Assembly (NCBI GenBank): GCA_918244965.1
Contig: CAKJYC010000016.1
Location: forward strand, 8,526-72,525
DNA length: 64,000 nucleotides
DNA from: Clostridiales bacterium
GTDB lineage: Bacteria > Bacillota > Clostridia > Christensenellales > CAG-138
Direction: 5' to 3'
Shown here: positions 1-64,000 of the stretch, in pieces
Layout of the letters: each line of letters begins with the position of its first letter
Position numbering within the stretch: position 1 is the first letter of the stretch
The notes under the pieces: model-generated
The model's input: only the letters and a program-made list of their open reading frames with translations
The model's database searches: none
What the model was told of the DNA's origin: nothing
Made by a program: the position numbers and the translations under genes

Positions 1-33
1 CGCAAGCGCGCAATCGACAAGGCCGCAGGCGTC

Positions 34-639
34 GTGAAGCCTCCGCTGTATAAGCGCATCCCGAAGCCCGTGATCGCGCTGACGATCATCGCCGCGCTCG
101 CGGGACTCGCGCTGTCCGGCGTGTTCTCAATGACCAAGGGCCCGATCGAGGCCAACGAAGAGAAGAAGCAGCAGGCGTCGTTCAGGATCGTCTGTGAGGA
201 CGCCGTCGACTTTGAGCAGCTTGAGGTCCGGGACGGCACCAACTACGGCAGCGGCAAGTTCGGCTCCACAACGATCGAACAGGCGCTGCGTGCCGTCGGT
301 GCAAACGGCGAAACCGCCGGCTACGTGCTCGTCATCTCGAACCGCAACGCCTACAACCCGCCGATCAAGCTGGCGCTCGGCGTCGATCCGGAGGGCCGGG
401 TCAACAGGATCTCGTTCATCGAGATCAACGAAACGCCCGGCAAGGGCTCGCTCGCGGATGAATCCAAGTTCAAGGATCAGTTCAGCGGCAAGCTGGCGGA
501 CAGTTTCGTGCTGAACGGGACCGGTGAAGACGGCATCGACGCGATCAGCGGCGCGACCGTCACCACGAAGGCCGTGCTGAACGCGGTCAACGCGGGTCTC
601 GACTTCTTCCGCAACGTGATCATGGGAGGAGGCAACTGA
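34..639 (+). CDS. rnfG: Rnf electron-transport complex subunit G (FMN-binding)
   Basis: 201-aa ORF with an N-terminal TM helix (PVIALTIIAALAGLALSGVF) and the C-terminal flavin-attachment motif SGATVTTKAV typical of RnfG/NqrC. The GTG start forms a GTGA overlap with a frame-2 stop at 35-37 that probably ends rnfD, which is cut by the window edge. The start is not certain because its own frame stays open to position 1. Confidence 0.85.
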   Translation: MKPPLYKRIPKPVIALTIIAALAGLALSGVFSMTKGPIEANEEKKQQASFRIVCEDAVDFEQLEVRDGTNYGSGKFGSTTIEQALRAVGANGETAGYVLVISNRNAYNPPIKLALGVDPEGRVNRISFIEINETPGKGSLADESKFKDQFSGKLADSFVLNGTGEDGIDAISGATVTTKAVLNAVNAGLDFFRNVIMGGGN

Positions 640-640
640 T

Positions 641-1327
641 ATGAAAAATCCGTATGTTGAACGGCTGTACAACGGCCTCGTCAAGGAGAACCCGACGCTG
701 GTGCTGATGCTCGGCATGTGCCCGACGCTGGCGGTCTCGACCGCGGCGATCAACGGCATTTCGATGGGTCTTTCGACGCTGGCGGTCCTCGTGCTGTCGA
801 ACTTTTTGATCTCGGTCATGCGCAACGTGATCCCGGACGACGTTCGCCTCCCCGCCTACATCGTCATCGTCGCGTCGCTCGTCACCGTTGTCAAGCTGCT
901 GATCAAGGCGTATCTGCCTTCGGTCGACGAAGCGCTCGGCACCTACATCGACCTGATCGTGGTCAACTGCATCATCCTCGGCCGCGCCGAAGCGTACGCG
1001 AACAAGCATACGCCGGGGCTGTCGGTCATGGACGGCGTCGGCATGGGCCTCGGCTTCACCGTTGCGCTGACGCTTGCGGGTCTCTTGCGCGAGCTCCTCG
1101 GCGCAGGCACAGTGTTCGGCCTGACCGTCTTCCCGCAGGAATACGCGATCGGCATCATGATCCAGCCGCCGGGAGCGTTCCTCGTCATCGCGCTGTTCAT
1201 CATCATCATGAATGCGATCGGCATCAAGACGCGCCAGCGTCAGCTCGTCGAAAGCGACGGCTGCGACGGCTGCTGCTACAAGTGCGCCATGCGCTGTGAA
1301 GATGCAAAGAAGGAGGAAGAGAAATGA
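641..1327 (+). CDS. rnfE: Rnf complex subunit E (polytopic membrane protein) with an extra Cys-rich C-terminal tail
   Basis: 228 aa. The N-terminus NGLVKENPTLVLMLGMCPTLAVS and multiple TM helices match the RnfE/NqrD family. It starts 1 nt after the rnfG stop. The tail is DGCDGCCYKCAMRCED. Confidence 0.9.
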   Translation: MKNPYVERLYNGLVKENPTLVLMLGMCPTLAVSTAAINGISMGLSTLAVLVLSNFLISVMRNVIPDDVRLPAYIVIVASLVTVVKLLIKAYLPSVDEALGTYIDLIVVNCIILGRAEAYANKHTPGLSVMDGVGMGLGFTVALTLAGLLRELLGAGTVFGLTVFPQEYAIGIMIQPPGAFLVIALFIIIMNAIGIKTRQRQLVESDGCDGCCYKCAMRCEDAKKEEEK

Positions 1328-1932
1328 TCCGCTTAATTCTGATCGTCATTCTGAACGCGCTGATCTCCAACGTCGTTCTCAATCAGTTCCTCGGCATCTG
1401 CTCGTTCCTCGGCGTTTCGCAGCGGATCAAGGCGTCGGCGTCGCTCGGCGGCGCGGTCATCTTCGTTCTGACGATCGCCTCCGCCGTTGCAAGCGCGCTG
1501 TATTCCCTCGTTCTGGAGCCGCTCGGCATGTCGTTCATGAAGATGATCGTCTTTATCCTCGTCATCGCCGCGCTGGTGCAGATCGTCGAGATGTTCCTCA
1601 AGAAAAAATCGCCTGCGGTCTATAAATCGCTCGGCATCTACCTCCCGCTGATCACCACCAACTGCGCGGTGCTCGGCATTGCGATCGACAACATCGACAA
1701 GTTCGGCTACAACTTCATCGAGAGTGTGTTCTCCGGCTTCGGCACGGCGATCGGCTACACGATCGCGATCGTGCTGCTCGCGGGCATTCGCTCGCGTCTC
1801 ACGGAGGACGACATCCCCCGTCCCGTTCGCGGCGCACCGGTCGTCATGCTCGCGGCGGCGCTGATGTCCATCGCATTCATGGGCTTTGCCGAGCTGCAGC
1901 CCGCGGTCGAAACGATCCTGAAGGGGGTGTAA
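1324..1932 (+). CDS. rnfA: Rnf complex subunit A
   Basis: 202-aa hydrophobic protein (NQFLGICSFLGVS, LPLITTNCAVLG) typical of RnfA/NqrE. ATGA overlap with rnfE. Confidence 0.9.
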   Translation: MIRLILIVILNALISNVVLNQFLGICSFLGVSQRIKASASLGGAVIFVLTIASAVASALYSLVLEPLGMSFMKMIVFILVIAALVQIVEMFLKKKSPAVYKSLGIYLPLITTNCAVLGIAIDNIDKFGYNFIESVFSGFGTAIGYTIAIVLLAGIRSRLTEDDIPRPVRGAPVVMLAAALMSIAFMGFAELQPAVETILKGV

Positions 1933-1934
1933 GC

Positions 1935-2744
1935 ATGATTATTCTGATCACCACCCTCGTCATCACCGCCATCGGCATTATCGTCGGCGCGGGGCTCGTG
2001 TTCACGGGCAAGAAGTTCCATGTCCCGGTCGATGCGCGCGAATCCGAAGTCCGCGCGTGTCTGCCCGGCAACAACTGCGGCGCATGCGGCTTTGCCGGCT
2101 GTGACGCGGCCGCGGCGGCCATCGTCGCAGGCGACGCGCCGGTAAACGTCTGCCCCGTGGGCGGCGGTCCGGTCGCGGAAAAGATCGGCGGCATCATGGG
2201 CACCGATGCGGAGATCCTTGAACGCCGGGTCGCGTTCGTCCGCTGCAAGGGCACCTGCGAGGCGTCCGGTCTGCAGGGCGTCTACACCGGGATCCGCGAC
2301 TGCCGCGCGGCGGCGCTTGCGGGGATCAATCTGAAGAACTGCGACTACGGCTGCATGGGCCTCGGCTCGTGCGTGAACGTCTGTCCGCAGGGCGCGATCA
2401 CGCTCGTCGACGGCGTCGCGGTCGTGAACCGCAACAAATGCGTCGCGTGCGGACTGTGCGTGAAGGCCTGTCCGAAGGGGCTCATCGAGCTCGTGCCGGA
2501 AAGCAAGCACGTCGCCGTACAGTGCATGAACCGGGACAAGGGCCCGCAGGTCAAGAAGGTCTGCTCCGCCGGCTGCATCGGCTGTACGCTGTGCACGCGC
2601 CAGTGCCAGTTTGACGCGATCCATATGGACGGCAATCTCGCACGCATCGACTACGCGAAGTGCGAGCAGTGCGGCAAGTGCGCGGAGAAATGCCCGGTCG
2701 GCGTCATCACGCCGCCCTGCCCCGCCGTACGGAAGGAGGCATAA
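1935..2744 (+). CDS. rnfB: Rnf complex subunit B (polyferredoxin)
   Basis: 269 aa with an N-terminal TM helix, the CGACGFAGC motif and several CxxCxxCxxxC(P) 4Fe-4S motifs (CVACGLCVKACP, CEQCGKCAEKCP). Confidence 0.9.
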   Translation: MIILITTLVITAIGIIVGAGLVFTGKKFHVPVDARESEVRACLPGNNCGACGFAGCDAAAAAIVAGDAPVNVCPVGGGPVAEKIGGIMGTDAEILERRVAFVRCKGTCEASGLQGVYTGIRDCRAAALAGINLKNCDYGCMGLGSCVNVCPQGAITLVDGVAVVNRNKCVACGLCVKACPKGLIELVPESKHVAVQCMNRDKGPQVKKVCSAGCIGCTLCTRQCQFDAIHMDGNLARIDYAKCEQCGKCAEKCPVGVITPPCPAVRKEA

Positions 2745-2747
2745 GCC

Positions 2748-4082
2748 ATGGAAAAACGCAATCAGGCTGCAAAGCTCATCGTCGGCGCGGTCGTCGTCAT
2801 CATCGCCGTGCTGTTCCTGTCCGGCGTCGTCGGCGGACATGACGTCAAGTACAAGTCCGCTCCGCTTTCGAGCGAGGACATCGCGTACAAGACGGTCGAA
2901 GCGCCGGTACCCGCTGCGAAGAACGGGATCATCAGCTCCGACGAATGGAAGGCGATCTATCCCGACATCGTGACGACCATGTACCAAAACGACGAGAACG
3001 ACGAGATCGTTGACTATCTGGAGATCGACCCGTATCTGCTCGACATCTACGACGGCTTCGGCTTCGCGACAGAATACGGCAGCGCACGCGGTCACACATA
3101 TACGCTGGATGACGTGAACAACACCCATCGCCCGCACGGCAGCGCAAACTGTCTCACCTGCAAGACGCCGTACTTCAACCGGCTTGCGGAGAACGGCAAC
3201 GTCGACGCGTACACCTATGATTTCAACGAAGTCATGGAAGCGCTGCGCAAGGACGGCGGCGAGGCGGTCAGCTGCTACACCTGCCACGGCAACGAGGCGG
3301 GCAGCAAGGGACAGATCGTCATCACACATTCCTATGTGCCCAAGGCGCTCGGTGCGGATTTCGCCGGGATCGACCTGTCCACGCTCTCCTGCGGACAGTG
3401 CCACATCGAGTACTACTTCAACAAGCAGGAGCTGAAGGCGGACGGCAAGCCCACGATGGAAACGTCAATGCCGTATCACAACGTCTCGGAGATGACGCCG
3501 GAAGCGATCTACGACTACTATGAGGCCATCGGCTATACGGACTGGGAGCAGAAGAGCACCGGGACGAAGATGCTGAAGGCGCAGCACCCCGAACTGGAGA
3601 CGTACCTCCAGGGCGTGCATGCCGGAACGCTTTCCTGCGCCGACTGCCATATGCCGGTCGTACAGAACGCCGAGACGCAGGAGATCTACCACAGCCACCT
3701 GATCGTGAGCCCGCTCAACAATAAGACGCTGCTGGAAACCTGCCTCGTGTGTCACAAGGACCTCGGCATCCGCACGACGGACGACATGGTGCAGTTCGTC
3801 AAAAACATTCAGGCGAACGTCACGGCGGAGGAAACGCGCGTCGGCAACCTGCTCGCCGCATTCAAGAAGGCGCTCGAAAAGGAGCACCAGAGCGGAACGC
3901 GGACCGACGAACAGCTCGATCCGATCCGCGCGCTGTATCGCAAGGCGCAGTGGTTCTTTGACTTCTGTTACGTCGAGAACGCCGAAGGCGCGCACAACTC
4001 CGCGCTCGCGTACCGCTGCCTTTCCACGGCGGAGCAGCTGATCAACGAGGGCATGGCGAAGCTCGCCGCGCTCAACGATTAA
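2748..4082 (+). CDS. nrfA: Pentahaem cytochrome c nitrite reductase (ammonia-forming), membrane-anchored
   Basis: 444 aa with an N-terminal hydrophobic anchor (LIVGAVVVIIAVLFLSGVVGG). Five haem c sites: CLTCK (the CXXCK catalytic haem that marks NrfA), CYTCH, CGQCH, CADCH and CLVCH. NrfA signature strings CHIEYYF and KAQHPELE are present. The GGAAGGAGG RBS lies inside the rnfB 3' end and the ATG is 3 nt after the rnfB stop. Confidence 0.9.
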   Translation: MEKRNQAAKLIVGAVVVIIAVLFLSGVVGGHDVKYKSAPLSSEDIAYKTVEAPVPAAKNGIISSDEWKAIYPDIVTTMYQNDENDEIVDYLEIDPYLLDIYDGFGFATEYGSARGHTYTLDDVNNTHRPHGSANCLTCKTPYFNRLAENGNVDAYTYDFNEVMEALRKDGGEAVSCYTCHGNEAGSKGQIVITHSYVPKALGADFAGIDLSTLSCGQCHIEYYFNKQELKADGKPTMETSMPYHNVSEMTPEAIYDYYEAIGYTDWEQKSTGTKMLKAQHPELETYLQGVHAGTLSCADCHMPVVQNAETQEIYHSHLIVSPLNNKTLLETCLVCHKDLGIRTTDDMVQFVKNIQANVTAEETRVGNLLAAFKKALEKEHQSGTRTDEQLDPIRALYRKAQWFFDFCYVENAEGAHNSALAYRCLSTAEQLINEGMAKLAALND

Positions 4083-4095
4083 ACAGCCATCTACC

Positions 4096-4134
4096 TGCGG
4101 CAAAGGGCGCTGACCCTTTGCCGCATCCTTTTAT
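4096..4134 (+). terminator. Hairpin plus T-rich tail between nrfA and resB (terminator or attenuator)
   Basis: Perfect 12-bp stem TGCGGCAAAGGG/CCCTTTGCCGCA with a 6-nt loop, followed by TCCTTTTAT. Confidence 0.55.
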
Positions 4135-4143
4135 GGGGTCAAA

Positions 4144-5409
4144 ATGAAGGTTCTGAAAAAGATTTACGGGTTCATCGCGTCGATGAGATTCGCGATCGTT
4201 CTGCTGCTGGTGATCGCCGCCGTCTGTGTGGTCGGCAGCCTTGTGCCGCAGGGCGAACAGTTTGCGCTGTACCGCGGCACATATTCCGAGCGCACGGCAG
4301 CGTTTATTCTTGCGTTCGGGCTCGACGACGTGTTCCACAGCTGGTGGTTCATCACGCTTGTCGCCGCGCTGTGCCTGAGCCTTGTACTGTGCAATCTCAC
4401 CCGCGTGCGCGCGCTGATCCGTAAAACGAAGGAAGCCGCAAGCGTCGGGCACGCGCTGTCCTCTTCGCCGGACGCGACGGAGGAGGGCGTTGTCGATCCT
4501 GCGCCGGTGTTCCGGCGGATGCGCTTCTATCGCACGGTCCAAAGCGAAGCCGACGGCAAACCGGTCGTCTTTGCCTGCCGCAACCGGATCGGCTTCTGGG
4601 GCGCGTGGGTCTGCCACATCGGGATCGTGCTGATCGTGCTGGGCTACGCGCTCGGTCAAATGACGCTGTTCTCCGCGACCGTGTACGGTACGCCGGGACA
4701 GATCAAGCCGGTCGAGGGCACGCCGTTCGAAGCGATGATCACGGACTTTGCGATCGACCGCACCGAGACGGGCTTTGTCGAGCAGTACACGACCGCGCTG
4801 ACCGTGCAAAACACCGGGACCGGCGAGAAGCAGAGCGGTACCGCAAGCGTCAACCATCCGGCGGTGCTCTGCGGCATGAAGTTTTATCAGACTGCGTCCG
4901 GCTACGCGGCGCGCGTCACGATCCTTGAGGACGGTGTGCCGCTCGAAAGAGCCGATCTGTGCGTCGGCGAGGAGCTGACGATCTCGTTTCTGCCCGGACT
5001 GTCGTTGTATCTCGACGCGTACGAGCCGGATCACAACGGAAGCGGCAGGAGCGCGTTCCACGTCCTGTTCTTCCATCAGGGACAGTACATCGACCTCGGC
5101 GCCGAATACTTTGCTCCGGGCGGTGTGATCAACCTCGGCCGGTACGCGATTGAGCTTTCCGGGCCTCTCGACTACACGCTGCTGCGCGTCAAAAAGGATT
5201 CGTTTGCGTGGCTTGTGCTGATCGGCGCCATACTGACTGCGCTCGGTCTGTTCGCCGCGCTGTATCTCGTACCGGAAACGCTTTGGGCCGTGCGGGAGGA
5301 CGACGGCACGTGGACCGTATGCGGCAGGAGCAAAAAGCTCGCGCCGCTGTTCCGGGAACAATTCACCCGCGCCGTGAGCGGCCGTAAAGGAAAGGAGGCG
5401 GACAAATGA
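4144..5409 (+). CDS. resB: Cytochrome c biogenesis protein ResB/Ccs1 (System II)
   Basis: 421 aa. N-terminal TM helices, a large extracytoplasmic domain and a C-terminal TM helix give ResB-like topology. ATGA overlap with the downstream ccsA-like gene. Confidence 0.75.
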   Translation: MKVLKKIYGFIASMRFAIVLLLVIAAVCVVGSLVPQGEQFALYRGTYSERTAAFILAFGLDDVFHSWWFITLVAALCLSLVLCNLTRVRALIRKTKEAASVGHALSSSPDATEEGVVDPAPVFRRMRFYRTVQSEADGKPVVFACRNRIGFWGAWVCHIGIVLIVLGYALGQMTLFSATVYGTPGQIKPVEGTPFEAMITDFAIDRTETGFVEQYTTALTVQNTGTGEKQSGTASVNHPAVLCGMKFYQTASGYAARVTILEDGVPLERADLCVGEELTISFLPGLSLYLDAYEPDHNGSGRSAFHVLFFHQGQYIDLGAEYFAPGGVINLGRYAIELSGPLDYTLLRVKKDSFAWLVLIGAILTALGLFAALYLVPETLWAVREDDGTWTVCGRSKKLAPLFREQFTRAVSGRKGKEADK

Positions 5410-6257
5410 TCCTTGCGGAAAGCATCCTGTTTCTGATCACGCTCGGACTGTATTTTGTCGCGATGCTTCTGTATTTCCTGTACGCCGCCGTCCGAAAGCC
5501 CGCCCTGCACCGCGCCGCGGTCTGGACGCAGATCGCCGCGTTCGTCATCCACTCGGCGGCGATCGTGCTGCGCGGGATCCTGATGGCGCGTCTGCCGATG
5601 GCGAACCAGTACGAATTCGCCACGGCGTTTGCGTGGGCGCTCGCGGCCGTAAGCCTGTTCTTCATCAAACGGTTCCGCTTCCCGGTGCTCGGTGCGTTCG
5701 CCTCCCCCGTCACGCTGCTGCTTGCGGTCTACGCCGGGCTGCAGAAGCTGAACGAGCTCAAGGTAATCGAGCAGAGCGGTGTCGACAGCATCAAAAACCT
5801 GATGCCCGCGCTCAGAAGCAGCTGGCTCGGCATCCACGTTTCGACGGTCATCATCGCGTACGGCGCGTTCGGCGTATCGTTTGTGCTGTCGATCCTGTTC
5901 CTTGTCCGTGACCGGATGAAGGCAAACGGCTTCTGGGACGCGCATATCCCGAAGAAGGAGAAGCTCGACGTCATCAGCTACCGCTGCGTGTCCTTCGGCA
6001 TGATGTTCCTGACCGTCACGATCGGCATCGGCGGGATCTGGGCGGAAAATGCCTGGGGCAGCTACTGGAGCTGGGACCCCAAGGAGACGTGGGCGCTCGT
6101 CACATGGGTCATCTATCTCGTGTACCTGCACTTGCGCATCAAAAAGGGATGGAACGGCAGGGCCGCCGCGCTCTTCGGCGCGGTCGGGTTCGTCTGTGTG
6201 CTGTTCACCTACATCGGCGTTAACACGCTCCTGCCGGGCCTGCACAGTTATAAATAA
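5406..6257 (+). CDS. resC: Cytochrome c biogenesis protein ResC/CcsA (haem-handling W-rich motif)
   Basis: 283-aa polytopic membrane protein carrying the W-rich motif WGSYWSWDPKETWALVTW, diagnostic of the CcsA/ResC/CcmC family. Confidence 0.85.
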   Translation: MILAESILFLITLGLYFVAMLLYFLYAAVRKPALHRAAVWTQIAAFVIHSAAIVLRGILMARLPMANQYEFATAFAWALAAVSLFFIKRFRFPVLGAFASPVTLLLAVYAGLQKLNELKVIEQSGVDSIKNLMPALRSSWLGIHVSTVIIAYGAFGVSFVLSILFLVRDRMKANGFWDAHIPKKEKLDVISYRCVSFGMMFLTVTIGIGGIWAENAWGSYWSWDPKETWALVTWVIYLVYLHLRIKKGWNGRAAALFGAVGFVCVLFTYIGVNTLLPGLHSYK

Positions 6258-6265
6258 GCAAAATA

Positions 6266-6294
6266 TTGACATAACCATGCAGTTTTGGTATGAT
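6266..6294 (+). promoter_or_regulatory. Sigma-70-type promoter
   Basis: TTGACA (6266-6271), 17-nt spacer, TGgTATGAT extended -10 (TATGAT at 6289-6294). GAGGAGG RBS at 6311-6317 ahead of the ATG at 6326. Confidence 0.6.
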
Positions 6295-6325
6295 ATAAGT
6301 TGACAAAAATGAGGAGGATATCAGG

Positions 6326-6970
6326 ATGTCGATTCAGATGCGGGAATACCGGAATCCCAACAACAGCAACTTGCCGCTGCGCGTGGCAAAGGGACACTTC
6401 GCGACCAGCCACAGCCACATCAACTACTATGTGGACCTGACCATGACCAAGTATTGTCTGCCCGAAGCGCGCGAGGCGGCGATCCATCTGGCGAACCGGT
6501 TTAAGGCGACCACGATCGTCGACACGATCCTCTGTCTCGACGGCACCGAGGTCATCGGCGCGTGCATGGCGAGCGAGCTCACCAAGCAGAGCTTTACGAG
6601 CATGAACGCCAACCGCGCGATTTGCGTCGTCACGCCGGAGCACACGACCGGCAGTCAGCTGCTGTTCCGCGACAACACCGCCCCGATGATCCGCGGCAAG
6701 AACGTGCTGATCCTTGCGGCGTCCGTCTCCACGGGCTTCACGGCGCTCGGCGCGATCGAGGCGATCCGCTACTACGGCGGCAACACGGTCGGCATCTGCG
6801 CGATCATCGCAAACATCAAGGAGCTTGCGGGCTACTCCGTCGTCGGCATCTGCGACACCAATCGCCTTTGGGACGATTACGAAAGCAATCCCGCCCACGA
6901 ATGTCCGCTGTGCAAAGCCGGCGTCAAGCTGGACGCCATGGTCAATACGTATGGTTTCAGCAGTTTTTAA
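6326..6970 (+). CDS. Phosphoribosyltransferase-fold protein with a degenerate PRPP loop
   Basis: 214 aa with type-I PRTase-like layout. The PRPP-binding loop reads VLILAASVSTGFT, so the usual acidic pair (DD/ED) is replaced by AA. C-terminal CPLC. Confidence 0.5.
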   Translation: MSIQMREYRNPNNSNLPLRVAKGHFATSHSHINYYVDLTMTKYCLPEAREAAIHLANRFKATTIVDTILCLDGTEVIGACMASELTKQSFTSMNANRAICVVTPEHTTGSQLLFRDNTAPMIRGKNVLILAASVSTGFTALGAIEAIRYYGGNTVGICAIIANIKELAGYSVVGICDTNRLWDDYESNPAHECPLCKAGVKLDAMVNTYGFSSF

Positions 6971-6976
6971 GAAATA

Positions 6977-7000
6977 AAGCGCCTTTCGGGGCGCTTTTCT
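6977..7000 (+). terminator. Rho-independent terminator
   Basis: AGCGCC/GGCGCT stem followed by TTTTCT, directly after the stop at 6970. Confidence 0.6.
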
Positions 7001-7030
7001 TGTAAAAAACAACACAAGGAGGAAACAAGT

Positions 7031-7405
7031 ATGGAAATGAAGTTCTATCGCTGCCCGATCTGCGGCCAGATCATTGCGATCGTCAAAAAGACGGCGTGCC
7101 CGGTCATGTGCTGCGGCAAGCCCATGAAGGAAATGGAGCCCGGCGAAGTCGACGCGTCGCTGGAAAAGCACGTCCCGGTCTATGAGGTCAGCGGCGATAC
7201 GGTCGTCGTCAAGGTCGGCTCGGCCGCGCACCCGATGCTGCCGGAGCACTACATCCCCTGGATCGCGATCCAGACCAAGCTCGGCAATCAGAGAAAGGCG
7301 CTCGAACCCGGTCAGGCGCCGGAGGTCTGCTTCAAGCTCTGCGAGGGCGACGAGGTCGAGGCCGTCTACGCCTTCTGCAATCTGCACGGGCTCTGGAAAA
7401 GCTGA
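7031..7405 (+). CDS. dfx: Desulfoferrodoxin (superoxide reductase)
   Basis: 124 aa. The N-terminal desulforedoxin-type site is CPICG...CCG and the EKHVP motif begins the SOR domain. AGGAGG RBS 8 nt upstream. Confidence 0.85.
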   Translation: MEMKFYRCPICGQIIAIVKKTACPVMCCGKPMKEMEPGEVDASLEKHVPVYEVSGDTVVVKVGSAAHPMLPEHYIPWIAIQTKLGNQRKALEPGQAPEVCFKLCEGDEVEAVYAFCNLHGLWKS

Positions 7406-7414
7406 GGAGGCTCC

Positions 7415-7951
7415 ATGAACAAGTATACCGGAACAAAGACCGAACAGAACCTGCTTGCCGCGTTCGCGGGCGAATCGCAGGCGCGCAACAAGTATACCTA
7501 CTTTGCGTCGAGAGCAAAGAAGGACGGCTATGAGCAGATCGCCGCGCTGTTTCTGAAGACGGCGGACAACGAGAAGGAACACGCCAAGCTGTGGTTCAAG
7601 GAGCTGAACGGCATCGGCGACACCGCCGAAAACCTCAAGGCCGCTGCAGACGGCGAAAACTACGAATGGACCGACATGTACGAGGGCTTTGCGAAAACCG
7701 CTGAGGAGGAGGGCTTTGCGGAGCTTGCCGAGAAGTTCCGTCTGGTCGCCGCGATCGAAAAGCACCACGAGGAGCGCTATCGCGCGCTGCTCAAGAACAT
7801 CGAGACCGCCGCCGTCTTTGAAAAGAGCGAGGTCAAGGTCTGGGAATGCCGCAACTGCGGCCATATCGTGATCGGCACGAAAGCGCCGGACGTCTGCCCC
7901 GCCTGCGCGCACCCGCAGTCCTTCTTCGAGGTCAACGCGGAAAACTATTGA
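7415..7951 (+). CDS. rbr: Rubrerythrin
   Basis: 178 aa. The N-terminal di-iron four-helix region is [19 protein letters not shown] and the C-terminal rubredoxin-like motif is CRNCG...CPAC. Confidence 0.9.
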
Positions 7952-7990
7952 CGCTTCGCTCCTCAAAATGACACCCGTTTTCATTACGCA

Positions 7991-8021
7991 AAAGCGGAGG
8001 GAACGTTCCCTCCGCTTTTTT
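7991..8021 (+). terminator. Rho-independent terminator
   Basis: GCGGAGGGAAC/GTTCCCTCCGC palindromic stem followed by TTTTTT. Confidence 0.8.
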
Positions 8022-8131
8022 GATTGCGCGGAATCCGCTGCAAAGGTCAACCGCCCTTTGCATTTTTGTGCGGGACGTGGTACAATACCGGCAGAATGCG
8101 GGTGGGCCCGCCGATCAAAAGGAGGATCATC

Positions 8132-9067
8132 ATGTCATCATTTCGGAATCTTCGGATTGTGGACAATTTCTACCAGACGTCGCTGTTTTTCCCGATGCCG
8201 GCGGTGCTTGTGAGCACGCTCGCCGACGACGGGCAGACCAACTGCGGCGCGTACTCACTCGTGCAGCCGTACTACGTCGCAGGCAAGGACTATTACGCGA
8301 TGCTGCTTTCCTGCCGCAATTCGTCCAACACGGCGCAGAACCTCATCAAGCGCAAGAAGTGCGCGATCAACTTCTTCCCGGACGACCGTAAATTCTTCAA
8401 GGAGGCGGTGCGTCTCGGCTGGCCGGGCGACACGACCGCGGAGAAGATGAAGGACTTTTCGATGACGCTGGAGGACGGCCTGCGCGCAAAGGAGAACCCG
8501 AACGAAGCGTTCCCGAAGGTCGTCAGCGAGTCGTTTCAGGTCATCGAATGCACCTGGGTCGACACACTCGACGGTGCCGAACACGACGGGCCGCTGCCGG
8601 AAGGCGAGGACCACTACACGCTCGAAAAATACCACGATTTCAACGGCATTACGAGTCCGTACGGCGCGCATTTCATCCTGAAGATCGACAAGATCCTGAT
8701 GAAGGAAAAGTATTACAACGCGATCGTCAACGGCGTCAAGGGCGCGGACTTTCCGCCCTGCCCGGTCGATTACGGCTACCGCGATTCCAAGAACTTCTGG
8801 TATCACAAGCGCCGCCGCATGATCGCGGAGCTGCTGCCGGTGCGCAAGACGACGCTCGCATCCGTGCGTTACGCCGCCGACCGCATCGATCCCGCCGTGC
8901 GCTTCACCGACGACGCGCTTGAGATGATCGTCAACGTGCCGCGCATCTTCCTGCCGACCGTGCTGCGCGGGTGCGTCGCGCAGGCGAAAAAGAGCGGCTG
9001 GACCGAGATCGACGCCGCCCGCATGCGTGAGATCAACGACAAGCGCAATCAGGAAAAGAAAAAGTAA
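8132..9067 (+). CDS. Flavin-reductase-like (split-barrel FMN-binding) domain protein
   Basis: I chose the internal ATG at 8132 because GGAGG lies 6 nt upstream. The N-terminal part (PMPAVLVSTLADDGQTNCGAYS...CAINF) resembles flavin reductase-like domains. The C-terminal half is uncharacterised and ends in a basic tail. Confidence 0.5.
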   Translation: MSSFRNLRIVDNFYQTSLFFPMPAVLVSTLADDGQTNCGAYSLVQPYYVAGKDYYAMLLSCRNSSNTAQNLIKRKKCAINFFPDDRKFFKEAVRLGWPGDTTAEKMKDFSMTLEDGLRAKENPNEAFPKVVSESFQVIECTWVDTLDGAEHDGPLPEGEDHYTLEKYHDFNGITSPYGAHFILKIDKILMKEKYYNAIVNGVKGADFPPCPVDYGYRDSKNFWYHKRRRMIAELLPVRKTTLASVRYAADRIDPAVRFTDDALEMIVNVPRIFLPTVLRGCVAQAKKSGWTEIDAARMREINDKRNQEKKK

Positions 9068-9082
9068 CCGGCACGCCGGCGC

Positions 9083-9111
9083 TTGCAAAATCCCGCCGGA
9101 ACCGCTATACT
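9083..9111 (+). promoter_or_regulatory. Sigma-70-type promoter for ktrBA
   Basis: TTGCAA (9083-9088), 17-nt spacer, TATACT (9106-9111). A short leader with the hairpin GCCCCGcttCGGGGC precedes the ATG at 9150. Confidence 0.5.
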
Positions 9112-9149
9112 GTATACGGCCCCGCTTCGGGGCGGAAAGGGCGACGCGC

Positions 9150-10514
9150 ATGAGACGCAAGGCACTGTCCTCCGCACAGATCATTCCGCTCGGCTTCCTG
9201 TTTCTGATCCTCATCGGAACAGGTCTGCTTTTGCTGCCCTTTGCGACCGCAAGCGGACAGTCCGCGCCGTTTCTGACCGCGCTGTTCACCGCGACGACCT
9301 CCGTCTGCGTGACGGGGCTTGTGGTGGTTGACACCTTCTGCTACTGGTCGGCGTTCGGAAAGGGCGTCATCCTCGTGCTGATCCAGGCGGGCGGGCTCGG
9401 CCTTGTCGCCCTGTCCTCGTCGCTGATTCTGATGCTGCGCAAGTCCGTTACGATCCGCAACCGCGCGCTGGTGCGCGATTCGTTCGATCTGGATTCGCTG
9501 CAGGACGTGCTGCGGTTCCTCCGCCGGGTCATCTTCGGCGTCTTTCTGATCGAGGGCGTCGGGGCGGTCCTGTACGCGATCGCGTTTATTCCGCAGTACG
9601 GGGTTTTGCGCGGGATCTGGTACGCGGTCTTTCATTCGATCTCCGCGTTCTGCAATGCCGGTCTCGATCTGATCGGGCCGAACAGCCTGCTGCCGTACCA
9701 GAACGACCCATATGTGCTGACCGTCACGATGCTGCTGATCATCGTCGGCGGCCTCGGCTACATCGTCTGGTTCGATTTCTTCACAACCGCGCAGGAATCC
9801 AAAAAAGGCCGCTTCGGCGTGCGCTGGTTCTTCCGGCACATCGGTGAGCACACCAAGCTCGTCCTCTGCACGACCGGGATCCTGATCCTGCTCGGCGCGG
9901 GCGTGACGCTGGCGCTGGAGGCAAACAACGAAGCGACGCTCGGCACGCTTCCGTGGGGCGGAAAGATCCTCAACGCGTTCTTCCAGTCGGTCACATACCG
10001 CACGGCGGGCTTTGCAGCCGTTCCGCAGAGCGGGCTTTCGGACGGCTCGGTGCTGTTCGGCAGCGCCATGATGTTCATCGGCGGCTCGCCGATGGGCACG
10101 GCGGGCGGCATCAAGACCGTCACGCTGGCCGTTCTGCTGCTGAGCGCGTTCTCCTATGTGCGCGGCCGCGCGGACACCGTGATCTTCCGCCGCAGCATCC
10201 ACCCCTCGCTGATTCGCAAAGCCGCAGCGATCCTGTTCTTCAGCCTGTTTCTGTCGCTGGTATCGACCGTGCTGCTGGTCGCCGTCGACGGCGTGCCGCT
10301 TTCGGATGCGATCTATGAGGTATTCAGCGCCACCGGCACGGTGGGGCTTTCCCGCGGGCTCACCCCGCAGCTGTCCGTCTTCGGACGGATCCTGATCATC
10401 CTGTGCATGTATCTCGGCAGGATCGGTCCGATCTCGCTCGCGCTGTTCTTCCAAACCGACCTGTCCGGCGGCAAGAACATCCATTTTGCACAGGGACGCT
10501 ACTACGTCGGCTAA
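9150..10514 (+). CDS. ktrB: K+ transporter membrane subunit, TrkH/KtrB family
   Basis: About 454 aa from the internal ATG (MRRKALSSAQIIPLGF...). Polytopic, with repeated pore-loop-type motifs (TATTSVCVTG, SAFCNAG, TYRTAGF, ATGTVGLS). Confidence 0.85.
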   Translation: MRRKALSSAQIIPLGFLFLILIGTGLLLLPFATASGQSAPFLTALFTATTSVCVTGLVVVDTFCYWSAFGKGVILVLIQAGGLGLVALSSSLILMLRKSVTIRNRALVRDSFDLDSLQDVLRFLRRVIFGVFLIEGVGAVLYAIAFIPQYGVLRGIWYAVFHSISAFCNAGLDLIGPNSLLPYQNDPYVLTVTMLLIIVGGLGYIVWFDFFTTAQESKKGRFGVRWFFRHIGEHTKLVLCTTGILILLGAGVTLALEANNEATLGTLPWGGKILNAFFQSVTYRTAGFAAVPQSGLSDGSVLFGSAMMFIGGSPMGTAGGIKTVTLAVLLLSAFSYVRGRADTVIFRRSIHPSLIRKAAAILFFSLFLSLVSTVLLVAVDGVPLSDAIYEVFSATGTVGLSRGLTPQLSVFGRILIILCMYLGRIGPISLALFFQTDLSGGKNIHFAQGRYYVG

Positions 10515-10526
10515 AAGGAGGCTTTT

Positions 10527-11174
10527 ATGAAAAAATCAATCGCTGTATTGGGTCTCGGACGCTTCGGACAGTTTCTGACCGCCGAGCTGAGCCGCAACGG
10601 CGCGGACGTACTGATCGCCGATGAGGACGAGGAGACCGTCCGCAAGTTCGCCAACCACGTCAGCTGTGCCGTCAAGGCGGACCTCAACGATCCGGAGGTC
10701 ATCCGCGGGCTCGGACTCGCCGGCGTGGACACGGTCATCGTTGCGATGGGCAGCAGTCTGGATTCCAGCATCATGTGCGTCATGGTGGCAAAGGAGCTGG
10801 GCGTGCGTCACGTCATCGCAAAGGCCGCCTCGCTGCGCATGGGCGAGATTTTGCGGCGCGTCGGCGCGGATGAGATCATCTATCCCGAAAAGGAGAGCGC
10901 CGAAATGACCGCGCGCAGACTGCTTTCCTCCGACTTTCTGGAATACTTCGACCTCGGCGACGAGCTCTGCGTGTTCAGCATGCGGCCGAAGAAGGAGTGG
11001 GTCGGCAAAACGCTGCGTGAGCTGAAGCTGCGCGACCGCTATCAGCTCAACATTATGGCGATCCGCGAAAACGGCCGCACGAGCGCGACGATGAACCCGG
11101 ATCTGGTCCTGACCGAAAACGCGGAGATCTTCGCCGTCGCCGAGCGTCAGGCGCTGGACCATATTCTGCACTGA
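10527..11174 (+). CDS. ktrA: K+ uptake regulatory subunit (RCK/TrkA-N plus TrkA-C), KtrA-like
   Basis: 215 aa with a Rossmann motif at the N-terminus (IAVLGLGRFG) and a C-terminal TrkA-C-like domain. Confidence 0.85.
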   Translation: MKKSIAVLGLGRFGQFLTAELSRNGADVLIADEDEETVRKFANHVSCAVKADLNDPEVIRGLGLAGVDTVIVAMGSSLDSSIMCVMVAKELGVRHVIAKAASLRMGEILRRVGADEIIYPEKESAEMTARRLLSSDFLEYFDLGDELCVFSMRPKKEWVGKTLRELKLRDRYQLNIMAIRENGRTSATMNPDLVLTENAEIFAVAERQALDHILH

Positions 11175-11233
11175 CGCATTCGATCCGGTGAAGATGCGAT
11201 TCACCGGACCGTTCTCATTCCAAAAACAAGCTC

Positions 11234-11263
11234 GGACCGCCGAAAAGCGGTCCGGTGTTTTTA
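11234..11263. terminator. Bidirectional terminator between convergent ktrA and trkH
   Basis: GGACCGC/GCGGTCC stem, followed by GGTGTTTTTATTATTT on the plus strand and preceded by an A-rich run. Confidence 0.6.
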
Positions 11264-12715
11264 TTATTTGGTTTTGTGGCGATAGGTGATCGGGCTGAAC
11301 AGCATGATGATCGGGAACAGCTCCAGCCTGCCCGCAAGCATTTCAAACGAGAGCAGGATCTTCGACGCGCCGCTGTAAAAGCCGTAATTGCCGGTCGGAC
11401 CGACCCTGCCGAGGCCGGGGCCGATGTTGGAAAGGCACGCGAGCGTCGCCGTGAAGTTCGTTTCAAAGTCATGTCCGCCGATCGACAGCAGCAGCACGCC
11501 GAGCGCAAGGCACACGATGTACAGCAGGAAGAACGCAAGCGTTGCGCGCAGCAGGTCCGCGCCGATCGGCTTGCCCTCCACCCGCACGACCGAGATCGCG
11601 CGCGGATGCAGAAGCTTTCGCACCTCCTGCCGTCCCGCCTTGAACAGGATCACGATGCGGCTGATCTTCAGTGCGCCGCCGGTCGAGCCCGCGCACGCGC
11701 CGAAGAACATCAGCAAAACGAGGATCATCTTGGACAGCGCCGGCCATGTGTTGAAATCCACGGTGGCGTACCCGGTCGTCGTGATGATCGAGGAGACCTG
11801 GAAGAACGCGTTGCGCAGCGACAGCCCGACGCCGAGCTCACGCGTGAACGTATTGACCGTGATCAGCGCGACTGCGGCGGCAATGATGCCGAGGTAGGTG
11901 CGAAGCTCCTCGGATTTGACCGCGTTCCGCCATTTGCCGATCAGGATCAGGTGGTACAGGCTGAAATTGACGCCGAACAGCAGCATAAAGACCGACAGGA
12001 CGACGTGGATATAGGTACTGTCGTACGCCGCGATACCAGCGTTCTTCACCGAAAATCCGCCGGTGCCCGCCGCGCCGAACGCGTGGCAGATCGACTCGAA
12101 CAGCGGCATGCCGCCCGCCCACAGCAGGATGATCAGGATCAGCGTCAGCGCCGCGTACACGGCATACAGGATCTTTGCCGTGTCGCGCATGCGCGGGACC
12201 AGCTTGCCGACGACCGGCCCCGGTACCTCGGCGCGCATCAGGTGCATCGAGCGCTCGCCGCTCATCGGCATGACCGCCAGCACAAACACCAGCACGCCCA
12301 TGCCGCCGACCCAATGGCTGAAACTGCGCCAGAACAGGATGCAGTGCGGCAGCTGTTCGACCGAGGGCAGAATGGATGCGCCGGTCGTGGTAAAGCCGGA
12401 GACGATCTCAAAGATGCAGTCCCAGAAGGTTTCAAACGCACCGGACAGCCACAGCGGCACCGCCCCGAACAGGGACATCAGTACCCACGCGGCCGCGACG
12501 GTGACGAAGCCCTCGCGCGCGTAGATCGCCGTATTCTTCGGCTTTTTCAGGCCGAGCAGTCCGAGCAGCGCCAGCACGCCGACGACCGGCAGGAAGCACA
12601 GCGCGGCGGTTCCCGCCTCGCCGTAAATCAACCCGACCGCAAACGACGGCAGCATCAGAAGCGCCTCGAAAAAGAGGATGCGGCTCAGAAGGAATACGAC
12701 CATCCGCCGGTTCAT
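11264..12715 (-). CDS. trkH: K+ uptake protein TrkH
   Basis: 483-aa polytopic protein of the TrkH family (SGFTTTGAS, ITTTGYAT, GAAGTGGF motifs). ATGA-type overlap with trkA upstream. Confidence 0.85.
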   Translation of the reverse strand: MNRRMVVFLLSRILFFEALLMLPSFAVGLIYGEAGTAALCFLPVVGVLALLGLLGLKKPKNTAIYAREGFVTVAAAWVLMSLFGAVPLWLSGAFETFWDCIFEIVSGFTTTGASILPSVEQLPHCILFWRSFSHWVGGMGVLVFVLAVMPMSGERSMHLMRAEVPGPVVGKLVPRMRDTAKILYAVYAALTLILIILLWAGGMPLFESICHAFGAAGTGGFSVKNAGIAAYDSTYIHVVLSVFMLLFGVNFSLYHLILIGKWRNAVKSEELRTYLGIIAAAVALITVNTFTRELGVGLSLRNAFFQVSSIITTTGYATVDFNTWPALSKMILVLLMFFGACAGSTGGALKISRIVILFKAGRQEVRKLLHPRAISVVRVEGKPIGADLLRATLAFFLLYIVCLALGVLLLSIGGHDFETNFTATLACLSNIGPGLGRVGPTGNYGFYSGASKILLSFEMLAGRLELFPIIMLFSPITYRHKTK

Positions 12716-14082
12716 TTCGCGTCCTCCATGATATCGCCGAGATCGTTCATGCGCTGCCGTGTCGTGACGACCAGCACGATATCTCCGGCCTGAATGCTGT
12801 CTGCGCCGCCGGGGATGATCGCCTTGCCGTTTCGCACGATGCAGGCGATCAGGATATGCTTTTTCGTTTTCAGGTCCTTCAGCGGAATGTTCAGCAGATT
12901 CCTGTTTTCAGAGGTTGCACGGAATTCCAACACCTCGATCGAGCCGTCCGCGATCTTATAGAGCCCGCGGATCTCGCCGTGGTCGGCGCTCGCCTCGCGC
13001 GCGCGCACATAGCGCAGGATCTGGTTCGACACGACGCGCTTCGGAGAGATGATCGAATCGAGCCCGGCCTCCTTCATGAGCGTCTCCAGCGACTCGTTGT
13101 TGACCTTCGCGATGACCTTCGAAACGTTGCGGTGCTTGGCGTACAGTGCGGAGAGGATATTGCCCTCGTCGAGACCCGTCAGCGCGACGAACGCGTTTGC
13201 GGCGTCAATGCCTTCCTCCTGCAAAAGCTCCTGATCGGTGATGTCGCCGTTCAGTACCGTCGCACCGGGCAGCAGCTCTGCGATCTGCTGCGCGTTTTCC
13301 TTGCTGCGCTCGATGATCTTGATGGAAAGATTGCTCTTCAAAAGCTCCTGTGCAAGATAGAAGCTGATGCGCCCGCCGCCGCCGATGATGACCGAGCGAA
13401 CCGGGTTTGCCAACACGCCCGCCTTACGGAGCGCCTTCGCCACCTCGCGCGGCGCGCCGGTCACGTACAGCACATCGCCGCCCGACAGTGTGAAGCCGCC
13501 GGAGGGGATCGTAAACTCACCGTTGCGCTCGACCGCGCAGATCAGCACCTTGACGCCCAGCTTGTGCGGCAGCTCATACAGCGGAACGCCGGAGAGCGCA
13601 GTGTTTTCCGGCAGCTTGGAGGTCACCAGTTCGACGTGCCCGCGCGCAAACAGCTCAACGTGCATCGCCGCCGGGAATCGCAGCACGCGCGCGATCTCCT
13701 CCGCCGCCTGCCGGTCCGGATTGACCGTCATCGAAAGGCCGAGGTCCTCAGAGATGCGGTACATGTGATTCGCATATTCGGGATTGCGAACGCGCGCGAT
13801 CGTATGCTTCGTGCCGATCTTATGTGCGATCAGGCAGGTCAACAGATTCATTTCGTCGCTCTGCGTCAGCGCAAGCAGCAGGTCCGCCTCCTTCGCGCCC
13901 GCCTCCTCCAGCACAGAAAAGACCGCGCCGTTGCCGACGTAGCCGATGACGTCCTGCGTATTGCTGATCTGCTCGATGACCGATTCGCTCCGGTCAACGA
14001 CGGTCACGCGATGCCCTTCCTGTACGAGCTGCACCGCGAGCGACGTTCCGAGCTTGCCGCACCCGACGATCATGATCTGCAT
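12712..14082 (-). CDS. trkA: K+ uptake protein TrkA (tandem RCK domains)
   Basis: Two NAD-binding Rossmann repeats (IMIVGCGKLG and VIIGGGGRISFYLA), each followed by a TrkA-C domain. Start set at MQIMIVG, with GGAGG 7 nt upstream. The ORF-track start at 14133 is an unlikely extension. Confidence 0.85.
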   Translation of the reverse strand: MQIMIVGCGKLGTSLAVQLVQEGHRVTVVDRSESVIEQISNTQDVIGYVGNGAVFSVLEEAGAKEADLLLALTQSDEMNLLTCLIAHKIGTKHTIARVRNPEYANHMYRISEDLGLSMTVNPDRQAAEEIARVLRFPAAMHVELFARGHVELVTSKLPENTALSGVPLYELPHKLGVKVLICAVERNGEFTIPSGGFTLSGGDVLYVTGAPREVAKALRKAGVLANPVRSVIIGGGGRISFYLAQELLKSNLSIKIIERSKENAQQIAELLPGATVLNGDITDQELLQEEGIDAANAFVALTGLDEGNILSALYAKHRNVSKVIAKVNNESLETLMKEAGLDSIISPKRVVSNQILRYVRAREASADHGEIRGLYKIADGSIEVLEFRATSENRNLLNIPLKDLKTKKHILIACIVRNGKAIIPGGADSIQAGDIVLVVTTRQRMNDLGDIMEDAK

Positions 14083-14250
14083 GGCCATACCTCCGCATAA
14101 TACATATGGTTGAGTATAGCATCTTTTTGCCAAAAAAGCAAGCCGGACCGGGCACCGGACCGTCCGCTTTGCAATTCTTTTCTGTTTTGGGGCTTGTGAT
14201 TCCGGAAAATGTGTGCTATGATAAGACGATCATCCGATAAGGAGTTATAC

Positions 14251-14733
14251 ATGAAAAAACTGATTTCGATTCTCGTGATTGCAATACTGCTGTTTGCGAC
14301 CGTAGGCTGTTCCTGCGGCGGAAGCTGCTGCGGCGGCGGAAAAAAGCTCCCCGAAGCAAAGGGCGACGTCAGTATCGTATATGACAACGCGCTGACCGAG
14401 AAGCTCTTGGCGTACTATCAGGCCAATCAGGGCTATGTCGTGTCCGGCAAGCTGCTGACCGCCGAAACCGATCTCGCCGACATCGGCGCCAGGATCGCCG
14501 TTCTGAAGGACGACGCCGTGATCGCAAAGCTCACCGCGGCGGGCTGGAAGGAGACCGCACACTGGACCGAGGCGCAGAAGGCTGCCAACGACAAGCAGTT
14601 CGGCTTCACCGTGCTCGAAGCGCCCGACGGCGCACCTGCCGAAAGCGCACTGAAGGCGCTGGTCGACTGGCTCGGCGGCAAGGAAGCTGCGGAGCTTGCG
14701 CAGAACGACATGTTCAAGGACCTCAAAAACTGA
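14251..14733 (+). CDS. Hypothetical lipoprotein
   Basis: Start at MKKLISILVIAILLFATVGCSCGG (signal peptide plus lipobox VGC). AAGGAG RBS, with an extended -10 TGcTATGAT at 14214-14222. No family recognised. Confidence 0.6.
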   Translation: MKKLISILVIAILLFATVGCSCGGSCCGGGKKLPEAKGDVSIVYDNALTEKLLAYYQANQGYVVSGKLLTAETDLADIGARIAVLKDDAVIAKLTAAGWKETAHWTEAQKAANDKQFGFTVLEAPDGAPAESALKALVDWLGGKEAAELAQNDMFKDLKN

Positions 14734-14745
14734 CCAAAACCAAAC

Positions 14746-14783
14746 GATCCCCCCGGAGCGATCCGAGGGGATCTGTTTTTTTA
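14746..14783. terminator. Bidirectional terminator between the lipoprotein gene and mnmE
   Basis: GATCCCC...GGGGATC stem followed by TGTTTTTTTATTTT, with an A-rich run upstream. Confidence 0.65.
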
Positions 14784-16088
14784 TTTTCCGACGCAGAAGT
14801 TCGCAAAGATCCGGTCGATAACCTCGGCGTCGACGTCCGTGCCGGTGATCGTGCCGAGCGTGTGCAGCGCGTCAGAGAGGTCCGTTGCGATGCAGTCCGG
14901 TTCGGTCTGCGTCTCAGCATGCACAATCGCGTCCAGCGCCGCCTCCAGCGCGCGGATGTGACGCTCGTTGGTGATCGCCGCCGTCGACTGCGCGGCGGGC
15001 GTTGCGAGCGCGGCGATCTCCGCCTTCAGCTTGTCAAGCCCCGCGCCGGTTTTGCAGCTGACGGGAAGCGCATCGGAAACGATCGTGCCGAGATCGCTTT
15101 TGTTCGCAATCACAATGCACGTTTTCTCCCCGGTCTCTCTGCGCAGCTGCAGGTCCTCCGCCGTCTCCGGTTCGCTGCCGTCGAGCACCAGCAGTACCGC
15201 GTCCGCCGTTTCCAGTGCTTTTTTCGCGCGATCGACGCCGATGCGTTCCGCTTCGTCGCTCGCCTCCCGGACGCCTGCTGTGTCTATGAGCCGCACGGGC
15301 ACGCCGCCGACCGACAGCCGCTCGTCCAGCACGTCGCGCGTGGTGCCCGCCGTTGCGGTCACGATCGCGCGGTCCTCGCCCAAAAGCGCGTTCAATAGCG
15401 AGCTCTTGCCAACGTTCGGTCGGCCGAGGATGACGAGCTTCAGTCCTTCGCGCAGCACGCGGGCCCTGCGGCCTTCCTCGATCAGGGCGCGGACCGTCGT
15501 TTCCGATTGCGCCAGCATGGCAGGAAGCGATGCGTACGCGGCCTCTCCGGCCTCGTCCGGATAGTCGATCGCGGCCTCGATCGCGGAGCGCGCGTTGAGG
15601 AGCGTTTCCTCGACCGTGCGGATGCGGCGGCTGACGCTGCCGGACAGCTGTTCCAGAGCGCTCTTCAGGCTGCTTTCGGCCTGCGCGTTGATGACGTCCA
15701 TGACCGCCTCGGCTTCCGAGAGGTCCATCTTGCCGTTCAGAAACGCGCGTTTGGTGAACTCGCCGGGGTCCGCGGGCACGCCGCCCGCCTCGGACAGCGC
15801 GGACAGCACGCTGCGCACGGTCTCGGACCCGCCGTGACAGTGCAGCTCCAGCATGTCCTCGCCGGTATAGCTGTTCGGCGCGGCGAAAAAGACCGCCATC
15901 GCGTCGTCGATCACATCCGATCCGTGCAGGATCTTCACATGAAGCAGCCGACCGGGACGGTCTGTGATCTTGCGGTGCAGGATCTGCTTTGTGATGGCGC
16001 GCGTATCGGGACCGGAGACGCGGATCACGCAGATCGCGCCGCCGATCGCAGACGAAGGGGCAAATACGGTGTCAAAGGTCTGGTTCAT
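14781..16088 (-). CDS. mnmE: tRNA modification GTPase MnmE
   Basis: 435 aa. G1 motif GRPNVGKSS, G3 motif DTAG, and the C-terminal CVGK tetrapeptide characteristic of MnmE/TrmE. Confidence 0.92.
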   Translation of the reverse strand: MNQTFDTVFAPSSAIGGAICVIRVSGPDTRAITKQILHRKITDRPGRLLHVKILHGSDVIDDAMAVFFAAPNSYTGEDMLELHCHGGSETVRSVLSALSEAGGVPADPGEFTKRAFLNGKMDLSEAEAVMDVINAQAESSLKSALEQLSGSVSRRIRTVEETLLNARSAIEAAIDYPDEAGEAAYASLPAMLAQSETTVRALIEEGRRARVLREGLKLVILGRPNVGKSSLLNALLGEDRAIVTATAGTTRDVLDERLSVGGVPVRLIDTAGVREASDEAERIGVDRAKKALETADAVLLVLDGSEPETAEDLQLRRETGEKTCIVIANKSDLGTIVSDALPVSCKTGAGLDKLKAEIAALATPAAQSTAAITNERHIRALEAALDAIVHAETQTEPDCIATDLSDALHTLGTITGTDVDAEVIDRIFANFCVGK

Positions 16089-16175
16089 AATAGCATCCTA
16101 TAAAAACAGAGAAACAATGCGACTGACGGATCATTTCCAAACATGCGCGCTGTTTCTCATTTCTGTTTCTTCCGA

Positions 16176-16372
16176 TTGACGATATGCCGCGCTGCGGCAC
16201 GATATATTTACTGCGTAAATACGATATACGGCTGCGGGGCACCGTGAGACGTCGCCCCCTGCGCCGCACGATATGATATAAATCCCTGTGCACCGCAGTG
16301 CATATCGTGTCAAGGACATATCGCGCCCCGAAGGGGCATATCGCAGATCCCGCAGGGATTTATATCGTTGAC
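16176..16372. repeat. Self-complementary element: 4 ACGATAT motifs (plus strand), then 4 ATATCG motifs (the same motif inverted), interleaved with short hairpins and bounded by TTGAC direct repeats
   Basis: ACGATAT at 16179, 16199, 16221 and 16268. ATATCG at 16302, 16318, 16338 and 16362. Tri/tetraloop hairpins lie between the motifs (GCCGCgctGCGGC, ATTTACtgcGTAAAT, TGCACcgcaGTGCA, GCCCCgaaGGGGC). A perfect 14-bp long-range inverted repeat, GATATAAATCCCTG (16275-16288) / CAGGGATTTATATC (16352-16365). TTGAC at 16176-16180 and 16368-16372. Confidence 0.6.
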
Positions 16373-16376
16373 GAAG

Positions 16377-17207
16377 TCACCTGTCCGGCGTGATGATCAC
16401 GCGGCGGTTCGGCTCCTCGCCCTCGCTGTGCGTCGTGACGCCCTTGAAGCCCTGCAGCGCGGAGTGCAGCACACGGCGCTCGTACGGGTTCATCGGCTCC
16501 ATTGCGACGGAGCGGCCGGTCCGCGCGACCTGCGCGGCGTTCTTGCGCGCAAGGCGTCTGAGCGTTTCCTCGCGGCGGGCACGATAGCCCTCGGTGTCGA
16601 CGGAGACACGGCGATATCCGTTCTCCTTGCGGTCCTTGTTCATGTACAGGGACACGATGTACTGCAGCGCATCGAGCGTTTCGCCTCTGCGGCCGATCAG
16701 AAGCCCGTCGGTTGCGGAAACGATGTTGAGCCGGAGACCGTCCTCGGTCTCCGCCGCCTCGACGGTCGCTTCGATCTTCATGTTCTTCAGAAGGTCGGAG
16801 AGGAAGATTGCGGCGTCGTTTTCCTTCGCCAGTTCCTCGCTGTATGCGAACGCGGGTGCTGCCGGCTGTTTTTCACGGCGCTCGCCGCCCTCACGGCGAT
16901 CGCTGCGCGGCTTGCGGTCGTTGCGCTCGCGGCGCTCGCCGTCCCGCTTCGGGCGATCGTTCTCACGCTTCGGGCGCTCGCTCTTATGCTCGTGCGCAGC
17001 CGCACGCTCTGCTTCAAAATCCGGAACCACGGGGACCTCGCGCTCGGTCAGACGCACGATCGCGTTTTTGGCGCCGATGCCGAACAGGCCCTTGCTTTCC
17101 TTCTGTACGATCTCCGTATCGACCTCGTCGATCGTCAGCCCCATCTCGTTGAGACCGTGAAAGATCGCCTCGTCGATGTTGCGGCCGGAGAATTCCATAC
17201 TTCTCAT
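16377..17207 (-). CDS. jag: RNA-binding protein Jag/KhpB (Jag-N, KH, R3H domains)
   Basis: 276 aa. The N-terminus GRNIDEAIFHGLNEMGLTIDEVDTEIV is Jag_N-like, followed by a Lys/Arg/Glu-rich linker and a C-terminal R3H region (MNPYERRVLHSAL). ATGA overlap with yidC. Confidence 0.85.
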   Translation of the reverse strand: MRSMEFSGRNIDEAIFHGLNEMGLTIDEVDTEIVQKESKGLFGIGAKNAIVRLTEREVPVVPDFEAERAAAHEHKSERPKRENDRPKRDGERRERNDRKPRSDRREGGERREKQPAAPAFAYSEELAKENDAAIFLSDLLKNMKIEATVEAAETEDGLRLNIVSATDGLLIGRRGETLDALQYIVSLYMNKDRKENGYRRVSVDTEGYRARREETLRRLARKNAAQVARTGRSVAMEPMNPYERRVLHSALQGFKGVTTHSEGEEPNRRVIITPDR

Positions 17208-18310
17208 TTCTTGATTACCTCCACAGCTTCCTGTTGCATTTTCTTAAAGACCGTCGCGTTCAGGATCAGGGTAACCGCAAGCGAAATGACATTGCTGAAG
17301 ATCCAGTAGAACGCAAAGGTCGAGTCGTACTGATAGCAGAAGAAGATCGACATCGCAGGCATCAGGAACATCATAACCTTGCCCATGCTCTTGGACTGCG
17401 CCGCGGGATTGTTTTTGTCGTCCGTGCCCTTCTTCGTCAGCTTTTCCTGACTGCGCTGGGTGATCCATGAAGTCAGGAACGTCGTTGCGCCTGCGAGGAT
17501 CGGCAGGATCGCGTAGCCGTTTGACATGTTTTCGAACGCGCCGCCGATCAGCTCCGTGTTGGATGCGATCGGCTGGATGAACACCTCATACGCCGTCTTG
17601 AACGCAGCGCCGCCGTCGTTGGCGATCACATACTGCACCGTGCCGTCCTCGGCGAACGTCTTGGTAAAGAAGTGCAGCTCATACAGGACTCTGTTCAGCG
17701 CTTCCGTGTTGTTGTTGTAGAAGATGAAGTCCTTGACATCCGATCCGGCTGCAAACGTGGTCCAGAAGGACTGTGCGTTCATCAGCGTGCCGCCGCGCGC
17801 AAGGTTGTCCGGACGCCAGATGTTGGTGATCCAGAGGAAGCGCGAGCGCGCAAAGGTCTCGATCGCGTCCGCGTTGAACGCAAGCTGATTGACCGCCGGG
17901 TTGTAGTCGGATTTCAGGATCAGCGCAAGCGCCTGCTGATTCGACCATGCGCGGAACGCCGCAAAGAACATGAACAGCAGCGGCATCATGATGAGCATCG
18001 GCAGACAGCCGCCGAGCGTGCTGACGCCCTTCTCCTTCATGAGCTTTCTCTGCTCCATATTGAGCTTCTGCGGATCGTTGCCGTATTTCTTCTTGAGCCG
18101 CTCAATGTCCGGCTGGATCGCCTGCATCTGGATCGAAGACTTACGGGATTTGATGTCGGAAAAGATCGTCAGCAGCTTGATGCTGAGCGTGAAGAGGAAG
18201 ATCGTCAGAACGACGACCCATCCGCCTTCGGAAAACAGACTGCACATCTGCCGATAGACCCAGTCCATCGCCATAAACAGCCATTTAACAAGGAAAAAGG
18301 ATGAATTCAT
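17204..18310 (-). CDS. yidC: Membrane protein insertase YidC/SpoIIIJ
   Basis: Start set at MNSSFFLVKWLF (ATGA overlap with the yidD stop at 18307). Conserved YidC core (GGCLPMLIMMPLLFMFF). The 56-codon upstream extension in the ORF track overlaps yidD and is rejected. Confidence 0.85.
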   Translation of the reverse strand: MNSSFFLVKWLFMAMDWVYRQMCSLFSEGGWVVVLTIFLFTLSIKLLTIFSDIKSRKSSIQMQAIQPDIERLKKKYGNDPQKLNMEQRKLMKEKGVSTLGGCLPMLIMMPLLFMFFAAFRAWSNQQALALILKSDYNPAVNQLAFNADAIETFARSRFLWITNIWRPDNLARGGTLMNAQSFWTTFAAGSDVKDFIFYNNNTEALNRVLYELHFFTKTFAEDGTVQYVIANDGGAAFKTAYEVFIQPIASNTELIGGAFENMSNGYAILPILAGATTFLTSWITQRSQEKLTKKGTDDKNNPAAQSKSMGKVMMFLMPAMSIFFCYQYDSTFAFYWIFSNVISLAVTLILNATVFKKMQQEAVEVIKK

Positions 18311-18546
18311 GAAATGCTCTCCTTCCGTTTTTTCGGTTCCGGAACGGGGTCGTATCCGCCCTTTGCGAACGGGTTGCAGCGAAGGACCCGCCAGATCGCA
18401 AGCCCCGTGCCCTTCAGCGCGCCGTGCTTTTGGATCGCCTCCATCGCATACTCCGAACAGGTCGGCGTATAGATGCACGCGTCGGGCAGATGCGGCGAAA
18501 TATGTCGTTTATAGAAGCGCAGAACTGCCAGCAGTACCCGTTTCAC
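18307..18546 (-). CDS. yidD: Membrane protein insertion efficiency factor YidD
   Basis: Signature FYKRHISPHLPDACIYTPTCSEYAMEAIQKHG. Likely GTG start at 18546 (GGAGGG 7 nt upstream) forming a GTGA overlap with the rnpA stop. Confidence 0.85.
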   Translation of the reverse strand: MKRVLLAVLRFYKRHISPHLPDACIYTPTCSEYAMEAIQKHGALKGTGLAIWRVLRCNPFAKGGYDPVPEPKKRKESIS

Positions 18547-18887
18547 GGCTCGTCCCTCCAAAGTCCCGCGCGCTGCAAAAGCGTTTCCATCTGCCGGCCG
18601 AGCTCCGGGAACGGCGCATCGAGCACCTCCGGCTTTGCAACGAAGATCACGTTGCAGCCGCCCGCAACACGGTCGATCAGCGGTGACAGCGCGGCCCGCA
18701 TCCGACGCTTTGCCCGGTTTCTCTGTACGGCATTGCCGACCCGCTTCGACACCGAAAAGCCGACGCGGACCGTCTCACTGCGGCTTTTCGCATATACCAG
18801 CGTAAACAGCGGCATGCTGTGCGAGCGTCCGCGCGCGTAGGTATAGCGAAACTCCTTATGCCGTTTCAGAGAATAGGACCGATCCAC
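18543..18887 (-). CDS. rnpA: Ribonuclease P protein component
   Basis: 114-aa basic protein. LKRHKEFRYTYARGRS...FTLVYAKS...VRVGFSVSKRVGNAVQRNRAKRRMR is the RnpA signature. GTG start. Confidence 0.88.
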   Translation of the reverse strand: MDRSYSLKRHKEFRYTYARGRSHSMPLFTLVYAKSRSETVRVGFSVSKRVGNAVQRNRAKRRMRAALSPLIDRVAGGCNVIFVAKPEVLDAPFPELGRQMETLLQRAGLWRDEP

Positions 18888-18987
18888 CGAATACGCGTTC
18901 CCCTATAAAGCAACATACGGCAAGCGAAATGCCTGCCGCAAGCGCTCTGTCTCTGCATTTTGGACAAATAAAACCCTGCCGATGCGA

Positions 18988-19122
18988 TTACGCGCTCAGC
19001 TTCTTGCGGCCCTTTGCGCGTCTGCGCTTCAGAACGTTACGACCGTCCGCAGTCGCCATACGCTTGCGGAACCCGTGCACCTTGCTGCGCTGTCTCTTTT
19101 TGGGCTGATAGGTACGTACCAT
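18988..19122 (-). CDS. rpmH: 50S ribosomal protein L34
   Basis: Not in the ORF track because it is under 60 aa. Manual translation gives [44 protein letters not shown] (44 aa), a canonical L34. AGAGGTG RBS upstream. Confidence 0.95.
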
Positions 19123-19182
19123 ATCCTACACCTCTTTCTTCCGAATATAGTGATGGCGCATAACGCCAAATTAACCTTTCCC

Positions 19183-19211
19183 ATTATAGGGGATGGCCCC
19201 GGAATTGTCAA
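19183..19211 (-). promoter_or_regulatory. Consensus sigma-70 promoter of the rpmH operon
   Basis: Minus strand reads TTGACA (19211-19206), 17-nt spacer, TATAAT (19188-19183), a perfect consensus. Confidence 0.7.
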
Positions 19212-19214
19212 GGA

Positions 19215-19940
19215 CTATTTTTCAATGATGAAATGGAACGGGTTTTCGATGCGCTCCTTCTGCCAGAAGGTGATCGCACGACGGTAGAGCGCGCGGGCGT
19301 GGATGCGGTCGTGCCAGAGGATGCGGCGAAGGAGCTTCTTGCGTGTCCACAGCTCGCCGTCCGTGTCGGTGTAAACGCGCGGCGAAAGGAAGTCCGGCGT
19401 CGACTCGAGCGCACGGAAGAAGCGTTTTCGGTTTTCGAGGAGCCCGCCCTCGTTCCCGAACGGAACGCCGACTGCGTGCGCGTAGTATTCGAGCGTGTTG
19501 TTCGTATGCTCGGCCATCTCGCGTGCGGAGCACGGGATCCTGCCGTAGAACGTGCGGCGGGATTTCCGCAGTGAGCGGTCCTTCTGCGGGATCGAGGCGA
19601 GCAGCTTTTCAAAGTCCTGCGCCGAGCGGATGCAAAGCTGCTTTTTCTGCGTATACTCGGTCATGTCCATCGGCAGGCGCTCGGACGGAAACAGCACGTC
19701 GCTGTCCGCGTCGTCCACGCGCAGCAGCGTCTGATGGGCGTGTGTTACAACAAAATCGGACTCTGCCAGGTTCGGCAGCGCCGCACCGTGCGCCCAGCGT
19801 GCGTATTCGGACAGCGCCTTCGGAAACTTCTCCAGCGCCTTCGACACCGTTTCCCCGCGGGAAAACGCACCGGGGTACGCGTCCGCCCAAAGTATTGCGC
19901 CCGCGTCGTTGTATTCGGCTATGACCTCGATATGCGCCAT
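19215..19940 (-). CDS. Hypothetical protein: HicB-like N-terminal domain fused to a DinB-like helical domain
   Basis: Start at MAHIEV (GGAAGGAAG RBS). The N-terminus YPGAFSRGETVSKALEKFPKAL resembles the HicB/UPF0150 pattern. The C-terminal His-containing helices (HTNNTLEYYAH, WHDRIH) resemble the DinB superfamily. This is a weak motif-level call. Confidence 0.35.
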   Translation of the reverse strand: MAHIEVIAEYNDAGAILWADAYPGAFSRGETVSKALEKFPKALSEYARWAHGAALPNLAESDFVVTHAHQTLLRVDDADSDVLFPSERLPMDMTEYTQKKQLCIRSAQDFEKLLASIPQKDRSLRKSRRTFYGRIPCSAREMAEHTNNTLEYYAHAVGVPFGNEGGLLENRKRFFRALESTPDFLSPRVYTDTDGELWTRKKLLRRILWHDRIHARALYRRAITFWQKERIENPFHFIIEK

Positions 19941-19941
19941 T

Positions 19942-21225
19942 TTATCTTCCTTCCTGTTTGCGAATGCGGGTGATGATCTCGTTCGCCTTTGCGTAGACCG
20001 CCTCCGGATCAGCGTCGATCGCATAGGTTCCGCGCTCGTAGAGGATCCTGCCCGCGATCATCGTCAGCGCGACGTTCGTCTTGCTGCCGCTGTAGACGAT
20101 GTTCTTTGCGATGTGGTTGATCGGCTGCATGTTGGGCGTCTTGAGGTCGATCATGATCAGGTCCGCCTGCTTGCCGACCGCAAGGCAGTCGCAGTCGTCG
20201 AGGCCCATCATCTTCGCGCCGACCGAGCACGCCGAATGCAGCACCTTGACCGGATCCGCCGCCGACGCGCCGACGGTCAGCTTCTGCAGTCCGGTCACGA
20301 GGAACATTTCGCGGAAGAAGTCGAGGCAGTTGTTGCTGGCTGCGCCGTCCGTACCGATCGCGACCGGAATGCCCGCCCGGTAATATTCCTCGATCGGGGC
20401 GACGCCGCTCGACAGCTTGACATTGCTGCCGGGGTTTGTACAGACGTAGACGCCGCGGCGCTTCATGATCTCAAAATCGCCGACTCTGGGATGGACCATA
20501 TGGAATCCGCCGCCGCCGTAGTTGAACATACCGAGCGAATCGAGATACGCAACCGGCGACATGCCGGTGCGCCGGAAGCAGTCCTCCACCTCCGCCGCCG
20601 TCTCCGAAAGGTGTGTGAACACCGGTGCCTTGTATTCCTCCGCGAGCGCCGCAACGTCACGAAGCAGCGATTCGTTCGTCGTATACTCGGCATGGAAGCC
20701 GAGCCGGTACGACACGAGCGGATCATAGCGGTTCATCGTTTCGTAATCGTGCCGCAGCGATTCCCCCGTTCCGCCGAAGTCATTGACCGCGCCGCATAGC
20801 ACAAACCGGAAGCCGGTATCGTGCGCGCACTGCGCGATGCGGTCCACATGGTAGTACATGTCGAACGCCGCCGTGATGCCGCCGGACACATATTCGAGCA
20901 CGGCGAGCTTTGTCAGATCGTAGATGTCGTCGCCGCAGAGGTGCGCCTCCATCGGGAAAACGTCCTCATGCAGCCAGTTGTGCAGCGGTTTGTCGTCCGC
21001 GAACGAGCGAAGGAAGGTCATGGCGGAATGCGAATGCGCATTCTTGAAGCCCGGCAGCAGCACATTGCCCTCACAGTCGATCTCGCGATCGAACGTCGGG
21101 CGCGGCTCCGTCGGATCGCCGAGCAGCGTGATGACGCCGTTCTCGACCCAAAGCTCCCCGTGTATCACCGTATCGTCCGCCGTTTGCATCGGCAGGATGC
21201 GCGCGTTGTAAAACCGAATCTTCAT
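19942..21225 (-). CDS. mtaD: Amidohydrolase, 5-methylthioadenosine/S-adenosylhomocysteine deaminase-like
   Basis: 427 aa with metal-binding LPGFKNAHSHSAM, plus HLSET and GTDGAASNN motifs of the MtaD/chlorohydrolase subgroup. Confidence 0.75.
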   Translation of the reverse strand: MKIRFYNARILPMQTADDTVIHGELWVENGVITLLGDPTEPRPTFDREIDCEGNVLLPGFKNAHSHSAMTFLRSFADDKPLHNWLHEDVFPMEAHLCGDDIYDLTKLAVLEYVSGGITAAFDMYYHVDRIAQCAHDTGFRFVLCGAVNDFGGTGESLRHDYETMNRYDPLVSYRLGFHAEYTTNESLLRDVAALAEEYKAPVFTHLSETAAEVEDCFRRTGMSPVAYLDSLGMFNYGGGGFHMVHPRVGDFEIMKRRGVYVCTNPGSNVKLSSGVAPIEEYYRAGIPVAIGTDGAASNNCLDFFREMFLVTGLQKLTVGASAADPVKVLHSACSVGAKMMGLDDCDCLAVGKQADLIMIDLKTPNMQPINHIAKNIVYSGSKTNVALTMIAGRILYERGTYAIDADPEAVYAKANEIITRIRKQEGR

Positions 21226-21401
21226 GCCGTTTCCCTCTCCCTTTGTTGTTATCTTTTAGTATACCATAGCTTTCGTACAGAGAGCATGAACATTCTATAA
21301 ACAGTAATGACCAAAGGCTCATTCATTTCTTCACCCGGATGAATTGTGCGCCCGCGGCGCGCGAATCGCATTATATATTATCGGAAAGAGGTCCCGCCGG
21401 T

Positions 21402-21430
21402 TTGACACCGATCGGCGCAAATGATATGAT
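21402..21430 (+). promoter_or_regulatory. Sigma-70-type promoter of the hut operon
   Basis: TTGACA (21402-21407), 17-nt spacer, TATGAT (21425-21430). The leader contains the hairpin CGGTCGgaaaCGACCG. Confidence 0.6.
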
Positions 21431-21483
21431 AAGCAGGTACGGTCGGAAACGACCGATCCCACTTGTTTTTGGAAGGAACGGGC

Positions 21484-23034
21484 ATGAATCATCTTACGGA
21501 AAACATTCATCATGTCGTACTGGACGGCGAACAGCTTTGCATCGAGCAGGTCGTTGCGGTCGCGCGCTTTCACGCGACGGTTTCGCTCTCGCCCGACACC
21601 TTTGCGCGCATCGACGCGTCGCGCGCGCTGGTCGACAAAATCGTTGCGGAGGGGCGCACGGTCTACGGCATCTCCACCGGCTTCGGCGAGTTCAGCAAAA
21701 TCACGATCTCAAGCGACAAGAGCGCACAGCTTCAGGAGAATCTGATCCTCTCCCACTGCGTCGCCGTCGGCGAACCGCTGAACGAGGAGACCGTCCGCGC
21801 CATGATGCTGCTGCGGGCCAACGCGCTTTCAAAGGGCAATTCCGGCATTCGCCGCGAGCTCATTGAGACGTTGATCGGCATGCTGAACGCAGGCGTGCAT
21901 CCGGTCATCCCGGAGCAGGGATCTCTCGGCGCGTCCGGCGATCTCGCACCGCTTGCGCATATGGCGCTGGTGCTTTTGGGCCGCGGTGAAGCGTTTTATA
22001 AAGGCGAACGCATGTCCGGCGCCGAGGCGATGAAACAGGCGGGACTTCCGACCTTCCACCTGCTTGCGAAGGAGGGCCTGGCGCTAATCAACGGCACGCA
22101 GTGCATGACGGCGATCGGCACGCTGGCATGGTACGATCTGCACCGCGCGGCCGAGCTTGCGGACATCACCGCGTCGCTCTCGCTGCAGGCGCTGACCGGG
22201 CTGCTGTCGGCGTTCGATCCGCGCATTCATGCGGTGCGTCCGCATGCGGGTCAGAGCCTCGTCGCAAAGAACATTCGGCTGCTCTCGGAAAACAGCCCGT
22301 CGATGGAGCGCAACCGGAGCTTACGCGTACAGGACGCATATGCGCTGCGCTGCATTCCGCAGGTGCACGGCGCGGTGCGCGACGCGCTTGCGCATGTCCG
22401 CCGCGTGCTGGAGACCGAGCTGAACTCCGTGACCGACAACCCGATCCTGTTCCTCGACGATGAAAGCGTCATTTCCGGCGGCAACTTCCACGGCGAGCCG
22501 ATCGCGCTCGTGATGGATTATCTGTCCTGCGCAGCCGCGGAGCTTTCCAACATCTCCGAGCGGCGCACCGAGCGCATGGTAAACCCGACGCTTTCTAACG
22601 GCCTGCCCGCGTTTTTAGCTCCCGACGGCGGCATCAATTCGGGCTACATGATCTGCCAGTATTCCGCAGCTTCGCTCGTGAGCGAGAACAAGGTCTTTGC
22701 GCATCCGGCAAGCGTCGACTCGATCCCCTCCTCCGCGAATCAGGAGGATCACGTTTCGATGGGTACGACCGCCGCACGCAACTGCCGCCGCATCGTGAAC
22801 AACCTTTTCTCCGTGCTCGCGTTCGAGCTGATGGCGGCGGTGCAGGGCATCGACCTGCGCAAAAATGTCGAACTGTCTCCCGCACAGCAGGGCGTCTACG
22901 ACCGCGTCCGCGCCGTCGTGCCGTTCTATGCGAAGGACGACGAGATCCACCCGATGATTGAGGCGATGAACAAGCTCATTCGCACCGGCGCGCTGGAAAA
23001 CAGCGTGAAAACGGCGCTTCCCGATTTTGACTGA
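21484..23034 (+). CDS. hutH: Histidine ammonia-lyase
   Basis: MIO-forming motif GSLGASGDLAPLAHMA. ATG at 21484 after a GGAAGGA RBS (the track start at 21463 is a TTG extension). Confidence 0.93.
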   Translation: MNHLTENIHHVVLDGEQLCIEQVVAVARFHATVSLSPDTFARIDASRALVDKIVAEGRTVYGISTGFGEFSKITISSDKSAQLQENLILSHCVAVGEPLNEETVRAMMLLRANALSKGNSGIRRELIETLIGMLNAGVHPVIPEQGSLGASGDLAPLAHMALVLLGRGEAFYKGERMSGAEAMKQAGLPTFHLLAKEGLALINGTQCMTAIGTLAWYDLHRAAELADITASLSLQALTGLLSAFDPRIHAVRPHAGQSLVAKNIRLLSENSPSMERNRSLRVQDAYALRCIPQVHGAVRDALAHVRRVLETELNSVTDNPILFLDDESVISGGNFHGEPIALVMDYLSCAAAELSNISERRTERMVNPTLSNGLPAFLAPDGGINSGYMICQYSAASLVSENKVFAHPASVDSIPSSANQEDHVSMGTTAARNCRRIVNNLFSVLAFELMAAVQGIDLRKNVELSPAQQGVYDRVRAVVPFYAKDDEIHPMIEAMNKLIRTGALENSVKTALPDFD

Positions 23035-23055
23035 TATTTCTTTAAGGAGGATTCT

Positions 23056-25056
<2,001 letters not shown>

Positions 25057-25069
25057 AGGAGACAATACT

Positions 25070-25966
25070 ATGGCAAAAATCATGGAATGTATTCCGAACA
25101 TCAGCGAAGGCCGCAGACTCGATCTCGTCGAGGAATTTGCGGACATCGTGCGCGCCGTTCCGGGCGTCACGCTCATCGACTACTCCTCCGACGCGAGCCA
25201 CAACCGCTCCGTGTTCACCTTCCTCGGCGATCCCGATCAGGTCGTGGAGGCAGCGTTCCGCTTTGCGCAGCACGCGGTCGAAAAGATCGACCTTCGCGTG
25301 CATGAAGGCGAACATCCGCGCATGGGCGCAGTCGACGTCATTCCGTTCGTGCCGATCCGCGATATGGATATGGCGGAGTGCGTGGAGCTCTCGAAAAAAC
25401 TCGGCGAACGGCTCGCAAATGAGCTGGATCTGCCGGTGTTCCTGTATGAGGAAAGCGCGTCCGCACCGCACCGCAAGAACCTCGCCGCGATCCGCAAGGG
25501 TCAGTTTGAGGGCATGGCGGCAAAAGTTTTAGAGGATCAGTGGCATCCCGATTTCGGCGGCAACCGCATTCACCCGTCCGCGGGCGTCGTGGCCGTCGGC
25601 GCGCGTCAGCCTTTGATCGCGTTCAACATCAACCTCGACACCTCCGACGTCGGAATCGCCAAGAAGATCGCAAAGATCATCCGTGAGAAGGACGGTGGCT
25701 TCCGCGCAGTCAAGGCGCTCGGCGTCATACTGGAGGAGCGCAACATCGCACAGGTCTCGATCAACATGTGCGACTATAAGCAGACGCCGCTGTACCGCGT
25801 GTTGGAGTTCGTCCGCTTCGAGGCGGCGCGCTATGGCGTGCACGTCGTCGGCACCGAGATCATCGGGCTTGCGCCGATGATGGCGTTCGTCGACGCGGCG
25901 GACTACTATCTGCAGATCGAGAAATTCGACGCGGCAAAACAGGTATTGGAGTGCCATCTGCTGTGA
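25070..25966 (+). CDS. Glutamate formimidoyltransferase
   Basis: 298 aa. The N-terminus MECIPNISEGRR and overall length match the FtcD N-terminal (formiminotransferase) domain. Confidence 0.88.
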   Translation: MAKIMECIPNISEGRRLDLVEEFADIVRAVPGVTLIDYSSDASHNRSVFTFLGDPDQVVEAAFRFAQHAVEKIDLRVHEGEHPRMGAVDVIPFVPIRDMDMAECVELSKKLGERLANELDLPVFLYEESASAPHRKNLAAIRKGQFEGMAAKVLEDQWHPDFGGNRIHPSAGVVAVGARQPLIAFNINLDTSDVGIAKKIAKIIREKDGGFRAVKALGVILEERNIAQVSINMCDYKQTPLYRVLEFVRFEAARYGVHVVGTEIIGLAPMMAFVDAADYYLQIEKFDAAKQVLECHLL

Positions 25967-27198
25967 AACGGGTCTTTTACAACATCGGAGAGCTTGCTAC
26001 GGCGACCGGATCGGTCGCCGTATCCGGCAAGGCGCAAGGCGCGCTCCTCATTCTGCACGACGCATGGATCCTCTGCGAGGACGGCCGCATCGAGGCCGTA
26101 AGCACCGGCGCGGCGCCTTCGGCTGACGAAGCGATCGACTGCCGCTCTCAGCTTGTCACACCGGGCCTTGTCGACTGCCACACGCATCTGGTGTTCGGCG
26201 GCTGGCGCGAGCACGAGCTTGCGATGAAGCTCGCGGGCAGGACGTACCTTGAGATCCTTGCGACGGGCGGCGGCATCCTGTCCACCGTGCGCGAAACGCG
26301 AAAGGCGAGCGAGGACGCGCTGTACGAAAAGACGCGCGGCCTGCTTCTCGAAGCGCTTCGGCACGGCACGACCGCGCTGGAGATCAAGAGCGGCTACGGC
26401 CTCGATCTCGAAACCGAGCAAAAGCAGCTGCGCGTGATCCGGCGTCTTCGGGAGGAATTTCGCGACGTCGCGGCGACATTCCTCGGCGCGCACGCGTTTC
26501 CGGAGGGCATGGAGCATGAGGCGTACGTCGAACGGCTGTGCAGCGAGATCATCCCCCGCATTGCCGAGGACGGGCTTGCTGACTTTTGCGACGTGTTCTG
26601 CGACGACGGCGTGTTTACCGCCGAACAGTCCGAGCGCATTCTGAACGCGGGCAAACGGTACGGGCTGATCCCGAAGCTGCACGCCGACGAGATCAAAGAG
26701 ATCGGCGGCACGCAGGCGGCGGCGCGCGTCGGCGCGATCTCCTGCGATCATCTGTCCGAAACCGGGCCGGACGGCATCCGGGCGCTCAAGGACGGCGGCG
26801 TGATCGCGGTCATGCTGCCCGCGACCTCGTTCTACCTCAGAAAGCCGTACGGCGATTTCCGCGGCATGATCGACGCAGGCGTGCCCGTGGCCGTCGCGAC
26901 CGACATGAACCCCGGCTCGACGCCGAACCTGTCGCTGCCGTTTGCCATGACCGCGGGCTGTCTGTACGGGCGGCTGACGCCCGAAGAGATCCTGACAGCC
27001 GCGACCCTGAACGGCGCGGCGGCGATCGGCATGGCGGACCGTCTCGGCTCGCTCGAAGCCGGCAAGCAGGCGGACCTCGTCGTGTGGGACGCCGACAACC
27101 TCGACCGGCTGATCTATCGCTACGGAACAAACCGCGCGTCTGCCGTGTATAAAAACGGCGTGCGCATGAACGGAAAGGAGACACTATGGAACGTTTAA
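25951..27198 (+). CDS. hutI: Imidazolonepropionase
   Basis: 415-aa amidohydrolase with GLVDCHTHLVFGGWRE and the HADE motif typical of HutI. Confidence 0.9.
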   Translation: MPSAVKRVFYNIGELATATGSVAVSGKAQGALLILHDAWILCEDGRIEAVSTGAAPSADEAIDCRSQLVTPGLVDCHTHLVFGGWREHELAMKLAGRTYLEILATGGGILSTVRETRKASEDALYEKTRGLLLEALRHGTTALEIKSGYGLDLETEQKQLRVIRRLREEFRDVAATFLGAHAFPEGMEHEAYVERLCSEIIPRIAEDGLADFCDVFCDDGVFTAEQSERILNAGKRYGLIPKLHADEIKEIGGTQAAARVGAISCDHLSETGPDGIRALKDGGVIAVMLPATSFYLRKPYGDFRGMIDAGVPVAVATDMNPGSTPNLSLPFAMTAGCLYGRLTPEEILTAATLNGAAAIGMADRLGSLEAGKQADLVVWDADNLDRLIYRYGTNRASAVYKNGVRMNGKETLWNV

Positions 27199-27842
27199 CC
27201 GATTTGACCGTTACATCCTTTATGGATACGCTTGCAAGCGACGCGCCCGCCCCCGGCGGCGGATCCGTCGCGGCGCTGTTCGGCGCATGCGGCACGGCGC
27301 TTGCCGTGATGACCGCAAACCTCACCGTCGGCAAGAAGAAATACGCCGAGCTTTGGGACAACGCCGAAGCCGCGCGGACCGAGGGCATGCCGATCGTTGC
27401 GGACTTTCTGAAGGCCGTCGATGACGACACGCAGGCGTTCAACCGTCTGATGGACGCGATGCACCTGCCCAAGGACACCGATGAGCAGAAGGCCATCCGC
27501 CGCGCGGCCATGGAGGCGGCCACCAAGGACGCCGCCGATATGCCGTTCCACACGCTGACCCTGTGCGAACGTGCGCTTTGCGTGCTCGAACAGCTCGAAG
27601 GCAAGGTCAACCCGAACTGCGCAAGCGATTTCGGCGTGGCTGCGGCTGCGCTTGTGACCGCCGCGCGCGGTGCATGGCTCAACGTGTGCATCAATCTGCA
27701 GTCGATCTCGGACGAAGCCTTCGTCGCAGATCTCTTTGCGCGTGCAAAGACAAAGCTCGACGCCGTTTCGGCGCGTGCGGAGGCCGTTTACGGCCGGATC
27801 GACGCTGCATGCCGCCCTGTTTGCAACCAAATCGAGGGATAA
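27186..27842 (+). CDS. Formimidoyltetrahydrofolate cyclodeaminase
   Basis: 218 aa with the FMDTLASDAPAPGGGSVAAL motif of the cyclodeaminase/cyclohydrolase family (FtcD C-terminal domain type). Confidence 0.85.
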   Translation: MERLTDLTVTSFMDTLASDAPAPGGGSVAALFGACGTALAVMTANLTVGKKKYAELWDNAEAARTEGMPIVADFLKAVDDDTQAFNRLMDAMHLPKDTDEQKAIRRAAMEAATKDAADMPFHTLTLCERALCVLEQLEGKVNPNCASDFGVAAAALVTAARGAWLNVCINLQSISDEAFVADLFARAKTKLDAVSARAEAVYGRIDAACRPVCNQIEG

Positions 27843-27873
27843 ACGGTATTCTTTGCAAACAGAGAAAGGAGAC

Positions 27874-29199
27874 ATGCTTATGAACCGCATGATTTGTATC
27901 TTCCTGACGGGCCTGATGCTGCTCTCGGCAGCATGTACCGCCGCGCCTAAGCCAGAGGCGGAAGCGCCGACCGAAGCGCCGAAGCCGGAGCCCGATCCGA
28001 CCGAGGCGCCCAAGCCGGAGCCGATCACAAACCCCGATCCGGTCGAGCCCGTGACCGATCCGCTCGACGAGGTCCCGGACGTGGCCGGCTATGACGGCTT
28101 TGCCGCGCTGCTGTCCGCCGCGCTGCTGTCCGGCAAATCGAACCGCAACCTCTCCCCGATCAGCGTCTATCTCGCGCTCGCAATGGTCGCGGAGGGCGCG
28201 AACGGCGAAACGCAGGCCGAGCTTCTGAAGCTGCTCGGCTGCAAGAGTCTCGCGGAGCTTCGCGGCGTCTGCGCAAAGATGCTCGAAACGCTGTCGGTCG
28301 ACGAGGAGGACGCCGTGCTCGATCTGCACAATTCGCTCTGGATGGCGGATGAGATCAACGGCGCACCCGTTTCGTTCCACGCAAGCTATCTCGAAGCGCT
28401 GTCCGATACGTTCCGCTCCGAGGCGTACGCCGTGGATTTCGGCATGCGTTCCGCCCGTGAGCAGATCGCGGCGTGGATCAACAAGTACACGCGCGGCAAG
28501 ATCGACGTGCAGCCCGACGCGCTGGAGCTCGATCCCGCGACGATCGCCGTGCTGATCAACACGATCTATCTGAAGGCAAGCTGGGCCGACACGTTCAATG
28601 AGGATGCCACCGAACCCGGCGCGTTCCACGGCCTTGACGGGGACTTCGACGTCAATTATATGTGGCGGTCCGACAAGAGCCGATCCGTCCGTCTGGGCGA
28701 CGGCTTCACCGCGTACAGCGTCAGCCTGAACCGCGTGGGCTATGTCACGTTCATCCTGCCCGACGAGGGCGTTGCGCTCGACAGCCTGCTCGGCTCGGCG
28801 GATGCGATCGACAAGCTGCTGCACGACGGCAAATACGGCCAATACGACGTGGACCTTCTGATCCCGAAATTCAAGTTCCGGGACAAGATGGAGCTGACCG
28901 ATGTGCTTTCCGCGCTGGGTCTGCGCCTATCCTTCACCCCCGACGCGGACTTTTCCGGCATGACGGACACGCCCTGCTGCATCGACAGCGTGATCCAGGA
29001 ATCGTACATCGGCGTCGATGAAAACGGCGTCGAGGCCGCAGCCTACACGATGATCTCCATGCGCGCGACCGGCATGATGCCGCAGGACATCCAGCGCATC
29101 GACTTCCATCTGACCCGCCCGTTCGCCTATGTGATCGAAGACTACGACGGCACGGTGCTGTTCATCGGCACGGTCACGAACCCGACGCCGGCGGAATAA
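27874..29199 (+). CDS. Serpin-family protease inhibitor, lipoprotein (serpin 1)
   Basis: Start at MLMNRMICIFLTGLMLLSAAC (lipobox) with a GAAAGGAG RBS. Pro/Glu-rich linker. Serpin hinge/RCL ENGVEAAAYTMISMRATGMMPQ (29026 onward) and C-terminal FHLTRPF...FIG. Only 31 nt after the cyclodeaminase stop, with no terminator between. Confidence 0.85.
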   Translation: MLMNRMICIFLTGLMLLSAACTAAPKPEAEAPTEAPKPEPDPTEAPKPEPITNPDPVEPVTDPLDEVPDVAGYDGFAALLSAALLSGKSNRNLSPISVYLALAMVAEGANGETQAELLKLLGCKSLAELRGVCAKMLETLSVDEEDAVLDLHNSLWMADEINGAPVSFHASYLEALSDTFRSEAYAVDFGMRSAREQIAAWINKYTRGKIDVQPDALELDPATIAVLINTIYLKASWADTFNEDATEPGAFHGLDGDFDVNYMWRSDKSRSVRLGDGFTAYSVSLNRVGYVTFILPDEGVALDSLLGSADAIDKLLHDGKYGQYDVDLLIPKFKFRDKMELTDVLSALGLRLSFTPDADFSGMTDTPCCIDSVIQESYIGVDENGVEAAAYTMISMRATGMMPQDIQRIDFHLTRPFAYVIEDYDGTVLFIGTVTNPTPAE

Positions 29200-29210
29200 A
29201 CAATCTTTCA

Positions 29211-29236
29211 AAAACCGCCCTTCCGGGCGGTTTTTG
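29211..29236 (+). terminator. Rho-independent terminator
   Basis: CCGCCC/GGGCGG stem (loop TTCC) followed by TTTTT. Confidence 0.75.
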
Positions 29237-29294
29237 TGTATCACTTTTGGAGTTTGAACTGTCTTAACAGACAGAACCCGAAAGGAGCAAGGTT

Positions 29295-30536
29295 ATGAAA
29301 CGCATCATTTCCGTCCTGTTGATCCTGCTGTTTGCCGCGGCATGCGCAAACGCGCCCGTGCATACGGTCGACGAATATCCCGCAAACGCCGACGTGCAGC
29401 CCGTTGCGCTCGGCTTTGACGTGCCGGAGATCGAAAGCTATGACGACTTTGCCTGCGCCCTGTCCGCCGCGCTCCTTGACGGCACGGAGAACAGAAACTT
29501 CTCCCCTGTCAGCGCATACTTTGCGCTTGCCATGGCCGCAGAAGGCGCGAACGGCGAAACGCAGAATACGCTTCTCCGCTTCCTCGGCTGTGACAGCATC
29601 GAACAGCTGCGCGACTTGACCGCGGCAATGCGGCAGGCGCTGACGCGCGAAACCGAAACCGGAGAACTCAGCCTTTGCAATTCGCTCTGGATGGGCGAGG
29701 TCTTTCCGGTGAAAAAGTCATATCAGGAACGTCTGGCGGCGCTTTACGACGCGGAGATCGACACGGTCCGCTTCGGCACCGATGACGCCGGAAAGCGCAT
29801 CGCGGGCTGGATCGAGGACAGGACGAACGGGCTCCTTTCCCCCTCGCCCGACGCAATGGAGTTTGACGAGCTGACGATCTGCGTCCTGCTCAACACGGTC
29901 TATTTCCGGGACCGGTGGTCGTGGCCGTTCGGCAGTCCGAAGCCCGACACGTTCACGCTTGCCGACGGCACGACCGAACAGGTCGACTATCTGCACCGGC
30001 GGGACGAGGTCACGGTCTATCGCGGCGAGGGCTTTTTGCGCTGCTCCGTCCGGTACGAGAGCAAGGGAAAGATCACGTTCGTTCTGCCCGACGAGGGCAC
30101 GCCGCTGAAGGACCTTCTCGGCACGCCCGACAGGCTGCAGGCGCTTCTGTCCGGCGGCGAGCGCATCGAAGCCGACGTCGATCTGCTGCTTCCGAAGTTT
30201 TCGTTCCGGGACCGGTTCGAGCTTGCGGACGTACTCTGCGCGCTGGGGCTTGCGGACGCGTTCAGAGACGGCGCGGACTTTTCCGGCATGACGGACGTGA
30301 AAACGCGGCTCGACCGTGTGATTCAGGAAACGGTCGTCGACCTCAACGAGGAAGGGACCGAAGCCGCAGCCTACACCGTGCTGCCCGCGCCGGGTGAAGC
30401 GGCGCCGGATGTGGAGCCGACGCCGCGCCCGCTCATTGCGTTTCATCTCGATCGCCCGTTCCTGTTCGTGATTTCCGGTCCCGGCGGCACGGCGCTGTTT
30501 ATCGGCACGGTGACAAGCCCGACACCCGTGAAGTAA
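29295..30536 (+). CDS. Serpin-family protease inhibitor, lipoprotein (serpin 2)
   Basis: 413 aa with a signal peptide and lipobox (LLFAAAC). Hinge/RCL EEGTEAAAYTVLPAPGEAAPDVEP (30354 onward) and FHLDRPF. Paralogous to serpin 1 but with a different, longer RCL. Confidence 0.85.
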   Translation: MKRIISVLLILLFAAACANAPVHTVDEYPANADVQPVALGFDVPEIESYDDFACALSAALLDGTENRNFSPVSAYFALAMAAEGANGETQNTLLRFLGCDSIEQLRDLTAAMRQALTRETETGELSLCNSLWMGEVFPVKKSYQERLAALYDAEIDTVRFGTDDAGKRIAGWIEDRTNGLLSPSPDAMEFDELTICVLLNTVYFRDRWSWPFGSPKPDTFTLADGTTEQVDYLHRRDEVTVYRGEGFLRCSVRYESKGKITFVLPDEGTPLKDLLGTPDRLQALLSGGERIEADVDLLLPKFSFRDRFELADVLCALGLADAFRDGADFSGMTDVKTRLDRVIQETVVDLNEEGTEAAAYTVLPAPGEAAPDVEPTPRPLIAFHLDRPFLFVISGPGGTALFIGTVTSPTPVK

Positions 30537-30547
30537 GGACGTATACC

Positions 30548-30588
30548 GAAAAATCTCCGCCGGTTTGCGGCGGAGATTTGTCATTTTG
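30548..30588. terminator. Bidirectional terminator between serpin 2 and pepT
   Basis: AAATCTCCGCC/GGCGGAGATTT 11-bp stem flanked by A- and T-rich runs. Confidence 0.7.
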
Positions 30589-30593
30589 GCGGA

Positions 30594-31814
30594 TTACCGG
30601 TCGCGGTAGAGCGCGACGAGATTTTTCAGCACCTTCACCGACAGGTCCATGCCCTCGACCGTGATGTGCTCGTACGGGCCGTGGAACGCGTAGCCGCCGG
30701 TGCCGAGATTCGGACACGGCAGACCCATGAAGGAGAGCCTTGCGCCGTCCGTGCCGCCGCGGATCGGCTGCACCTTCGGCGTGACGCCTGCCATCTCCAT
30801 CGCTTGTTTCGCGTTCTCGATCAGGTGCATGCACGGCTCGATCTTTTCCTTCATGTTGCGGTACTGATCGCGGATCGTCAGCGTGACCGTCCCTTCACCG
30901 TACTGCGCGTTGACGACGTCGGCGATCTTTTCAAGCGTCGTCTTGCGGCGCGTGAAGCTCTCAAAATCGTGATCGCGAATGATATAGGAAATCTCCGCGG
31001 CCTCCGTCGTGCCGGACAGATCCACCAGATGCCAGAAGCCCTGATAGCCCGCAGTGTCGCGCGGCGTCTGGCCCTTCGGAAGCATGCCGTTGATCTCGCA
31101 TGCGACCAGAAGCGCGTTGATCATCTTGTCCTTTGCCTCGCCCGGATGGATGTTGAAGCCGCGGATCGTAAACTTTGCGCTTGCCGCGTTGAAGTTCTCG
31201 TATTCGAGTTCGCTCTCGGCGCCGCCGTCGCAGGTGTAACCGAAATCCGCATCGAACCGCGCAAGGTCGAAGTGGTCCGCGCCGCTGCCGACCTCCTCAT
31301 CCGGTGTGAAGCAGACGGAGATCTGTCCGTGCGGAACGTTTTCCCGAATCAGCTCATCGAGCATGGTGACGATCTCGGCGACGCCCGCCTTGTCGTCCGC
31401 GCCCAAAAGTGTCGTGCCGTCAGTGACGATCAGCGTGCGGCCTTTAAGCGAGGGAAGGTGCGGGAACTGCGCCGCCGTCAGCGTTCTGCCGCTTTCGCCT
31501 AAGACGACGTCGCCGCCGTCGTAGTGCTCGATAATGCGCGGATGCACGTTCTCGCCCGAAAAGTCCGGCGCGGTGTCCATGTGCGCGATAAAGCCGAACT
31601 TTGCCGCCTTTTCATAGCCCGGCGTTGCGGGCAGCGTGCCGTAGACATAGCACAGATCGTCCACCGCGGCGTTTCGGATGCCGATCTCCTTCAGCTCGTC
31701 GACCAGTATCCGCGCAAGGTCGAACTCGCGCGCGGCGGTCGGGACCGTCGTGCTCTCCTCATCGCTCGTGGTGTGGACGGCCACGTACTTCAACAACCGT
31801 TCGTATGCTTTCAT
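30594..31814 (-). CDS. pepT: Peptidase T (tripeptide aminopeptidase, M20B)
   Basis: 406 aa. N-terminus LLKYVAVHTTSDE, the HMDTAPD metal site and GGTDGA motif are typical of PepT. Confidence 0.88.
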   Translation of the reverse strand: MKAYERLLKYVAVHTTSDEESTTVPTAAREFDLARILVDELKEIGIRNAAVDDLCYVYGTLPATPGYEKAAKFGFIAHMDTAPDFSGENVHPRIIEHYDGGDVVLGESGRTLTAAQFPHLPSLKGRTLIVTDGTTLLGADDKAGVAEIVTMLDELIRENVPHGQISVCFTPDEEVGSGADHFDLARFDADFGYTCDGGAESELEYENFNAASAKFTIRGFNIHPGEAKDKMINALLVACEINGMLPKGQTPRDTAGYQGFWHLVDLSGTTEAAEISYIIRDHDFESFTRRKTTLEKIADVVNAQYGEGTVTLTIRDQYRNMKEKIEPCMHLIENAKQAMEMAGVTPKVQPIRGGTDGARLSFMGLPCPNLGTGGYAFHGPYEHITVEGMDLSVKVLKNLVALYRDR

Positions 31815-31825
31815 ATAACCCTCCG

Positions 31826-32227
31826 TTATCCTCTGTTTCCCATGACCTTGACGGTGAAACGGCGCGAGCGCGGTCCGTCAAACTCGGTAAAGTACACCGC
31901 CTGCCAGGTCCCCAGCACCGGCTCGCCGTCGTCGATCATGATCGTGACGCTGCTGCCGATGACGCTGGCTTTGAGATGCGCCGCGCTGTTGCCCTCGGCG
32001 TGGCGGAACTCCGCACGGTCCGGGTATGTCTTGTTGAGCGCGAGCAAAAGATCCTTCTTGACGTCCGGATCGGTGTTCTCGTTGATCGTCACGCCCGCGG
32101 TCGTGTGCGGGCAATAGACGGTCATCATCCCGTCAAACACGCCGCTCTGACGGCATGCGTCGCGCACCTGCTCGGTGATGTCGATAAAGCCCTCCTTCGG
32201 GGTTTCTAAACGGTATTCGTACAGCAT
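31826..32227 (-). CDS. yjbQ: YjbQ/UPF0047 family protein (secondary thiamine-phosphate synthase-like)
   Basis: Start at MLYEYRLETPKEGFIDIT (GGAGG RBS). Motifs HTTAGVTINEN and GNSAAHLKAS are characteristic of YjbQ. Confidence 0.75.
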   Translation of the reverse strand: MLYEYRLETPKEGFIDITEQVRDACRQSGVFDGMMTVYCPHTTAGVTINENTDPDVKKDLLLALNKTYPDRAEFRHAEGNSAAHLKASVIGSSVTIMIDDGEPVLGTWQAVYFTEFDGPRSRRFTVKVMGNRG

Positions 32228-32252
32228 TTCTCCGCCTCCCTTTCTTAATCTC

Positions 32253-32281
32253 ATTGTACCATTTCCGGCGCTGACTGGCAA
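32253..32281 (-). promoter_or_regulatory. Sigma-70-type promoter for yjbQ-pepT
   Basis: Minus strand reads TTGCCA (32281-32276), 17-nt spacer, TGgTACAAT (TACAAT at 32258-32253). Confidence 0.5.
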
Positions 32282-32284
32282 GCA

Positions 32285-32317
32285 TGAAAAATATGACAGG
32301 AGAATTGCTCTCCTGTC
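32285..32317 (-). terminator. Rho-independent terminator of the zinc-ribbon gene
   Basis: TGACAGGAGA/TCTCCTGTCA 10-bp stem. The minus strand continues with TATTTTT. Confidence 0.7.
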
Positions 32318-32336
32318 ACATGTCTGTTGCGCCGTA

Positions 32337-32933
32337 TTATCCGATCACCCCGGACAGCCAGTTCAGGCCGTCGGTGCGCAGCCACGCGATCGCTGCTTCA
32401 AACGGACCTCTCAGCACGCCGGTGAGCACAAGGATCAGCAGGCTCAGCACGAGCACCATCACGATGATGATCCCGATCCAGAACGAGCGTGCAAAGTTGC
32501 GGCGGTTCACATTGCCGCCGACGAACGAAAAGACGATCAGCGGAATGAGTCCGATCACCGGAATCATGAACAGCAGTGAATAGCCGAAGTACGCCCACGG
32601 GCTCAGCGGACGGTTTTCCTTCGGAAGCTCCGGCTCCGCAGCCGGCGTAAACAGCGGCCGGTTCTGCTCCTCCGGCGTCGGGCGCGTATATGCGGGACGC
32701 GGTGTCGGCTCAGGCACAAAGATGGGCTCCGGGATCACGACCGGTTCGGGTGCGGGCTCCGGCTCCGGTACAAAAGCCGGTTCCGGTTCGGGTGCGGGCT
32801 CCGGCTCCGGTACAAAAGCCGGTTCCGGTTCGGGTGCGGGCTCCGGCTGCACGGCCGGCATCACCTTGGTTCCGCACCGGTTGCAAAACTTTGCGCCGGT
32901 CGGCAATTCATAGCCGCAGTTTCTGCAAAACAT
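32337..32933 (-). CDS. Zinc-ribbon membrane protein with a Pro/Glu-rich repeat linker
   Basis: 198 aa. N-terminal CRNCG...CNRCG zinc ribbon, (EPEPAFVPEPEPAP)n linker and C-terminal TM helices. Confidence 0.65.
   Translation of the reverse strand: MFCRNCGYELPTGAKFCNRCGTKVMPAVQPEPAPEPEPAFVPEPEPAPEPEPAFVPEPEPAPEPVVIPEPIFVPEPTPRPAYTRPTPEEQNRPLFTPAAEPELPKENRPLSPWAYFGYSLLFMIPVIGLIPLIVFSFVGGNVNRRNFARSFWIGIIIVMVLVLSLLILVLTGVLRGPFEAAIAWLRTDGLNWLSGVIG
32741..32848. repeat. 42-nt in-frame tandem repeat, about 2.6 copies
   Basis: Unit CCGGTTCGGGTGCGGGCTCCGGCTCCGGTACAAAAGCCGGTT at 32741-32782, repeated exactly at 32783-32824, then a 24-nt partial copy. It encodes EPEPAFVPEPEPAP on the minus strand. Confidence 0.85.
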
Positions 32934-33110
32934 CGTAAACCCTCCTTTTTCCGCTTGCGCGGTGCTTTGTATATATTATAAAAGCAGTCTCCGGTTCTGT
33001 CAATCGAAAGCTGGCGTCAAACGCATTGCAAAACAGGGAGAATACTTTACAATAAGGAAAAAATATGATAAAATACATTGAATTATTGTGTGAGGGTAAC
33101 AGGCAACTGT

Positions 33111-34757
33111 ATGGAAACGGTACGTCTAAACGGCGCTTTGTACGCCGGCATGCTTTCAAGCGGTGCGGATCATTTGAGCTGCTATCGCAAAACAGTCAAC
33201 GATCTGAACGTTTTTCCCATCCCCGACGGCGACACGGGCGACAATATGCTCGCCACGGTCTATTCCGGTGCCGACACCGTCGACCGCAGCGCGGACGAGG
33301 ATCTTGAGACGGTCGCGAGCCGCAGCGCGCACGGCATGCTGCTCGGTGCGCGCGGTAACTCCGGCGTTATTTTATCCCGCATCTTTTCCGGTATCAATAA
33401 GGGCTTTCAGGGGATCGCCGAGGCGGACGTCGCCGCGGTCTCCAAAGCGATGGAATGCGGCGTCGAGGAAGCATATCACGCGGTTCCCGTCCCGGTCGAG
33501 GGCACGATACTGACCGTGTTTTCCGACGGCGTTCGCTATGCGAACGAACGGATCACTGAGGCGTCCACGCTGCGCTCGTATTTCAACGATCTGCTCGGCG
33601 AAATGCAGCGCTCTCTGGAACGCACGCCGGACCTTTTGCCGGTGCTGCGCGAGGCTGGCGTGGTCGATTCCGGCGGCGCGGGACTCATCTATATCTTCGA
33701 GGGCATGCGGCGCAGCCTAAACGGCGAGGCCGTGGAGCGCGGCGAACAGCATGCCGAGGCGAAGCACGCTGATCTCGACGCGTTCGGCACGGATTCCGTG
33801 CTGACCTACGGCTACTGCACCGAGTTTCTGCTGCGGCTGCAGACGGCAAAGGGCGATCCCAACGCGTTCGATCTCAATGCGTTCATCGAATACCTGAACA
33901 GCGTCGGCAATTCGGTCGTCGTGTTCCGTGAGGGCACGATCGTCAAGGTCCACGTCCACACGATGCGGCCCGGCGATATCCTGAACCGCTGCCAGCGCTT
34001 CGGAGAGTTTCTGACGCTGAAGGTCGAAAACATGTCGCTGCAGCACAACGAGACTGAGCTGCCGGAGGTCACCGTCACCGCGCCGAAGCCGCGCAAGAAG
34101 GTCGGCATCGTCGCCGTTGCGGCGGGCGCAGGCCTTCGGGAAACGTTCCTTGCGCTCGGCACGGACGTCGTGATCGACGGCGGACAGAGCATGAATCCGA
34201 GCGCGTCCGATTTCCTTGACGCGTTCGACCAAACGAACGCCGACACGATCTTTGTCTTCCCGAACAACGGCAACGTGCTCCTGACCGCACAGCAGGCGAA
34301 GGAGCTCTATCCCGCCTCCGACATTCGCGTGATGCGCACGCGCACGGTCGGCGAGGGCTACGCCGCGATCTCCATGATGGACGGCGGCGCAGGCGATCCC
34401 GACAAGATCGAGACGGAGCTTTCCGACGTCATCGCCTCCGTCACGACCGGCTTTGTGTCCCGCGCAAGCCGCGACGCCGAAAAGGACGGCGTGCATGTAC
34501 GCACGGGCGATTTCATCGGCTTTATCGGCGACACGATCTACATCAACGACCGCAGCGCCGTCGACACCGCGATCGCGTTGTCCAAGGAGATGCACGTCGA
34601 ACGCTGCGGCGTTCTGCTGCTGCTGGTCGGCTGTGACGCGACGCCCGACGAGGCCGACGCGCTCTATGCAGCGCTTACGAAAACGTATCCCAGAACGGAG
34701 ATCATCCGCATTGCAGGCGATCAGCCCGTTCACCAATATATCTTAGTAGGAGAATAA
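33111..34757 (+). CDS. fakA: DAK2-domain fatty acid kinase subunit (YloV/FakA-like)
   Basis: LNVFPIPDGDTGDNM motif of the DhaL/DAK2 domain, length about 548 aa, and a DegV gene immediately downstream. First ATG at 33111 (the track start is a TTG). Confidence 0.8.
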   Translation: METVRLNGALYAGMLSSGADHLSCYRKTVNDLNVFPIPDGDTGDNMLATVYSGADTVDRSADEDLETVASRSAHGMLLGARGNSGVILSRIFSGINKGFQGIAEADVAAVSKAMECGVEEAYHAVPVPVEGTILTVFSDGVRYANERITEASTLRSYFNDLLGEMQRSLERTPDLLPVLREAGVVDSGGAGLIYIFEGMRRSLNGEAVERGEQHAEAKHADLDAFGTDSVLTYGYCTEFLLRLQTAKGDPNAFDLNAFIEYLNSVGNSVVVFREGTIVKVHVHTMRPGDILNRCQRFGEFLTLKVENMSLQHNETELPEVTVTAPKPRKKVGIVAVAAGAGLRETFLALGTDVVIDGGQSMNPSASDFLDAFDQTNADTIFVFPNNGNVLLTAQQAKELYPASDIRVMRTRTVGEGYAAISMMDGGAGDPDKIETELSDVIASVTTGFVSRASRDAEKDGVHVRTGDFIGFIGDTIYINDRSAVDTAIALSKEMHVERCGVLLLLVGCDATPDEADALYAALTKTYPRTEIIRIAGDQPVHQYILVGE

Positions 34758-34761
34758 AACC

Positions 34762-35634
34762 ATGCTGACACTGTTCACCGACACCGACACCGACATCACT
34801 CCGGAGGTTGCGAAGGAATACGGCTATCATCTGATTTCAATGCCGTACAGCATCGACGCAAAGACGATCTGGCCGTACGAGGACTTTGACGTATTCGATT
34901 CGCACGCGTTCTACGACAGTCTGCGTAACGGCACGCTGCCCACGACCGGCGGTATCTCCGCGGAACGCTACCGCAACTATTTCGAGCCGGAGTTCAAAAA
35001 GGGCAACGACATTCTGTACGTCCACTTCTCCGCCGCAATGACCGTCACCTTCCGCGCGATGGACGATGCGGTTGCCCAGCTTCTGAAGGAGTATCCGGAG
35101 CGCAGGTTCTGGCACATCGACACCAAGGGCATCACGATCGTCAGCTACAACCTCGTGCGCACGATCGGCGATCTCCACAAGGCCGGCAAGACCGCCGAGG
35201 AGCTGGTCGAATGGGCCAAGACCGAAGTCGACCACTATGCGCAGTACTTCTTCGCGGACGACCTGAAGTTCTTCAAGCGCAGCGGCCGCGTCAAGGGCAT
35301 CGCCGCAACGATGGGAACGCTTTTGGGCATCCGCCCGATCATCTGCATGAGCGAAGCGGGCGAAATGGTCAGCATCGGCAAGGAGCGCGGCAGAGCGAAC
35401 GCGATGGAGCGCCTTGTGAAGTATGTCGAGGAGCTCGGCGACGATATCAAGAACCACCGTTTCATCGTCGGCCACACCGACGCGCCGGAGATCGCGAAGG
35501 ACCTCGTCGACATGCTGCACGCGCGCTTCGGCGACGATCTCAACATCGAAACCGTTGTAACGAACCCGACGGCGGGCTCCCACTGCGGCCCGAACGGCGT
35601 CGGCGTGAGCTTCCACGCAAAGCGCCGCGTCTGA
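34762..35634 (+). CDS. DegV family fatty-acid-binding protein (FakB-like)
   Basis: 290 aa with DegV-like layout (FTDTDTDITPE..., PTTGGIS, GTLLGIRPI) next to fakA. Confidence 0.8.
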   Translation: MLTLFTDTDTDITPEVAKEYGYHLISMPYSIDAKTIWPYEDFDVFDSHAFYDSLRNGTLPTTGGISAERYRNYFEPEFKKGNDILYVHFSAAMTVTFRAMDDAVAQLLKEYPERRFWHIDTKGITIVSYNLVRTIGDLHKAGKTAEELVEWAKTEVDHYAQYFFADDLKFFKRSGRVKGIAATMGTLLGIRPIICMSEAGEMVSIGKERGRANAMERLVKYVEELGDDIKNHRFIVGHTDAPEIAKDLVDMLHARFGDDLNIETVVTNPTAGSHCGPNGVGVSFHAKRRV

Positions 35635-35649
35635 GCCTCGGAGGACGCC

Positions 35650-36774
35650 ATGGTTACGATCAAAGAGGTCAAAACCAAAAAAGAACAAAAGGCGTTCCTG
35701 AACCTTCCGCTCCGCATGTACCGCGACAACCCGTACTTCGTTCCGCCGCTGTACGGCGACGAAAAGAAGATCTTCTCGAAGGATTTCATCTACAGCGACA
35801 CCTGTGAGACCGGCTACTGGCTTGCGTACCGCGACGGCAAGGTTGTCGGGCGTATCATGGCGATCATCCAGCGCGCCGCGAACGAAAAGAACAACGAAAA
35901 GCGCGTGCGCTTCGACCGGTTCGACGCGATCGACGATCAGGAGGTCGCAAACGCGCTGTTCGGCGCGGTCGAGCAGTTTGCAAAGGCGCACGGCATGAAC
36001 GCCGTCTGCGGACCGCTCGGCTTTTCGGATCTGGAGCGCGAGGGACTGCTTGTCGAGGGCTTCGATCAGCTTTCGACCTTCGAGGAGCAGTACAACGCGG
36101 AATACTACGGCCGGCTCATCGAAGGCTGCGGGTTTGAAAAGGAGGTTGACTGGGTCGAATCGAGGCTGTACGCCCCGCCCGCCGAAACGACTGCCAAGCT
36201 CAAAAAGCTCTCCGAGCAGGTGCTGAAGAAGTACAAGCTGCGCATCGGCGAAGCGAAGAACGTCAACGACTTCATCAACCGCTATCAGCAGGGGCTGTTC
36301 GATCTTCTCGACGTCGCGTACGAGGGTCTGTACGGCACCGTGCCGTTCACGCCCGGCATGAAAAAGATGATGATCGACAATTTCCGCCTGATCATCGACC
36401 TCGAACACGTCGTCTGCGTGCTGAACGAGCAGGATAAGGTCGTCTGCTTCGGCGTCAGCTTCCCGTCGATCGCAAAGGCCGTGCAGAAGAGCAAGGGACA
36501 CCTGACCCCCGCCGCACTGATCCGTCTTTTGAAGGCGATCAAGCGGCCGAAGGTCATCGACCTCGGCCTGATTGCGGTCGCGCCGGAGTACGTGAACACC
36601 GGCATTCCGGCGGTCATTGCCGCCGTCATGTGCGATATGCTCTCCGACGGCACGACCGAGTATGCCGAAACCAACCTGAACCTTGAGGACAACATGCAGA
36701 TCCGCAACCTCTGGAAGCGGTTCAACGCGGTCCAGCACAAGCGCCGCAGGGCGTACGTGAAGTCGCTCGATTGA
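35650..36774 (+). CDS. Putative GNAT-fold N-acetyltransferase family protein
   Basis: 374 aa. The N-terminus IKEVKTKKEQKAFLNLPLRMYRDNPYFVPPL recalls a clostridial GNAT-like family. This is a motif-level call only. Confidence 0.4.
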   Translation: MVTIKEVKTKKEQKAFLNLPLRMYRDNPYFVPPLYGDEKKIFSKDFIYSDTCETGYWLAYRDGKVVGRIMAIIQRAANEKNNEKRVRFDRFDAIDDQEVANALFGAVEQFAKAHGMNAVCGPLGFSDLEREGLLVEGFDQLSTFEEQYNAEYYGRLIEGCGFEKEVDWVESRLYAPPAETTAKLKKLSEQVLKKYKLRIGEAKNVNDFINRYQQGLFDLLDVAYEGLYGTVPFTPGMKKMMIDNFRLIIDLEHVVCVLNEQDKVVCFGVSFPSIAKAVQKSKGHLTPAALIRLLKAIKRPKVIDLGLIAVAPEYVNTGIPAVIAAVMCDMLSDGTTEYAETNLNLEDNMQIRNLWKRFNAVQHKRRRAYVKSLD

Positions 36775-36787
36775 TCGACAGATATGA

Positions 36788-36816
36788 CAAAAGCCCCGAA
36801 AACCGGGGCTTTTTTC
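36788..36816. terminator. Bidirectional terminator
   Basis: AAAAGCCCCG...CGGGGCTTTTTT between convergent genes. Confidence 0.8.
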
Positions 36817-36828
36817 AATGCGGTTTGC

Positions 36829-38199
36829 TTACGCGGCTTCCGAGAGCCCGTATTTTTGAAGCAGCTCGTCGTAGCGGTCGATCGCGCTCTTCAGCCTCTC
36901 CTCCATCTTCTCCGCGGGGCAGAGCCCGTCCGCGTCATAGAGAAGCCCCATGAAAGCGAGATGGTACACCACCGGCGGATGCGCAAGGTCCAGAAGCGGC
37001 ATGCCGCGCAGCTGATCGACCGATTGATAGACGAGGTCAACGGTGATACAGCGCTTGCCCGCCGCGTCGCTCCAGCGGCAGAACACCAGCTTGCAGCCGA
37101 TCGGCGTCTTGCTCTCGATCGCTTCCGGAAGCTCGTAGTCCGCAACGCCCAGCGCCGCGAGCACGCTGCCGACGTTGGAATCGTGACCGCACAGGAAGGT
37201 GAACCTTCTGCCCGGCGTCATCAGCTCCCGATAGATCTCCTGCAAAAGCGGATGCGCAACGTTTGCAGCGATATCCGGCGCGGTGAAAAGCACGTCGCCG
37301 TACAGGTCCTTCACTGCGGAGATGTCCTTCCACTGCTCCTGCGTCAGCGTTTTGCCGAACGCGGCGTGTTCGTCGTCCGCCTCATAATACTGCAGCACGA
37401 GCGCGTCGCTGACGGAACAGGCGGTTTTCAGGGAGCCCTTCACGCCCGGCTCCGCGTTCTCGTTCAGCACGAATTCGGAATCGTCCGTCAAAAATCCCGT
37501 CGTTTTCCCGTTCTTCCAATCCTCGGAATCCCGGATGTCGATGACGTCCTCAATGAGCCGATAATTGTCGGCAAGCGCCGCAATATCGTCCGCAAACCGG
37601 TCGTTGATCTCCTCGACCATATCCTTGCGGTACTGATCGGTCACGAACGTCAACTGCGGCGTGAAAACAGGATCCATCGTGTCGAATTCGCCGTGATGCT
37701 CGATCTCCGTATCGGCGGCAGGGAACAGCCCCGCGCAGAAGAACTTCGCCGTCGCAAGCGTGCGCTGCTTCGAGTTCGCATAGATGCGGATCGCGCCGTC
37801 CTCCGGCAGCCAGTTTTCGGGGATCAGCCCTTCCGATTCCATCCATTTGCGGAAATACTGCCCCATCTCCGTTTCCAGAACGCCGCCGCGAATCGAAAGC
37901 TGACTCGGATTTGACGACCAGGAGAACCACTCGTGCGGCGTCAGCGTGTCCAGCGCAGACCCCTTGCCGCTCATCGGCGAACGAATGTTATGACGGCTTA
38001 AAATCACCACCTGCTCAAGCGTATACCCCTCGCGGTGCAGCGGCACGCCGGACAGCTCGCCTGCCGAAGCAGCCTGCGTCTTTTCAGGCTGCGCCTTTGC
38101 TTTGAACACGCCGGACGCATACAATACCTGCACAAGCAATACGCAGACCAGCAGTGCGGAAACGATTGCGAGCAGGAGCTTCAGCGTTTTTTGTTTCAT
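36829..38199 (-). CDS. Histidine acid phosphatase (branch 2; glucose-1-phosphatase/phytase-like), secreted
   Basis: Start at MKQKTLKLLLAIVSALLV (signal/anchor, AAGAGGA RBS). Catalytic RHNIRSP (RHGxRxP) and downstream HD (CGHDSN) motifs. Confidence 0.8.
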   Translation of the reverse strand: MKQKTLKLLLAIVSALLVCVLLVQVLYASGVFKAKAQPEKTQAASAGELSGVPLHREGYTLEQVVILSRHNIRSPMSGKGSALDTLTPHEWFSWSSNPSQLSIRGGVLETEMGQYFRKWMESEGLIPENWLPEDGAIRIYANSKQRTLATAKFFCAGLFPAADTEIEHHGEFDTMDPVFTPQLTFVTDQYRKDMVEEINDRFADDIAALADNYRLIEDVIDIRDSEDWKNGKTTGFLTDDSEFVLNENAEPGVKGSLKTACSVSDALVLQYYEADDEHAAFGKTLTQEQWKDISAVKDLYGDVLFTAPDIAANVAHPLLQEIYRELMTPGRRFTFLCGHDSNVGSVLAALGVADYELPEAIESKTPIGCKLVFCRWSDAAGKRCITVDLVYQSVDQLRGMPLLDLAHPPVVYHLAFMGLLYDADGLCPAEKMEERLKSAIDRYDELLQKYGLSEAA

Positions 38200-38464
38200 C
38201 TTTGTTTTCCTCTTTCCGTTCCGTTCGCGCAAATGCGATCGCGCGATTTTTTGTATTGTATCACTGCGCGCCGTCAGCGTCAATCCGAATCTGTTGCATG
38301 CGGCGCATCCGTGCGCATATTCCGGGATCCCTCCGAAAAGAATATATCATCCGAAACCGCCCGCTGCATCTTGAAAAAAGGCTGCGGGCATGATAGTATT
38401 TCGGTGTGTGCGGCGCATGCAAAAACGCCGTAAAACTCTTATCAAACGCTTTGGAGGCGCAGCC

Positions 38465-39664
38465 ATGAAAATCTCGCAGAAGGCACAGGAATGCAACCTT
38501 TCCCCGATGCGCAAATTCCACCCCTACGCGGTGGAGGCCGTGAACAAGGGCAAGACGATCTACCATCTCAACATCGGCCAGCCCGACATCGAAACGCCGC
38601 CCGCCTACTATGAGGCGATCCGCGATTTCAAAAACCCCGTTCTGGAGTACGCCGCCTCCCCCGGCATGCCGGTGCTCATCAAGGCGGTGCAGGGCTATTA
38701 TGAAAAGCTCGGCATCCACTATGAGGAAAGCGATATCCTGATCACCACCGGCGGCAGCGAAGCGCTGATGATGCTGATGCTCAGTATCCTCGATCCCGGC
38801 AGCGAGGTCATCATTCCGGAGCCGTTCTACCCGAACTACAACACGTTCGTAAGAGCGGCAGGCGGCAGGATCCACCCGATCACCACCTCGCCCGAGGGCG
38901 GCTATCGCTACGCATTCCGCGACAAGCTCGAAGCCGCGTACAGCGAGCACACGCGCGCGATCATGTTCACCAACCCCGGCAATCCGACCGGCGTGGTGCT
39001 GACGCCCGAAGAGCTTCGTACCATTGCGGACTTTGCAAAGGCGCATGATCTGTTCGTCATCGGCGACGAGGTCTACCGCGAGTTCGTCTACGGCGGCGAA
39101 AAGCTCGCCACGATCGGCCAGTTCCCGGAACTTTCCGACAACGCGGTCATCATCGACTCCGTTTCCAAGCGTTTTTCCGCCTGCGGCGCGCGCATCGGCG
39201 CGATCATCACCCGCAACAAGGAACTGCAGCAGAGCCTGCTGAAATTCTGCCAGGCGCGTCTGTCCGTCGCGACGCTCGATCAGGTCGCGTCCGCCGCGCT
39301 CTATGACGTCGGCCCTGAATACTTCGAGGCGGTCCGCAAGGAGTATAAGCTCCGCCGCGACACCTGCTATAAGAAGCTCCTCGAGATCCCCGGCGTCGTC
39401 GTCAAGGATCCCGAAGGCGCGTTCTACATGATGGCCGCGCTGCCCGTCGACAACGCCGACACGTTCCAGAAGTGGCTTCTGACCGACTTTGACGACAACG
39501 GCGACACGGTCATGTTCGCGCCCGGCGAGGGCTTCTACGCCACGCCCGGCAAGGGCAAGAACGAGATCCGCATTGCGTACGTTCTGAAGCAGGACAAGCT
39601 CGAACGCGCAATGGATCTTCTGGCGCTCGGCATTCAGAAATACAACGAAACGCACAAGGCGTAA
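38465..39664 (+). CDS. Class I/II PLP-dependent aminotransferase (aspartate aminotransferase-like)
   Basis: Start at MKISQKAQ (GGAGG RBS). NLSPMRKF, NPGNPTG and the PLP-lysine motif SVSKRFSACGARIG. Confidence 0.85.
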   Translation: MKISQKAQECNLSPMRKFHPYAVEAVNKGKTIYHLNIGQPDIETPPAYYEAIRDFKNPVLEYAASPGMPVLIKAVQGYYEKLGIHYEESDILITTGGSEALMMLMLSILDPGSEVIIPEPFYPNYNTFVRAAGGRIHPITTSPEGGYRYAFRDKLEAAYSEHTRAIMFTNPGNPTGVVLTPEELRTIADFAKAHDLFVIGDEVYREFVYGGEKLATIGQFPELSDNAVIIDSVSKRFSACGARIGAIITRNKELQQSLLKFCQARLSVATLDQVASAALYDVGPEYFEAVRKEYKLRRDTCYKKLLEIPGVVVKDPEGAFYMMAALPVDNADTFQKWLLTDFDDNGDTVMFAPGEGFYATPGKGKNEIRIAYVLKQDKLERAMDLLALGIQKYNETHKA

Positions 39665-39674
39665 GCCAAGGCAT

Positions 39675-39721
39675 AAAAACAGGGCTGTTCAGAAACGCAT
39701 GTTTCTGAGCAGCCCTTTTTC
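39675..39721. terminator. Bidirectional terminator
   Basis: About 15-bp stem GGGCTGTTCAGAAAC/GTTTCTGAGCAGCCC (one mismatch) flanked by AAAAA and TTTTT. Confidence 0.75.
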
Positions 39722-39732
39722 ATCTTATGCGC

Positions 39733-40383
39733 TCAATAGGCGTAGAAATATATCTCAATGTACCAGTTCTCTGCAAGCGGCTCCAGCTCCGAATAGCGGA
39801 TCTGCTCCGCGGTGTTTTCCGTATAGATCAGCCAGACCGCATAGAGGGTGCCGGGGTCCTGATACATCGTCGTGTCGATCGCCATCGGGAGATTCACTTC
39901 GAAAAACGGCGCGGCGTCCTCCGTAAAGACCGGCTCCGGCCCGGTCCGGTAAAAACCGATCCCCGTCTCTTCCGACAGTGCGACCAAAGCCTGCACGCTT
40001 TCCGGAAGCGTCGCGGGATCGACCGTTGCGTTCCCGTTCTGTTCCGGATCCCACACATACGCCTTACCGTTGATAACATAGAACCGGTCAAAATCCGGCC
40101 ACTCCTTTGCGGCAAGCTCGAACGCTTCCCGGTACTCTGCGAACAGCGCTTCGGCTTCCGCCCGCCTCTCTTCCGGCGGCAGGATCGGGTACGGCCCGTA
40201 TTCCGTGCCGGTGCAGGTAAAATAGGGGTTCAGCACCGGATCCTTGACCTCCGGTTCGCTTGTTTCCTCGGGTAAGTCCGCAGGCTGTTCCGTCGCTTCA
40301 CTTTGTTTTTCCGTTCCTCCCATGCTGCATCCGAGCAGCAAAGCGATCGCAAGCAGGATGATCCGAAGCCGTTTTTGTTTCAT
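39733..40383 (-). CDS. Hypothetical lipoprotein, paralogous to a module of the adjacent anti-sigma-like protein
   Basis: MKQKRLRIILLAIALLLGCS lipobox. The C-terminus YAVWLIYTENTAEQIRYSELEPLAENWYIEIYFY aligns with YEVWLIHTENAQEQFAEAYRDAIEPLWGDWYLYVLY in the upstream gene. Confidence 0.65.
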   Translation of the reverse strand: MKQKRLRIILLAIALLLGCSMGGTEKQSEATEQPADLPEETSEPEVKDPVLNPYFTCTGTEYGPYPILPPEERRAEAEALFAEYREAFELAAKEWPDFDRFYVINGKAYVWDPEQNGNATVDPATLPESVQALVALSEETGIGFYRTGPEPVFTEDAAPFFEVNLPMAIDTTMYQDPGTLYAVWLIYTENTAEQIRYSELEPLAENWYIEIYFYAY

Positions 40384-40389
40384 AGTCTT

Positions 40390-42738
40390 TTACCCGTTTA
40401 CTGCATTGCCCGATTGATCCATGATCGTCATCGACCTTGCGAACGCAAAGAACAGATACGTCAGTTCGGATTCGTCCGCTTCCTTACAAAGAAATTGCAC
40501 CAGATAGAAGGCCGTATCTCCCTTGAATGCAAAGTTCCAACCGCACATGCCGTTTCTGCGATAGCGATAGAAGATCAGCCCGTCCCGTTCCTCCGGCTGT
40601 GCATCGGAATTGTTGTTCCGGATCACGTTTTCCATGTACTCTGTCAGCGTTTCGTCCGCAAGCCCGGCTTTCAGCGTAAACGGTTCGACCTTGATCATGA
40701 CCGCGCCGAAATAAGACGTGTAGTAGCCGTCGAAGCCCATCTCGCTCTTCTGCTCGCTGAACTGTTCGGTCAGCGTGATCTGATAGCCGTCTCCGGCAAA
40801 CACCTTGCTTTTTCCGTACTTGCCGTTCAGAATATCGCTGTCATCCGGCGCAAAATCTCCGTTTATCTCCACAAACTGTTTTACAATGCTGTCAAAGTCC
40901 GCCGTGCCTTCCTCCGTCAAAGAGGAGGCGGAAAGAAACAGGATGTTTGTACCGATGGTATTCAGCTTTGCTATGCAGATATAGGAATCGTAATTCCTGT
41001 TATAATAATGCACGCTCACAATGCCCGGTGCGATCTCAACAGATTCCGCCGTATCGAAGTCCTCCGGCTTATCATCCCATCCGTCCGCTGTAAGATACCA
41101 GGTCAGAAGGTCCTTTCCGTTCAGCATGCTTTCCGCGACCAGATAATAGTCCATATCCGTAAGTCCGACCGTTTGCAAGGCGTCCATATCAAGCTCCAAA
41201 AGCGCTTTTTCCGTTGCGGAGAGCTTTTGATCCTTGTTCGCCTGAATCTCGAATGTTTCCGGGAACAGGCAGGAATACCCCTGCCATTTCTGCGTTTTCA
41301 GTTGAATCTCCGATTCGCGGTAAAGCACATACAGATACCAGTCGCCCCAAAGCGGCTCAATCGCGTCCCGGTATGCCTCGGCAAACTGCTCCTGCGCGTT
41401 TTCCGTGTGGATCAGCCACACCTCGTATGCGGACTGTGCTTCGTCTCTGCTTTCGGGCATCGTCACAACAAAGCACGGCTCCGAATCCTTTGCAAACGGA
41501 TGACCCGGTTCATATCGAAGCAGCCGCCCTTCCCAATAGATGGTGACGCCCTTTTCTTTGGCTCGCGCAGCCAATACCTGCAATTCCGACGGCAGCTTCG
41601 TGATTTCCACTACGGCACGCATATCTTCGTACGGACGTTGATACGACCCTCTTCCATCCTCATCGATCATCAAATCCAGATAGTATCCGGGATTTTTGGT
41701 TCTGGCGCTCTCCAACAGCTCCCGATTCTGCTCAAAGAATGCCCGCATCTGTGCGGTCTGCTCCGTCCGTCCGGTCGGCTTTGCCGGATAGCCGTTCATC
41801 TGAATGAACGCATACACCAACCGGTCATACAGATCGATCCCCGTTTCCGTCGCCGCCAAGGCGTACAGAATCAGTCCCTTCGTTCCGTCGGTGCCGACCT
41901 TTGCGTAACACAGGTAGCCGTCGTCATACTCCACATGGCGGCATACCACATCCGGATAGACCGTCCGTGCGGAGTGCAGCACGGCATTTTCATCGGAGGC
42001 GCCCGATCCGGTGTTGTTCAGCACAACGTCGATCTGCTCGCGCAGCGGCGTCGCATCCCAATCGTCAAATGCTTCCTCCGGCCGCAGTCCGTATACGATG
42101 CTCGGAAGGTCCTTCGCATCTTCTTCGTTTTTCGGAAGGAACATGATAATGTTCGGAACATCATACAGGACGTCGTACTCTGCGATCATCAGGCAGCGAT
42201 ATCCGTTCCAGGTAAATGCCTCAGTCTGTATCTCCGGCAGCTCTTCGACCGGCGTCAGCGGCATCCCGCCCGGTGCGGGGCCGGGTTCGCTTGTTGCGGG
42301 CGGTTCCTGCTCCGTCGGCAACACAGGCGCGTCCGTCGTCTGCGGCGGTACCTCCTGCGGCTTCGGTTCATGCGTGTCGTTCAGCTCCGCCATCGGCTCC
42401 GAGGGCGCGCCTTCGCCCTTTTTCGATCCACGGAACAGGCCGACGCCGAACACCAGACCGACGATGCAGGCGATCGCGACGGCGGCCATGCCGTAGCTGA
42501 GGACCCGGCTGAACCGCTTTTGCGGCCGCGCGGGCTGCTGCGGTTCGACGGGCGCGGCAACGGTCGCTGATGCGGATGTATTCGGTTTGGCCTTCTGTTT
42601 TCCGTACAGCGCCGTTTCAAAGCGCGCCTGCGACGCCGCGGGGATCGGCTCGGTTTCCGGATGCAGCAGATTGCCCTGCGCTTCGGCGTCCTTGCGCACG
42701 GCGTCACGCAGCAGTTTTTCAAAGGATCGTTTCCGCAT
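40390..42738 (-). CDS. Single-pass membrane protein, putative anti-sigma factor with a large repeated extracytoplasmic domain
   Basis: ATG at 42738 with AAGGAGG 6 nt upstream, overlapping the sigma gene end by 20 nt. Short cytoplasmic N-terminus, one TM helix (GMAAVAIACIVGLVFGVGLF), a Pro-rich linker, then about 640 aa of repeated modules. Confidence 0.6.
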   Translation of the reverse strand: MRKRSFEKLLRDAVRKDAEAQGNLLHPETEPIPAASQARFETALYGKQKAKPNTSASATVAAPVEPQQPARPQKRFSRVLSYGMAAVAIACIVGLVFGVGLFRGSKKGEGAPSEPMAELNDTHEPKPQEVPPQTTDAPVLPTEQEPPATSEPGPAPGGMPLTPVEELPEIQTEAFTWNGYRCLMIAEYDVLYDVPNIIMFLPKNEEDAKDLPSIVYGLRPEEAFDDWDATPLREQIDVVLNNTGSGASDENAVLHSARTVYPDVVCRHVEYDDGYLCYAKVGTDGTKGLILYALAATETGIDLYDRLVYAFIQMNGYPAKPTGRTEQTAQMRAFFEQNRELLESARTKNPGYYLDLMIDEDGRGSYQRPYEDMRAVVEITKLPSELQVLAARAKEKGVTIYWEGRLLRYEPGHPFAKDSEPCFVVTMPESRDEAQSAYEVWLIHTENAQEQFAEAYRDAIEPLWGDWYLYVLYRESEIQLKTQKWQGYSCLFPETFEIQANKDQKLSATEKALLELDMDALQTVGLTDMDYYLVAESMLNGKDLLTWYLTADGWDDKPEDFDTAESVEIAPGIVSVHYYNRNYDSYICIAKLNTIGTNILFLSASSLTEEGTADFDSIVKQFVEINGDFAPDDSDILNGKYGKSKVFAGDGYQITLTEQFSEQKSEMGFDGYYTSYFGAVMIKVEPFTLKAGLADETLTEYMENVIRNNNSDAQPEERDGLIFYRYRRNGMCGWNFAFKGDTAFYLVQFLCKEADESELTYLFFAFARSMTIMDQSGNAVNG

Positions 42739-43273
42739 AGCCGTCCTCCTTGCAGAATTGCAGCACCGCACGGCGCGCACGCGTCAGATACACGCGCACC
42801 GTGTTCTTCGAGACGCCGAGCGCCTTTGCGATCTCGCCGTCGCGCAGTTCCAAAAGATACTTATACCGCAGCACGTCCCGAAGGCTCTCCGGAAGCTTAG
42901 AAACCGCGCGCTTGACCTCCTCGACGGTCAGGCTGTTGATCGCGCGCTCCTCGACCGACGCCGACGTGTCGCCGATCTCGATCTCCTCGATCGGAACGCT
43001 CGCCTGCCTGCCGCGCTTTTGCAGCCGATTCAGCGCGTTTCGCTTGACCGCGGTGATCAGATATACCGCCCGCGCGGCTTCCGGCAGCGCGCGCAGCGTG
43101 TCGATTTTGCGGATGCAGCGCACAAACGTGTCCTGCACGGCATCCTCCGCCGCGCTCGGTTCGCGCAGGATCGCAAGCGCCGTGCGCTTCATGCGGTGAT
43201 AGTTCGACGCGAACAGCTCGCTCATCAGCGCGCGATCCGATTCGCTATCCAAAACCAGTAACAGTAGAATCAT
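42719..43273 (-). CDS. ECF-type RNA polymerase sigma-70 family factor
   Basis: Region 2 (AEDAVQDTFVR) and region 4 HTH (LRDGEIAKALGVSKNTVRVYLTRAR). The first ATG is at 43273. The GTG at 43306 is an alternative start. Confidence 0.8.
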   Translation of the reverse strand: MILLLLVLDSESDRALMSELFASNYHRMKRTALAILREPSAAEDAVQDTFVRCIRKIDTLRALPEAARAVYLITAVKRNALNRLQKRGRQASVPIEEIEIGDTSASVEERAINSLTVEEVKRAVSKLPESLRDVLRYKYLLELRDGEIAKALGVSKNTVRVYLTRARRAVLQFCKEDGYAETIL

Positions 43274-43336
43274 CGTGGTACAGCCCCCCTGTTGCCCTCT
43301 ATACACATAGACAAGCGTGCGGCCAAAAGTGCTACA

Positions 43337-44710
43337 TCATTTTTCGGATTTTTCTTCCGCATCCGGCGCGGACAGGTGTTTTTTGAAAAAGAAGATCAAA
43401 AACGGAATGGAAACGAAGAAGGTGAGAAGGTCCGCTCCAGCCTGCACCGCCTCGATGCCGGTGAGTCCGAACAGCGCGGGCAGCAGGAACACGAGCGGCA
43501 CAAAGAAGATCCCCTGCCGGCATGAGGCAAGGAACGTTGCGCCGACGGCGAAGCCGAGCGACTGATAGAGCTGGTTGACGTAGGTGGAAAAGCCCATCAG
43601 CGGGATCGTGACACACAGGAATGCAAGCATGACGCTGCCGCTTTCCACCACGGCGGGATCGTCGCGGAACCACGCCATGATCGGCGCGCGGAAGAAGAAC
43701 ACGAGCACGGCGATGCAAAGACAGATGACGGTCGCGGACGCCGTCGCAAACCAGAAGACCTTTTTGACGCGCGAATAGCGTTTCGCGCCGAAGCAGTAGC
43801 CCGCGATCGGCTGAAAGCCCTGCCCGACGCCGAGTACGACGTGCCGCACGAACATATAGAGCTTGTTGGCGATCGAGATCGCGGCGACCGCCGCAGCGCC
43901 GAACGGCGCCGCCTGAATGTTCAGAAGCGCCGAGGACAGGCTTGCCATGCCCTGCCGGAACAGCGTCGGCACGCCCATGCGCACGATCGAGGTGTAGACG
44001 AATACACGCCTGCCTATGTATTTCGGGCGAATGCGCACGATGCTGCGATCACGCAGGAAGATGACCGCCATAATGAGAAAGCTCGTCATCTGCGAGAGCA
44101 TCGTTGCAAGCGCCGCGCCCGCAATGCCCATGCCGAAGCCGAAGATCAGCAGCGGGTCGATCGCAAGGTTCAGAAGTCCGCCGCTGATCATGGCAAGCAT
44201 CGAATAGACCGCCTGTCCCTCGGATCGCAAAATGTTGTTGAGCACGAACGCCGAGGTCATGAACGGCGCGGCGAGCAGGATGAAGCGCGCATAATCCACG
44301 GCGTACGGAACGACCTCGTCCCGCGCGCCGATCAAAGAAACGAGCGGACGCAGAAACACAAGGCCCAACGCGCCGATCAGCGCGCCGGCGACGATGCTCA
44401 TCAGCGCGGCGGACGTGCCGACCGTGCTGGCGTCCTCCACGCGCTTCTGGCCGAGCATCGGGCTGATGAGGCTCGTTGCGCCCATGCCGATGCTGCCGCC
44501 GGTCGCCTGGATCACCGCCATCAGAGAGAACACGACGCCGACCGCAGCCGACGCCGCCGTGTCGATCTTTGCGACAAAGTACGTGTCTGCTGTGTTGTAG
44601 ATGACGGTAATGAGCTGGATCACCACCGTCGGCGCCGCTTTTTTGAACAGCAGCCTCCCGATCGGCTCGGTCAGCATCTGCTGCCGCTGCCGCTCGCTGT
44701 CAACGTGCAT
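43337..44710 (-). CDS. MATE family efflux transporter
   Basis: 457 aa, about 12 TM helices, N-terminus IGRLLFKKAAPTVVIQLITVIYNTADTYFV typical of MATE (NorM/DinF type). Confidence 0.8.
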   Translation of the reverse strand: MHVDSERQRQQMLTEPIGRLLFKKAAPTVVIQLITVIYNTADTYFVAKIDTAASAAVGVVFSLMAVIQATGGSIGMGATSLISPMLGQKRVEDASTVGTSAALMSIVAGALIGALGLVFLRPLVSLIGARDEVVPYAVDYARFILLAAPFMTSAFVLNNILRSEGQAVYSMLAMISGGLLNLAIDPLLIFGFGMGIAGAALATMLSQMTSFLIMAVIFLRDRSIVRIRPKYIGRRVFVYTSIVRMGVPTLFRQGMASLSSALLNIQAAPFGAAAVAAISIANKLYMFVRHVVLGVGQGFQPIAGYCFGAKRYSRVKKVFWFATASATVICLCIAVLVFFFRAPIMAWFRDDPAVVESGSVMLAFLCVTIPLMGFSTYVNQLYQSLGFAVGATFLASCRQGIFFVPLVFLLPALFGLTGIEAVQAGADLLTFFVSIPFLIFFFKKHLSAPDAEEKSEK

Positions 44711-44725
44711 AGCTCCTCCGACTGA

Positions 44726-45385
44726 TTATTCGATCGTGACCGGATGCGCCGATCCAAGCTCAAAATGGTACTGTACGATGCCGAGGTCGATTCGCGCGTA
44801 CGGTCCGATCAGCGCCTTCAGGAACGCTTGGCCGTCCCGCAGCGAAAGACGGAACTGCTGCTGATTGATCGCCGTCGGTGCCAGAAGCGCCGCCTCGACG
44901 CCCGTCCGGAACCAGTCCGGCACGTCGCCCGCAACATCTGTCACCTGCGCGAAGGTCTTGCTTTTATGCGGCTTTCCGGACTTTTTTGCATAGCCGATCG
45001 AAATGATCGCGGCAAGGCTCTGTCCCTCGCCCGCCATCGAGCGCGCGCGCTTCTTGTACGAGCCCGCGATCCAGCAGGTGGAAAGTCCGAGCGTTTCGGC
45101 AAACAGCACGAGCCGTTCGCCCCAATAGCCGCACAGGCGGTACAGGTCGTCCGTATCCGGTCCGATCAGCGCGATATAGTTCACCGCGTTCTCGAACGCG
45201 CCGTACGCCCAAAGCCCCGCTATCGTCTTGGGATCGTTCAACACGAGCCGCATCGAAAGTCCGCTCTCTCGATTGCACGCTTCGATCTCCTGTTCGAGCG
45301 CCGACAGCGTCTCGCCCTCGATCGGCTGCAGCGTATATGCGCGCACCGAATGGCGCGCTTCCATAGCCTCCCAGATCGTCATCAT
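44726..45385 (-). CDS. Nitroreductase family protein
   Basis: Start at MMTIWEAMEARHSVRAY (GGGAGG RBS 5 nt upstream). RHSVR is the nitroreductase FMN-binding signature. Confidence 0.75.
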   Translation of the reverse strand: MMTIWEAMEARHSVRAYTLQPIEGETLSALEQEIEACNRESGLSMRLVLNDPKTIAGLWAYGAFENAVNYIALIGPDTDDLYRLCGYWGERLVLFAETLGLSTCWIAGSYKKRARSMAGEGQSLAAIISIGYAKKSGKPHKSKTFAQVTDVAGDVPDWFRTGVEAALLAPTAINQQQFRLSLRDGQAFLKALIGPYARIDLGIVQYHFELGSAHPVTIE

Positions 45386-45501
45386 CCGTTCCTCCCTGTC
45401 CATTTCTATGTCCATTATAATATGCTCACACGGCGCTTGTCAAACGACAGGCATTGCCAAAACCGTTTGTTTTCGGTATAATGAAATAAAAGGAGGTCCG
45501 T

Positions 45502-46167
45502 ATGATTCGTGCTGTGATCTTTGATATGGACGGGCTTATGTTCGACACCGAACGGCTGTACGTCCGCGCCCTGAACGAGTATGTCGGTCCGAAAACAGGC
45601 GTCGATTTTCCGTACGAAAACGTCCTGAAAACGCTCGGCTGCAACCATGCGGGCTTTAAGCGCATGTTCCCGGAGCTGTTCGGCACCGCACTCACGCCCG
45701 AACAGTGCACCGTTCTCGTGACCGAATGGATGACGAAGGAAATCCTCCATCACGGCGTGCCCGTCAAGCCGGGCCTCTATGCCCTGCTGGACGCGCTGAA
45801 GGCCGACGGCGTCAGAACCGCACTTGCGACCGGCACCAGCCGCCCGATCGCGCTGGAGTATCTGCGGCGCACCGATACGCACAAGTACTTCGACGCGCTC
45901 GTTTTCGGCGATCAGGTGGCGCACGGCAAGCCCGACCCGGAGATCTTTCTTGCCGCGGCAAACGCGCTCGGCGTCGATCCGGCGGACGCCGCCGTTCTGG
46001 AGGATTCGGAAAACGGCCTTCGCGCCGCGCGCGCCGGAGGATTCTTCTCGATCTGCGTGCCGGATCTCACCGACCCGACGCCGCGTCTGCCTGTCCCGCC
46101 CGACGCGGTACTGCGCACCCTTGAAGAGGCGATCCCGCTGATCCGCGCGATCAACGGCGCAGACTGA
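45502..46167 (+). CDS. HAD-superfamily hydrolase (beta-phosphoglucomutase-like subfamily IA)
   Basis: Motif I FDMDGLMFDTE, the motif II T (ATGTS) and motif IV EDSENG. Confidence 0.8.
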   Translation: MIRAVIFDMDGLMFDTERLYVRALNEYVGPKTGVDFPYENVLKTLGCNHAGFKRMFPELFGTALTPEQCTVLVTEWMTKEILHHGVPVKPGLYALLDALKADGVRTALATGTSRPIALEYLRRTDTHKYFDALVFGDQVAHGKPDPEIFLAAANALGVDPADAAVLEDSENGLRAARAGGFFSICVPDLTDPTPRLPVPPDAVLRTLEEAIPLIRAINGAD

Positions 46168-46177
46168 ACCTTCCCTC

Positions 46178-46206
46178 GCACCGGCACGGTCCGGTGCTTT
46201 CTTTTA
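46178..46206 (+). terminator. Rho-independent terminator
   Basis: GCACCGG/CCGGTGC stem followed by TTTCTTTT. Confidence 0.65.
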
Positions 46207-46336
46207 CAAGAATCCCTGAAGAGCATATCCTGCCTTTCGCCCCGTTTTTTGTCGAAATCTCGCCGTTCATGCTTGTTTTTTGGCTGTCGGCGTGCTATGA
46301 TAGAGGGGCAAACAAGAGATGGAGGAATTGATCGAA

Positions 46337-47077
46337 ATGAAGATCGCGATCATCGGCGGTACCAATATCGAGAAGCTCCCGATCCGTTACCGGGAGCAGG
46401 CTGTTTCCACCCCCTACGGCGACGTTGTTGTGTTTCGCGGCACGCTCAAGGAGGGCAACGAGGTCATCTTCCTGTCCCGTCACGGCGTTTTGTACGCACA
46501 CGATCCGGGCGACATCAATTACCGTGCCAACGTCTTTGCCCTGCACCAGATCGGCGTCACCCATGCGATCAGCGTCACGTCCGTCGGTGCTTGCGACTAT
46601 TCCCTGCGGCCCGGCGAATACTGCCTGATCAATGACTTTATGGACTTCACGAAGGGCCGCGCGTCCTCATTCGAACGCGAACACCGCGCCACGCTGCACA
46701 CCGGCATGGAGAACGTCTTCAGCGATACGCTGAACAGCACGCTGGAGGAACTGATCCGTCAGCTCGGCCTGCCCTATTCCGGCCGCGCAACTTACGCCTG
46801 CACGGAGGGTCCGCGCTTTGAGACGGCGGCGGAGATTCGCGCGCTGCGCACGCTCGGCGCACAGGTCGTCGGCCAGACGGTCGTCCCGGAAGCGCCGCTG
46901 TGCCGTGATCTCGGCATCGAATATGCCGCACTGGGCCTCATCACCAACTACTGCACCGGCATGACCGGCGTCGTTACCGACGTCGTGATCGAGCACGTCA
47001 TGGACGAAAACCGCGAGGACATCTTCCGGCTGTGCTTCGATCTGATTCGCCGCATGACGACATACGCCCAAGACTGA
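46337..47077 (+). CDS. mtnP: S-methyl-5'-thioadenosine phosphorylase / purine nucleoside phosphorylase family
   Basis: MKIAIIGGT...FLSRHG...INYRANVFAL...SVTSVGA...TEGPRFETAAE match the MTAP family. The start could instead be the ATG at 46319. Confidence 0.8.
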   Translation: MKIAIIGGTNIEKLPIRYREQAVSTPYGDVVVFRGTLKEGNEVIFLSRHGVLYAHDPGDINYRANVFALHQIGVTHAISVTSVGACDYSLRPGEYCLINDFMDFTKGRASSFEREHRATLHTGMENVFSDTLNSTLEELIRQLGLPYSGRATYACTEGPRFETAAEIRALRTLGAQVVGQTVVPEAPLCRDLGIEYAALGLITNYCTGMTGVVTDVVIEHVMDENREDIFRLCFDLIRRMTTYAQD

Positions 47078-47093
47078 ATCATTGAAATAAATT

Positions 47094-47136
47094 ATTGTCA
47101 GAAGCTATTGACAATCCAATCCTTCCATGTTATTAT
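47094..47136 (+). promoter_or_regulatory. Promoter with an overlapping inverted-repeat operator upstream of the small peptide gene
   Basis: TTGACA (47108-47113), 17-nt spacer, TATTAT (47131-47136). Inverted repeat ATTGTCA (47094-47100) N8 TGACAAT (47109-47115) overlaps the -35. The region is distinctly AT-rich. Confidence 0.55.
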
Positions 47137-47199
47137 TGCTATGATTGAAAGGGTAAAAAGCCTTAAAGTTTTATTCGGGAGATAAGGAGAATTCAACTG

Positions 47200-47301
47200 A
47201 TGGAACAATATGAAAAGCCGAGCATGGAAATCATTGAATTGACGAACAGCGACATTATTACCGAATCGTGTGATGCTCGTATGCCGGAAGTTGGAGGTTG
47301 A
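47200..47301 (+). CDS. 33-aa candidate RiPP precursor peptide
   Basis: Not in the ORF track (under 60 aa). Manual translation: MEQYEKPSMEIIELTNSDIITESCDARMPEVGG. AAGGAGA RBS 9 nt upstream. It sits directly upstream of a radical-SAM/SPASM enzyme and a PqqD-like protein. It has an acidic leader-like N-terminus and a single Cys near the C-terminus. Confidence 0.6.
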   Translation: MEQYEKPSMEIIELTNSDIITESCDARMPEVGG

Positions 47302-47335
47302 CAGTCAACGATTGACTGACATTCAGACTTTTTTT

Positions 47336-47361
47336 GCGGTATGCGTTTTTGCGCATACCGC
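47336..47361 (+). promoter_or_regulatory. Intercistronic hairpin between the peptide gene and the maturase gene
   Basis: 10-bp stem GCGGTATGCG/CGCATACCGC, preceded by a T7 run (47329-47335) and a smaller hairpin CAGTCAAcgaTTGACTG (47302-47318), and followed by pyrimidine-rich ACTTCTTTCC. Confidence 0.5.
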
Positions 47362-47381
47362 ACTTCTTTCCTGAGGCGTTT

Positions 47382-48704
47382 ATGCACGTGATCCACCCCG
47401 CGGACCAAAACGTTCGCCGACTTTTGCCGCACGTCAAGCTGCAGGCGGGCATGCGCTGCGTCCCGTCGCAGTATGCCCTGCCCTTTTCGCACGACGGCAG
47501 ACTATATCTTTTTCACACCTTGACGAAGGAATGCGTCGAGGCGGTCCTTCCCGCGTCCGCTGTGCCGGGCGAGGGCTTTGACGAGCTGATCGAAGCGCGC
47601 TTTCTGGTGCCGGAGGGCACGGACGAATGCGCGCTCTATCTGTCCGTTTCGCAGATGCTCCGCGCCTTTTCCGCGCCGAAGGGCGTTCCGTCCTACCTGA
47701 TCCTGCCGACGCTGGCCTGCAACGCGCGCTGCACCTACTGCTATGAAGAGGGACGCACGCCCGTGACAATGACGCCGGAGGTTGCAGATCAGGTCGTACA
47801 ATATATCGTGAAAACGCACGGCAAGCCGCCCGTCAAGCTCGATTGGTACGGCGGCGAGCCGCTGCTCTGCGAAGGGATCATCGACCGCATCTGCGAAGGG
47901 CTAAAGGATGCGGGGATCGAATTCCGGTCCAAGATCGTTTCCAACGGCAGTCTGATCACGCCGCGCATTCTCGAAAAGATGCGGACCGATTGGAATCTCA
48001 AATCCATTCAGATCCCCATGGACGGCGCTGAGCCGGACTACATTGCGCGCAAGCGGTACTGTCGGGAAGCGGATCACTATCATGCCGTGCTGAACGCGAT
48101 CGACCGCATGTCCGAGGCAGGCATCCATGTCGCCGTGCGCTGCAACGTGGATCAGAACAACATTGCAGGCGTTCCGGATTTTCTGAACGACCTTTCACGC
48201 TGCATCACGCACAGGGAAAACGTGTTTGTGTATCTGAGCCCGCTCTATTATGCGGATACGCTCGATCACGATCTTGAGATCTGGCAGCAGATGATCGCGC
48301 TGCGCGAGCCGATCGAACAGGCGGGCTTTCAGCGGCTTCCGTATAAGGGCTTGCACATGCAGTTTCGCACCAACTACTGCATGGCGGACGGCGGCGGCGT
48401 CGCGATCGGTCCCGACGGCGGTCTGTTCCCGTGCGACGGCTGCCCGGAGGAGGCCCGGTTCGGCAATGTATTCGACGGCGTGACCGACGCGGAGGCAAAA
48501 AAACGCTTCTGCCGCACGGACCGCGTGCGGGAGATGTGCCGCAAGTGTCCGTTTTTACCGGAATGCACGAGCTTTTCTTCGTGCCCATGGCGCGCACCGC
48601 ATTGCCGTGAGGTACGCACGCTTCTTGCGCAGGACGACCTGTGCCGCATGATCGACAAACAAACCGCGTCCGAACCGGCGGAGTCCGCGTTTTCGAACTG
48701 CTGA
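47382..48704 (+). CDS. Radical SAM / SPASM-domain peptide-modifying enzyme
   Basis: CNARCTYC (Cx3Cx2C) radical-SAM cluster motif. The C-terminal SPASM-type Cys pattern is CMADGGGVAIGPDGGLFPC...CRKCPFLPEC...C. A roughly 110-aa N-terminal domain (LYLFHTLTKECVEAV...ARFLVPEGTDE) resembles peptide-recognition domains of sacti/ranthipeptide synthases. ATG at 47382 is chosen because the TTG at 47334 lies inside the hairpin. Confidence 0.8.
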   Translation: MHVIHPADQNVRRLLPHVKLQAGMRCVPSQYALPFSHDGRLYLFHTLTKECVEAVLPASAVPGEGFDELIEARFLVPEGTDECALYLSVSQMLRAFSAPKGVPSYLILPTLACNARCTYCYEEGRTPVTMTPEVADQVVQYIVKTHGKPPVKLDWYGGEPLLCEGIIDRICEGLKDAGIEFRSKIVSNGSLITPRILEKMRTDWNLKSIQIPMDGAEPDYIARKRYCREADHYHAVLNAIDRMSEAGIHVAVRCNVDQNNIAGVPDFLNDLSRCITHRENVFVYLSPLYYADTLDHDLEIWQQMIALREPIEQAGFQRLPYKGLHMQFRTNYCMADGGGVAIGPDGGLFPCDGCPEEARFGNVFDGVTDAEAKKRFCRTDRVREMCRKCPFLPECTSFSSCPWRAPHCREVRTLLAQDDLCRMIDKQTASEPAESAFSNC

Positions 48705-48716
48705 GGAGGAATAAAA

Positions 48717-48977
48717 ATGAAGCTCAAAGATCAACTTCTGGTCCATACGATCGACGATACGCAGTTTTTAGTGCCGCTCGGCGGAGAGGCGTTTTCCGGG
48801 ATCGTGCGCAGCAACAAGACTGCCGCGTTCATCGTGGATTGTCTCAAGGAGGATACCTCGGAGGATGCGATCGTCGACGCAATGTGCAGTCGTTACAATG
48901 CCCCGCGCGCAGTCATTGCGGACGACGTGCACGAGATCCTGAAAATGCTCCGACGCATTGATGCAATAGAAGAATAA
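48717..48977 (+). CDS. PqqD-family peptide chaperone (RRE-like)
   Basis: 86 aa, GAGGAGG RBS. The size and pattern (TQFLVPLGGEAFSGIVRSNKTAAFIVDCL...SEDAIVDAM...YNAP...DVHEILKML) fit PqqD/MftB-type small proteins. Confidence 0.65.
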   Translation: MKLKDQLLVHTIDDTQFLVPLGGEAFSGIVRSNKTAAFIVDCLKEDTSEDAIVDAMCSRYNAPRAVIADDVHEILKMLRRIDAIEE

Positions 48978-48987
48978 CACGTGTATG

Positions 48988-49025
48988 CAAAACCCGGCCT
49001 TCCGTTCGGAAGACCGGGTTTTTCT
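48988..49025. terminator. Bidirectional terminator
   Basis: AAAACCCGG-CTTCC/GGAAG-CCGGGTTTTT stem-loop between convergent genes. Confidence 0.75.
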
Positions 49026-49034
49026 GTGTGTTGA

Positions 49035-50627
49035 TTACAGGATCTTCAAAGACTGCTGCTTGCCGTCGAGCGTCCAGCGAAGCGTAAGGCCGTCGTCGGC
49101 GTCAACCGAGACGTCGGTCGCGTTCTCCGTGAGGCTGCGGACATGCGCAAACTGGTTCTTCTGCGCATCGGTGTAGGTATTCAGCGCGTCCGAGGTCAAA
49201 AGCATGCCGCCGAGCAGCGCATTGACCGTGTAGAGCTTCTCCTTCTCCTCCGGCGTCAGCTGACAGTTCTGCTCGCGCAGGAAGAACACGTCCGGATCGC
49301 CCATGAACGCGCGGCCGGTGAGCTGGCGGCGGAAGGTCGTGTCCTCGATGGACTGCTTGGTGGAGACGCGCTCGCGGTGCGTGATCTGCATCAGCTTCGA
49401 GCCGTTCCAGTCGAGCCCGACGTCGCAGCCCACACGGCAGTATTCGACGACGCCGAACGCAGGCCACAGCGGCACGCCGCAGCCTAAGATCAGCTTGCCG
49501 CGGCACGCCTTGCGGAGAATGTTCATCGCGCGGCACATGCGCGCGGCTCTCGATTCGGTCTCGCTGCCGAACGGCGCGGCGCCGTACAAAAAGTCGAGCT
49601 TGACGAGATCGAAGCCCCATTCGTTCAACACGCGGTCGAGCACCTTGTTGACATACGCAACGACCTCCGGATTGTCGATGTCGAGCGAATAGAAGCCGCC
49701 CCAGTTCGAGCCGTCCGACCACGGCTTTCCGTCATGCTTGTACAGCCAGTCCGGATGCTCCTCCATGATCTTCGAGCCCTTCTGGCACACGAACGGCGCA
49801 AGCCAGAGCCCTGCGCGGAAGCCCGCCGCATGGATCGCATCGGCCGCGGTCTTGAGCCCGTTCGGGAACTTGTTCGCGTCCGGCACGAGCCAGTCGCCGA
49901 CCGCCGTCTCCCAGCCGTCGTCGATCTGGAACAGATCATCGGGCCGCAGCAGCGCTTTTGCGCCGACGAGGTCATCGGTGATCGTCGCGTCGTTGATGTC
50001 CTGATAGCGGTTGTACCAGCTCGAATAGCCGAACAGCTTCCGATCGGTCAGCGGACGCACGTCCATTGCGGCAAACCAGCCGTCAAAGACCTCCTGCTCC
50101 GTGCCCTCGGCGATATAGAGGTCGAACGCGTGGAACTCGCCGTCGGCCTTCATGCCGACGCAGTCGCGCTCGATCAAAAGCTCTCCCTTGTTCGCGTCGT
50201 ACTGAAACAGCGTGTAGCCGGGGATCTCATCGAGCGAACCGAACAGCAGAAACTGCTTGCCCGTGCGCAGGTAGCACCAGGACTCGCCGTGCGTGATGCC
50301 CTTCTTGTAGGGATAGTTGACAAAGTGATAATCGCCGTAGCGGTTGATCCCGAACGCCCCGCGCAAAAAGCACGGCAAGTGCTTCATGCCCTTCGTGCGG
50401 CCGGTCCGGTCGTATTCGGGGCTGTACGTCCAATTCTGAAAGCCGTTGTGGAAAATGCGCATTGCGTCCGTCGCAGGCAGCGCAACCGTCGCCGTGACCT
50501 TTTTCAGCCGCGCGTTTTTCAGCGGTACGCGCACATGCACGACGCCGTTCGCAGCGACGCTGCCGGTGATCGGCGCGCCGTTTTCCGTTTCCACGCAGTA
50601 GCGCAGCATCCGTTCCGTGTTTGCCAT
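49035..50627 (-). CDS. Alpha-galactosidase-like glycoside hydrolase (GH36/clan D type)
   Basis: 530 aa. FQIDDGWE, VKLDFLY and GCDVG motifs resemble the catalytic core of the GH36 subgroup. Confidence 0.6.
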   Translation of the reverse strand: MANTERMLRYCVETENGAPITGSVAANGVVHVRVPLKNARLKKVTATVALPATDAMRIFHNGFQNWTYSPEYDRTGRTKGMKHLPCFLRGAFGINRYGDYHFVNYPYKKGITHGESWCYLRTGKQFLLFGSLDEIPGYTLFQYDANKGELLIERDCVGMKADGEFHAFDLYIAEGTEQEVFDGWFAAMDVRPLTDRKLFGYSSWYNRYQDINDATITDDLVGAKALLRPDDLFQIDDGWETAVGDWLVPDANKFPNGLKTAADAIHAAGFRAGLWLAPFVCQKGSKIMEEHPDWLYKHDGKPWSDGSNWGGFYSLDIDNPEVVAYVNKVLDRVLNEWGFDLVKLDFLYGAAPFGSETESRAARMCRAMNILRKACRGKLILGCGVPLWPAFGVVEYCRVGCDVGLDWNGSKLMQITHRERVSTKQSIEDTTFRRQLTGRAFMGDPDVFFLREQNCQLTPEEKEKLYTVNALLGGMLLTSDALNTYTDAQKNQFAHVRSLTENATDVSVDADDGLTLRWTLDGKQQSLKIL

Positions 50628-50628
50628 G

Positions 50629-53016
50629 TTATTCTCCCTCCCGAATGGTAAATGATATCGTAACCGGAGCCGTTTGGTCCGTGGATACCGTCAGCGTGCC
50701 CCTGCCGCCGTGCCCGACGGTTCTGACATACGCGCCGGTCATGCCGCCCTCGGCGGTCGAAACGTCGGGGCCTTCGAGCGCAAGATCGCCCGCGACCGCA
50801 AAGCGGACCGGCAGCTGCGCATACGGCGCAAGGTTGTTGTTCGCGTCGAGCACGCGCACGCGCACCGCCGCCATATCGTAGCAATCGCCTTCCGTGAGCT
50901 CTGTTTCGCTGACCCGGACCTCTAAATGCAGCTTCTTGTTCGGGCAGCAGACGACGGACGCCGTGACCTCCTCGCCGTCAATCGCGTCAAACCGCCATTC
51001 GGTCGCCGCGCCGCCCCAGTTGCCGACGTACTTGCCGTAGAGCTGTTCGCCGTCGGCCCAGCTCAGATGGTACCGTTTCATGCAGTACAGCATGCGCAGC
51101 TTATCGGCAAGCGGCAGCTTTTCAAGCCCGTATTTGCCTGCGGCCAACAGCTCCCGGTGCAAAAGCTGCTCCTTCTTGCCCGTGATGCCTTCCTCGCTGA
51201 TCAGAAGCTGACCGATCAGGTCGTCGATCTTCACCGGCGGATGGTCGAGACCCTTCCACGGCTCCGGCTTGAAGATCTTCACGAGCTTGTCGTTTTTATA
51301 GAGCGCGACACGGTCGGCGTTCGTGAACGCCCATATCTCGCCGATCTCGCCCGCCGGATAGTCGCCGATGCACATCGGCGTGCCGAGCGCCAGCACCGGC
51401 CGATTCTCGCCCTGCGCGGCATAGACGTACGCGGCGAGCTTCGGGTTGCGGAACGCGTCCATGACGCCGTGGTAGCAAACGCGATCGCCAGATCCGAAGT
51501 CCTTGTGTGTCGGATAGTCGAACATGCACCAGCCGAACACGCCCGCGTGCTCGCCGGAGGCAGCCGCCGCGTCAACCGTGCGCGCGTGGCGCAGTGCATG
51601 CATCTGCCGCTTGCTCCACGGATCGAAGGGCTTTGTCGGGAACATGTGGCCCGAATGCTCGGAGATCAAAAAGCCCTTTTCGGGATCGGTCGTGATCTTT
51701 CCCTTTTTGCGGATCGGATCGTCGAACTCGAATGGCTTGAAATCGTTGTAGGCGTAGACGTCCTCCAGGAGGTGGCTCTTCACAAGGTAGCGTACGCCGG
51801 ACGTCTGCCGCGAAGGATCGAGCAGATGCGCAAGCTTGTTCGTCTGTTCATACAGCGCGTCGTTGTCGCGGCTCTCGTTGATGCGCACGCCCCACAGCAC
51901 GACCGACGGGTGGTTGCGATACTGGATCACCATCTCGCGCACGTTGTCGATCGCCTGCTTCTGCCACTCCTCGCCGCCGATGTGCTGCCAGCCGGGGATC
52001 TCGGTGAACACCAAAAGCCCCAGTTCGTCGCACGCATCGATAAAATACTGGCTCTGCGGATAGTGCGAGGTGCGCACGGCATTGCAGCAAAGCTCCTCTC
52101 TGAGAATGCGTGCGTCCTCGCGCTGCAGACTTTCGGGCGCGGCATAGCCGATATACGGGTACGCCTGATGGCGGTCGAGCCCGCGCATGAAGTACCGCTT
52201 GCCGTTCAGGTAGAAACCGTCCTTTTGAAACAAAGCGGTCCGGAAGCCGAAGCGCGTGTTCACGACGTCCAGCGGCTGCATCTCGCTGTCGTACAGCGTC
52301 GTTTCGAGCGTATACAGTACGGGCTGCTCCGGCGTCCACGGCAGGGCATCCGGCGCGTGCACGGTCATGGTCCGGACGGTCAGCCCCTCCGGCGCCTCTA
52401 TGACGTGATCGGAATCCGCGTCGGCGTTTTGCGCGATGCACTTGCCTGCCGCGTCCAGAATGCGGTTGCGGACAAGCGCCGCCTCGCCGCCGGACACGGT
52501 GCTCTGCACGGTCGCCGTATGCAGGTCCGGCGTATGCACAAAGACGTTCGCAAGGCAGGTCGTGCTGCGCACGTCGAGCCATACGTCGCGATACAGGCCG
52601 CCGTAGGTCAGATAGTCGATGACGTAGCCGAACGGCGGCACGGACGGGTTTTCGGTCGAATCGAGCCGCACGGCGACGAGATCGCTGCCGTCGAGCCGCA
52701 CCGCATCGGTGATCTCCACACGAAACGCCGTGTAGCCGGTCCTGTGCGTCATCAGCTCCTTGCCGTTTACAAACACTGTCGCAATGTGCGCCGCGCCGTC
52801 GAACTGCAGAAAGATACGCTTGCCGCGCTGCGTTTCGTCGAGCGGAAGCGTCCTGCGGTAGCCGTACACGCCCTCGTATTCCTCCGGACCCGCATAGTGC
52901 TGCGGGATCGGCCGCGGATTGTGCGGCAGCCGCACCGGCTCGCCTTCGCCCTCGCCGAGGCGGAACGCGTTCGTCCAAAGCGGTGTAAACTCCCAACCGT
53001 TGCTGAGCTTTTTCAT
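50629..53016 (-). CDS. Glycoside hydrolase family 2 (beta-galactosidase-like)
   Basis: 795 aa. NAVRTSHYPQSQYFIDACDELGLLVFTEIPGWQ and WGVRINESRD are GH2 TIM-barrel signatures. Confidence 0.8.
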   Translation of the reverse strand: MKKLSNGWEFTPLWTNAFRLGEGEGEPVRLPHNPRPIPQHYAGPEEYEGVYGYRRTLPLDETQRGKRIFLQFDGAAHIATVFVNGKELMTHRTGYTAFRVEITDAVRLDGSDLVAVRLDSTENPSVPPFGYVIDYLTYGGLYRDVWLDVRSTTCLANVFVHTPDLHTATVQSTVSGGEAALVRNRILDAAGKCIAQNADADSDHVIEAPEGLTVRTMTVHAPDALPWTPEQPVLYTLETTLYDSEMQPLDVVNTRFGFRTALFQKDGFYLNGKRYFMRGLDRHQAYPYIGYAAPESLQREDARILREELCCNAVRTSHYPQSQYFIDACDELGLLVFTEIPGWQHIGGEEWQKQAIDNVREMVIQYRNHPSVVLWGVRINESRDNDALYEQTNKLAHLLDPSRQTSGVRYLVKSHLLEDVYAYNDFKPFEFDDPIRKKGKITTDPEKGFLISEHSGHMFPTKPFDPWSKRQMHALRHARTVDAAAASGEHAGVFGWCMFDYPTHKDFGSGDRVCYHGVMDAFRNPKLAAYVYAAQGENRPVLALGTPMCIGDYPAGEIGEIWAFTNADRVALYKNDKLVKIFKPEPWKGLDHPPVKIDDLIGQLLISEEGITGKKEQLLHRELLAAGKYGLEKLPLADKLRMLYCMKRYHLSWADGEQLYGKYVGNWGGAATEWRFDAIDGEEVTASVVCCPNKKLHLEVRVSETELTEGDCYDMAAVRVRVLDANNNLAPYAQLPVRFAVAGDLALEGPDVSTAEGGMTGAYVRTVGHGGRGTLTVSTDQTAPVTISFTIREGE

Positions 53017-53085
53017 CTACCCGACCTCCGTATACTCTGTCAGTTTATTGTACCATGGATTCCGCTCCGAAACAAGGCGGAATGT

Positions 53086-53118
53086 GCAAAAAAGCGGACG
53101 GGAAACCGTCCGCTTTTG
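53086..53118 (-). terminator. Rho-independent terminator after the ABC ATPase gene
   Basis: GCGGACGG/CCGTCCGC stem. The minus strand continues with TTTTTT. A TGgTACAAT -10-like element follows, ahead of the GH2 gene. Confidence 0.7.
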
Positions 53119-53148
53119 CATGCTGCAGGATCCCTGCAGCCGGATTGA

Positions 53149-54282
<1,134 letters not shown>

Positions 54283-54319
54283 ATCGGTGTACTCCTTTTC
54301 TTCACGTTAGAGTTCGGGC

Positions 54320-55456
54320 TTAACCCTTGACCGCGCCGCCCGTGACGCCTTCCACATAGTATCTCTGCAGGCACATGAACAGGATCACGACCGGGATCGC
54401 AACGACGACGCCGCCCGTACAGAACATGGTGTAGTTCTGGCTGATATTCGTCGAGGTTGAGAGCCAGGATTGGAGACCGACTGCCACGTTCCATGCCTCC
54501 GGCGTAATACCGGTGACGTATCTTGCGAATACGAAGTCGCCCCAAGGGCCCATAAACGCAGTCAGAACCGTGTAGATGACGATCGGCTTTGCCAGCGGCA
54601 GGATGATCCGGAAGAAGACGCCCGCTCTGGTCGCGCCGTCGACGCGCGCCGCTTCGTCCAGCGATTTCGGGATCGTATCGAAGAAGCCCTTCGATACGTA
54701 GTAGCCCATGCCGGACGACGCCACGTAGACGAGGATCAGGCCAGGCATTGCGTTCGCACCTGCAAGTCCGATATCCTTCAAAACCTGATACAGGATGATC
54801 ATGGAGAGCATGCCGGGGAACATGCCGAGGATCAGCATGAACCGCATCATCGGCTTACGCATCTTGAAGCGGAAGCGCGACAGCGTGTAGGACATGCACA
54901 GCACGATGACTGTCTGTACCACCGCCACAACGACGGCGATGATGAAGGTGTTGAGATACCATTTCGGGAACTGCGTCTCGGTGAACAGTCTCACATAGTT
55001 GTCAAATCCGAACTTGATCGCCAGACCTTCCTTCAAGGCGGCGTCCGGGTTCGAGAACAGATAACGTGTCATACCGGTCGGCTGCACACGGAAGGACTGT
55101 ACGACGATGCAGAAGAACGGAACCAGCCAGATGATGCTGACGAGGATCAGGACCACATAGATGACCGTGTTGCTGATTCTGGACATCGTCTTCATGCCCA
55201 TGTGCTGCTTCATCCCGTCGCCTTCCTGCAATTCCTTGCCCTGCTTGTAGGTGCTGCGGGCAATGAACAGCGCAATGATGCCGATGAAGATACCGAGCAG
55301 GCCGAGAAGGATGAAGATGAAGTTGTCCGTCATGTACTTGTGTTGGAAGCTCCACATCGGCACGAACCGATTGACAAACAGGAAGATGCCGCCGCACGTA
55401 ATGATCACGCCTACAGCCAGCAGAATGATTGCTGCAATCTTATTCTTGTTTTTCAT
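54320..55456 (-). CDS. Sugar ABC transporter permease (MalG/GanQ-like) with N-terminal extension
   Basis: 378 aa. EAA-type loop FDTIPKSLDEAARVDGA. About 90 extra N-terminal residues with two TM helices. Confidence 0.85.
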   Translation of the reverse strand: MKNKNKIAAIILLAVGVIITCGGIFLFVNRFVPMWSFQHKYMTDNFIFILLGLLGIFIGIIALFIARSTYKQGKELQEGDGMKQHMGMKTMSRISNTVIYVVLILVSIIWLVPFFCIVVQSFRVQPTGMTRYLFSNPDAALKEGLAIKFGFDNYVRLFTETQFPKWYLNTFIIAVVVAVVQTVIVLCMSYTLSRFRFKMRKPMMRFMLILGMFPGMLSMIILYQVLKDIGLAGANAMPGLILVYVASSGMGYYVSKGFFDTIPKSLDEAARVDGATRAGVFFRIILPLAKPIVIYTVLTAFMGPWGDFVFARYVTGITPEAWNVAVGLQSWLSTSTNISQNYTMFCTGGVVVAIPVVILFMCLQRYYVEGVTGGAVKG

Positions 55457-57540
55457 TGGAAGTCCTCCTCATTCTTGACCGAAGGCAGCACGCTGTAAAC
55501 GATCAACGAAATGACCGATACCACGATGAAGACCAGGATACCGATGACGGAAGCCAGATAGTACTGTGCGCCGTCCTCGCCGAAGCCTTTCTGCGTGATG
55601 TTGAACAGCCACGTGATCAGCAAGTCCGTATCACCGGGGTTACCGGCGCCGTTGCTGAGGTTCACGTGCGGGCCGCCGCCCGTCAGCAGGTAGATGACGT
55701 TGAAGTTGTTCATGTTGCCCGTAAAGCTGGTGAGCAGGTACGGACCCGTGATGAACAGCATGTACGGAAGCGTGATCTTACTGAACTGCTTCCAGCCGCT
55801 CGCACCGTCGATCTTGGCGGATTCGTACAGGTCCGCCGGAATGTTCATCAAGATACCGGTTGCAATCAGCATCAGGTACGGGATGCCGATCCAGATATTG
55901 ATGATGATGACCATGATACGTGCAAGCGTCGGTTGGCCCCAGAAGTCGATCGCCGTATGGATGATGCCGAGGTCCATCAGGAAGCCGTTGAACAGACCGT
56001 TCAACGTGAACATCTTGGAGACGTACAACAGCGAGATGAACTGCGGGATCGCGATCGTCATGATCAGGATGGTTCTCCAGACCTTCTTCAGGTGGATGCC
56101 CTTCTTGTTGATCATCATGGCCACGCCGATGCCGAGGAAGTAGTTGGTGAACGTTGCAAAGAATGCCCAGACCAGCGTCCACAGCAGGATGTCGCCGAAC
56201 GTCGCCGAGTAGTTGACGCCGCCGACGTCCCACGAGAACAGGGTCTTGAAGTTGTCAAGCCCGACCCAGTGGAACAAGCCCGTGTCGCCGCCGTTGTGTC
56301 CTGAGCTGTAGTTCGTGAACGCAACCAGGATCATGAAGATAATGGGCAGGACCGTAAAGACCACAATGCCCAGCGTCGGCAGTGCCAGCAGCGTCGTGTG
56401 GAACCGATCGTCCACCATCGAGCGCAGGTCCTGCTTGCCGCTCTTCAGCTTCTTGCCGCTCTTTAAGATGCCCTCTGCGATCTTGTTCTGACGGATGTTG
56501 ACACGCCACGTATAGATGAACGCGATGATGAAGAAGATCGTCAGAACGCCGTAGAGCAGGATCTGGAACGAGTTGTGTTCGCCGGGGATGACCGTTTCGA
56601 CCTCTCTGAACCTGCCGGGCATGTATTCGACCTTCTCCATGACCTTCTGCGGTCCCAGGGTGCCCAGGGACGGCAGCAGCGAAATGTACTTCGCGCCCAT
56701 CAGGATCATGTAGCCGATGAATACGATCTCAAACAGCAGGAACAGAATACCTCTCAGGATCTGACCGCGGGCAATGTTGCCGAAGCCCATGACCAGATAA
56801 GAGATCTTGGTTTTCCAATCGCCGTGAATGAAGGTCGTAACGATGTCCTTCGCTTCGTTGGCGACGCTGAGACCGAACTTCTTGAAGAACAGACCGATCT
56901 TCTTGATGCCGTTCCAGATCGCCTTCGGAATGTTGACCAAAAACCGGATAAACTTGTAGAACAGGCGTTCGCCCTTATCCAACTGCAGGAAGTCCTTATC
57001 ATCCAGTTTGCCGCAAATATTCAGGCGAGTGACTTCGACGCCCTGTGCCGCCGCTTCCTCCGCCGTATGCTTGTTTCTCTTCTGTCTGCCGAGCAGGCTG
57101 AAAACGCCGCCGAGCGCCGTGCAGATGCCGACTGCGGCAAGCAGTGACCCGATCACGACCGGCGAGGTCAGCTTATCCTTCTTTACAAGCCCGTCTTCGG
57201 CGGTCTTAACAAGATCTGTTACCCCAAGCTTTTCCGCCGCGGCGAAAATGATTTCCTTATTGTATGTTTCTACCTTAACAAGTCTCGGTTCCCCGTTATC
57301 GGTTTCCGTCGCTTCCGGTTCTTCGGATTCCGGCAATTCGGCTTCCTCAAGCTCCGACGCTTCCGCTTCTTCGGCTGCCGCAACTTCTGCGGCGCTCTCC
57401 TCGACGTACTCTACCGTCGTACCCAGAGAAAATGCCTTCAAAGCGAGCGCGTTGCGGATAATCATGGGACAGCCGATGCCCAACAGAATTGCGCCGATCA
57501 CCAACAAGGCTATCGCCGGTGCCAAACTGTGTTTCCTCAC
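55453..57540 (-). CDS. Sugar ABC transporter permease (MalF/GanP-like) with a roughly 370-aa N-terminal extension
   Basis: 695 aa. C-terminal core with the EAA loop ESAKIDGASGWKQF. The N-terminal part has extra TM helices and an acidic stretch EEAEASELEEAELPESEEPEATE. GTG start with a GGAGGTG RBS. Confidence 0.8.
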   Translation of the reverse strand: MRKHSLAPAIALLVIGAILLGIGCPMIIRNALALKAFSLGTTVEYVEESAAEVAAAEEAEASELEEAELPESEEPEATETDNGEPRLVKVETYNKEIIFAAAEKLGVTDLVKTAEDGLVKKDKLTSPVVIGSLLAAVGICTALGGVFSLLGRQKRNKHTAEEAAAQGVEVTRLNICGKLDDKDFLQLDKGERLFYKFIRFLVNIPKAIWNGIKKIGLFFKKFGLSVANEAKDIVTTFIHGDWKTKISYLVMGFGNIARGQILRGILFLLFEIVFIGYMILMGAKYISLLPSLGTLGPQKVMEKVEYMPGRFREVETVIPGEHNSFQILLYGVLTIFFIIAFIYTWRVNIRQNKIAEGILKSGKKLKSGKQDLRSMVDDRFHTTLLALPTLGIVVFTVLPIIFMILVAFTNYSSGHNGGDTGLFHWVGLDNFKTLFSWDVGGVNYSATFGDILLWTLVWAFFATFTNYFLGIGVAMMINKKGIHLKKVWRTILIMTIAIPQFISLLYVSKMFTLNGLFNGFLMDLGIIHTAIDFWGQPTLARIMVIIINIWIGIPYLMLIATGILMNIPADLYESAKIDGASGWKQFSKITLPYMLFITGPYLLTSFTGNMNNFNVIYLLTGGGPHVNLSNGAGNPGDTDLLITWLFNITQKGFGEDGAQYYLASVIGILVFIVVSVISLIVYSVLPSVKNEEDFQ

Positions 57541-57562
57541 TTATACCGCACCTCCTTCTGAA

Positions 57563-57599
57563 TTAAAAGCGGTTGGAGCCGTTTTCGCGGCTCCAACCG
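57563..57599 (-). terminator. Intercistronic hairpin/attenuator after the binding-protein gene
   Basis: 12-bp stem CGGTTGGAGCCG/CGGCTCCAACCG. The minus strand continues with CTTTTAATT. Confidence 0.5.
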
Positions 57600-57665
57600 A
57601 AATCCGTTCGACTCGGATCCGGTAAAGCCCTTATTCGGAACTTTCGGATCAGATCGAATCCTTTA

Positions 57666-59825
57666 TTATGCCGCCGGCTCAAGGGTCAGCGTCATGTTGT
57701 TGAGATCGAGCTTGACAATGTAATTGCCGTCCGCTTCAACCTTCAGATTGCCGCCGTCCTGCACGGGTGCGCCGTCTTCACCGGGTCCGAAATTGACAAC
57801 CCAGTCACCGTTCGCGCGAACCTTGAGTTCTTCATTAGCGTGGAGTTCAAGCGCTTCAGATTCCCAAACGCCAACTTCCGTCTCCGTCATTGCAAAGTCG
57901 GTATCCCAGGAGGTGCCGCCGATGCCGCCGATGGCCGCCCAGGTCATCTTCTCGCAGGTCAGAGAAGCTTCTGCCTCATTGAGGACCACGAGGTAGGTGC
58001 CGTCTTCCTCAGCAACGAGGTTTGCGCCGCCCGCTTCGCAGTTCGCGCCGTAGTTGAGGTCCCATGCGCCGTCCGCACGGACTTTGAACTCTTCGCCCGC
58101 ATGGAGCACGACCGGAGCATAGAAGACGCCGTCCTTCTCGAACATCGGGAAGTCGGTATCCCAGTTGGTGCCGCAGATCGCGCCGATCAGCGCCCAGGTG
58201 TGGGTTGCGCCGGGTTCGGGTTCGGGTTCCGGCTCAGCAACGACCGCATTGCCGTTTGCATCGAGCAGATCGAGGGTCAGGTTGTTGGTGTCGAGCTTGA
58301 CGGTGTAGGTGCCGTCTGCCGGGACCTTGATGTTCGCACCGCCTGCTTCGCAGTTCTCGCCGTAGTTGACATCCCAGCTCTTGCCCTGACGGACTTTGAA
58401 CTCTTCACCTGCGTGGAGCTCAAGCGGTTCGGAAACGAACACGCCAGCTTCGGTCTCATTCATCGGGAAGTCGGTGTCCCAGTTGGTGCCGCAGATCGCG
58501 CCGATGACGCCCCATGCGGTCTTCTCTTCCTCTGTCATGGTGAACAGAGCAGCGATCTTGTTGTAGTAGTTGTCCAGAGCTGCCTGGAGGCCCGCTTCGT
58601 CGGTTGCCGCCTTGACGTCGTCACCGATGACCTTTGCGATATCCCACCATGCGCCGTGGATCTGGCCCTGCGGACGGGAGTACTCGTTCTGCTTGAGCAG
58701 CGCCGCGAGACCCGGATTCGCCTGGACTGCTTCGGAATGCTGTGCATTCAGGTTCGACGGACCCCAGGAAAGCTCATTGAAGCGCTCCATCTGGCGTTCT
58801 TCGTCGGTGAGGTACTCAGCGAGCAGCTGGAGTGCGAGGAGGCGGAGCGCATCGCTCTGCGGCTTGACACCCATCAGCTTGCAGCCGTTGAAGGAACCGA
58901 GGTGATACTCCTTGCCGTCCACTTCGAAGGAGGGCAGGTCCGTAACGCCCATGTGGTCACCGAGCAGGCCGCTGATGACCTCATAGTTCCAGGTACCGGT
59001 CACGACGATCGCAGCATCGCTGTTGAACTCGTCGCCGGAGGAGGAAGAAACATGGAACTTGGAGTCAACCAGCTTCTTCATACCCTTGACAGCGATGAGG
59101 CCCTCAGGGCTGTTGAACGTGTCGAGAACGGAGATGAACTCACCGTTGTCGCCCGTAGTCCACTCAGACTTGCAGCCGGTTGCGAAGAACCAGGACGCAA
59201 TGTACCAAGCAGAGGTGTTGGTCTCGAATGCGAAGTACTTGCCTGCCGCTTCGCAGTCCGCGATCAGCTTTTCAAGAGAATCAACGTCCTCCTCCGGGAT
59301 GACGGTCTTATCATAGTACATGAAGTAGCCGTTATCGGAGGTCAGCGGGTAAGCATACATCTTGTCGCCCGTGGTTGCAGCTGCAACAACGCCGGGGTCG
59401 TTCGCTGCCTTCACGATCGCAGCCGCTTCGTCGTCGAGCACTGCAAGTGCATTGCCCTGAACAAGACGAGCAAACTGGTCCTGCGCGAAGCAGTAGATGT
59501 CTGCGCCTGCGGAGACGTCAACCAGCATCTGGTCTGCGCTCGTCGCTTCGGACACGCCGTTGACGGTCGCAACAAACTTGATGCCGAGCTGGTTCGTGTT
59601 GTTGAAGTTCTCGATCTGCTTCTTGGTCAGATCAACGGCAGCTTCGCCAACCCAAACAGTAATGTCATACGTGCCTGCCAGCGGGCTGTCAACTGGTTCG
59701 CCCTGCGGATTTTCAGCGGGCTTTTCAGTTGCGTCTGCGGGCTTCTCTTCGTCTTTCTTTGCGCCGCAAGCAACGAGTGCAAGGACCATCAAAAGAGCGA
59801 GCAGAATTGCCAATGTTCTTTTCAT
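57666..59825 (-). CDS. Extracellular solute-binding lipoprotein (CycB/GanS/MalE type) fused to three C-terminal beta-sandwich-like repeats
   Basis: Start at MKRTLAILLALLMVLALVACG (lipobox). The N-terminal roughly 430 aa is family-1 SBP-like. The C-terminal 284 aa is three repeats of about 85-105 aa. Confidence 0.8.
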   Translation of the reverse strand: MKRTLAILLALLMVLALVACGAKKDEEKPADATEKPAENPQGEPVDSPLAGTYDITVWVGEAAVDLTKKQIENFNNTNQLGIKFVATVNGVSEATSADQMLVDVSAGADIYCFAQDQFARLVQGNALAVLDDEAAAIVKAANDPGVVAAATTGDKMYAYPLTSDNGYFMYYDKTVIPEEDVDSLEKLIADCEAAGKYFAFETNTSAWYIASWFFATGCKSEWTTGDNGEFISVLDTFNSPEGLIAVKGMKKLVDSKFHVSSSSGDEFNSDAAIVVTGTWNYEVISGLLGDHMGVTDLPSFEVDGKEYHLGSFNGCKLMGVKPQSDALRLLALQLLAEYLTDEERQMERFNELSWGPSNLNAQHSEAVQANPGLAALLKQNEYSRPQGQIHGAWWDIAKVIGDDVKAATDEAGLQAALDNYYNKIAALFTMTEEEKTAWGVIGAICGTNWDTDFPMNETEAGVFVSEPLELHAGEEFKVRQGKSWDVNYGENCEAGGANIKVPADGTYTVKLDTNNLTLDLLDANGNAVVAEPEPEPEPGATHTWALIGAICGTNWDTDFPMFEKDGVFYAPVVLHAGEEFKVRADGAWDLNYGANCEAGGANLVAEEDGTYLVVLNEAEASLTCEKMTWAAIGGIGGTSWDTDFAMTETEVGVWESEALELHANEELKVRANGDWVVNFGPGEDGAPVQDGGNLKVEADGNYIVKLDLNNMTLTLEPAA
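57669..58520 (-). repeat. Three tandem protein-domain repeats at the C-terminus of the binding protein
   Basis: R1 TAWGVIGAICGTNWDTDFPM...HAGEEFKVRQGKSWDVNYG; R2 HTWALIGAICGTNWDTDFPM...HAGEEFKVRADGAWDLNYG; R3 MTWAAIGGIGGTSWDTDFAM...HANEELKVRANGDWVVNFG. R1 and R2 are joined by a PEPEPEP linker. Confidence 0.85.
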
Positions 59826-59847
59826 ATGTTTCCCTCCTAAGTGAATT

Positions 59848-59862
59848 TGGTATTTGATACCA
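59848..59862. promoter_or_regulatory. Palindromic 15-mer in the binding-protein leader (candidate operator)
   Basis: TGGTATTTGATACCA (TGGTAT-N3-ATACCA), 23 nt upstream of the ATG and downstream of the predicted promoter. Confidence 0.35.
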
Positions 59863-59931
59863 GTATGAAAAGATTCCACCAGGGATCGCGGCATTCTCAA
59901 AGAGGGTGCTTCGGCCCCACGATGTAACTAT

Positions 59932-59960
59932 AATATACTCACATTTGTCCTCGTTGTCAA
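59932..59960 (-). promoter_or_regulatory. Sigma-70-type promoter of the transporter operon
   Basis: Minus strand reads TTGACA (59960-59955), 17-nt spacer, TATATT (59937-59932). Confidence 0.55.
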
Positions 59961-60096
59961 CCAAATTTTTCGTCATATCTGAAACAAAATCTGTTAGATT
60001 TGCAAAAGAATCGCGGATGTCGGTCCGTCGGAGAAGAATCGCCGTTCCGGTCCCTGCGTACATTCATTTTTATGAATACCGGCCATGCAAAATACC

Positions 60097-60134
60097 GTAT
60101 AAAAAAACACAGAAAGGACGAAAACCGTCCTTCC
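60097..60134 (-). terminator. Rho-independent terminator of the GH53 gene
   Basis: AAGGACG/CGTCCTT stem. The minus strand then carries a long T run (the plus-strand A11 at 60097-60107). Confidence 0.65.
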
Positions 60135-60158
60135 CGAAACAGAATTTTCCTCCAAAGA

Positions 60159-62132
60159 TCAGGCTTCGGAATTCAGCAGACCGTCGTCGATCTTGCCCCA
60201 CGCGCCGCTGCCCGCGCCGCTGCATTTCACCGAGATGCCGACCGTGACCGTCTGGCCGTCTTTGACCTCGATGCCGTGCACCGTCTGCGTGTCCCAGTTG
60301 CCATAGGACGTGATCTGCATCGGCGTGCGGCCGACCTCGACGCCGTCAACGAGCGCGTAGCAGTAGATCTCCGTATCGCCCGCGTCGCCGCCCATGATCG
60401 AGATCGTGAACGAATATGTGCCCGCCGAAAGCCCCGTGACCTCCTGATACAGCGAGAAGTTGACCGAGTCCTTCGCCGCGCTCCAGAAGTGCATGTGGTA
60501 CGTTCCGTTCAGCGAGTCGGTGATCTTCTCTTCGACGTAGAGCTGATCCGCCCCGCCGCGGTCCTCAGTCTTCCACGGATCGAGCACGCCGTCCTCGAAG
60601 CCGAAGTTCTGCAGGAAGTTGAAGTTGATCATCGAAACGATCGCGCGCGCCGGAAGGCCCTCCGCCGTGCCGACGATCTCATAGGTCTTGACGCCGCCCT
60701 TGTACATGGCGTCGATCTCGGCGTCGGTCACATTCCACGCGACCGGGACCGCAACCGTCTCGTTGCTCGTCAGCACCGCGTCGACCGTTTCCGGCAGCTC
60801 GATCTTCCCTTTCAGGTCAAAGGCCAGCACCGTATCGGCGATCGCGTCCGCCCGCGGCTCGACCTCGTTGCCGTAGCGCACGAGGTTCCATACCTTCAGC
60901 GATTCGAGCGGATTCCCGTCCGGACCGAACATCGCCTGGTTGTCGACCGCGCAGCCGCCGTAATACTTGCCCGCGTCGTCCGGATCGTAGCTGCCGCCGT
61001 AGCTGGACGCCCAGCCGGAGCCATAGGTCTCCCACTTCTCATGGTTCGTCTCCCAGTCCTTTGTGCCGACCGTGATCCACGTGCCCTCCCAGTAGACGAC
61101 GCCGATGCCGTTCTTGACGTGTGCGACCGTGTCGATGACGTTGCGCACATGGTTCGCCTGTCCCTGCACCGTAAACGGATAGTCCTTGATGATGTTCGCG
61201 GATTCGTCCGAGATCGTGTTGCCCGAAAAGTCGGTGTCGACGCCGGTGTAGGCGTAGGAGGTCTCCATGACCATGACCTTCTTGCCGTACGTCTCGGCGA
61301 TGCCGTTCAGCACGTTCGCAAGGTTTTCGAGCGTGCCGTGCCAATACGGATAATAGGAAGAAGCAAGCACGTCGTAGTCGACCTCGAACGCTTCGAGCTT
61401 CTTTGCAAAGCCGTCGTATGCGCCCGCCCGCTCCGGGTTCGCCAGATGGATCGCGATCAGCGCATCCGGGCAGACCTCGCGCACGGCCTTGCCGCCCGCG
61501 TTCATCAGCCTTGCGATGTTCTCAAAATTCTTCTCGCCGCACAGCGCGCCGTTCGTTTCGTTGCCGAGCTGCACCATGCCGACGGCGACGCCCGCATCCT
61601 TCATCTGCATCAGCGCGTCCCTGGTGAACGCGTACAGCGCATCGGCCTTCGTTCGTACGTCCATATCCTTCCACGCGAGCGGGACCATCTGCTTTCCGGG
61701 GTCCGCCCAGAAGTCGGAATAGTGGAAGTCCACGATCAGCTGCATGCCGTACTTCGTTGCGCGCTCGCCGATCTGAATCGCCTTCTCGACGTCGTTGTTT
61801 CCGCCGCCGTAGCCGTGGCCGTCCTTGTCATACGGATGGTTCCACACGCGTACGCGAATGTGCGTGATCCCGTTCTCCGCAAGCGTTTTGAACACGTCCT
61901 GCTCCTCGCCCGCGAAATTATAATACTTCACGCCGCTCTGCTCCTCGGCAATGACCGAGGATGCGTCCATTCCCATGATAAAGTCGTCCGGCAGGTCCTC
62001 GACCTTTCGGACATACAGCGAGCTTCCCTCGATCTTTTGGGTCGGGATCACGCTCTCGCTCCCGCCCTGTTTGCCCGCGCATCCAATCAGCATTGCCGCC
62101 GCCAGCAGCAAGATCATCCACCTCTTTTGCAT
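60159..62132 (-). CDS. Arabinogalactan endo-beta-1,4-galactanase (GH53) lipoprotein with a C-terminal carbohydrate-binding-like domain
   Basis: 657 aa with lipobox LIGC. GH53 strings THIRVRVWNHP, DFHYSDFWADPGKQ, VQLGNETN and MVMETSY. The C-terminal roughly 180 aa forms a beta-sandwich-like module. Confidence 0.85.
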   Translation of the reverse strand: MQKRWMILLLAAAMLIGCAGKQGGSESVIPTQKIEGSSLYVRKVEDLPDDFIMGMDASSVIAEEQSGVKYYNFAGEEQDVFKTLAENGITHIRVRVWNHPYDKDGHGYGGGNNDVEKAIQIGERATKYGMQLIVDFHYSDFWADPGKQMVPLAWKDMDVRTKADALYAFTRDALMQMKDAGVAVGMVQLGNETNGALCGEKNFENIARLMNAGGKAVREVCPDALIAIHLANPERAGAYDGFAKKLEAFEVDYDVLASSYYPYWHGTLENLANVLNGIAETYGKKVMVMETSYAYTGVDTDFSGNTISDESANIIKDYPFTVQGQANHVRNVIDTVAHVKNGIGVVYWEGTWITVGTKDWETNHEKWETYGSGWASSYGGSYDPDDAGKYYGGCAVDNQAMFGPDGNPLESLKVWNLVRYGNEVEPRADAIADTVLAFDLKGKIELPETVDAVLTSNETVAVPVAWNVTDAEIDAMYKGGVKTYEIVGTAEGLPARAIVSMINFNFLQNFGFEDGVLDPWKTEDRGGADQLYVEEKITDSLNGTYHMHFWSAAKDSVNFSLYQEVTGLSAGTYSFTISIMGGDAGDTEIYCYALVDGVEVGRTPMQITSYGNWDTQTVHGIEVKDGQTVTVGISVKCSGAGSGAWGKIDDGLLNSEA

Positions 62133-62145
62133 TGTTTTCCTCCTT

Positions 62146-62697
62146 TTATCGCAGTGTCAGCAGTCTCTTCGCGACCGGGATCGCGGCGTCGTCCGCCGAG
62201 TCGTTCCATGCACCGAGATGCAGGGAATCCTTGTTGAAGCACAGATAGCAGCGCACGTCCTCATAATAGGTCAGCCAGTCGCCCGCGACGGCGAACCCTT
62301 CCGCAGGATCGGAGATCAGGATGCCGTATGCCTTTCCGTCCGCCTCCCAGAACGTCTCGTTCGGAAACGCGCTCTTGTCGATCGGCGCGAACGACGCGTG
62401 ATACTGCTCCATGTTCGGCTCCGGGATCAGGTACAGATCGCCCTTCAGCACCTCCCGCGGGTCGAACAGCTCGCCTTCAAAGGTGGCCGATTCGATAAAC
62501 CGGACAGCCTCCGGCGTCTCCTCCTCCAGCCAGATCGACAGGTTGTGGCTGTCGATCGACGGCAGCTGCGCGTACAGCACGACCTTCTTCTTTGCGGGCG
62601 CGGCGAACAGCAGCGTGAAGATCCACGACCAGACGATCACGGACATCAGCGCCCAGAGCACATAGCGGTGCCAGTTTCGCAGAACACTCTTAATCAT
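62146..62697 (-). CDS. Hypothetical single-pass membrane protein
   Basis: 183 aa with an N-terminal TM helix (VLWALMSVIVWSWIFTLLFAA). No family recognised. 8-nt overlap with the upstream ORF and 13 nt upstream of the GH53 gene. Confidence 0.5.
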   Translation of the reverse strand: MIKSVLRNWHRYVLWALMSVIVWSWIFTLLFAAPAKKKVVLYAQLPSIDSHNLSIWLEEETPEAVRFIESATFEGELFDPREVLKGDLYLIPEPNMEQYHASFAPIDKSAFPNETFWEADGKAYGILISDPAEGFAVAGDWLTYYEDVRCYLCFNKDSLHLGAWNDSADDAAIPVAKRLLTLR

Positions 62698-63181
62698 CGC
62701 CGTTCACCCCGTATGCGACCACAAAATCGTACGACGCCTCAACCTCGCCGTCGAATGCGTCGGGCAGCCGGCCGGAAAGCGCCTCGCTGATCATCAGCGT
62801 CGTTTCACGTTCCTCGCTCTTCACGCGGACCTTGCGCACGCGGATGCCCTTGCGCACACGATAGACCTCGTCGGTCTTTTCGATGCGGCCGCAAAAGAGC
62901 TCGCGCTCGCCCTCCGCAAGCATTTCCCGGTGCCGGATGGCCGCCTTCGCGTCGCCGTACGCCGTGTGCGACAGAAAGATGACGATCCATCCCGCCAGGA
63001 TGGAGGTGCAGACCGTCAGCGGCAGCATTACGGTCAGATTCTTCCGTTTTGTGAACACGCAGAACAGCACGCAGGCCAAAAGCCCCGCCGCCGCGACCGC
63101 GATCATGGCGATCCCGGCCCGCTTTTTGCGTGCGCGTTCCCGTTCCAGTTCTGTTTCCAGATATAATTCGATGTGTTTCAT
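62690..63181 (-). CDS. Hypothetical two-TM membrane protein
   Basis: Start set at MKHIELYLETE (ATG at 63181). The longer track ORF to 63511 runs antisense into the GH13 gene and is low-complexity. Two TM helices, then a soluble C-terminal domain. Confidence 0.45.
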   Translation of the reverse strand: MKHIELYLETELERERARKKRAGIAMIAVAAAGLLACVLFCVFTKRKNLTVMLPLTVCTSILAGWIVIFLSHTAYGDAKAAIRHREMLAEGERELFCGRIEKTDEVYRVRKGIRVRKVRVKSEERETTLMISEALSGRLPDAFDGEVEASYDFVVAYGVNGDD

Positions 63182-63284
63182 ACGATGCAGTATACCATAT
63201 CCCGCGGAAAATGAAAAGCGAATCCTTGACAAATGTGTAAAAAAAATATACGATAATATGGATATCAGATGGGAGGTACAGACC

Positions 63285-64000
63285 ATGAAAGTATATCTGA
63301 AGACCGTCTCCGCGCTGCTGCTGGCGCTGCTGCTTCTGCTTTGCATCGGCTGCGGCAAGAAGGACGAAGCGCCCGCCGAAACGTCCGCGCCCGAACCGGC
63401 CGAGACCGAAGCGCCTGTCGCGGAGGAAACGCCGGAGCCCGCGCCCGTCATCAAGGAGGAGGTCGCGATCACCGATGCGAACCTCATGGGCTCGGTCCCC
63501 GCGCCGGACAATGCACGCGTATTCTATGAGATCTTCCCCGGCTCGTTCTCCGACTCGAACGGCGACGGCGTCGGCGATCTCCGCGGCCTCATCAACCGCT
63601 TCGATTATCTGAACGACGGCGATCCGGATTCGGGTAAATCGCTCGGCATCGAGGGCATATGGCTGACGCCGATCTATTCCTCCAACACCTACCACAAGTA
63701 CGACGTCATCGACTACTATGCGGTCGATAAGGCCTTCGGTACGCAGGAGGATCTGGACGATCTCATCAAGATCTGCCATGAGCGCGACGTCAAGCTGATC
63801 CTCGACCTGCCGATCAACCACACGGCGCGCGGATGCGAATGGTTCAAGGCCTTTACCAAGGCGCATCGCAACGAGGACCCGACCGATCCGTATTACGATT
63901 TCTATTCCTACTACCGCAAGGGCGAATCCGCGCCCGCCGGCCGCACGTTCTCGGCGCTGTCCGGCACGGACATCTTCTATGAGTGCAACTTCGACGGCGG
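63285..64000 (+). CDS. GH13 alpha-amylase-family lipoprotein (3' end truncated by the window)
   Basis: Open-ended frame, so absent from the ORF track. GGGAGG RBS. MKVYLKTVSALLLALLLLLCIGCG lipobox. FYEIFPGSFSDSNGDGVGDLRG and GH13 region I DVKLILDLPINHT. Confidence 0.8.
   Translation, partial: MKVYLKTVSALLLALLLLLCIGCGKKDEAPAETSAPEPAETEAPVAEETPEPAPVIKEEVAITDANLMGSVPAPDNARVFYEIFPGSFSDSNGDGVGDLRGLINRFDYLNDGDPDSGKSLGIEGIWLTPIYSSNTYHKYDVIDYYAVDKAFGTQEDLDDLIKICHERDVKLILDLPINHTARGCEWFKAFTKAHRNEDPTDPYYDFYSYYRKGESAPAGRTFSALSGTDIFYECNFDG

Follow-up and report, generated by a model that had tools for sequence, protein, structure and literature searches.

How does an ammonia-forming nitrite reductase obtain its electrons when it is encoded directly after the last subunit gene of an Rnf ferredoxin:NAD+ complex, and no NrfH or other quinol-linked haem partner lies nearby? 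This question is raised by a 64-kb stretch of DNA (hereafter the window), in which the rnf genes, nrfA, resB and ccsA lie head to tail on the same strand (Table 1). An earlier note had proposed that Rnf may be the partner or electron donor of this NrfH-less NrfA, or that the two are at minimum co-expressed. Our analysis supports that hedged inference, as it survived the tests against it that could be run. We found the same pairing in a large group of uncultured rumen Clostridia, in some lineages as a fused protein, and Rnf is probably the electron donor of NrfA, although electron flow itself is inferred. In the literature we searched, we found no description of such a module.

Table 1. Features of the rnf-nrfA-resB-ccsA cluster, with positions in the window
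Positions	Strand	Feature	Support
1..639	+	3' part of a fused rnfDG gene, which runs off the window start; the RnfG moiety has one TM helix and an FMN-binding domain with the flavinylation motif SGAT	Pfam FMN_bind E 1e-15; TIGR01947 rnfG 90 bits, below its cutoff of 102; PDB RnfG 9ERI_G E 2.7e-19
641..1327	+	rnfE	Pfam Rnf-Nqr E 1e-61; TIGR01948 229.5, above its cutoff of 213.4
1324..1932	+	rnfA, 4-nt overlap with rnfE	Pfam Rnf-Nqr E 7e-55; TIGR01943 233.7, above its cutoff of 229.3
1935..2744	+	rnfB, full-length clostridial type: N-terminal TM helix, FeS domain and polyferredoxin; stop TAA at 2742-2744	Pfam FeS plus Fer4 domains; TIGR01944 above its cutoff; PDB 9ERI_B E 7.5e-70 and 7ZC6_B E 1.7e-68, covering residues 4-268
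2731..2739	+	Shine-Dalgarno sequence of nrfA, inside the rnfB coding sequence	GGAAGGAGG, 8 nt before the ATG at 2748
2748..4082	+	nrfA, pentahaem ammonia-forming nitrite reductase with an N-terminal signal-anchor	PF02335 E 3e-76; PDB NrfA 3UBR, 1FS7, 1GU6 and 2J7A at E 1e-39 to 1e-43, over residues 60-442 only
2748..2945	+	NrfA residues 1-66: basic tail MEKRNQAAK, a 21-residue hydrophobic helix, then a clade-conserved linker (GPL[T/S]RxDIxYxxVxAP...DGTxxAxDW)	Absent from the soluble NrfA chains aligned in the PDB search, whose alignments begin only at residue 60-87; linker conserved across about 80 loci
4096..4134	+	Stem-loop plus short U-tract between nrfA and resB: a terminator, attenuator or mRNA-stabilising hairpin	Hairpin at 4096-4125 with 12 pairs, followed by UCCUUUUAU; folding energy -25.9 kcal/mol, z-score -3.3
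4144..5409	+	resB (ccs1), system II cytochrome c biogenesis	Pfam ResB (PF05140) E 1e-54
5406..6257	+	ccsA/resC, system II haem-handling subunit	PF01578 E 1e-52; TIGR03144 243.5, above its cutoff of 187.6
6266..6294	+	Promoter-like site of the next gene, marking the 3' boundary of the cluster	TTGACA-17-TATGAT with an extended-10 TG, 11 of 12 matches

The features described in the earlier note are confirmed, with two corrections. The note had called a separate rnfG, but the frame is open from base 1, and residues 1-11 match the RnfD-RnfG linker of a related locus (L014; L-numbers designate related loci throughout). RnfD and RnfG are fused in 69 of 69 related loci, and the GTG at position 34 is therefore not the start codon. 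The note had also placed nrfA as the last cistron, whereas resB and ccsA follow 61 nt later, after the hairpin. A strong hairpin at the same place, with different stem sequences, is present in most related loci, and resB lies downstream of nrfA in most of them, although three loci (L024, L026 and L086) lack resB-ccsA next to nrfA. No promoter-like site separates rnfB from nrfA, and the only strong one lies after ccsA. The nrfA gene starts 3 nt after the rnfB stop codon, in the same reading frame, and a GGAGG-type site at the position of its Shine-Dalgarno sequence is visible in most of the junction sequences inspected. RnfC (Complex1_51K plus RnfC_N) and most of RnfD lie outside the window, but both lie directly upstream in homologous loci, so that all six Rnf subunit types are accounted for. 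The flavinylation motif reads SGATVT within the FMN_bind domain, and RnfB aligns end to end with 7ZC6_B and 9ERI_B.

NrfA carries the expected five haem sites, the first of them of the Lys-ligated CXXCK type: CLTCK 135-139, CYTCH 176-180, CGQCH 215-219, CADCH 297-301 and CLVCH 332-336. These motifs, together with R114, H116, E221, Y222, K277, Q279 and H280, are invariant in the alignment of the clade. The latter residues align to the same motifs in 3UBR (RGH, EYY, KxQH; here CHIEYYF and KAQHPE) and would correspond to the active-site Arg/Tyr/His and Ca2+-site residues of characterised enzymes. AlphaFold2 predicts a helix at residues 2-28, although the model as a whole was poor (pLDDT 60.6). 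The topology is consistent with an association with Rnf, as the RnfB C-terminus is cytoplasmic and is followed by the basic tail, the hydrophobic helix and an outside catalytic domain of NrfA.

Is this arrangement peculiar to one genome? A scan of one genome per species found 148 genomes with a relative of this NrfA. In the 87 fetched loci that hold nrfA plus upstream sequence, which come from 80 species genomes plus independently sampled contigs, rnfB lies upstream on the same strand in all 87, down to 49% NrfA identity, with a gap of 20 nt or less in 72. This adjacency is far beyond chance, and the conserved block is rnfC-DG-E-A-B-nrfA; genes outside it are not conserved. Notably, NrfA is the only ORF with two or more CXXCH motifs in a six-frame scan of the window and within about 10 kb in all 80 species loci. 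Moreover, one sublineage encodes a single RnfB-NrfA polypeptide of 698-705 aa, seen in at least four 90%-identity clusters, one of them on 18 contigs, while an unfused sibling differs by TAA versus AAA. The fusion is nevertheless confined to that sublineage, as only 1 of 80 species representatives carries it, and in the fused proteins the hydrophobic segment could in principle be cleaved by signal peptidase. Interestingly, some sister rnf operons carry other genes at or near the same place. L089 and L090 lack nrfA and carry apbE after rnfB instead, while a Tat-exported FMN_bind plus FAD_binding_2 (fumarate-reductase-like) enzyme lies inside the operon in L042, which also has nrfA, or directly upstream of rnfC in L090. 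Several extracytoplasmic reductases are thus encoded with this type of Rnf.

Taken together, we consider it more likely than not that the cluster encodes an otherwise standard clostridial Rnf to which a membrane-anchored NrfA has been added as a seventh component, together with the ResB/CcsA machinery needed to attach its five haems. In this scenario, reduced ferredoxin would pass electrons to the RnfB Fe-S clusters, then to the RnfA/E intramembrane [2Fe-2S] cluster, and then to the covalently bound FMN of RnfG, which is on the outer face, mobile and partly exposed (PMC12174285). From there they would enter the NrfA haems, where nitrite plus 6 electrons gives ammonium. NADH could feed the same flavin through RnfC and RnfD, and neither a quinone nor NrfH or NrfBCD would be involved. 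The N-terminal helix of NrfA and the conserved 35-residue linker after it would hold the enzyme against the Rnf complex, a tether that is covalent in the sublineage with the fusion. Physiologically, this would let fermentative rumen Clostridia dump ferredoxin or NADH electrons onto nitrite instead of making H2, and would also detoxify nitrite. Rnf ion pumping may be retained, but sending electrons outward to an external acceptor works against the membrane potential, so energy conservation is uncertain.

Operon co-location alone can reflect co-regulation, and it remains possible, though in our view unlikely, that nrfA-resB-ccsA is a cassette that landed at the 3' end of a housekeeping rnf operon. 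NrfA would then be supplied by a donor encoded elsewhere, such as an NrfH/CymA-type cytochrome, another quinol dehydrogenase or an extracellular shuttle, with Rnf only regenerating NAD+/ferredoxin in parallel. The relatives that carry apbE instead of nrfA show that Rnf works without NrfA, and in one locus, L075, the Rnf proteins are 91-93% identical to those of the window but NrfA is only 49% identical, suggesting cassette exchange. However, against this idea stand an adjacency kept in every informative locus across 49-90% NrfA identity, at translational-coupling distances in most, RnfB-NrfA fusions maintained in one lineage, and the conserved post-helix linker, which suggests a specific docking partner. 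In addition, no other multihaem gene was found within about 10 kb in any of the 80 species loci, whereas nrfH appears normally to adjoin nrfA; these searches did not cover the rest of the genomes.

A further possibility, which we also regard as unlikely, accepts Rnf as the donor but assigns NrfA a main role other than nitrite respiration, as a detoxifier or general electron outlet for NO, hydroxylamine, sulfite or other oxidants at the cell surface, in the way MmcA acts as a conduit. NrfA enzymes are likely able to reduce NO, hydroxylamine and sulfite, no nitrate reductase or nitrite transporter lies in the window or is conserved in the flanks, and desulfoferrodoxin and rubrerythrin genes follow the cluster in the window and in five related contigs; the doubtful energetics of outward electron flow point the same way. 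By contrast, all residues specific to nitrite ammonification are invariant, nitrite is available in the rumen from dietary nitrate, and nrfA is abundant and transcribed there, and the two roles are not mutually exclusive. An artefact, a pseudogene or an inactive NrfA-like protein is very unlikely. All related sequences come from metagenome-assembled genomes, and the NrfA of the window, a member of a divergent clade, while scoring 257.5 bits against a Pfam cutoff of 24.1, falls far below the cutoffs of the NCBIfam equivalogs NF008339 (202 against 595) and TIGR03152 (161 against 692). Yet the same arrangement appears in independent assemblies from NCBI, ENA, JGI and Logan, the ORFs are intact, GC3 is uniform at 0.80-0.87 across the cluster, the catalytic residues do not vary and dedicated haem-attachment genes are co-located.

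It is tempting to speculate further, although we hold this only tentatively, that Rnf plus NrfA forms a self-contained, quinone-free respiratory supercomplex, an ion-pumping ferredoxin(/NADH):nitrite oxidoreductase present in well over a hundred species of otherwise fermentative rumen Clostridia. If so, a sizeable part of rumen nrfA, now counted as a marker of H2-driven respiration, would belong to organisms that couple nitrite ammonification directly to fermentation-derived ferredoxin. More generally, the 3' end of this RnfDG-type operon would be a docking site for interchangeable extracytoplasmic reductases, either NrfA or flavinylated fumarate-reductase-like enzymes.

How does this arrangement relate to known systems? 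The NrfHA systems of Wolinella and Desulfovibrio and the NrfABCD system of E. coli share with it the catalytic subunit family, the five haems, the Lys-ligated active site, the Ca site and an extracytoplasmic location. However, no NrfH, NrfB, NrfC or NrfD gene lies in the window or in the 80 neighbourhoods, NrfA carries its own membrane anchor plus a conserved linker, and the donor genes next door are rnf and not a quinol dehydrogenase. The quinone-free Gram-positive anaerobe Natranaerofaba carboxydovora also has an NrfA with one predicted transmembrane helix and no NrfH, and its membrane donor was left unknown (PMC8359318); there, nrfA sits with a truncated nap cluster, not with rnf, and Rnf was not proposed as the donor. 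Rnf variants with multi-flavinylated or multihaem RnfG in Christensenellales, including RnfG-multihaem fusions, and extracytosolic flavinylated reductases (Meheust et al. 2021) embody the idea of a second, outward branch to extracytosolic acceptors at RnfG. Those papers do not mention NrfA or nitrite in connection with Rnf, and here RnfG has a single FMN domain and the acceptor is a separate (or RnfB-fused) NrfA.

Multihaem cytochromes linked to rnf are likewise known. In Desulfovibrio, the rnf operon is preceded by and co-transcribed with the gene for the decahaem cytochrome DhcA, proposed to exchange electrons with Rnf on the periplasmic side (PMC4841214). DhcA is a cytochrome c3-family electron carrier and not an enzyme, is proposed as an input from hydrogenases, and its mutants showed no fitness effect; Desulfovibrio is moreover Gram-negative and has a periplasmic cytochrome pool. 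The closest precedent is MmcA, the multihaem cytochrome c subunit of the Rnf of Methanosarcina acetivorans. MmcA belongs to the NrfA/OTR/HAO superfamily, is encoded in the rnf operon universally within its clade, as NrfA is in our 87 loci, and is thought to take electrons from Rnf on the outer face. However, MmcA is a heptahaem, Sec-exported conduit that forms a clade with octahaem tetrathionate reductases, in an analysis where NrfA serves as outgroup. The cytochrome described here is instead a pentahaem NrfA with a CXXCK active site, which occurs in Bacteria, is encoded by the gene after rnfB, is anchored by its own helix, and would itself be the terminal reductase.

In the 64-kb window, seven genes lie head to tail on the + strand, and Pfam and NCBIfam confirm the identity of each: Rnf-Nqr scores E 1e-61 and 7e-55, RnfB has FeS plus Fer4 domains, Cytochrom_C552 scores E 3e-76, ResB E 1e-54 and Cytochrom_C_asm E 1e-52. 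The rnfB stop codon is followed by GCC and then by the nrfA ATG, so that the two genes are in the same frame, three bases apart, with the ribosome-binding site of nrfA, GGAAGGAGG, located inside rnfB. NrfA carries CLTCK plus four CXXCH motifs and is the only ORF in the 64 kb with two or more CXXCH motifs. The rest of the window is ordinary chromosome, with Trk, mnmE-jag-yidC, a histidine utilisation cluster, serpins, which are uncommon in bacteria, and glycoside hydrolases, and it holds no nap, nar, men or cytochrome genes. Rfam and tRNA scans of the window gave no hits. Since mnmE-jag-yidC usually lies next to the replication origin region, the rnf-nrfA cluster would lie about 10-15 kb from it. 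In addition, a 782-aa ORF with no Pfam hit occupies the lowest-GC stretch of the window (GC 0.536 against about 0.60, GC skew -0.14) and may be foreign DNA.

Coordinates of the features in the window and in related loci (L014, L040, L042 and L090 are loci related to that of the window)
Sequence	Position	Strand	Feature
Window	1-639	+	RnfG-type ORF, within the fused rnfDG gene
Window	641-1327	+	rnfE
Window	1324-1932	+	rnfA
Window	1935-2744	+	rnfB
Window	2731-2739		Ribosome-binding site of nrfA
Window	2742-2744	+	rnfB stop codon, TAA
Window	2748-4082	+	nrfA
Window	4096-4125		Stem-loop of 12 bp
Window	4144-5409	+	resB
Window	5406-6257	+	ccsA
Window	6266-6294		Promoter-like site
Window	6326-7951		214-aa protein with a weak phosphoribosyltransferase hit, then desulfoferrodoxin and rubrerythrin genes
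Window	14781-18310	-	mnmE-jag-yidC cluster
Window	21484-27198		Histidine utilisation cluster: aromatic amino acid lyase (HutH type), urocanase, formiminotransferase and an amidohydrolase (possibly hutI)
Window	27874-30536		Two adjacent serpin genes (PF00079) of 441 and 413 aa
Window	40390-42738	-	782-aa ORF with no Pfam hit
L014	6309-7886		Fused RnfD-RnfG ORF
L040	9983-12433		Tandem NrfA-NrfA double-domain protein
L042	6513-9982		tatA, tatC and Tat-signal FMN_bind plus FAD_binding_2 flavoprotein, between rnfB and nrfA
L090	1097-4584		tatA-tatA-tatC and FMN_bind plus FAD_binding_2 flavoprotein, upstream of rnfC

While the observation made in the earlier note is confirmed, two of its details need correction. 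The note treated rnfG as a separate gene; however, its frame is open from the first base of the window, and its first residues (RKRAIDKAAGVV-KPPLYKR) match the linker of a 525-aa fused RnfD-RnfG ORF in L014, which Pfam annotates as NQR2_RnfD_RnfE plus FMN_bind. RnfD and RnfG form one ORF of about 520 aa in 69 of 69 related loci where both are visible. Thus, the window begins inside rnfDG, and rnfC lies upstream of it. The note also described nrfA as the last cistron of the operon, but resB-ccsA follow after 61 nt, and the only strong promoter-like site comes after ccsA. The stem-loop between nrfA and resB, followed by UCCUUUUAU, folds at -25.9 kcal/mol with a z-score of -3.3, and a strong hairpin with lineage-specific stem sequences sits at this place in most related loci, although in a few the gap is only 3-14 nt and holds no hairpin. 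We infer that this hairpin is an intra-operon attenuator or stabiliser, which would set a high rnf-nrfA level and a lower ccs level. Beyond the promoter-like site, the trio formed by the 214-aa protein, desulfoferrodoxin and rubrerythrin, an oxidative or nitrosative stress neighbourhood with its own promoter, also follows the cluster in four related loci (L081, L082, L084 and L085).

To determine whether the adjacency is conserved, we built an alignment of 23 clade members and used it to scan one genome for each of 185,579 species. A relative is encoded in 148 genomes, of which the best 80 were fetched. By their record titles, all 80 are gut MAGs; most titles name a ruminant host or gut compartment or carry rumen-MAG labels (RUG, RGIG), and a few name no host. 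They are labelled Clostridia, Lachnospiraceae, Oscillospiraceae or Christensenellales, while a few are labelled Spirochaetales, Solobacterium or Erysipelothrix, which may reflect binning errors or transfer. Using tblastn with the window proteins, rnfG-E-A-B were found directly upstream of nrfA in 79 of the 80, the remaining contig being too short to tell, and resB-ccsA lie downstream in 76. Three loci (L024, L026 and L086) have nrfA after rnfB but no resB-ccsA downstream, so the haem-attachment genes must lie elsewhere in those genomes. Once the contigs found independently from the Rnf side are added, rnfB precedes nrfA in 87 of 87 informative loci: 1 is fused, 72 have a gap of 20 nt or less, 8 a gap of 21-60 nt, 4 a gap of 61-250 nt, and 2 a gap over 250 nt caused by insertions. 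In 52 of 80 loci rnfB and nrfA are in frame (gaps of 3, 12, 15 or 18 nt), but these cases fall into a few related groups, and the evidence for programmed readthrough is not significant.

NrfA identity to the window ranges from 49% to 82% in the fetched loci, and up to 90% among the protein-database hits. It co-varies with Rnf identity, with Spearman correlations of 0.66 to 0.80 for RnfG, RnfE and RnfB and 0.33 for RnfA. In L075, the locus of a Christensenellales MAG, the Rnf subunits are 91-93% identical to those of the window and CcsA is 84% identical, while NrfA is only 49% and ResB 54% identical, suggesting replacement of nrfA-resB by recombination, or very fast evolution. Genes outside rnfC...ccsA are not conserved: the commonest flanking family occurs in 13 of about 88 loci, and clustering of the flanking genes revealed no conserved nitrate reductase, transporter or regulator. 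Therefore, the block is the conserved unit. Notably, NrfA is the only ORF with two or more CXXCH motifs in all 80 species loci, and no NrfH- or NrfB-like gene accompanies it in these loci. About 100 nt upstream of rnfC, loci L002-L075 carry a conserved sigma-70-like promoter (TTTACA(A), about 17 nt, then TAATCT/TATGCT), followed by a recurrent GTATAC element and a structured 5' leader of about 100 nt; reading these regions by eye, without a motif search, we did not recognise an FNR, HcpR or NsrR box.

Remarkably, the protein search returned RnfB-NrfA single polypeptides of 698-705 aa. They occur in at least four clusters at 90% identity, comprising the protein hits P0118, P0174 and P0175; P0119, P0136 and P0139; P0137, which is on the contig of L027; and P0144 (on 18 contigs) and P0151, and they come from NCBI, ENA and JGI assemblies. 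The linker is ...TRTTAP(A/V)(Q/P)(A/E)(K/E)KGE(E/Q)K-MEKRNQ..., and L034, an unfused sibling, differs only by TAA in place of AAA. Fused and split forms coexist within single clusters; however, only one of the 80 species representatives, L027, is fused. The topology fits, as RnfB aligns end to end with the solved clostridial RnfB chains (7ZC6_B, 9ERI_B), whose Fe-S domains are cytoplasmic, and NrfA then supplies a basic tail, a 21-residue hydrophobic helix and the catalytic domain outside. A different kind of fusion is represented by tandem NrfA-NrfA double-domain proteins, found in L040 and as protein P0004 (774 aa), each with two CXXCK motifs and eight CXXCH motifs behind one N-terminal anchor, which could be a covalent version of the usual NrfA dimer.

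We also sampled the loci from the Rnf side. The closest homologues of fused RnfDG, obtained with two queries, are all fused, and of the nine contigs inspected, seven carry nrfA right after rnfB. The other two do not: L089 has apbE after rnfB, while L090 has apbE after rnfB and also tatA-tatA-tatC and a 693-aa FMN_bind plus FAD_binding_2 enzyme directly upstream of rnfC. Interestingly, L042 has tatA, tatC and the same kind of Tat-signal flavinylated fumarate-reductase-like (fumarate/urocanate-reductase-like) enzyme inserted between rnfB and nrfA. Thus, the Rnf is a normal housekeeping clostridial type that can exist without NrfA, and the fusion of RnfD and RnfG is a lineage trait rather than an NrfA-specific feature, since it also occurs in the nrfA-less operons. 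Moreover, extracytoplasmic reductases are repeatedly encoded in or beside this rnf operon.

Regarding the enzyme itself, PDB NrfA structures match at E 1e-39 to 1e-43, but only from residue 60-87 onwards. The haem motifs and R114, H116, E221, Y222, K277, Q279 and H280 are invariant in the clade, and the protein should therefore be a competent nitrite reductase. Residues 1-66 are extra and comprise a short basic tail, a predicted helix and a linker conserved across the whole clade, GPL(T/S)RxDIxYxxVxAP...DGTxxAxDW. The helix (residues 2-28) was predicted with AlphaFold2 from a 23-sequence alignment, and because this model is otherwise poor (mean pLDDT 60.6) we draw no conclusions from it beyond the N-terminal helix. 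Judged by eye, the residues after the helix do not keep a signal-peptidase -3/-1 pattern (examples are ...VSQ|H and ...LNK|S), so a signal-anchor looks more likely than a cleaved signal.

It has been established that electrons go from RnfB to the intramembrane [2Fe-2S] cluster of RnfA/E and from there to the covalently bound, partly exposed FMN of RnfG on the outer face, after which RnfG swings to RnfD and electrons continue to RnfC and NAD+ (PMC12174285). We infer that NrfA, held at the complex by its helix and linker, taps the RnfG flavin (or the RnfD flavin). In this scenario, ferredoxin, and possibly NADH by the reverse RnfC-RnfD path, would reduce nitrite outside the cell without quinones. 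The driving force is probably large, going from roughly -0.45 V to +0.34 V; however, exporting electrons and consuming protons outside both oppose the membrane potential, and the net gain may be limited to the Na+/H+ pumped at the RnfA/E step. An electron-sink or detoxifying role is at least as likely as true respiration.

This interpretation, which the earlier note had advanced by proposing Rnf as the possible partner or electron donor of NrfA, is supported by comparative genomics but not yet by experiment. We cannot exclude the possibility that nrfA is merely co-expressed with rnf and that its donor is encoded elsewhere, a reading that the incompleteness of the genomes leaves open, but which we consider unlikely, as the fusions, the universal tight linkage and the absence of a nearby cytochrome argue against it. 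It is also possible, although we regard it as somewhat less likely still, that NrfA is fed by Rnf but serves detoxification or as a general electron outlet. An artefact is very improbable.

Every characterised NrfA is fed from the quinol pool by NrfH or NrfBCD, and a direct link from Rnf to NrfA would be a third, quinone-independent route for nitrite ammonification. We found no description of an Rnf-NrfA module in the literature that we searched: a 2025 RNF/NQR review never mentions nitrite, and the flavinylation surveys do not mention NrfA, although they do propose outward-branching Rnf variants, including RnfG-multihaem fusions in Christensenellales. In the rumen, nrfA is abundant and highly transcribed, and is counted as an H2-uptake marker and interpreted as an H2 sink. 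Among the closest precedents, the quinone-free Natranaerofaba has an anchored, NrfH-less NrfA whose donor is called unknown (PMC8359318), and Rnf would offer a candidate answer to the question, raised for Gram-positive, quinone-free ammonifiers, of who donates electrons to such an enzyme. In Desulfovibrio, the precedent is DhcA-rnf, while in Methanosarcina it is MmcA-Rnf, in which MmcA belongs to the OTR/NrfA superfamily. An Rnf with an attached cytochrome is already known, but here the cytochrome would be a terminal nitrite reductase, and a direct link would make this the first bacterial Rnf with an attached terminal reductase, extending the MmcA precedent from Archaea.

Follow-up and report, generated by a model that had tools for sequence, protein, structure and literature searches.

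In the 64,000-nucleotide stretch of DNA analysed here (the window), a serpin gene lies directly downstream of an operon for histidine utilization (hut), and a second serpin gene follows the first. The locus raises the question of whether the first serpin (serpin 1) is expressed as a part of histidine catabolism, as a sequence-only reading had proposed, or whether each serpin is under a control of its own, and of which proteases the two proteins may act upon.

Two lipoprotein serpins and their reactive-centre loops

Serpin 1 (positions 27874–29199, forward strand) is annotated as a 441 aa open reading frame and serpin 2 (29295–30536, forward strand) as one of 413 aa. Both match the Pfam Serpin family PF00079 (MEROPS I4) over its full length, with 231 bits for serpin 1 (model positions 6–370 of 370) and 234 bits for serpin 2 (positions 2–370 of 370), the cut-off being 27 bits. 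Comparison with 19 orthologues shows that the conserved start of serpin 1 is the second ATG, at 27880 (MNR/MKR), 8 nt past a GGAG; thus serpin 1 probably consists of 439 aa. The family is expanded in one uncultured genus of rumen/gut Clostridia, where it forms three clades with 1–4 genes per genome. Serpin 1 belongs to clade A and serpin 2 to clade C.

Both proteins display a lipobox, LLSAAC in serpin 1 and FAAAC in serpin 2, by a PROSITE PS51257-type rule (Cys at positions 15–35, preceded by a basic n-region and then a hydrophobic h-region), as do 37 of 39 related serpins across the genus. The serpin 1 signal peptide occupies 27874–27936 (lipobox LSAA-C; Cys21 codon at 27934–27936) and leads into a Pro/Glu/Thr/Ala-rich tether of ~49 residues (27937–28083), for which the model pLDDT is below 55. 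In clade A orthologues the tether ranges from 36 to 101 residues and shares only 36% identity. In serpin 2 the lipobox FAAA-C (Cys17) is followed by a short tether. The genome encodes Lgt (three matches, best 149 bits) and LspA (101 bits). Both serpins would be exported by Sec, processed by Lgt and LspA and anchored to the cytoplasmic membrane on its outer face, and the disordered, acidic, Pro-rich tether of serpin 1, ~50 residues, would be long enough to cross the wall. Most likely each would trap extracellular proteases by a suicide-substrate mechanism.

The AF2 model of serpin 1 shows the serpin fold, with a pLDDT of 82 overall and ~90 in the core. Searched against the PDB, the model gives 410 matches at E ≤ 0.001, and the best 50 of the 410 are all serpins. 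By sequence, tengpin is among the best PDB matches; PDB 5ncs, labelled 'Serpin', which we take to be miropin, gives an E-value of 3e-28, a distant sequence relation.

The hinge reads E-N-G-V-E-A-A-A-Y-T in serpin 1 and E-E-G-T-E-A-A-A-Y-T in serpin 2. Both satisfy the consensus of inhibitory serpins (P17 Glu, P15 Gly, P14 small/uncharged, P12–P10 Ala-rich), and the form E-x-G-[TV]-E-A-A-A-Y-T is conserved across 37 paralogues from all clades, with P17–P8 invariant. The loops that follow are unrelated. In serpin 1 the hinge and reactive-centre loop lie at 29020–29103 (E383–D410); canonical counting places P3 at R397 and P1 at T399. In clade A, P17–P7 are invariant, P3 is basic in 19/19 and P1 is Thr in 19/19, P1′ is small and P2′ is aromatic or hydrophobic, which gives a loop core of R/K(P3)-A/T-T(P1)-small-F/Y. 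Clade B loops are variable, unlike those of clade A. An arms-race reading, with hypervariable loops, was considered for serpin 1 and rejected because clade A is nearly invariant from P3 to P2′. The serpin 2 loop (30348–30440; E352–A382) is Pro-rich, contains a conserved APGEA and has Glu368 as the canonical P1. From the hinge to strand s1C there are 18 residues in serpin 1 and 21 in serpin 2, compared with 12 for the alpha-1-antitrypsin loop grafted into conserpin; thus both loops are longer than that of alpha-1-antitrypsin, and the surplus is on the primed side.

The sequence-only reading had described two paralogous lipoprotein serpins with inhibitory-type hinges and unrelated, extended loops. 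The open reading frames, Pfam matches and lipoboxes confirm this description, the hinge and loop strings are exactly those quoted, and the claim that both loops exceed the alpha-1-antitrypsin equivalent is borne out by the conserpin graft. The sequence comparisons support the conclusion that serpin 1 and serpin 2 are lipid-anchored proteins of inhibitory type with different reactive loops.

The hut operon and its junction with serpin 1

The hut operon (21484–27842, forward strand) was assigned by Pfam and by NCBIfam (FtcD, 420 bits) and has the same gene order in relatives. hutH ends at 23034 and is followed on the same strand by hutU (23056–25056), glutamate formimidoyltransferase (25070–25966), hutI (25951–27198) and formimino-THF cyclodeaminase (PF04961; 27186–27842). 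A sigma-70-type promoter at 21402–21430, forward strand (TTGACA-17-TATGAT with TG; 11 of 12 matches), precedes the operon and is the sole site of this type that a promoter scan gives in 20800–31000. The scan shows no sigma-70 promoter at the hut–serpin 1 junction, where TTGCAA and TATTCT, 20 nt apart, are too far from one another. An Rfam search over 21200–30700 yielded nothing significant.

Serpin 1 (27874) does begin 31 nt past the cyclodeaminase stop (27842) with no terminator-like hairpin between, as had been stated; the junction holds just an inverted repeat of 10 bp that lacks a U tract (fold z-score −0.68). It was also correct that the first terminator past the hut promoter is the one after serpin 1, an intrinsic terminator at 29209–29236, forward strand (approximately −20 kcal/mol, z −3.8). 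A similar hairpin is found in 19/19 relatives with sequence at this place, and most show the U tract. Serpin 2 has an intrinsic terminator at 30551–30579, forward strand, and beyond it lies the convergent pepT (tripeptidase; 30594–31814, reverse strand; 563 bits), which is conserved as the gene next downstream of the serpins.

The adjacency of hut and serpin is found in 20 genomes of the genus, which consists of MAGs only, with a terminator-free gap of 31–43 nt. The hut linkage is absent in the one serpin context examined outside the genus, from another family of the order. A serpin-free relative (G023) carries a terminator directly after the cyclodeaminase gene. Judged from these genome comparisons, the adjacency of hut and serpin 1 is not due to chance. 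Since the adjacency is conserved, the junction lacks a terminator and the serpin-free relative has one of its own, read-through from hut is plausible; with no terminator between, hut transcripts probably continue into serpin 1 and end at 29209–29236. Such read-through would supply a histidine-linked basal expression of serpin 1.

ECF-type promoter motifs upstream of the serpins

The junction also carries a bipartite promoter-like motif, here termed ECF-1, with the sequence GCAACC-N15-CGGTAT (27823–27849, forward strand; 0 expected in the window). Its −35 part is situated in the Cys-Asn-Gln codons that end the cyclodeaminase gene, the spacer contains the stop codon, and the −10 part lies beyond it. 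The textbook ECF −10 element is CGTC, from which the CGGTAT of ECF-1 deviates. The motif is present before 20/20 hut-linked serpins, and the most divergent species keep its spacing though the spacer sequence differs. It is also found before 11 of 13 clade B serpins, which are stand-alone paralogues, and there it lies in purely intergenic DNA. Genus-wide there are 66 matches in 13 genomes compared with 1 for a reversed control; the genome of the window itself has 13, compared with 3.3 ± 1.8 after shuffling. Further genes preceded by ECF-1 are those of a tandem cystatin-fold lipoprotein and of other envelope proteins, and the motif is kept upstream of the orthologues of these other targets, including 11 of 12 distinct cystatin-fold lipoprotein loci. 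At the cystatin-fold lipoprotein gene a sigma-A-like promoter overlaps the motif.

The candidate cognate sigma of ECF-1, sigma-1, is encoded on another contig (C21). The strict pattern is found ~62 nt upstream of the sigma-1 gene in 15 of 16 species, and the 16th shows a GGTGT variant. Sigma-1 displays the r2 and r4_2 domains, thus regions 2 and 4 only, as in a group IV sigma. Its gene is overlapped by that of a 714 aa single-pass membrane protein with PF09826 (488 bits), a beta-propeller ectodomain, in which Pfam detects no anti-sigma domain.

A different motif, ECF-2, GTATCAC-N15-TGTCT, is found upstream of serpin 2 (29238–29264, forward strand). The consensus GTAKCAC-N15-TGTCT occurs twice in the window, where 0.01 matches would be expected; the second, GTAGCAC-N15-TGTCT (43309–43335, reverse strand), is upstream of the ECF sigma gene sigma-2 (42722–43273, reverse strand), a position of autoregulatory type. 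Sigma-2 is encoded 12.7 kb downstream of serpin 2 and, with Sigma70_r2 and r4_2, likewise has regions 2 and 4 only (group IV). Orthologues occur in 11 other species, and in 11/11 of these ECF-2 or a close variant is present; the strict pattern is found at 5 of 14 loci, the window's own included. The −35 part at serpin 2 is degenerate, GTATCA compared with TGTAAC upstream of sigma-2. One genome (G010) has a serpin-2-type gene without ECF-2, and a sigma-2 orthologue was not found in it. Downstream of sigma-2 and overlapping it is an anti-sigma-like single-pass membrane protein of ~782 aa (40390–42738, reverse strand), followed by a 216 aa lipoprotein (39733–40383, reverse strand) with no Pfam family. 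The ectodomain of the membrane protein, ~640 residues, is unclassified and Pfam detects no anti-sigma domain. This protein, the cystatin-fold lipoprotein and a 652 aa lipoprotein match no Pfam or NCBIfam family. Upstream of paralogous sigma genes both ECF-1 and ECF-2 are absent, and for both systems the assignment of motif to sigma follows solely from the autoregulation argument.

Comparative genomics suggests that serpin 1 has an ECF-type promoter of its own, overprinted on the final codons of the hut cyclodeaminase gene, which would make it a target of sigma-1, an autoregulated ECF sigma with the beta-propeller protein as its membrane partner. A third serpin operon, the tandem cystatin-fold lipoprotein and further envelope proteins would belong to this regulon too. 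Serpin 2 appears to have the promoter type of the second pair of ECF sigma and putative anti-sigma. Each serpin is thus most likely the output of a different ECF envelope sensor. The explanation as a whole, lipid-anchored inhibitory serpins with two ECF promoters and read-through from hut, is considered likely. A conserved, predicted stress-sigma promoter for each serpin points to an inducible anti-protease shield and not mainly to a by-product of histidine catabolism.

Two other readings of the junction were weighed. Serpin 1 may be merely the last hut cistron, with no expression apart from histidine catabolism, and would then adaptively link amino-acid foraging to protease inhibition. The short terminator-free gap, its conservation in 20 genomes and the separate hut terminator of the serpin-free relative all agree with this, and the genome is proteolytic, with four secreted S8 subtilases (1200–2578 aa) and pepT adjoining the serpins. 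Nutrient-controlled serpin production also has a precedent in Bifidobacterium longum (PMC8012564). However, the junction holds the conserved ECF-type motif with fixed spacing, the same motif is found at stand-alone paralogues and at the sigma gene, and the adjacency may go back to an ancestral insertion, fixed in place by the overlap of the −35 part with coding sequence; serpin 1 as a hut cistron only is therefore unlikely. Alternatively the conserved junction could be an RNA stem-loop or repressor operator on the hut/serpin mRNA and not a promoter. The arms of the 10-bp inverted repeat (27817–27826 and 27853–27862) include one base pair with UA to CG changes in five sequences, but the RNAalifold consensus is just −2.6 kcal/mol with no covariation, slid controls score as high in covariation as the proposed structure, Rfam is negative, and several species have a disrupted pairing. 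Where the motif stands alone, the two boxes are retained but not the left arm of the repeat, and a stem-loop or operator appears very improbable.

Of the earlier proposal that serpin 1 is linked to hut expression, the adjacency, here found to be conserved, and the missing terminator stand. Coupling to histidine catabolism may exist by way of read-through, but as the main logic for serpin 1 it is unsupported in view of the motif at 27823–27849, found also at the sigma gene and the stand-alone paralogues; the conserved signal suggests control by envelope-stress sigma factors. An internal promoter had been named as what would speak against expression from hut only, and one is predicted in silico as the bipartite motif with fixed spacing. 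The case illustrates that a conserved adjacency can be deceptive: with a predicted promoter written into the end of the last gene of a catabolic operon, a serpin comes to resemble an operon member.

Known systems and possible protease targets

The regulation of bacterial serpins is little understood, and the literature found gives only two mechanisms, a two-component system and control by sugars, both from bifidobacteria. The serpins of B. longum (BL0108) and B. breve resemble those described here in being gut bacterial, membrane-retained and conditionally expressed. The B. breve serpin is protease-inducible through a two-component system and that of B. longum is controlled by carbohydrate (PMC8012564). 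However, the regulators are of two-component or LacI type and not ECF, the N-terminal anchor is uncleaved and without lipobox, and there is one serpin gene, unlike the family with divergent loops found here. The siropins of Eubacterium siraeum, PinA of Clostridium thermocellum and tengpin are likewise of the class Clostridia and have hinges of inhibitory type; for siropins, cleavage occurs at the non-canonical bonds P3-P2 and P6-P5 (PMC5127057). The predicted location is intracellular for siropin 1 and extracellular for siropin 2, PinA is docked to the cellulosome, and none of this group is reported as a lipoprotein or ECF target, unlike the serpins here.

Miropin of Tannerella forsythia is likewise a surface lipoprotein serpin, according to PMC13692248 and bioRxiv 10.1101/2025.09.05.674453. 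These texts give it a canonical P1 Thr with a basic residue just before (V-K-T-S), several usable bonds around P1, and a presumed role in shielding surface proteins from host and bacterial proteases. Clade A, in which P3 is R or K and P1 invariably Thr, may be compared with it as far as the text of these later preprints describes miropin. Differences are the diderm Bacteroidota host, the outer-membrane anchor, the single gene and the lack of a long Pro/Glu tether. No report of ECF control of miropin was found in the literature.

The two ECF systems resemble sigma-V/RsiV and sigma-W/RsiW of Bacillus and Clostridioides in having a sigma gene followed by a single-pass membrane partner, an autoregulatory promoter type with AAC in the −35 and a G/C-T-rich −10, and a regulon of envelope proteins (PMC4183432, PMC9044953, PMC3817407). 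They differ in the predicted outputs, serpins and a cystatin-fold lipoprotein as inhibitors of proteases, and in the partner ectodomains, PF09826 beta-propeller in one and the unclassified ~640-residue domain in the other.

A tentative extension, possible but rather doubtful, is a modular inducible shield in which two ECF sensors each induce a serpin with a different loop, the anti-sigma ectodomains serve as protease bait and hut read-through provides a nutritional input. Outside proteases would cleave the ectodomain, regulated proteolysis would follow and the sigma factor would be released; sigma-1 would induce the tandem cystatin-fold lipoprotein as well. If this holds, the bacterium senses a protease class and responds with a matching inhibitor. 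A link between ECF sensor, serpin and cystatin-like protein, if real, gives a testable model for surface self-protection of proteolytic gut/rumen anaerobes where proteases abound in the habitat, and a candidate signal for two uncharacterised, putative anti-sigma ectodomains.

As to function, it is quite improbable that one or both proteins are non-inhibitory serpins with a binding or chaperone role. The prolines of serpin 2 at P5 and P3 might stand in the way of loop insertion, its loop is very long and Pro-rich, and clade C sits on a long branch (1.14 substitutions per site). Against this, the inhibitory hinge is found in every clade and the AF2 model of serpin 1 is the loop-inserted form, resembling cleaved or latent inhibitory serpins. 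A stronger contender, although short of an even chance, is that the serpins chiefly restrain subtilisin-like proteases of the bacterium itself or its neighbours and not host digestive or immune enzymes. Subtilisins prefer hydrophobic residues at P4 and P1. The M-I-S-M at P7–P4 suits this preference, conservation of the clade A loop between species is what a constant target would predict, and the genome's own large secreted subtilases would be at hand as targets. PinA inhibits subtilisins, as cited in PMC8201313, which also counts for this reading. However, the invariant basic P3 and Thr P1 recall the V-K-T of miropin, which is directed against trypsin-like and Lys-specific enzymes (bioRxiv 10.1101/2025.09.05.674453). 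The subtilase reading concerns targets alone and is compatible with the ECF explanation of regulation.

Two serpin lipoproteins and their relatives in the genus

Both serpin open reading frames described in the sequence-only reading are present in the window (serpin 1, 27874–29199; serpin 2, 29295–30536; plus strand), and the Pfam Serpin profile PF00079 covers each protein end to end (231 and 234 bits). The hinge and loop strings quoted there were reproduced for both, and the claimed lipoprotein signal peptides are borne out in that both N-termini pass the PS51257 lipobox rule. Lgt and LspA genes are found in the same genome. By these signatures the serpins are lipobox proteins with inhibitory-type hinges, which would be exposed outside the cell wall and act as protease inhibitors. 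In the AF2 model of serpin 1 (pLDDT 82) the N-terminal 70 residues are disordered, the serpin core is modelled with confidence, and confidence is low in the loop at residues 396–406. The model is similar to loop-inserted serpins, e.g. cleaved CBG and latent tengpin.

The window is part of a 2.3-Mb MAG from an uncultured genus of Clostridia, and related records bear rumen or gut MAG titles. Nearly all genomes of the genus carry 1–4 serpins; in other families of the order serpins are mostly absent. A maximum-likelihood tree displays three groups, and all three have lipoboxes (37 of 39 serpins in the genus). Clade A consists of the hut-linked serpins, including serpin 1 (support 100/100), clade B takes in a third serpin of the same genome on contig C11, and clade C holds serpins of the serpin 2 kind (support 100/100) and branches off on a long stem, 1.14 substitutions per site. 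Clade A tethers are Pro/Glu/Thr sequences of 36–101 residues with only 36% identity, compared with 67% for the core.

Clade A serpins share an invariant P17–P7 hinge, with Arg or Lys at P3 and Thr at P1 in every case, a small P1′ and an aromatic or hydrophobic P2′. The basic P3 and Thr P1 recall the V-K-T-S of miropin, in which Lys-Thr forms P2-P1 and three neighbouring bonds are used (bioRxiv 10.1101/2025.09.05.674453). Clade B loops vary from P3 to P1′. The clade C loop is Pro-rich with a conserved APGEA, and the canonical P1 of serpin 2 is Glu.

The junction between hut and serpin 1

The hut operon upstream of serpin 1 is complete and of the anaerobe type by profile matches (hutH, hutU, glutamate formimidoyltransferase, hutI, formimino-THF cyclodeaminase), with a strong sigma-70-type promoter at 21402–21430. 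The cyclodeaminase stop is at 27842 and the earliest serpin 1 ATG at 27874; the start conserved across 19 orthologues is the second ATG, at 27880, situated 8 nt past GGAG. As had been noted from the sequence, no terminator-like hairpin is found between the two genes. Intrinsic terminators with a strong hairpin and U tract are found at 29209–29236 and 30551–30579.

A clade A serpin is situated 31–43 nt past the cyclodeaminase gene in 20 genomes, extending to the most divergent one, where serpin identity is 42%. All 19 relatives with sequence 3′ of this serpin show a terminator-like hairpin there, and the gene that follows differs by genome (a serpin of clade B or clade C, or pepT directly). A natural control is found in the genus member G023, with hutI and the cyclodeaminase gene but no serpin (contig C5, locus L116). 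Its cyclodeaminase is six residues shorter at the C-terminus, ending in DCLPAQ, and an intrinsic terminator and then a convergent gene are found directly 3′. The hut adjacency, as read from these genomes, is conserved and terminator-free. In serpin-bearing genomes hut lacks its own terminator and read-through into serpin 1 is expected structurally; transcripts from hut would run into the serpin gene. Co-transcription, as claimed earlier, is thus plausible from the conserved adjacency and the absence of a terminator, but the junction also carries an ECF-type promoter motif of its own, which argues against dependence on hut transcripts.

Conservation in the 31-nt spacer and the final cyclodeaminase codons far exceeds that of serpin 1 itself. 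It falls on two boxes, (T)GCAACC and CGGTAT(T), set 15 variable bases apart, and this spacing is maintained in the related genome G016 despite a different spacer sequence and stop position. An RNA structure at the junction was tested and is unsupported, and an Rfam search gave no match there.

Two further features are seen at this site. The C-terminal CNQIEG of cyclodeaminase, missing in G023, is encoded in other genomes by the putative serpin promoter, which suggests that this tail arose by overprinting when a serpin cassette joined hut. A perfect 10-bp inverted repeat, CTGTTTGCAA / TTGCAAACAG at 27817–27826 and 27853–27862, flanks the cyclodeaminase stop codon together with the −10 box. It displays weak covariation at one pair and RNAalifold gives no support; it could be an operator or chance.

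Bipartite motifs shared with ECF sigma genes

Of 13 clade B serpins, 11 are likewise preceded by the junction motif (ECF-1), in DNA that is purely intergenic and past a terminator. In the genome of the window it precedes an ECF sigma gene on contig C21 (sigma-1; Sigma70_r2 and r4_2). Among 16 species, the sigma-1 orthologues of 15 carry it about 62 nt upstream and that of the 16th has a GGTGT variant; it is absent upstream of paralogous sigmas. GCAACC-N15-BGGTATT gives 66 matches in 13 genomes versus 1 for a reversed control; in the window's own genome the motif has 13 matches versus 3.3 ± 1.8 in shuffled sequence.

Serpin 2 shows a different motif (ECF-2). Its upstream sequence is TGTATCACTTTTGG-N10-ACTGTCT, and that of a second ECF sigma gene, sigma-2 (42722–43273, minus strand), is TGTAGCACTTTTGG-N10-CTTGTCT. 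These are the only 2 matches to GTAKCAC-N15-TGTCT in the window, versus 0.01 expected. CACTTTT-N11-13-TGTCT has four copies genome-wide, each ahead of sigma-2, serpin 2 or an exported-protein gene. Sigma-2 orthologues in 11/11 other species show, about 65 nt ahead of the gene, TGTAAC(AC)-N17-(C/T)GTCT or a close variant; sigma-2 paralogues have sigma-A-like promoters in its place. ECF-2 is present at 4/5 clade C serpin genes. Genome G010 has a clade C serpin gene without it, and no sigma-2 orthologue was found there.

At the sequence level, each serpin and a different ECF sigma gene have a conserved bipartite fixed-spacing motif in common. ECF regulons are usually defined via a motif upstream of the sigma gene and then of other genes (PMC3817407, PMC3397946). 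We infer that ECF-1 and ECF-2 are promoters used by the respective sigmas.

Immediately 5′ of the serpin 2 RBS, a palindrome, CTGTCT-N4-AGACAG (29259–29274), overlaps the ECF-2 −10 box; it is seen at further sigma-2-type promoters (C21:~132149 and locus L130). It may serve as an additional operator or form a hairpin at the mRNA 5′ end. In genome G002 (L019, contig C43) about 470 nt separate the two serpins; this stretch has an ECF-2-type motif and RBS but no long open reading frame, and may be a remnant of a lost serpin-2-type gene.

Proposed regulon 1 and candidate target proteases

The sigma-1 gene overlaps that of a putative anti-sigma-1 (C21:~88100–90240, minus strand), a 714-aa single-pass membrane protein. 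Its ectodomain matches PF09826 (488 bits), a beta-propeller of unknown function. Predicted regulon 1 targets kept across species include two lipoproteins, one of 138 aa and one with DUF4349, and a 388-aa membrane protein. In the window's own genome an operon of a 652-aa lipoprotein and the third serpin (C11:1070–4317; L001, L075) carries ECF-1 about 285 nt upstream of the lipoprotein gene. The lipoprotein has no Pfam family; the serpin (426 aa) starts 9 nt past it.

A 270-aa lipoprotein gene (C32:1786–2595, L096) has the motif at C32:1703. The protein also has no Pfam family, with >1100 homologues in metagenomes. Its AF2 model (pLDDT 82) shows two helix-plus-sheet domains, each with an invariant Q-x-V-A-G loop motif. 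Foldseek places cystatins best (phytocystatin, E = 1.5e-6), followed by fetuin-B, sialostatin L2 and tarocystatin-papain. ECF-1 is found at 11 of 12 distinct orthologous loci, which also have a sigma-A-like promoter overlapping it. With serpins and a cystatin-fold lipoprotein as targets, regulon 1 thus unites serine and, judging from the modelled fold, probably cysteine protease inhibitors.

Surface lipoprotein serpins (miropin) and conditional expression of gut serpins in bifidobacteria (PMC8012564) are already known. A literature search showed no link between serpins and ECF sigma factors; the one paper with both terms handles them apart. Distinctive here would be a promoter that apparently overprints the end of a catabolic operon, a tandem pair of paralogues with two different predicted ECF motifs, and a co-target of predicted cystatin fold.

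Four secreted S8 subtilases of 1200–2578 aa with Sec signal peptides are encoded in the genome (C63:12677–16349; C10:25644–29688; C73, 2578-aa open reading frame; C19:34311–38754), so self-protection is no less plausible a role for the serpins than defence against proteases of the host or rumen. The four subtilases suggest a proteolytic lifestyle and could be targets of the serpins; one of them also displays Big_2 repeats.

Follow-up and report, generated by a model that had tools for sequence, protein, structure and literature searches.

Three adjacent genes in the window, the whole 64,000-nucleotide stretch of Clostridiales DNA that was analysed, encode a 33-residue precursor peptide, a radical-SAM/SPASM enzyme and a stand-alone PqqD-family protein. 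Judged from their gene content, the cluster-binding motifs, the way they are conserved, similarity of fold and signs of purifying selection, they are a real, intact peptide-modifying cassette made up of a substrate peptide, a radical-SAM enzyme and a peptide-binding chaperone. It is very probable that the cassette is functional and is an RRE-dependent radical-SAM RiPP system. By its sequence it is a member of a large unnamed family of rumen and gut Clostridia. The reading as a whole (a minimal intact RiPP cassette with a leader-guided mechanism and a probable thioether at Cys24) is considered likely.

The features of the cassette are collected in Table 1. A first-pass annotation of this DNA had proposed the 33-codon reading frame with its ribosome-binding site, the promoter, an inverted repeat, the 440-residue enzyme, the 86-residue PqqD protein and the terminator, and all of these elements were located at their positions. 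It had also placed no protease or exporter in the unit, which was borne out by the annotation of the neighbouring genes (MTAP/PNP, HAD, nitroreductase, MatE, melibiase, GH2 and MalK sugar ABC); neither an S24 peptidase nor a RiPP-type exporter was found within the 64 kb window. Two neighbours were rejected as exporters: the MatE gene, three unrelated genes away, is read from the other strand, and the MalK ABC gene at 53149–54282 encodes the ATPase of a sugar importer. The terminator would be common to the cassette and the convergent melibiase gene (49035–50627, minus strand), its bidirectional character being read from the sequence. A search of positions 46900–49200 against Rfam gave no credible match.

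Table 1. Positions in the window of the genes and predicted signals of the cassette.
Feature	Position	Strand	Basis or detail
Inverted repeat ATTGTCA-N8-TGACAAT over the -35 hexamer	47094..47115	.	Arms 47094-47100 and 47109-47115
Sigma-70-type promoter, TTGACA-17-TATTAT with TG extension	47108..47136	+	11/12 matches; predicted
5' UTR with ribosome-binding site	47137..47199	+	AAGGAG at 47184-47189
Precursor peptide gene, 33 aa	47200..47301	+	Leader-HMM match; homologous peptides in related loci
Small hairpin TGACAGTCAA-N3-TTGACTGACA over the peptide stop codon	47299..47321	+	Structure prediction
12 bp GC-rich hairpin (47335-47362) with T-rich tail	47335..47372	+	Terminator-like; predicted
Radical-SAM/SPASM peptide maturase, 440 aa	47382..48704	+	Pfam Radical_SAM E 4e-15, SPASM E 1e-3
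Stand-alone PqqD-family RiPP recognition element, 86 aa	48717..48977	+	Pfam PF05402, E 2e-13
Terminator hairpin flanked by A-run and T-run	48989..49028	.	Stem 49004-49019 scored; predicted

An open reading frame of 33 codons means nothing by itself, and the precursor was identified through its leader. A leader HMM, trained on 77 peptides from other genomes and on none from the window or its closest relative, was run against the complete six-frame translation of the window (1537 segments). It gave one match, the 33-residue frame (sequence MEQYEKPSMEIIELTNSDIITESCDARMPEVGG; E = 3.1e-14, 49 bits), and the second-best segment had an E value of 1.5. This speaks against a chance open reading frame. 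The leader comprises approximately residues 1–23 (47200–47268), with Y4-x-x-P7-x-M9 and ...D-I-I-T-E-S, and the core approximately residues 24–33 (CDARMPEVGG, 47269–47298), with a single Cys.

The division into an N-terminal leader and a C-terminal core proposed at first pass is confirmed by the family, in which the N-terminal 22–23 residues are conserved (consensus M-E/K-x-Y-x-K-P-x-M/L-E-V/I-I/V-x-L…D-V-I-x-T-S) and are followed by a hypervariable C-terminus. The cores are acidic and rich in G, D, C, P and T. They usually begin with Cys: of 84 unique cores, about 95% have this residue, and in about 70% it first occurs at core position 1–3. Asp and Glu are two-fold enriched at Cys+3, a weak C-x-x-[D/E] tendency from which the window core departs with Arg at this position. 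Of the 221 family peptides that were retrieved, 14 have the motif C-x3-[ML]-P-[EP], the window peptide among them. The terminal Gly-Gly, which had been singled out as a feature of the peptide, is not family-wide; the closest relative ends in ...SPEV.

Of 79 loci with a gene for a related enzyme, 69 also encode one or more peptides sharing this leader, in every case on the enzyme strand, so that the proposed small reading frame is indeed conserved beside orthologous maturases. Many loci have two or three paralogous precursors. The family is abundant: the leader profile matched 981 cluster representatives (E ≤ 0.001) among 1.84 billion proteins, or about 1000 clusters at 50% identity, and the enzyme has 232 homologues at 46–73% identity. 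One profile match, the 1129-residue P0233, was discarded as a false positive; it is an Ig-like repeat protein. The relatives are almost all Clostridia and come largely from rumen metagenomes, with some from gut and other samples. Many add genes for an S24-like peptidase, an ABC exporter, a ScmC/HprK-like protein and NTP_transf_5. The S24/S26-like peptidase gene lies just downstream of that for PqqD, and in one locus (L064) PqqD is fused to the S24 peptidase. Examples of the S24-like gene are found at 5591–6052 in L002 and at 5214–5675 in L083. The lack of export functions had been said at first pass not to fit named families; by comparison with the relatives, the missing protease and exporter are a trait of a minimal lineage and not of the family.

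The enzyme gene was taken to start at the ATG at 47382, where homologues begin; an alternative TTG start at 47334, within the upstream hairpin, was rejected. The CX3CX2C motif is CNARCTYC (C113/C117/C120; 47718–47741). The seven-Cys SPASM region spans C333–C408 (48378–48605), with C333-x12-G346-x4-C351 followed by C386-x2-C389-x5-C395-x5-C401-x6-C408. The residues of both motifs are invariant in 25 homologues; among these, the stretch from C120 to C333 has no further invariant Cys, and C354 is near-invariant. In CteB one coordination position of auxiliary cluster I is reportedly open, and the Cys pattern of the present enzyme appears compatible with such an open position. Residues 1–100 form an N-terminal domain of their own. 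Its adoption as an RRE was considered and dropped, as it has no detectable PqqD similarity: alignment of the N-terminal 100 residues with the PqqD alignment (hhalign) gave only a ten-residue FLVP-x-G match, with a probability of 7.6%.

In comparisons with NCBIfam the enzyme attained no cut-off; its best matches were TIGR04463 (118 bits, cut-off 525), Clo7bot (107 bits, cut-off 600) and the PapB model NF047865 (94 bits over residues 110–401, cut-off 340). The score on the model of anaerobic sulfatase-maturing enzymes, TIGR03942, was 42 bits (cut-off 349); in place of a sulfatase substrate, the enzyme has a peptide of its own and an RRE. The best structural matches of the AF2 model (pLDDT 85) were the thioether synthase CteB (PDB entry 5WGG; Foldseek E = 9e-16, TM 0.59 over the full length, 18% identity), which was also matched by hmmsearch (E = 1.5e-18), and TigE (8VPO). 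Both the scores and the structures place the enzyme with the peptide maturases, as had been supposed, and not with the anaerobic sulfatase maturases. The first-pass reading is supported, in that neither of two outcomes it had named as refuting, a small frame not kept beside the maturase genes and an enzyme grouping with the sulfatase maturases, was observed.

Among solved structures, the PqqD protein is closest in sequence to TbiB1, which binds lasso leaders (5V1U; E = 6.6e-7 over the full length); TfuB1 is also similar. The protein scored 33 bits on the NCBIfam model lasso_PqqD_Strm. Its mean column identity is 74%. The gene is found near that of the enzyme in 61 of the 79 loci, immediately downstream in most.

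The upstream region was compared with that of the nearest relative (L080), in which these three genes likewise follow the MTAP gene, at an equivalent chromosomal position. The promoter hexamers are kept (TTGACA/TATCAT) and the 5' UTR, in which AAGGAG stands 10 nt upstream of the peptide ATG, is almost unchanged. The inverted repeat had been proposed as an operator. Its left arm is missing in L080, although the -35 and -10 hexamers and the 5' UTR are kept there, and its right arm is the conserved -35 region itself; by a rough estimate, a spacer as AT-rich as this would contain about 0.1–0.3 perfect 7 nt repeats by chance. The repeat is probably incidental. The small hairpin over the stop codon is not kept in L080 either.

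The hairpin between the precursor and enzyme genes has a stem conserved in L080. It lies 20 nt upstream of the enzyme ATG (MFE -33.8 kcal/mol, z = -5.5). The stem GCGGTATGCG...CGCATACCGC recurs about 20–25 nt ahead of the enzyme gene start in L018, L022, L047 and L080, and L020 has the same stem 89 nt ahead of the start of a tblastn match that begins at residue 23. Precursor-to-enzyme spacers folding with z < -2 were found in 37 of 55 cases. The hairpin is a candidate partial terminator (attenuator). This conserved intergenic element was absent from the first-pass annotation.

Leader-guided radical modification of the core is the most likely function, and the following course is proposed. The promoter would drive the precursor gene strongly, and the hairpin 3' of it would let only part of the transcripts reach the enzyme genes. 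The TbiB1-like, 86-residue PqqD protein would bind the leader through Y-x-x-P-x-[M/L] and the β-strand-like MEIIEL segment that follows, and would present the core CDARMPEVGG to the radical-SAM/SPASM enzyme. SAM would be cleaved at the C113/C117/C120 cluster and a hydrogen abstracted from a core residue, after which the enzyme, aided by two auxiliary Fe–S clusters, would close a crosslink. Leader removal and export, which are not encoded here, would in relatives come from the S24/S26-like peptidase and the ABC exporter.

As to the product, we give an even chance to one thioether of the sactionine or ranthionine type, joining Cys24 to M28, P29 or E30, which form a conserved segment. Indirect hints of a thioether are the presence of Cys in about 90–95% of cores and the similarity to CteB and PapB. 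It cannot be the chemistry of the whole family, because some cores have no Cys: about 10% of the family peptides (23 of 221) and four of the 84 unique cores, leaving aside the window's own peptide, which was mis-split by the regular expression. It is tentatively suggested, as a possibility on the doubtful side, that the system is a new RiPP class combining a lasso-type leader/RRE pair with a divergent enzyme, and perhaps with an undescribed crosslink, an unusual S24/S26-type leader peptidase and, in one sub-clade, N-glycosylation of the peptide by an STT3-type oligosaccharyltransferase (N-x-S/T sites in clusters of the L055 or L046 type). The crosslinks of such a class may, for example, join Cys to the Met-Pro-Glu segment or, in Cys-less members, involve the junction Thr/Ser.

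The rival that survives best keeps the same RiPP cassette and changes its chemistry to a C–C or ether crosslink (perhaps at the Thr/Ser of the leader–core junction), an epimerization or a TigE-like cyclopropanation. The Cys-less cores, which include the sole precursors seen in L014 and L045, speak for it, as does the T-S dipeptide ahead of the core, far more conserved than any core residue; some cores, moreover, are Trp-rich and acidic (e.g. ...VPWWGGEGG). TigE, which is structurally as close to the enzyme as CteB, is said to make cyclopropyl groups and not thioethers. Against this stand the Cys found in most cores, mainly in the first core positions, and the closest family models (TIGR04463, Clo7bot, PapB and CefB), all of which describe maturases of Cys-rich peptides; the Cys-less peptides, furthermore, may pair with an enzyme clade other than this one. 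A non-thioether chemistry is on balance rather unlikely.

That the cassette is instead an orphaned remnant, whose peptidase, exporter and ScmC-like genes are gone and which has ceased to yield a mature product, would agree with the absence of the first two from the window and with the rarity of the PqqD-only architecture (three of the 47 loci with full flanks). The three reading frames are, however, intact and retain each invariant residue. The same minimal arrangement at the same locus in L080 is under purifying selection relative to the window (dN/dS 0.17 for the enzyme and about 0.10 for PqqD), and the promoter, the ribosome-binding site and the precursor–enzyme hairpin are conserved there. 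We hold a remnant to be very unlikely. A cofactor-type product, which had also been suggested, is highly improbable: a peptide scaffold crosslinked, trimmed and used within the cell, as for PQQ or mycofactocin, would account for the missing exporter and would suit a minimal set of peptide, radical-SAM/SPASM enzyme and PqqD devoid of export or immunity genes, but a cofactor needs an invariant core, whereas these vary in length and sequence and often come from two or three precursors per locus, relatives carry ABC exporters and a peptidase, no trimming or oxidoreductase genes lie downstream, and the matches to the PQQ and mycofactocin models are poor (PqqD 23 bits on TIGR03859, cut-off 46; PqqE and MftC not among the best 25 of 60 enzyme matches).

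Radical-SAM RiPPs rank among the main sources of novel peptide chemistry, and also of the narrow-spectrum antimicrobials and signals of gut communities. The version in the window is the smallest possible test system, with three genes and a ten-residue single-Cys core, which should make its chemistry easy to solve. The leader logic shared with the lasso peptides hints at the way in which recognition modules pass from one RiPP class to another. As had been surmised at first pass, the system fits no named family model in Pfam or NCBIfam. A description of the family was not found in the open-access literature searched on the leader motif and radical-SAM RiPPs, an absence that is not in itself proof. 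The ranthipeptide rule of antiSMASH relies on TIGR03973 (PMC13289728), from which we judge that antiSMASH would flag the family at most as 'RRE-containing'. With Pfam and NCBIfam not detecting it and antiSMASH generic at most, the family lies outside current mining.

Among known systems, the combination of a peptide, a radical-SAM/SPASM enzyme and a PqqD-type chaperone is the architecture of PqqA/D/E and MftA/B/C. The window core differs from that of PqqA, which has a Glu...Tyr pair, in containing no Tyr, and the family core is not invariant; the PqqD and enzyme scores given above also set the cassette apart from PQQ. It is likewise unlike mycofactocin, with no Mft model among the matches listed and a peptide ending in EVGG where MftA has Gly-Val-Tyr. 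The SynChlorMet (Scm) and HPr-rel-A systems (TIGR04249–04251 and TIGR04352/04353), which are uncharacterized too, combine a radical-SAM/SPASM enzyme with a PqqD-family protein and an HprK-like P-loop protein. In the relatives, an upstream protein weakly matches ScmC, and its match to Pfam PF27840 is weak or faint; the scores are far below the cut-offs (ScmE 39/400 bits, ScmC 15/125 bits) and the window has no ScmC-like gene.

SCIFF/thermocellin (CteA–CteB; TIGR03973/TIGR03974) resembles the present system in its SPASM maturase with an extra N-terminal domain and in its short Cys-containing peptide from Clostridia. The enzyme nevertheless scores only 49 bits on TIGR03974 (ScfB; cut-off 425), the precursor does not resemble the SCIFF peptide model (TIGR03973, six Cys in 45 residues), and a separate PqqD and hypervariable cores are found here in place of a fixed six-Cys pattern. 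For the freyrasin-type ranthipeptides (PapA–PapB), PapB is the closest experimentally characterized family model. The PapA cores are similarly acidic and rich in Cys and Asp; they reportedly have Cys...Asp repeats, which the weak C-x-x-[D/E] tendency of the family recalls. The single-Cys core of the window, unlike PapA, has no repeated motif, and the leader family and accessory genes are other.

HprK/ScmC-like, NTP_transf_5 and ABC exporter genes are known from Firmicutes lasso clusters, and all three types occur in the relatives. The likeness extends to leader recognition by TbiB1/TfuB1, both in the PqqD protein and in the Y-x-x-P-x-[M/L] of the family leaders; lasso leaders carry a YxxPx[L/M] motif at -17 to -12 (PMC10368454). 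The differences are a modifying enzyme that is a radical-SAM/SPASM protein and a different spacing from motif to core; no lasso cyclase (Asn-synthetase-like) or B2 transglutaminase-type protease was found in the window or in the recurrent neighbour clusters of the 79 loci. Three elements of the general class of RRE-dependent radical-SAM/SPASM RiPPs are present, namely CX3CX2C and a seven-Cys SPASM region, an RRE and a precursor with leader and core. The cassette thus represents a new family within a well-known type of system, and its architecture and general mechanism are those of the known RRE-dependent radical-SAM RiPPs.

The cassette is a compact plus-strand unit between MTAP/PNP-family and melibiase genes. 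The GC content of its promoter and peptide region is 40-45%, against ~60% in the surroundings. The elements listed in the first-pass annotation, which had proposed a RiPP-like cassette, are all present, the inverted repeat ATTGTCA-N8-TGACAAT included. A leader profile, built from 77 peptides of other genomes with the window and its nearest relative left out, was run against the window in all six frames (1537 segments). The sole match was the 33-aa ORF (E = 3.1e-14; runner-up E = 1.5), which therefore belongs to the peptide family rather than being an ORF that arose by chance.

Positions of features in the window and in loci of other genomes encoding relatives of the enzyme (L-numbers)
Feature	Locus	Position	Strand	Remark
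Overlapping ORF and ECF-type sigma factor	window	40390-42780 and 42719-43306	-
MTAP/PNP-family gene	window	46319-47077		left flank
Promoter TTGACA-17-TATTAT	window	47108-47136	+	near-consensus, TG extension
Ribosome-binding site AAGGAG	window	10 nt 5' of peptide ATG	+
Peptide ORF	window	47200-47301	+	33 codons
Two hairpins	window	between peptide ORF and enzyme gene	+
Radical-SAM/SPASM gene	window	47382-48704	+	440 aa
PqqD gene	window	48717-48977	+	86 aa
Terminator hairpin	window	3' end of unit, after PqqD gene		A-/T-flanked
Melibiase gene	window	49035-50627	-	right flank, convergent
Inter-gene stem	window	47335-47362
Inter-gene stem	L080	302-326
Inter-gene stem	L018, L022	3956-3981
Inter-gene stem	L047	3951-3976
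Inter-gene stem	L020	750-776
Cys-less precursor	L014	3220-3339
Cys-less precursor	L045	2859-2975
Cys-less precursor	L020	355-477
Cys-less precursor	L061	223-324
Two precursors and enzyme	L082	953-2737
PqqD-peptidase fusion	L064	5371-6156		261 aa
ScmC/HprK-like with NTP_transf_5	L084	3009-4976
ScmC/HprK-like with NTP_transf_5	L083	2540-3277
Oligosaccharyltransferase	L055	5805-8240

Elsewhere in the window, a 796-aa ORF comes after, and overlaps, the gene of an ECF-type sigma factor (Sigma70_r2 and r4_2). It gave no Pfam match at E ≤ 1e-5 and could encode a large surface protein or anti-sigma factor.

The 232 enzyme homologues (~440 aa, 46-73% identity) are mostly metagenomic. Scanning one genome per species gave 79 loci, nearly all from Clostridia and very many from rumen MAGs; the isolates include Sarcina sp. 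DSM 11001 and Ruminococcus sp. YRD2003. In 69 of the 79 the strand of the enzyme also encodes one or more peptides that share the leader, just 5' of the enzyme gene or just after that of PqqD, often as two or three paralogues. PqqD was found in 61 of the 79, almost always directly downstream. In L082 (57% enzyme identity) a convergent gene takes its place; this relative may do without the RRE or have it encoded at another site. When 1.84 billion cluster representatives were searched exhaustively with the peptide profile, 981 matched at E ≤ 0.001, nearly all of them 30-60 aa long with the matching region N-terminal. The source names attached to family peptides are all 'hypothetical protein'; the peptides are free of Pfam domains, and three different members gave no match in Pfam and NCBIfam release 20.

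The leader, formed by the first 22-23 residues, is conserved as M-[E/K]-x-Y-x-K-P-x-[M/L]-E-[V/I]-[I/V]-x-[L/I]-x(2-4)-[D/N]-[V/I]-[I/V]-x-[T/A]-S. The core is hypervariable in sequence and length (8-57 residues), with a high content of G, D, C, P, T and S and a strong excess of acidic residues (D+E 17.6% versus K+R 2.4%). Among 84 unique cores ~95% contain Cys, with the first at core position 1-3 in ~70%; D/E is enriched two-fold at Cys+3. The window core, CDARMPEVGG, is among the shortest and is one of a recurring sub-type, C-x3-[M/L]-P-[E/P], whose segments are CDARMPEV in the window, CDTEMPEL in L082, CDTQMPEL in L083, CPTKMPE[LVM] in several metagenomic peptides and CPEQMPEA in P0236, a peptide retrieved by profile search. 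In L080, the closest relative, whose enzyme is 73% identical and whose cassette sits at the same chromosomal position, the segment is GCDQESPEV and the Gly-Gly end is absent. In a larger set of 221 peptides core Cys is absent in ~10%. Cys-less precursors (four in the table; P0150, P0265, P0313 and others) have acidic cores abundant in G, P, T and W; this means that the chemistry differs within the enzyme clade or that Cys is not the modified residue.

Conservation within the system is highest in PqqD (mean column identity 74%). By sequence, the solved structures nearest to it are those of the lasso leader-binding proteins TbiB1 (E = 6.6e-7 over the full length) and TfuB1, and among NCBIfam models a lasso PqqD fits it best. 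Lasso leaders carry a conserved YxxPxL at -17 to -12 and a penultimate Thr (PMC10368454); here the leader starts with Y-x-x-P-x-[M/L], and T-S or T-x-S is conserved at the leader-core junction. By analogy, the leader would add a strand to the RRE sheet in lasso style, and its Tyr, Pro and Leu/Met would sit in pockets.

Three radical-SAM Cys and seven SPASM Cys are invariant across 25 enzyme homologues. A structure search with the confident AlphaFold model (mean pLDDT 85, pTM 0.84) gave as best, full-length match CteB (E = 9e-16), the thioether synthase of thermocellin, then TigE (E = 2.5e-14) and then anSME, SkfB and SuiB, all at 13-18% identity; a profile search of PDB sequences gave the same ranking. 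The nearest NCBIfam models are maturases of Cys-rich peptides (TIGR04463, 118 bits; Clo7bot, 107; PapB, 94; geopeptide, 86; CefB, 86), and all scores lie far under the family cut-offs (340-600 bits), so that the enzyme forms a distinct, unnamed clade inside the RiPP-type SPASM enzymes. It has a separate N-terminal domain, residues 1-100, which is modelled with confidence and in which hhalign detected no similarity to PqqD. The sole hhalign match between the two proteins, a short (Q/R)FLVP-x-G motif at enzyme residues 71-80 and PqqD residues 14-23 (probability 7.6%), could be chance or a common strand for docking.

The cassette is very probably a functional RRE-dependent radical-SAM RiPP cassette. 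In the most likely mechanism, PqqD would catch the leader and pass the core to the enzyme, where reductive cleavage of SAM would give the 5'-deoxyadenosyl radical; a core residue would then lose hydrogen and be captured by the Cys24 sulfur, closing a single thioether ring within C24...E30. To a Cys thioether as the chemistry we give belief and doubt in about equal measure. Another radical modification in its place, towards which the Cys-less members and the similarity to TigE point, is rather unlikely, and that the cassette belongs to a cofactor pathway is highly improbable.

L080 keeps the -35 and -10 hexamers and the 5' UTR; the inverted repeat of the first-pass annotation exists, but its left arm is not kept there and we therefore regard it as incidental. 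That annotation lacked a 12-bp GC-rich hairpin with a T-rich tail at 47335-47372, 20 nt 5' of the enzyme ATG, which has a terminator-like score and folds at -33.8 kcal/mol (z = -5.5). The stem GCGGTATGCG...CGCATACCGC recurs ~20-25 nt 5' of the enzyme gene start in L080, L018, L022 and L047, and in L020 89 nt before the start of a tblastn match that begins at enzyme residue 23. At this site other loci form strong hairpins unrelated to this one; of 55 spacers, 37 fold with z < -2. Partial terminators between precursor and maturase genes are an arrangement of other RiPP operons; here one would leave surplus precursor transcript. It is the nearly identical palindromic stem that is kept, not structure alone, though the enzymes are only ~45-55% identical to that of the window. 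This is unusual for a plain terminator, and an RNA processing site or DNA operator is possible.

Clustering of neighbouring ORFs of the 79 loci gave a modular accessory set: a ScmC/HprK-like P-loop protein upstream (36 loci), an S24/S26-like peptidase with an SMEP motif directly after PqqD (35 loci), NTP_transf_5 at variable positions (13 loci) and a downstream ABC exporter (nine loci). The full form, in L083 and L084, reads NTP_transf_5, ScmC-like, precursor(s), enzyme, PqqD, peptidase, ABC. Cleavage after the conserved Ser in the manner of a signal peptidase is suggested by the link to the peptidase and by small residues at positions -1 (Ser) and -3 relative to the core. In L064 PqqD (E = 7e-16) and Peptidase_S24 (E = 6e-6) are naturally fused, which links the peptidase functionally to leader binding. 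An STT3/PglB/AglB-type oligosaccharyltransferase (~810 aa; Pfam STT3, E = 2e-26, plus core domain; WWDDG motif read in L055) adjoins PqqD and precursor in L039, L046, L052, L055, L056 and L058. In all five precursors identified in these six loci the core bears N-x-S/T sequons, as it does in 12 of 89 from the other loci (Fisher p = 1e-4), which hints at N-glycosylated RiPPs in Clostridia. The ScmC/HprK-like protein (~250 aa, weak model matches) recurs with NTP_transf_5 5' of the precursor; the two are likewise found beside PqqD proteins in the SynChlorMet and HPr-rel-A cassettes, which are uncharacterised, and in some lasso clusters.

None of the genes for the ScmC-like protein, peptidase, NTP_transf_5 or ABC exporter lies within the 64 kb of the window. 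This minimal form is rare (three of 47 fully flanked loci) and is common to the window and L080; the sharing and the dN/dS values between the two (0.17 for the enzyme, 0.10 for PqqD) argue that it is maintained, not decaying, and against a dead remnant, which is scarcely credible.

The named families tested (SCIFF, PapB, TIGR04463, Clo7bot, Scm, PQQ, mycofactocin, anSME and lasso) do not fit; the cassette lacks a defining feature of each. No description of the peptide family was found in open-access papers. The antiSMASH ranthipeptide rule keys on TIGR03973 (rule table, PMC13289728), so the family would be flagged at most generically as 'RRE-containing'. We rate the cassette as an unnamed family within a known kind of system, one that would work like the sacti- and ranthipeptide systems and borrow leader recognition of the lasso type.
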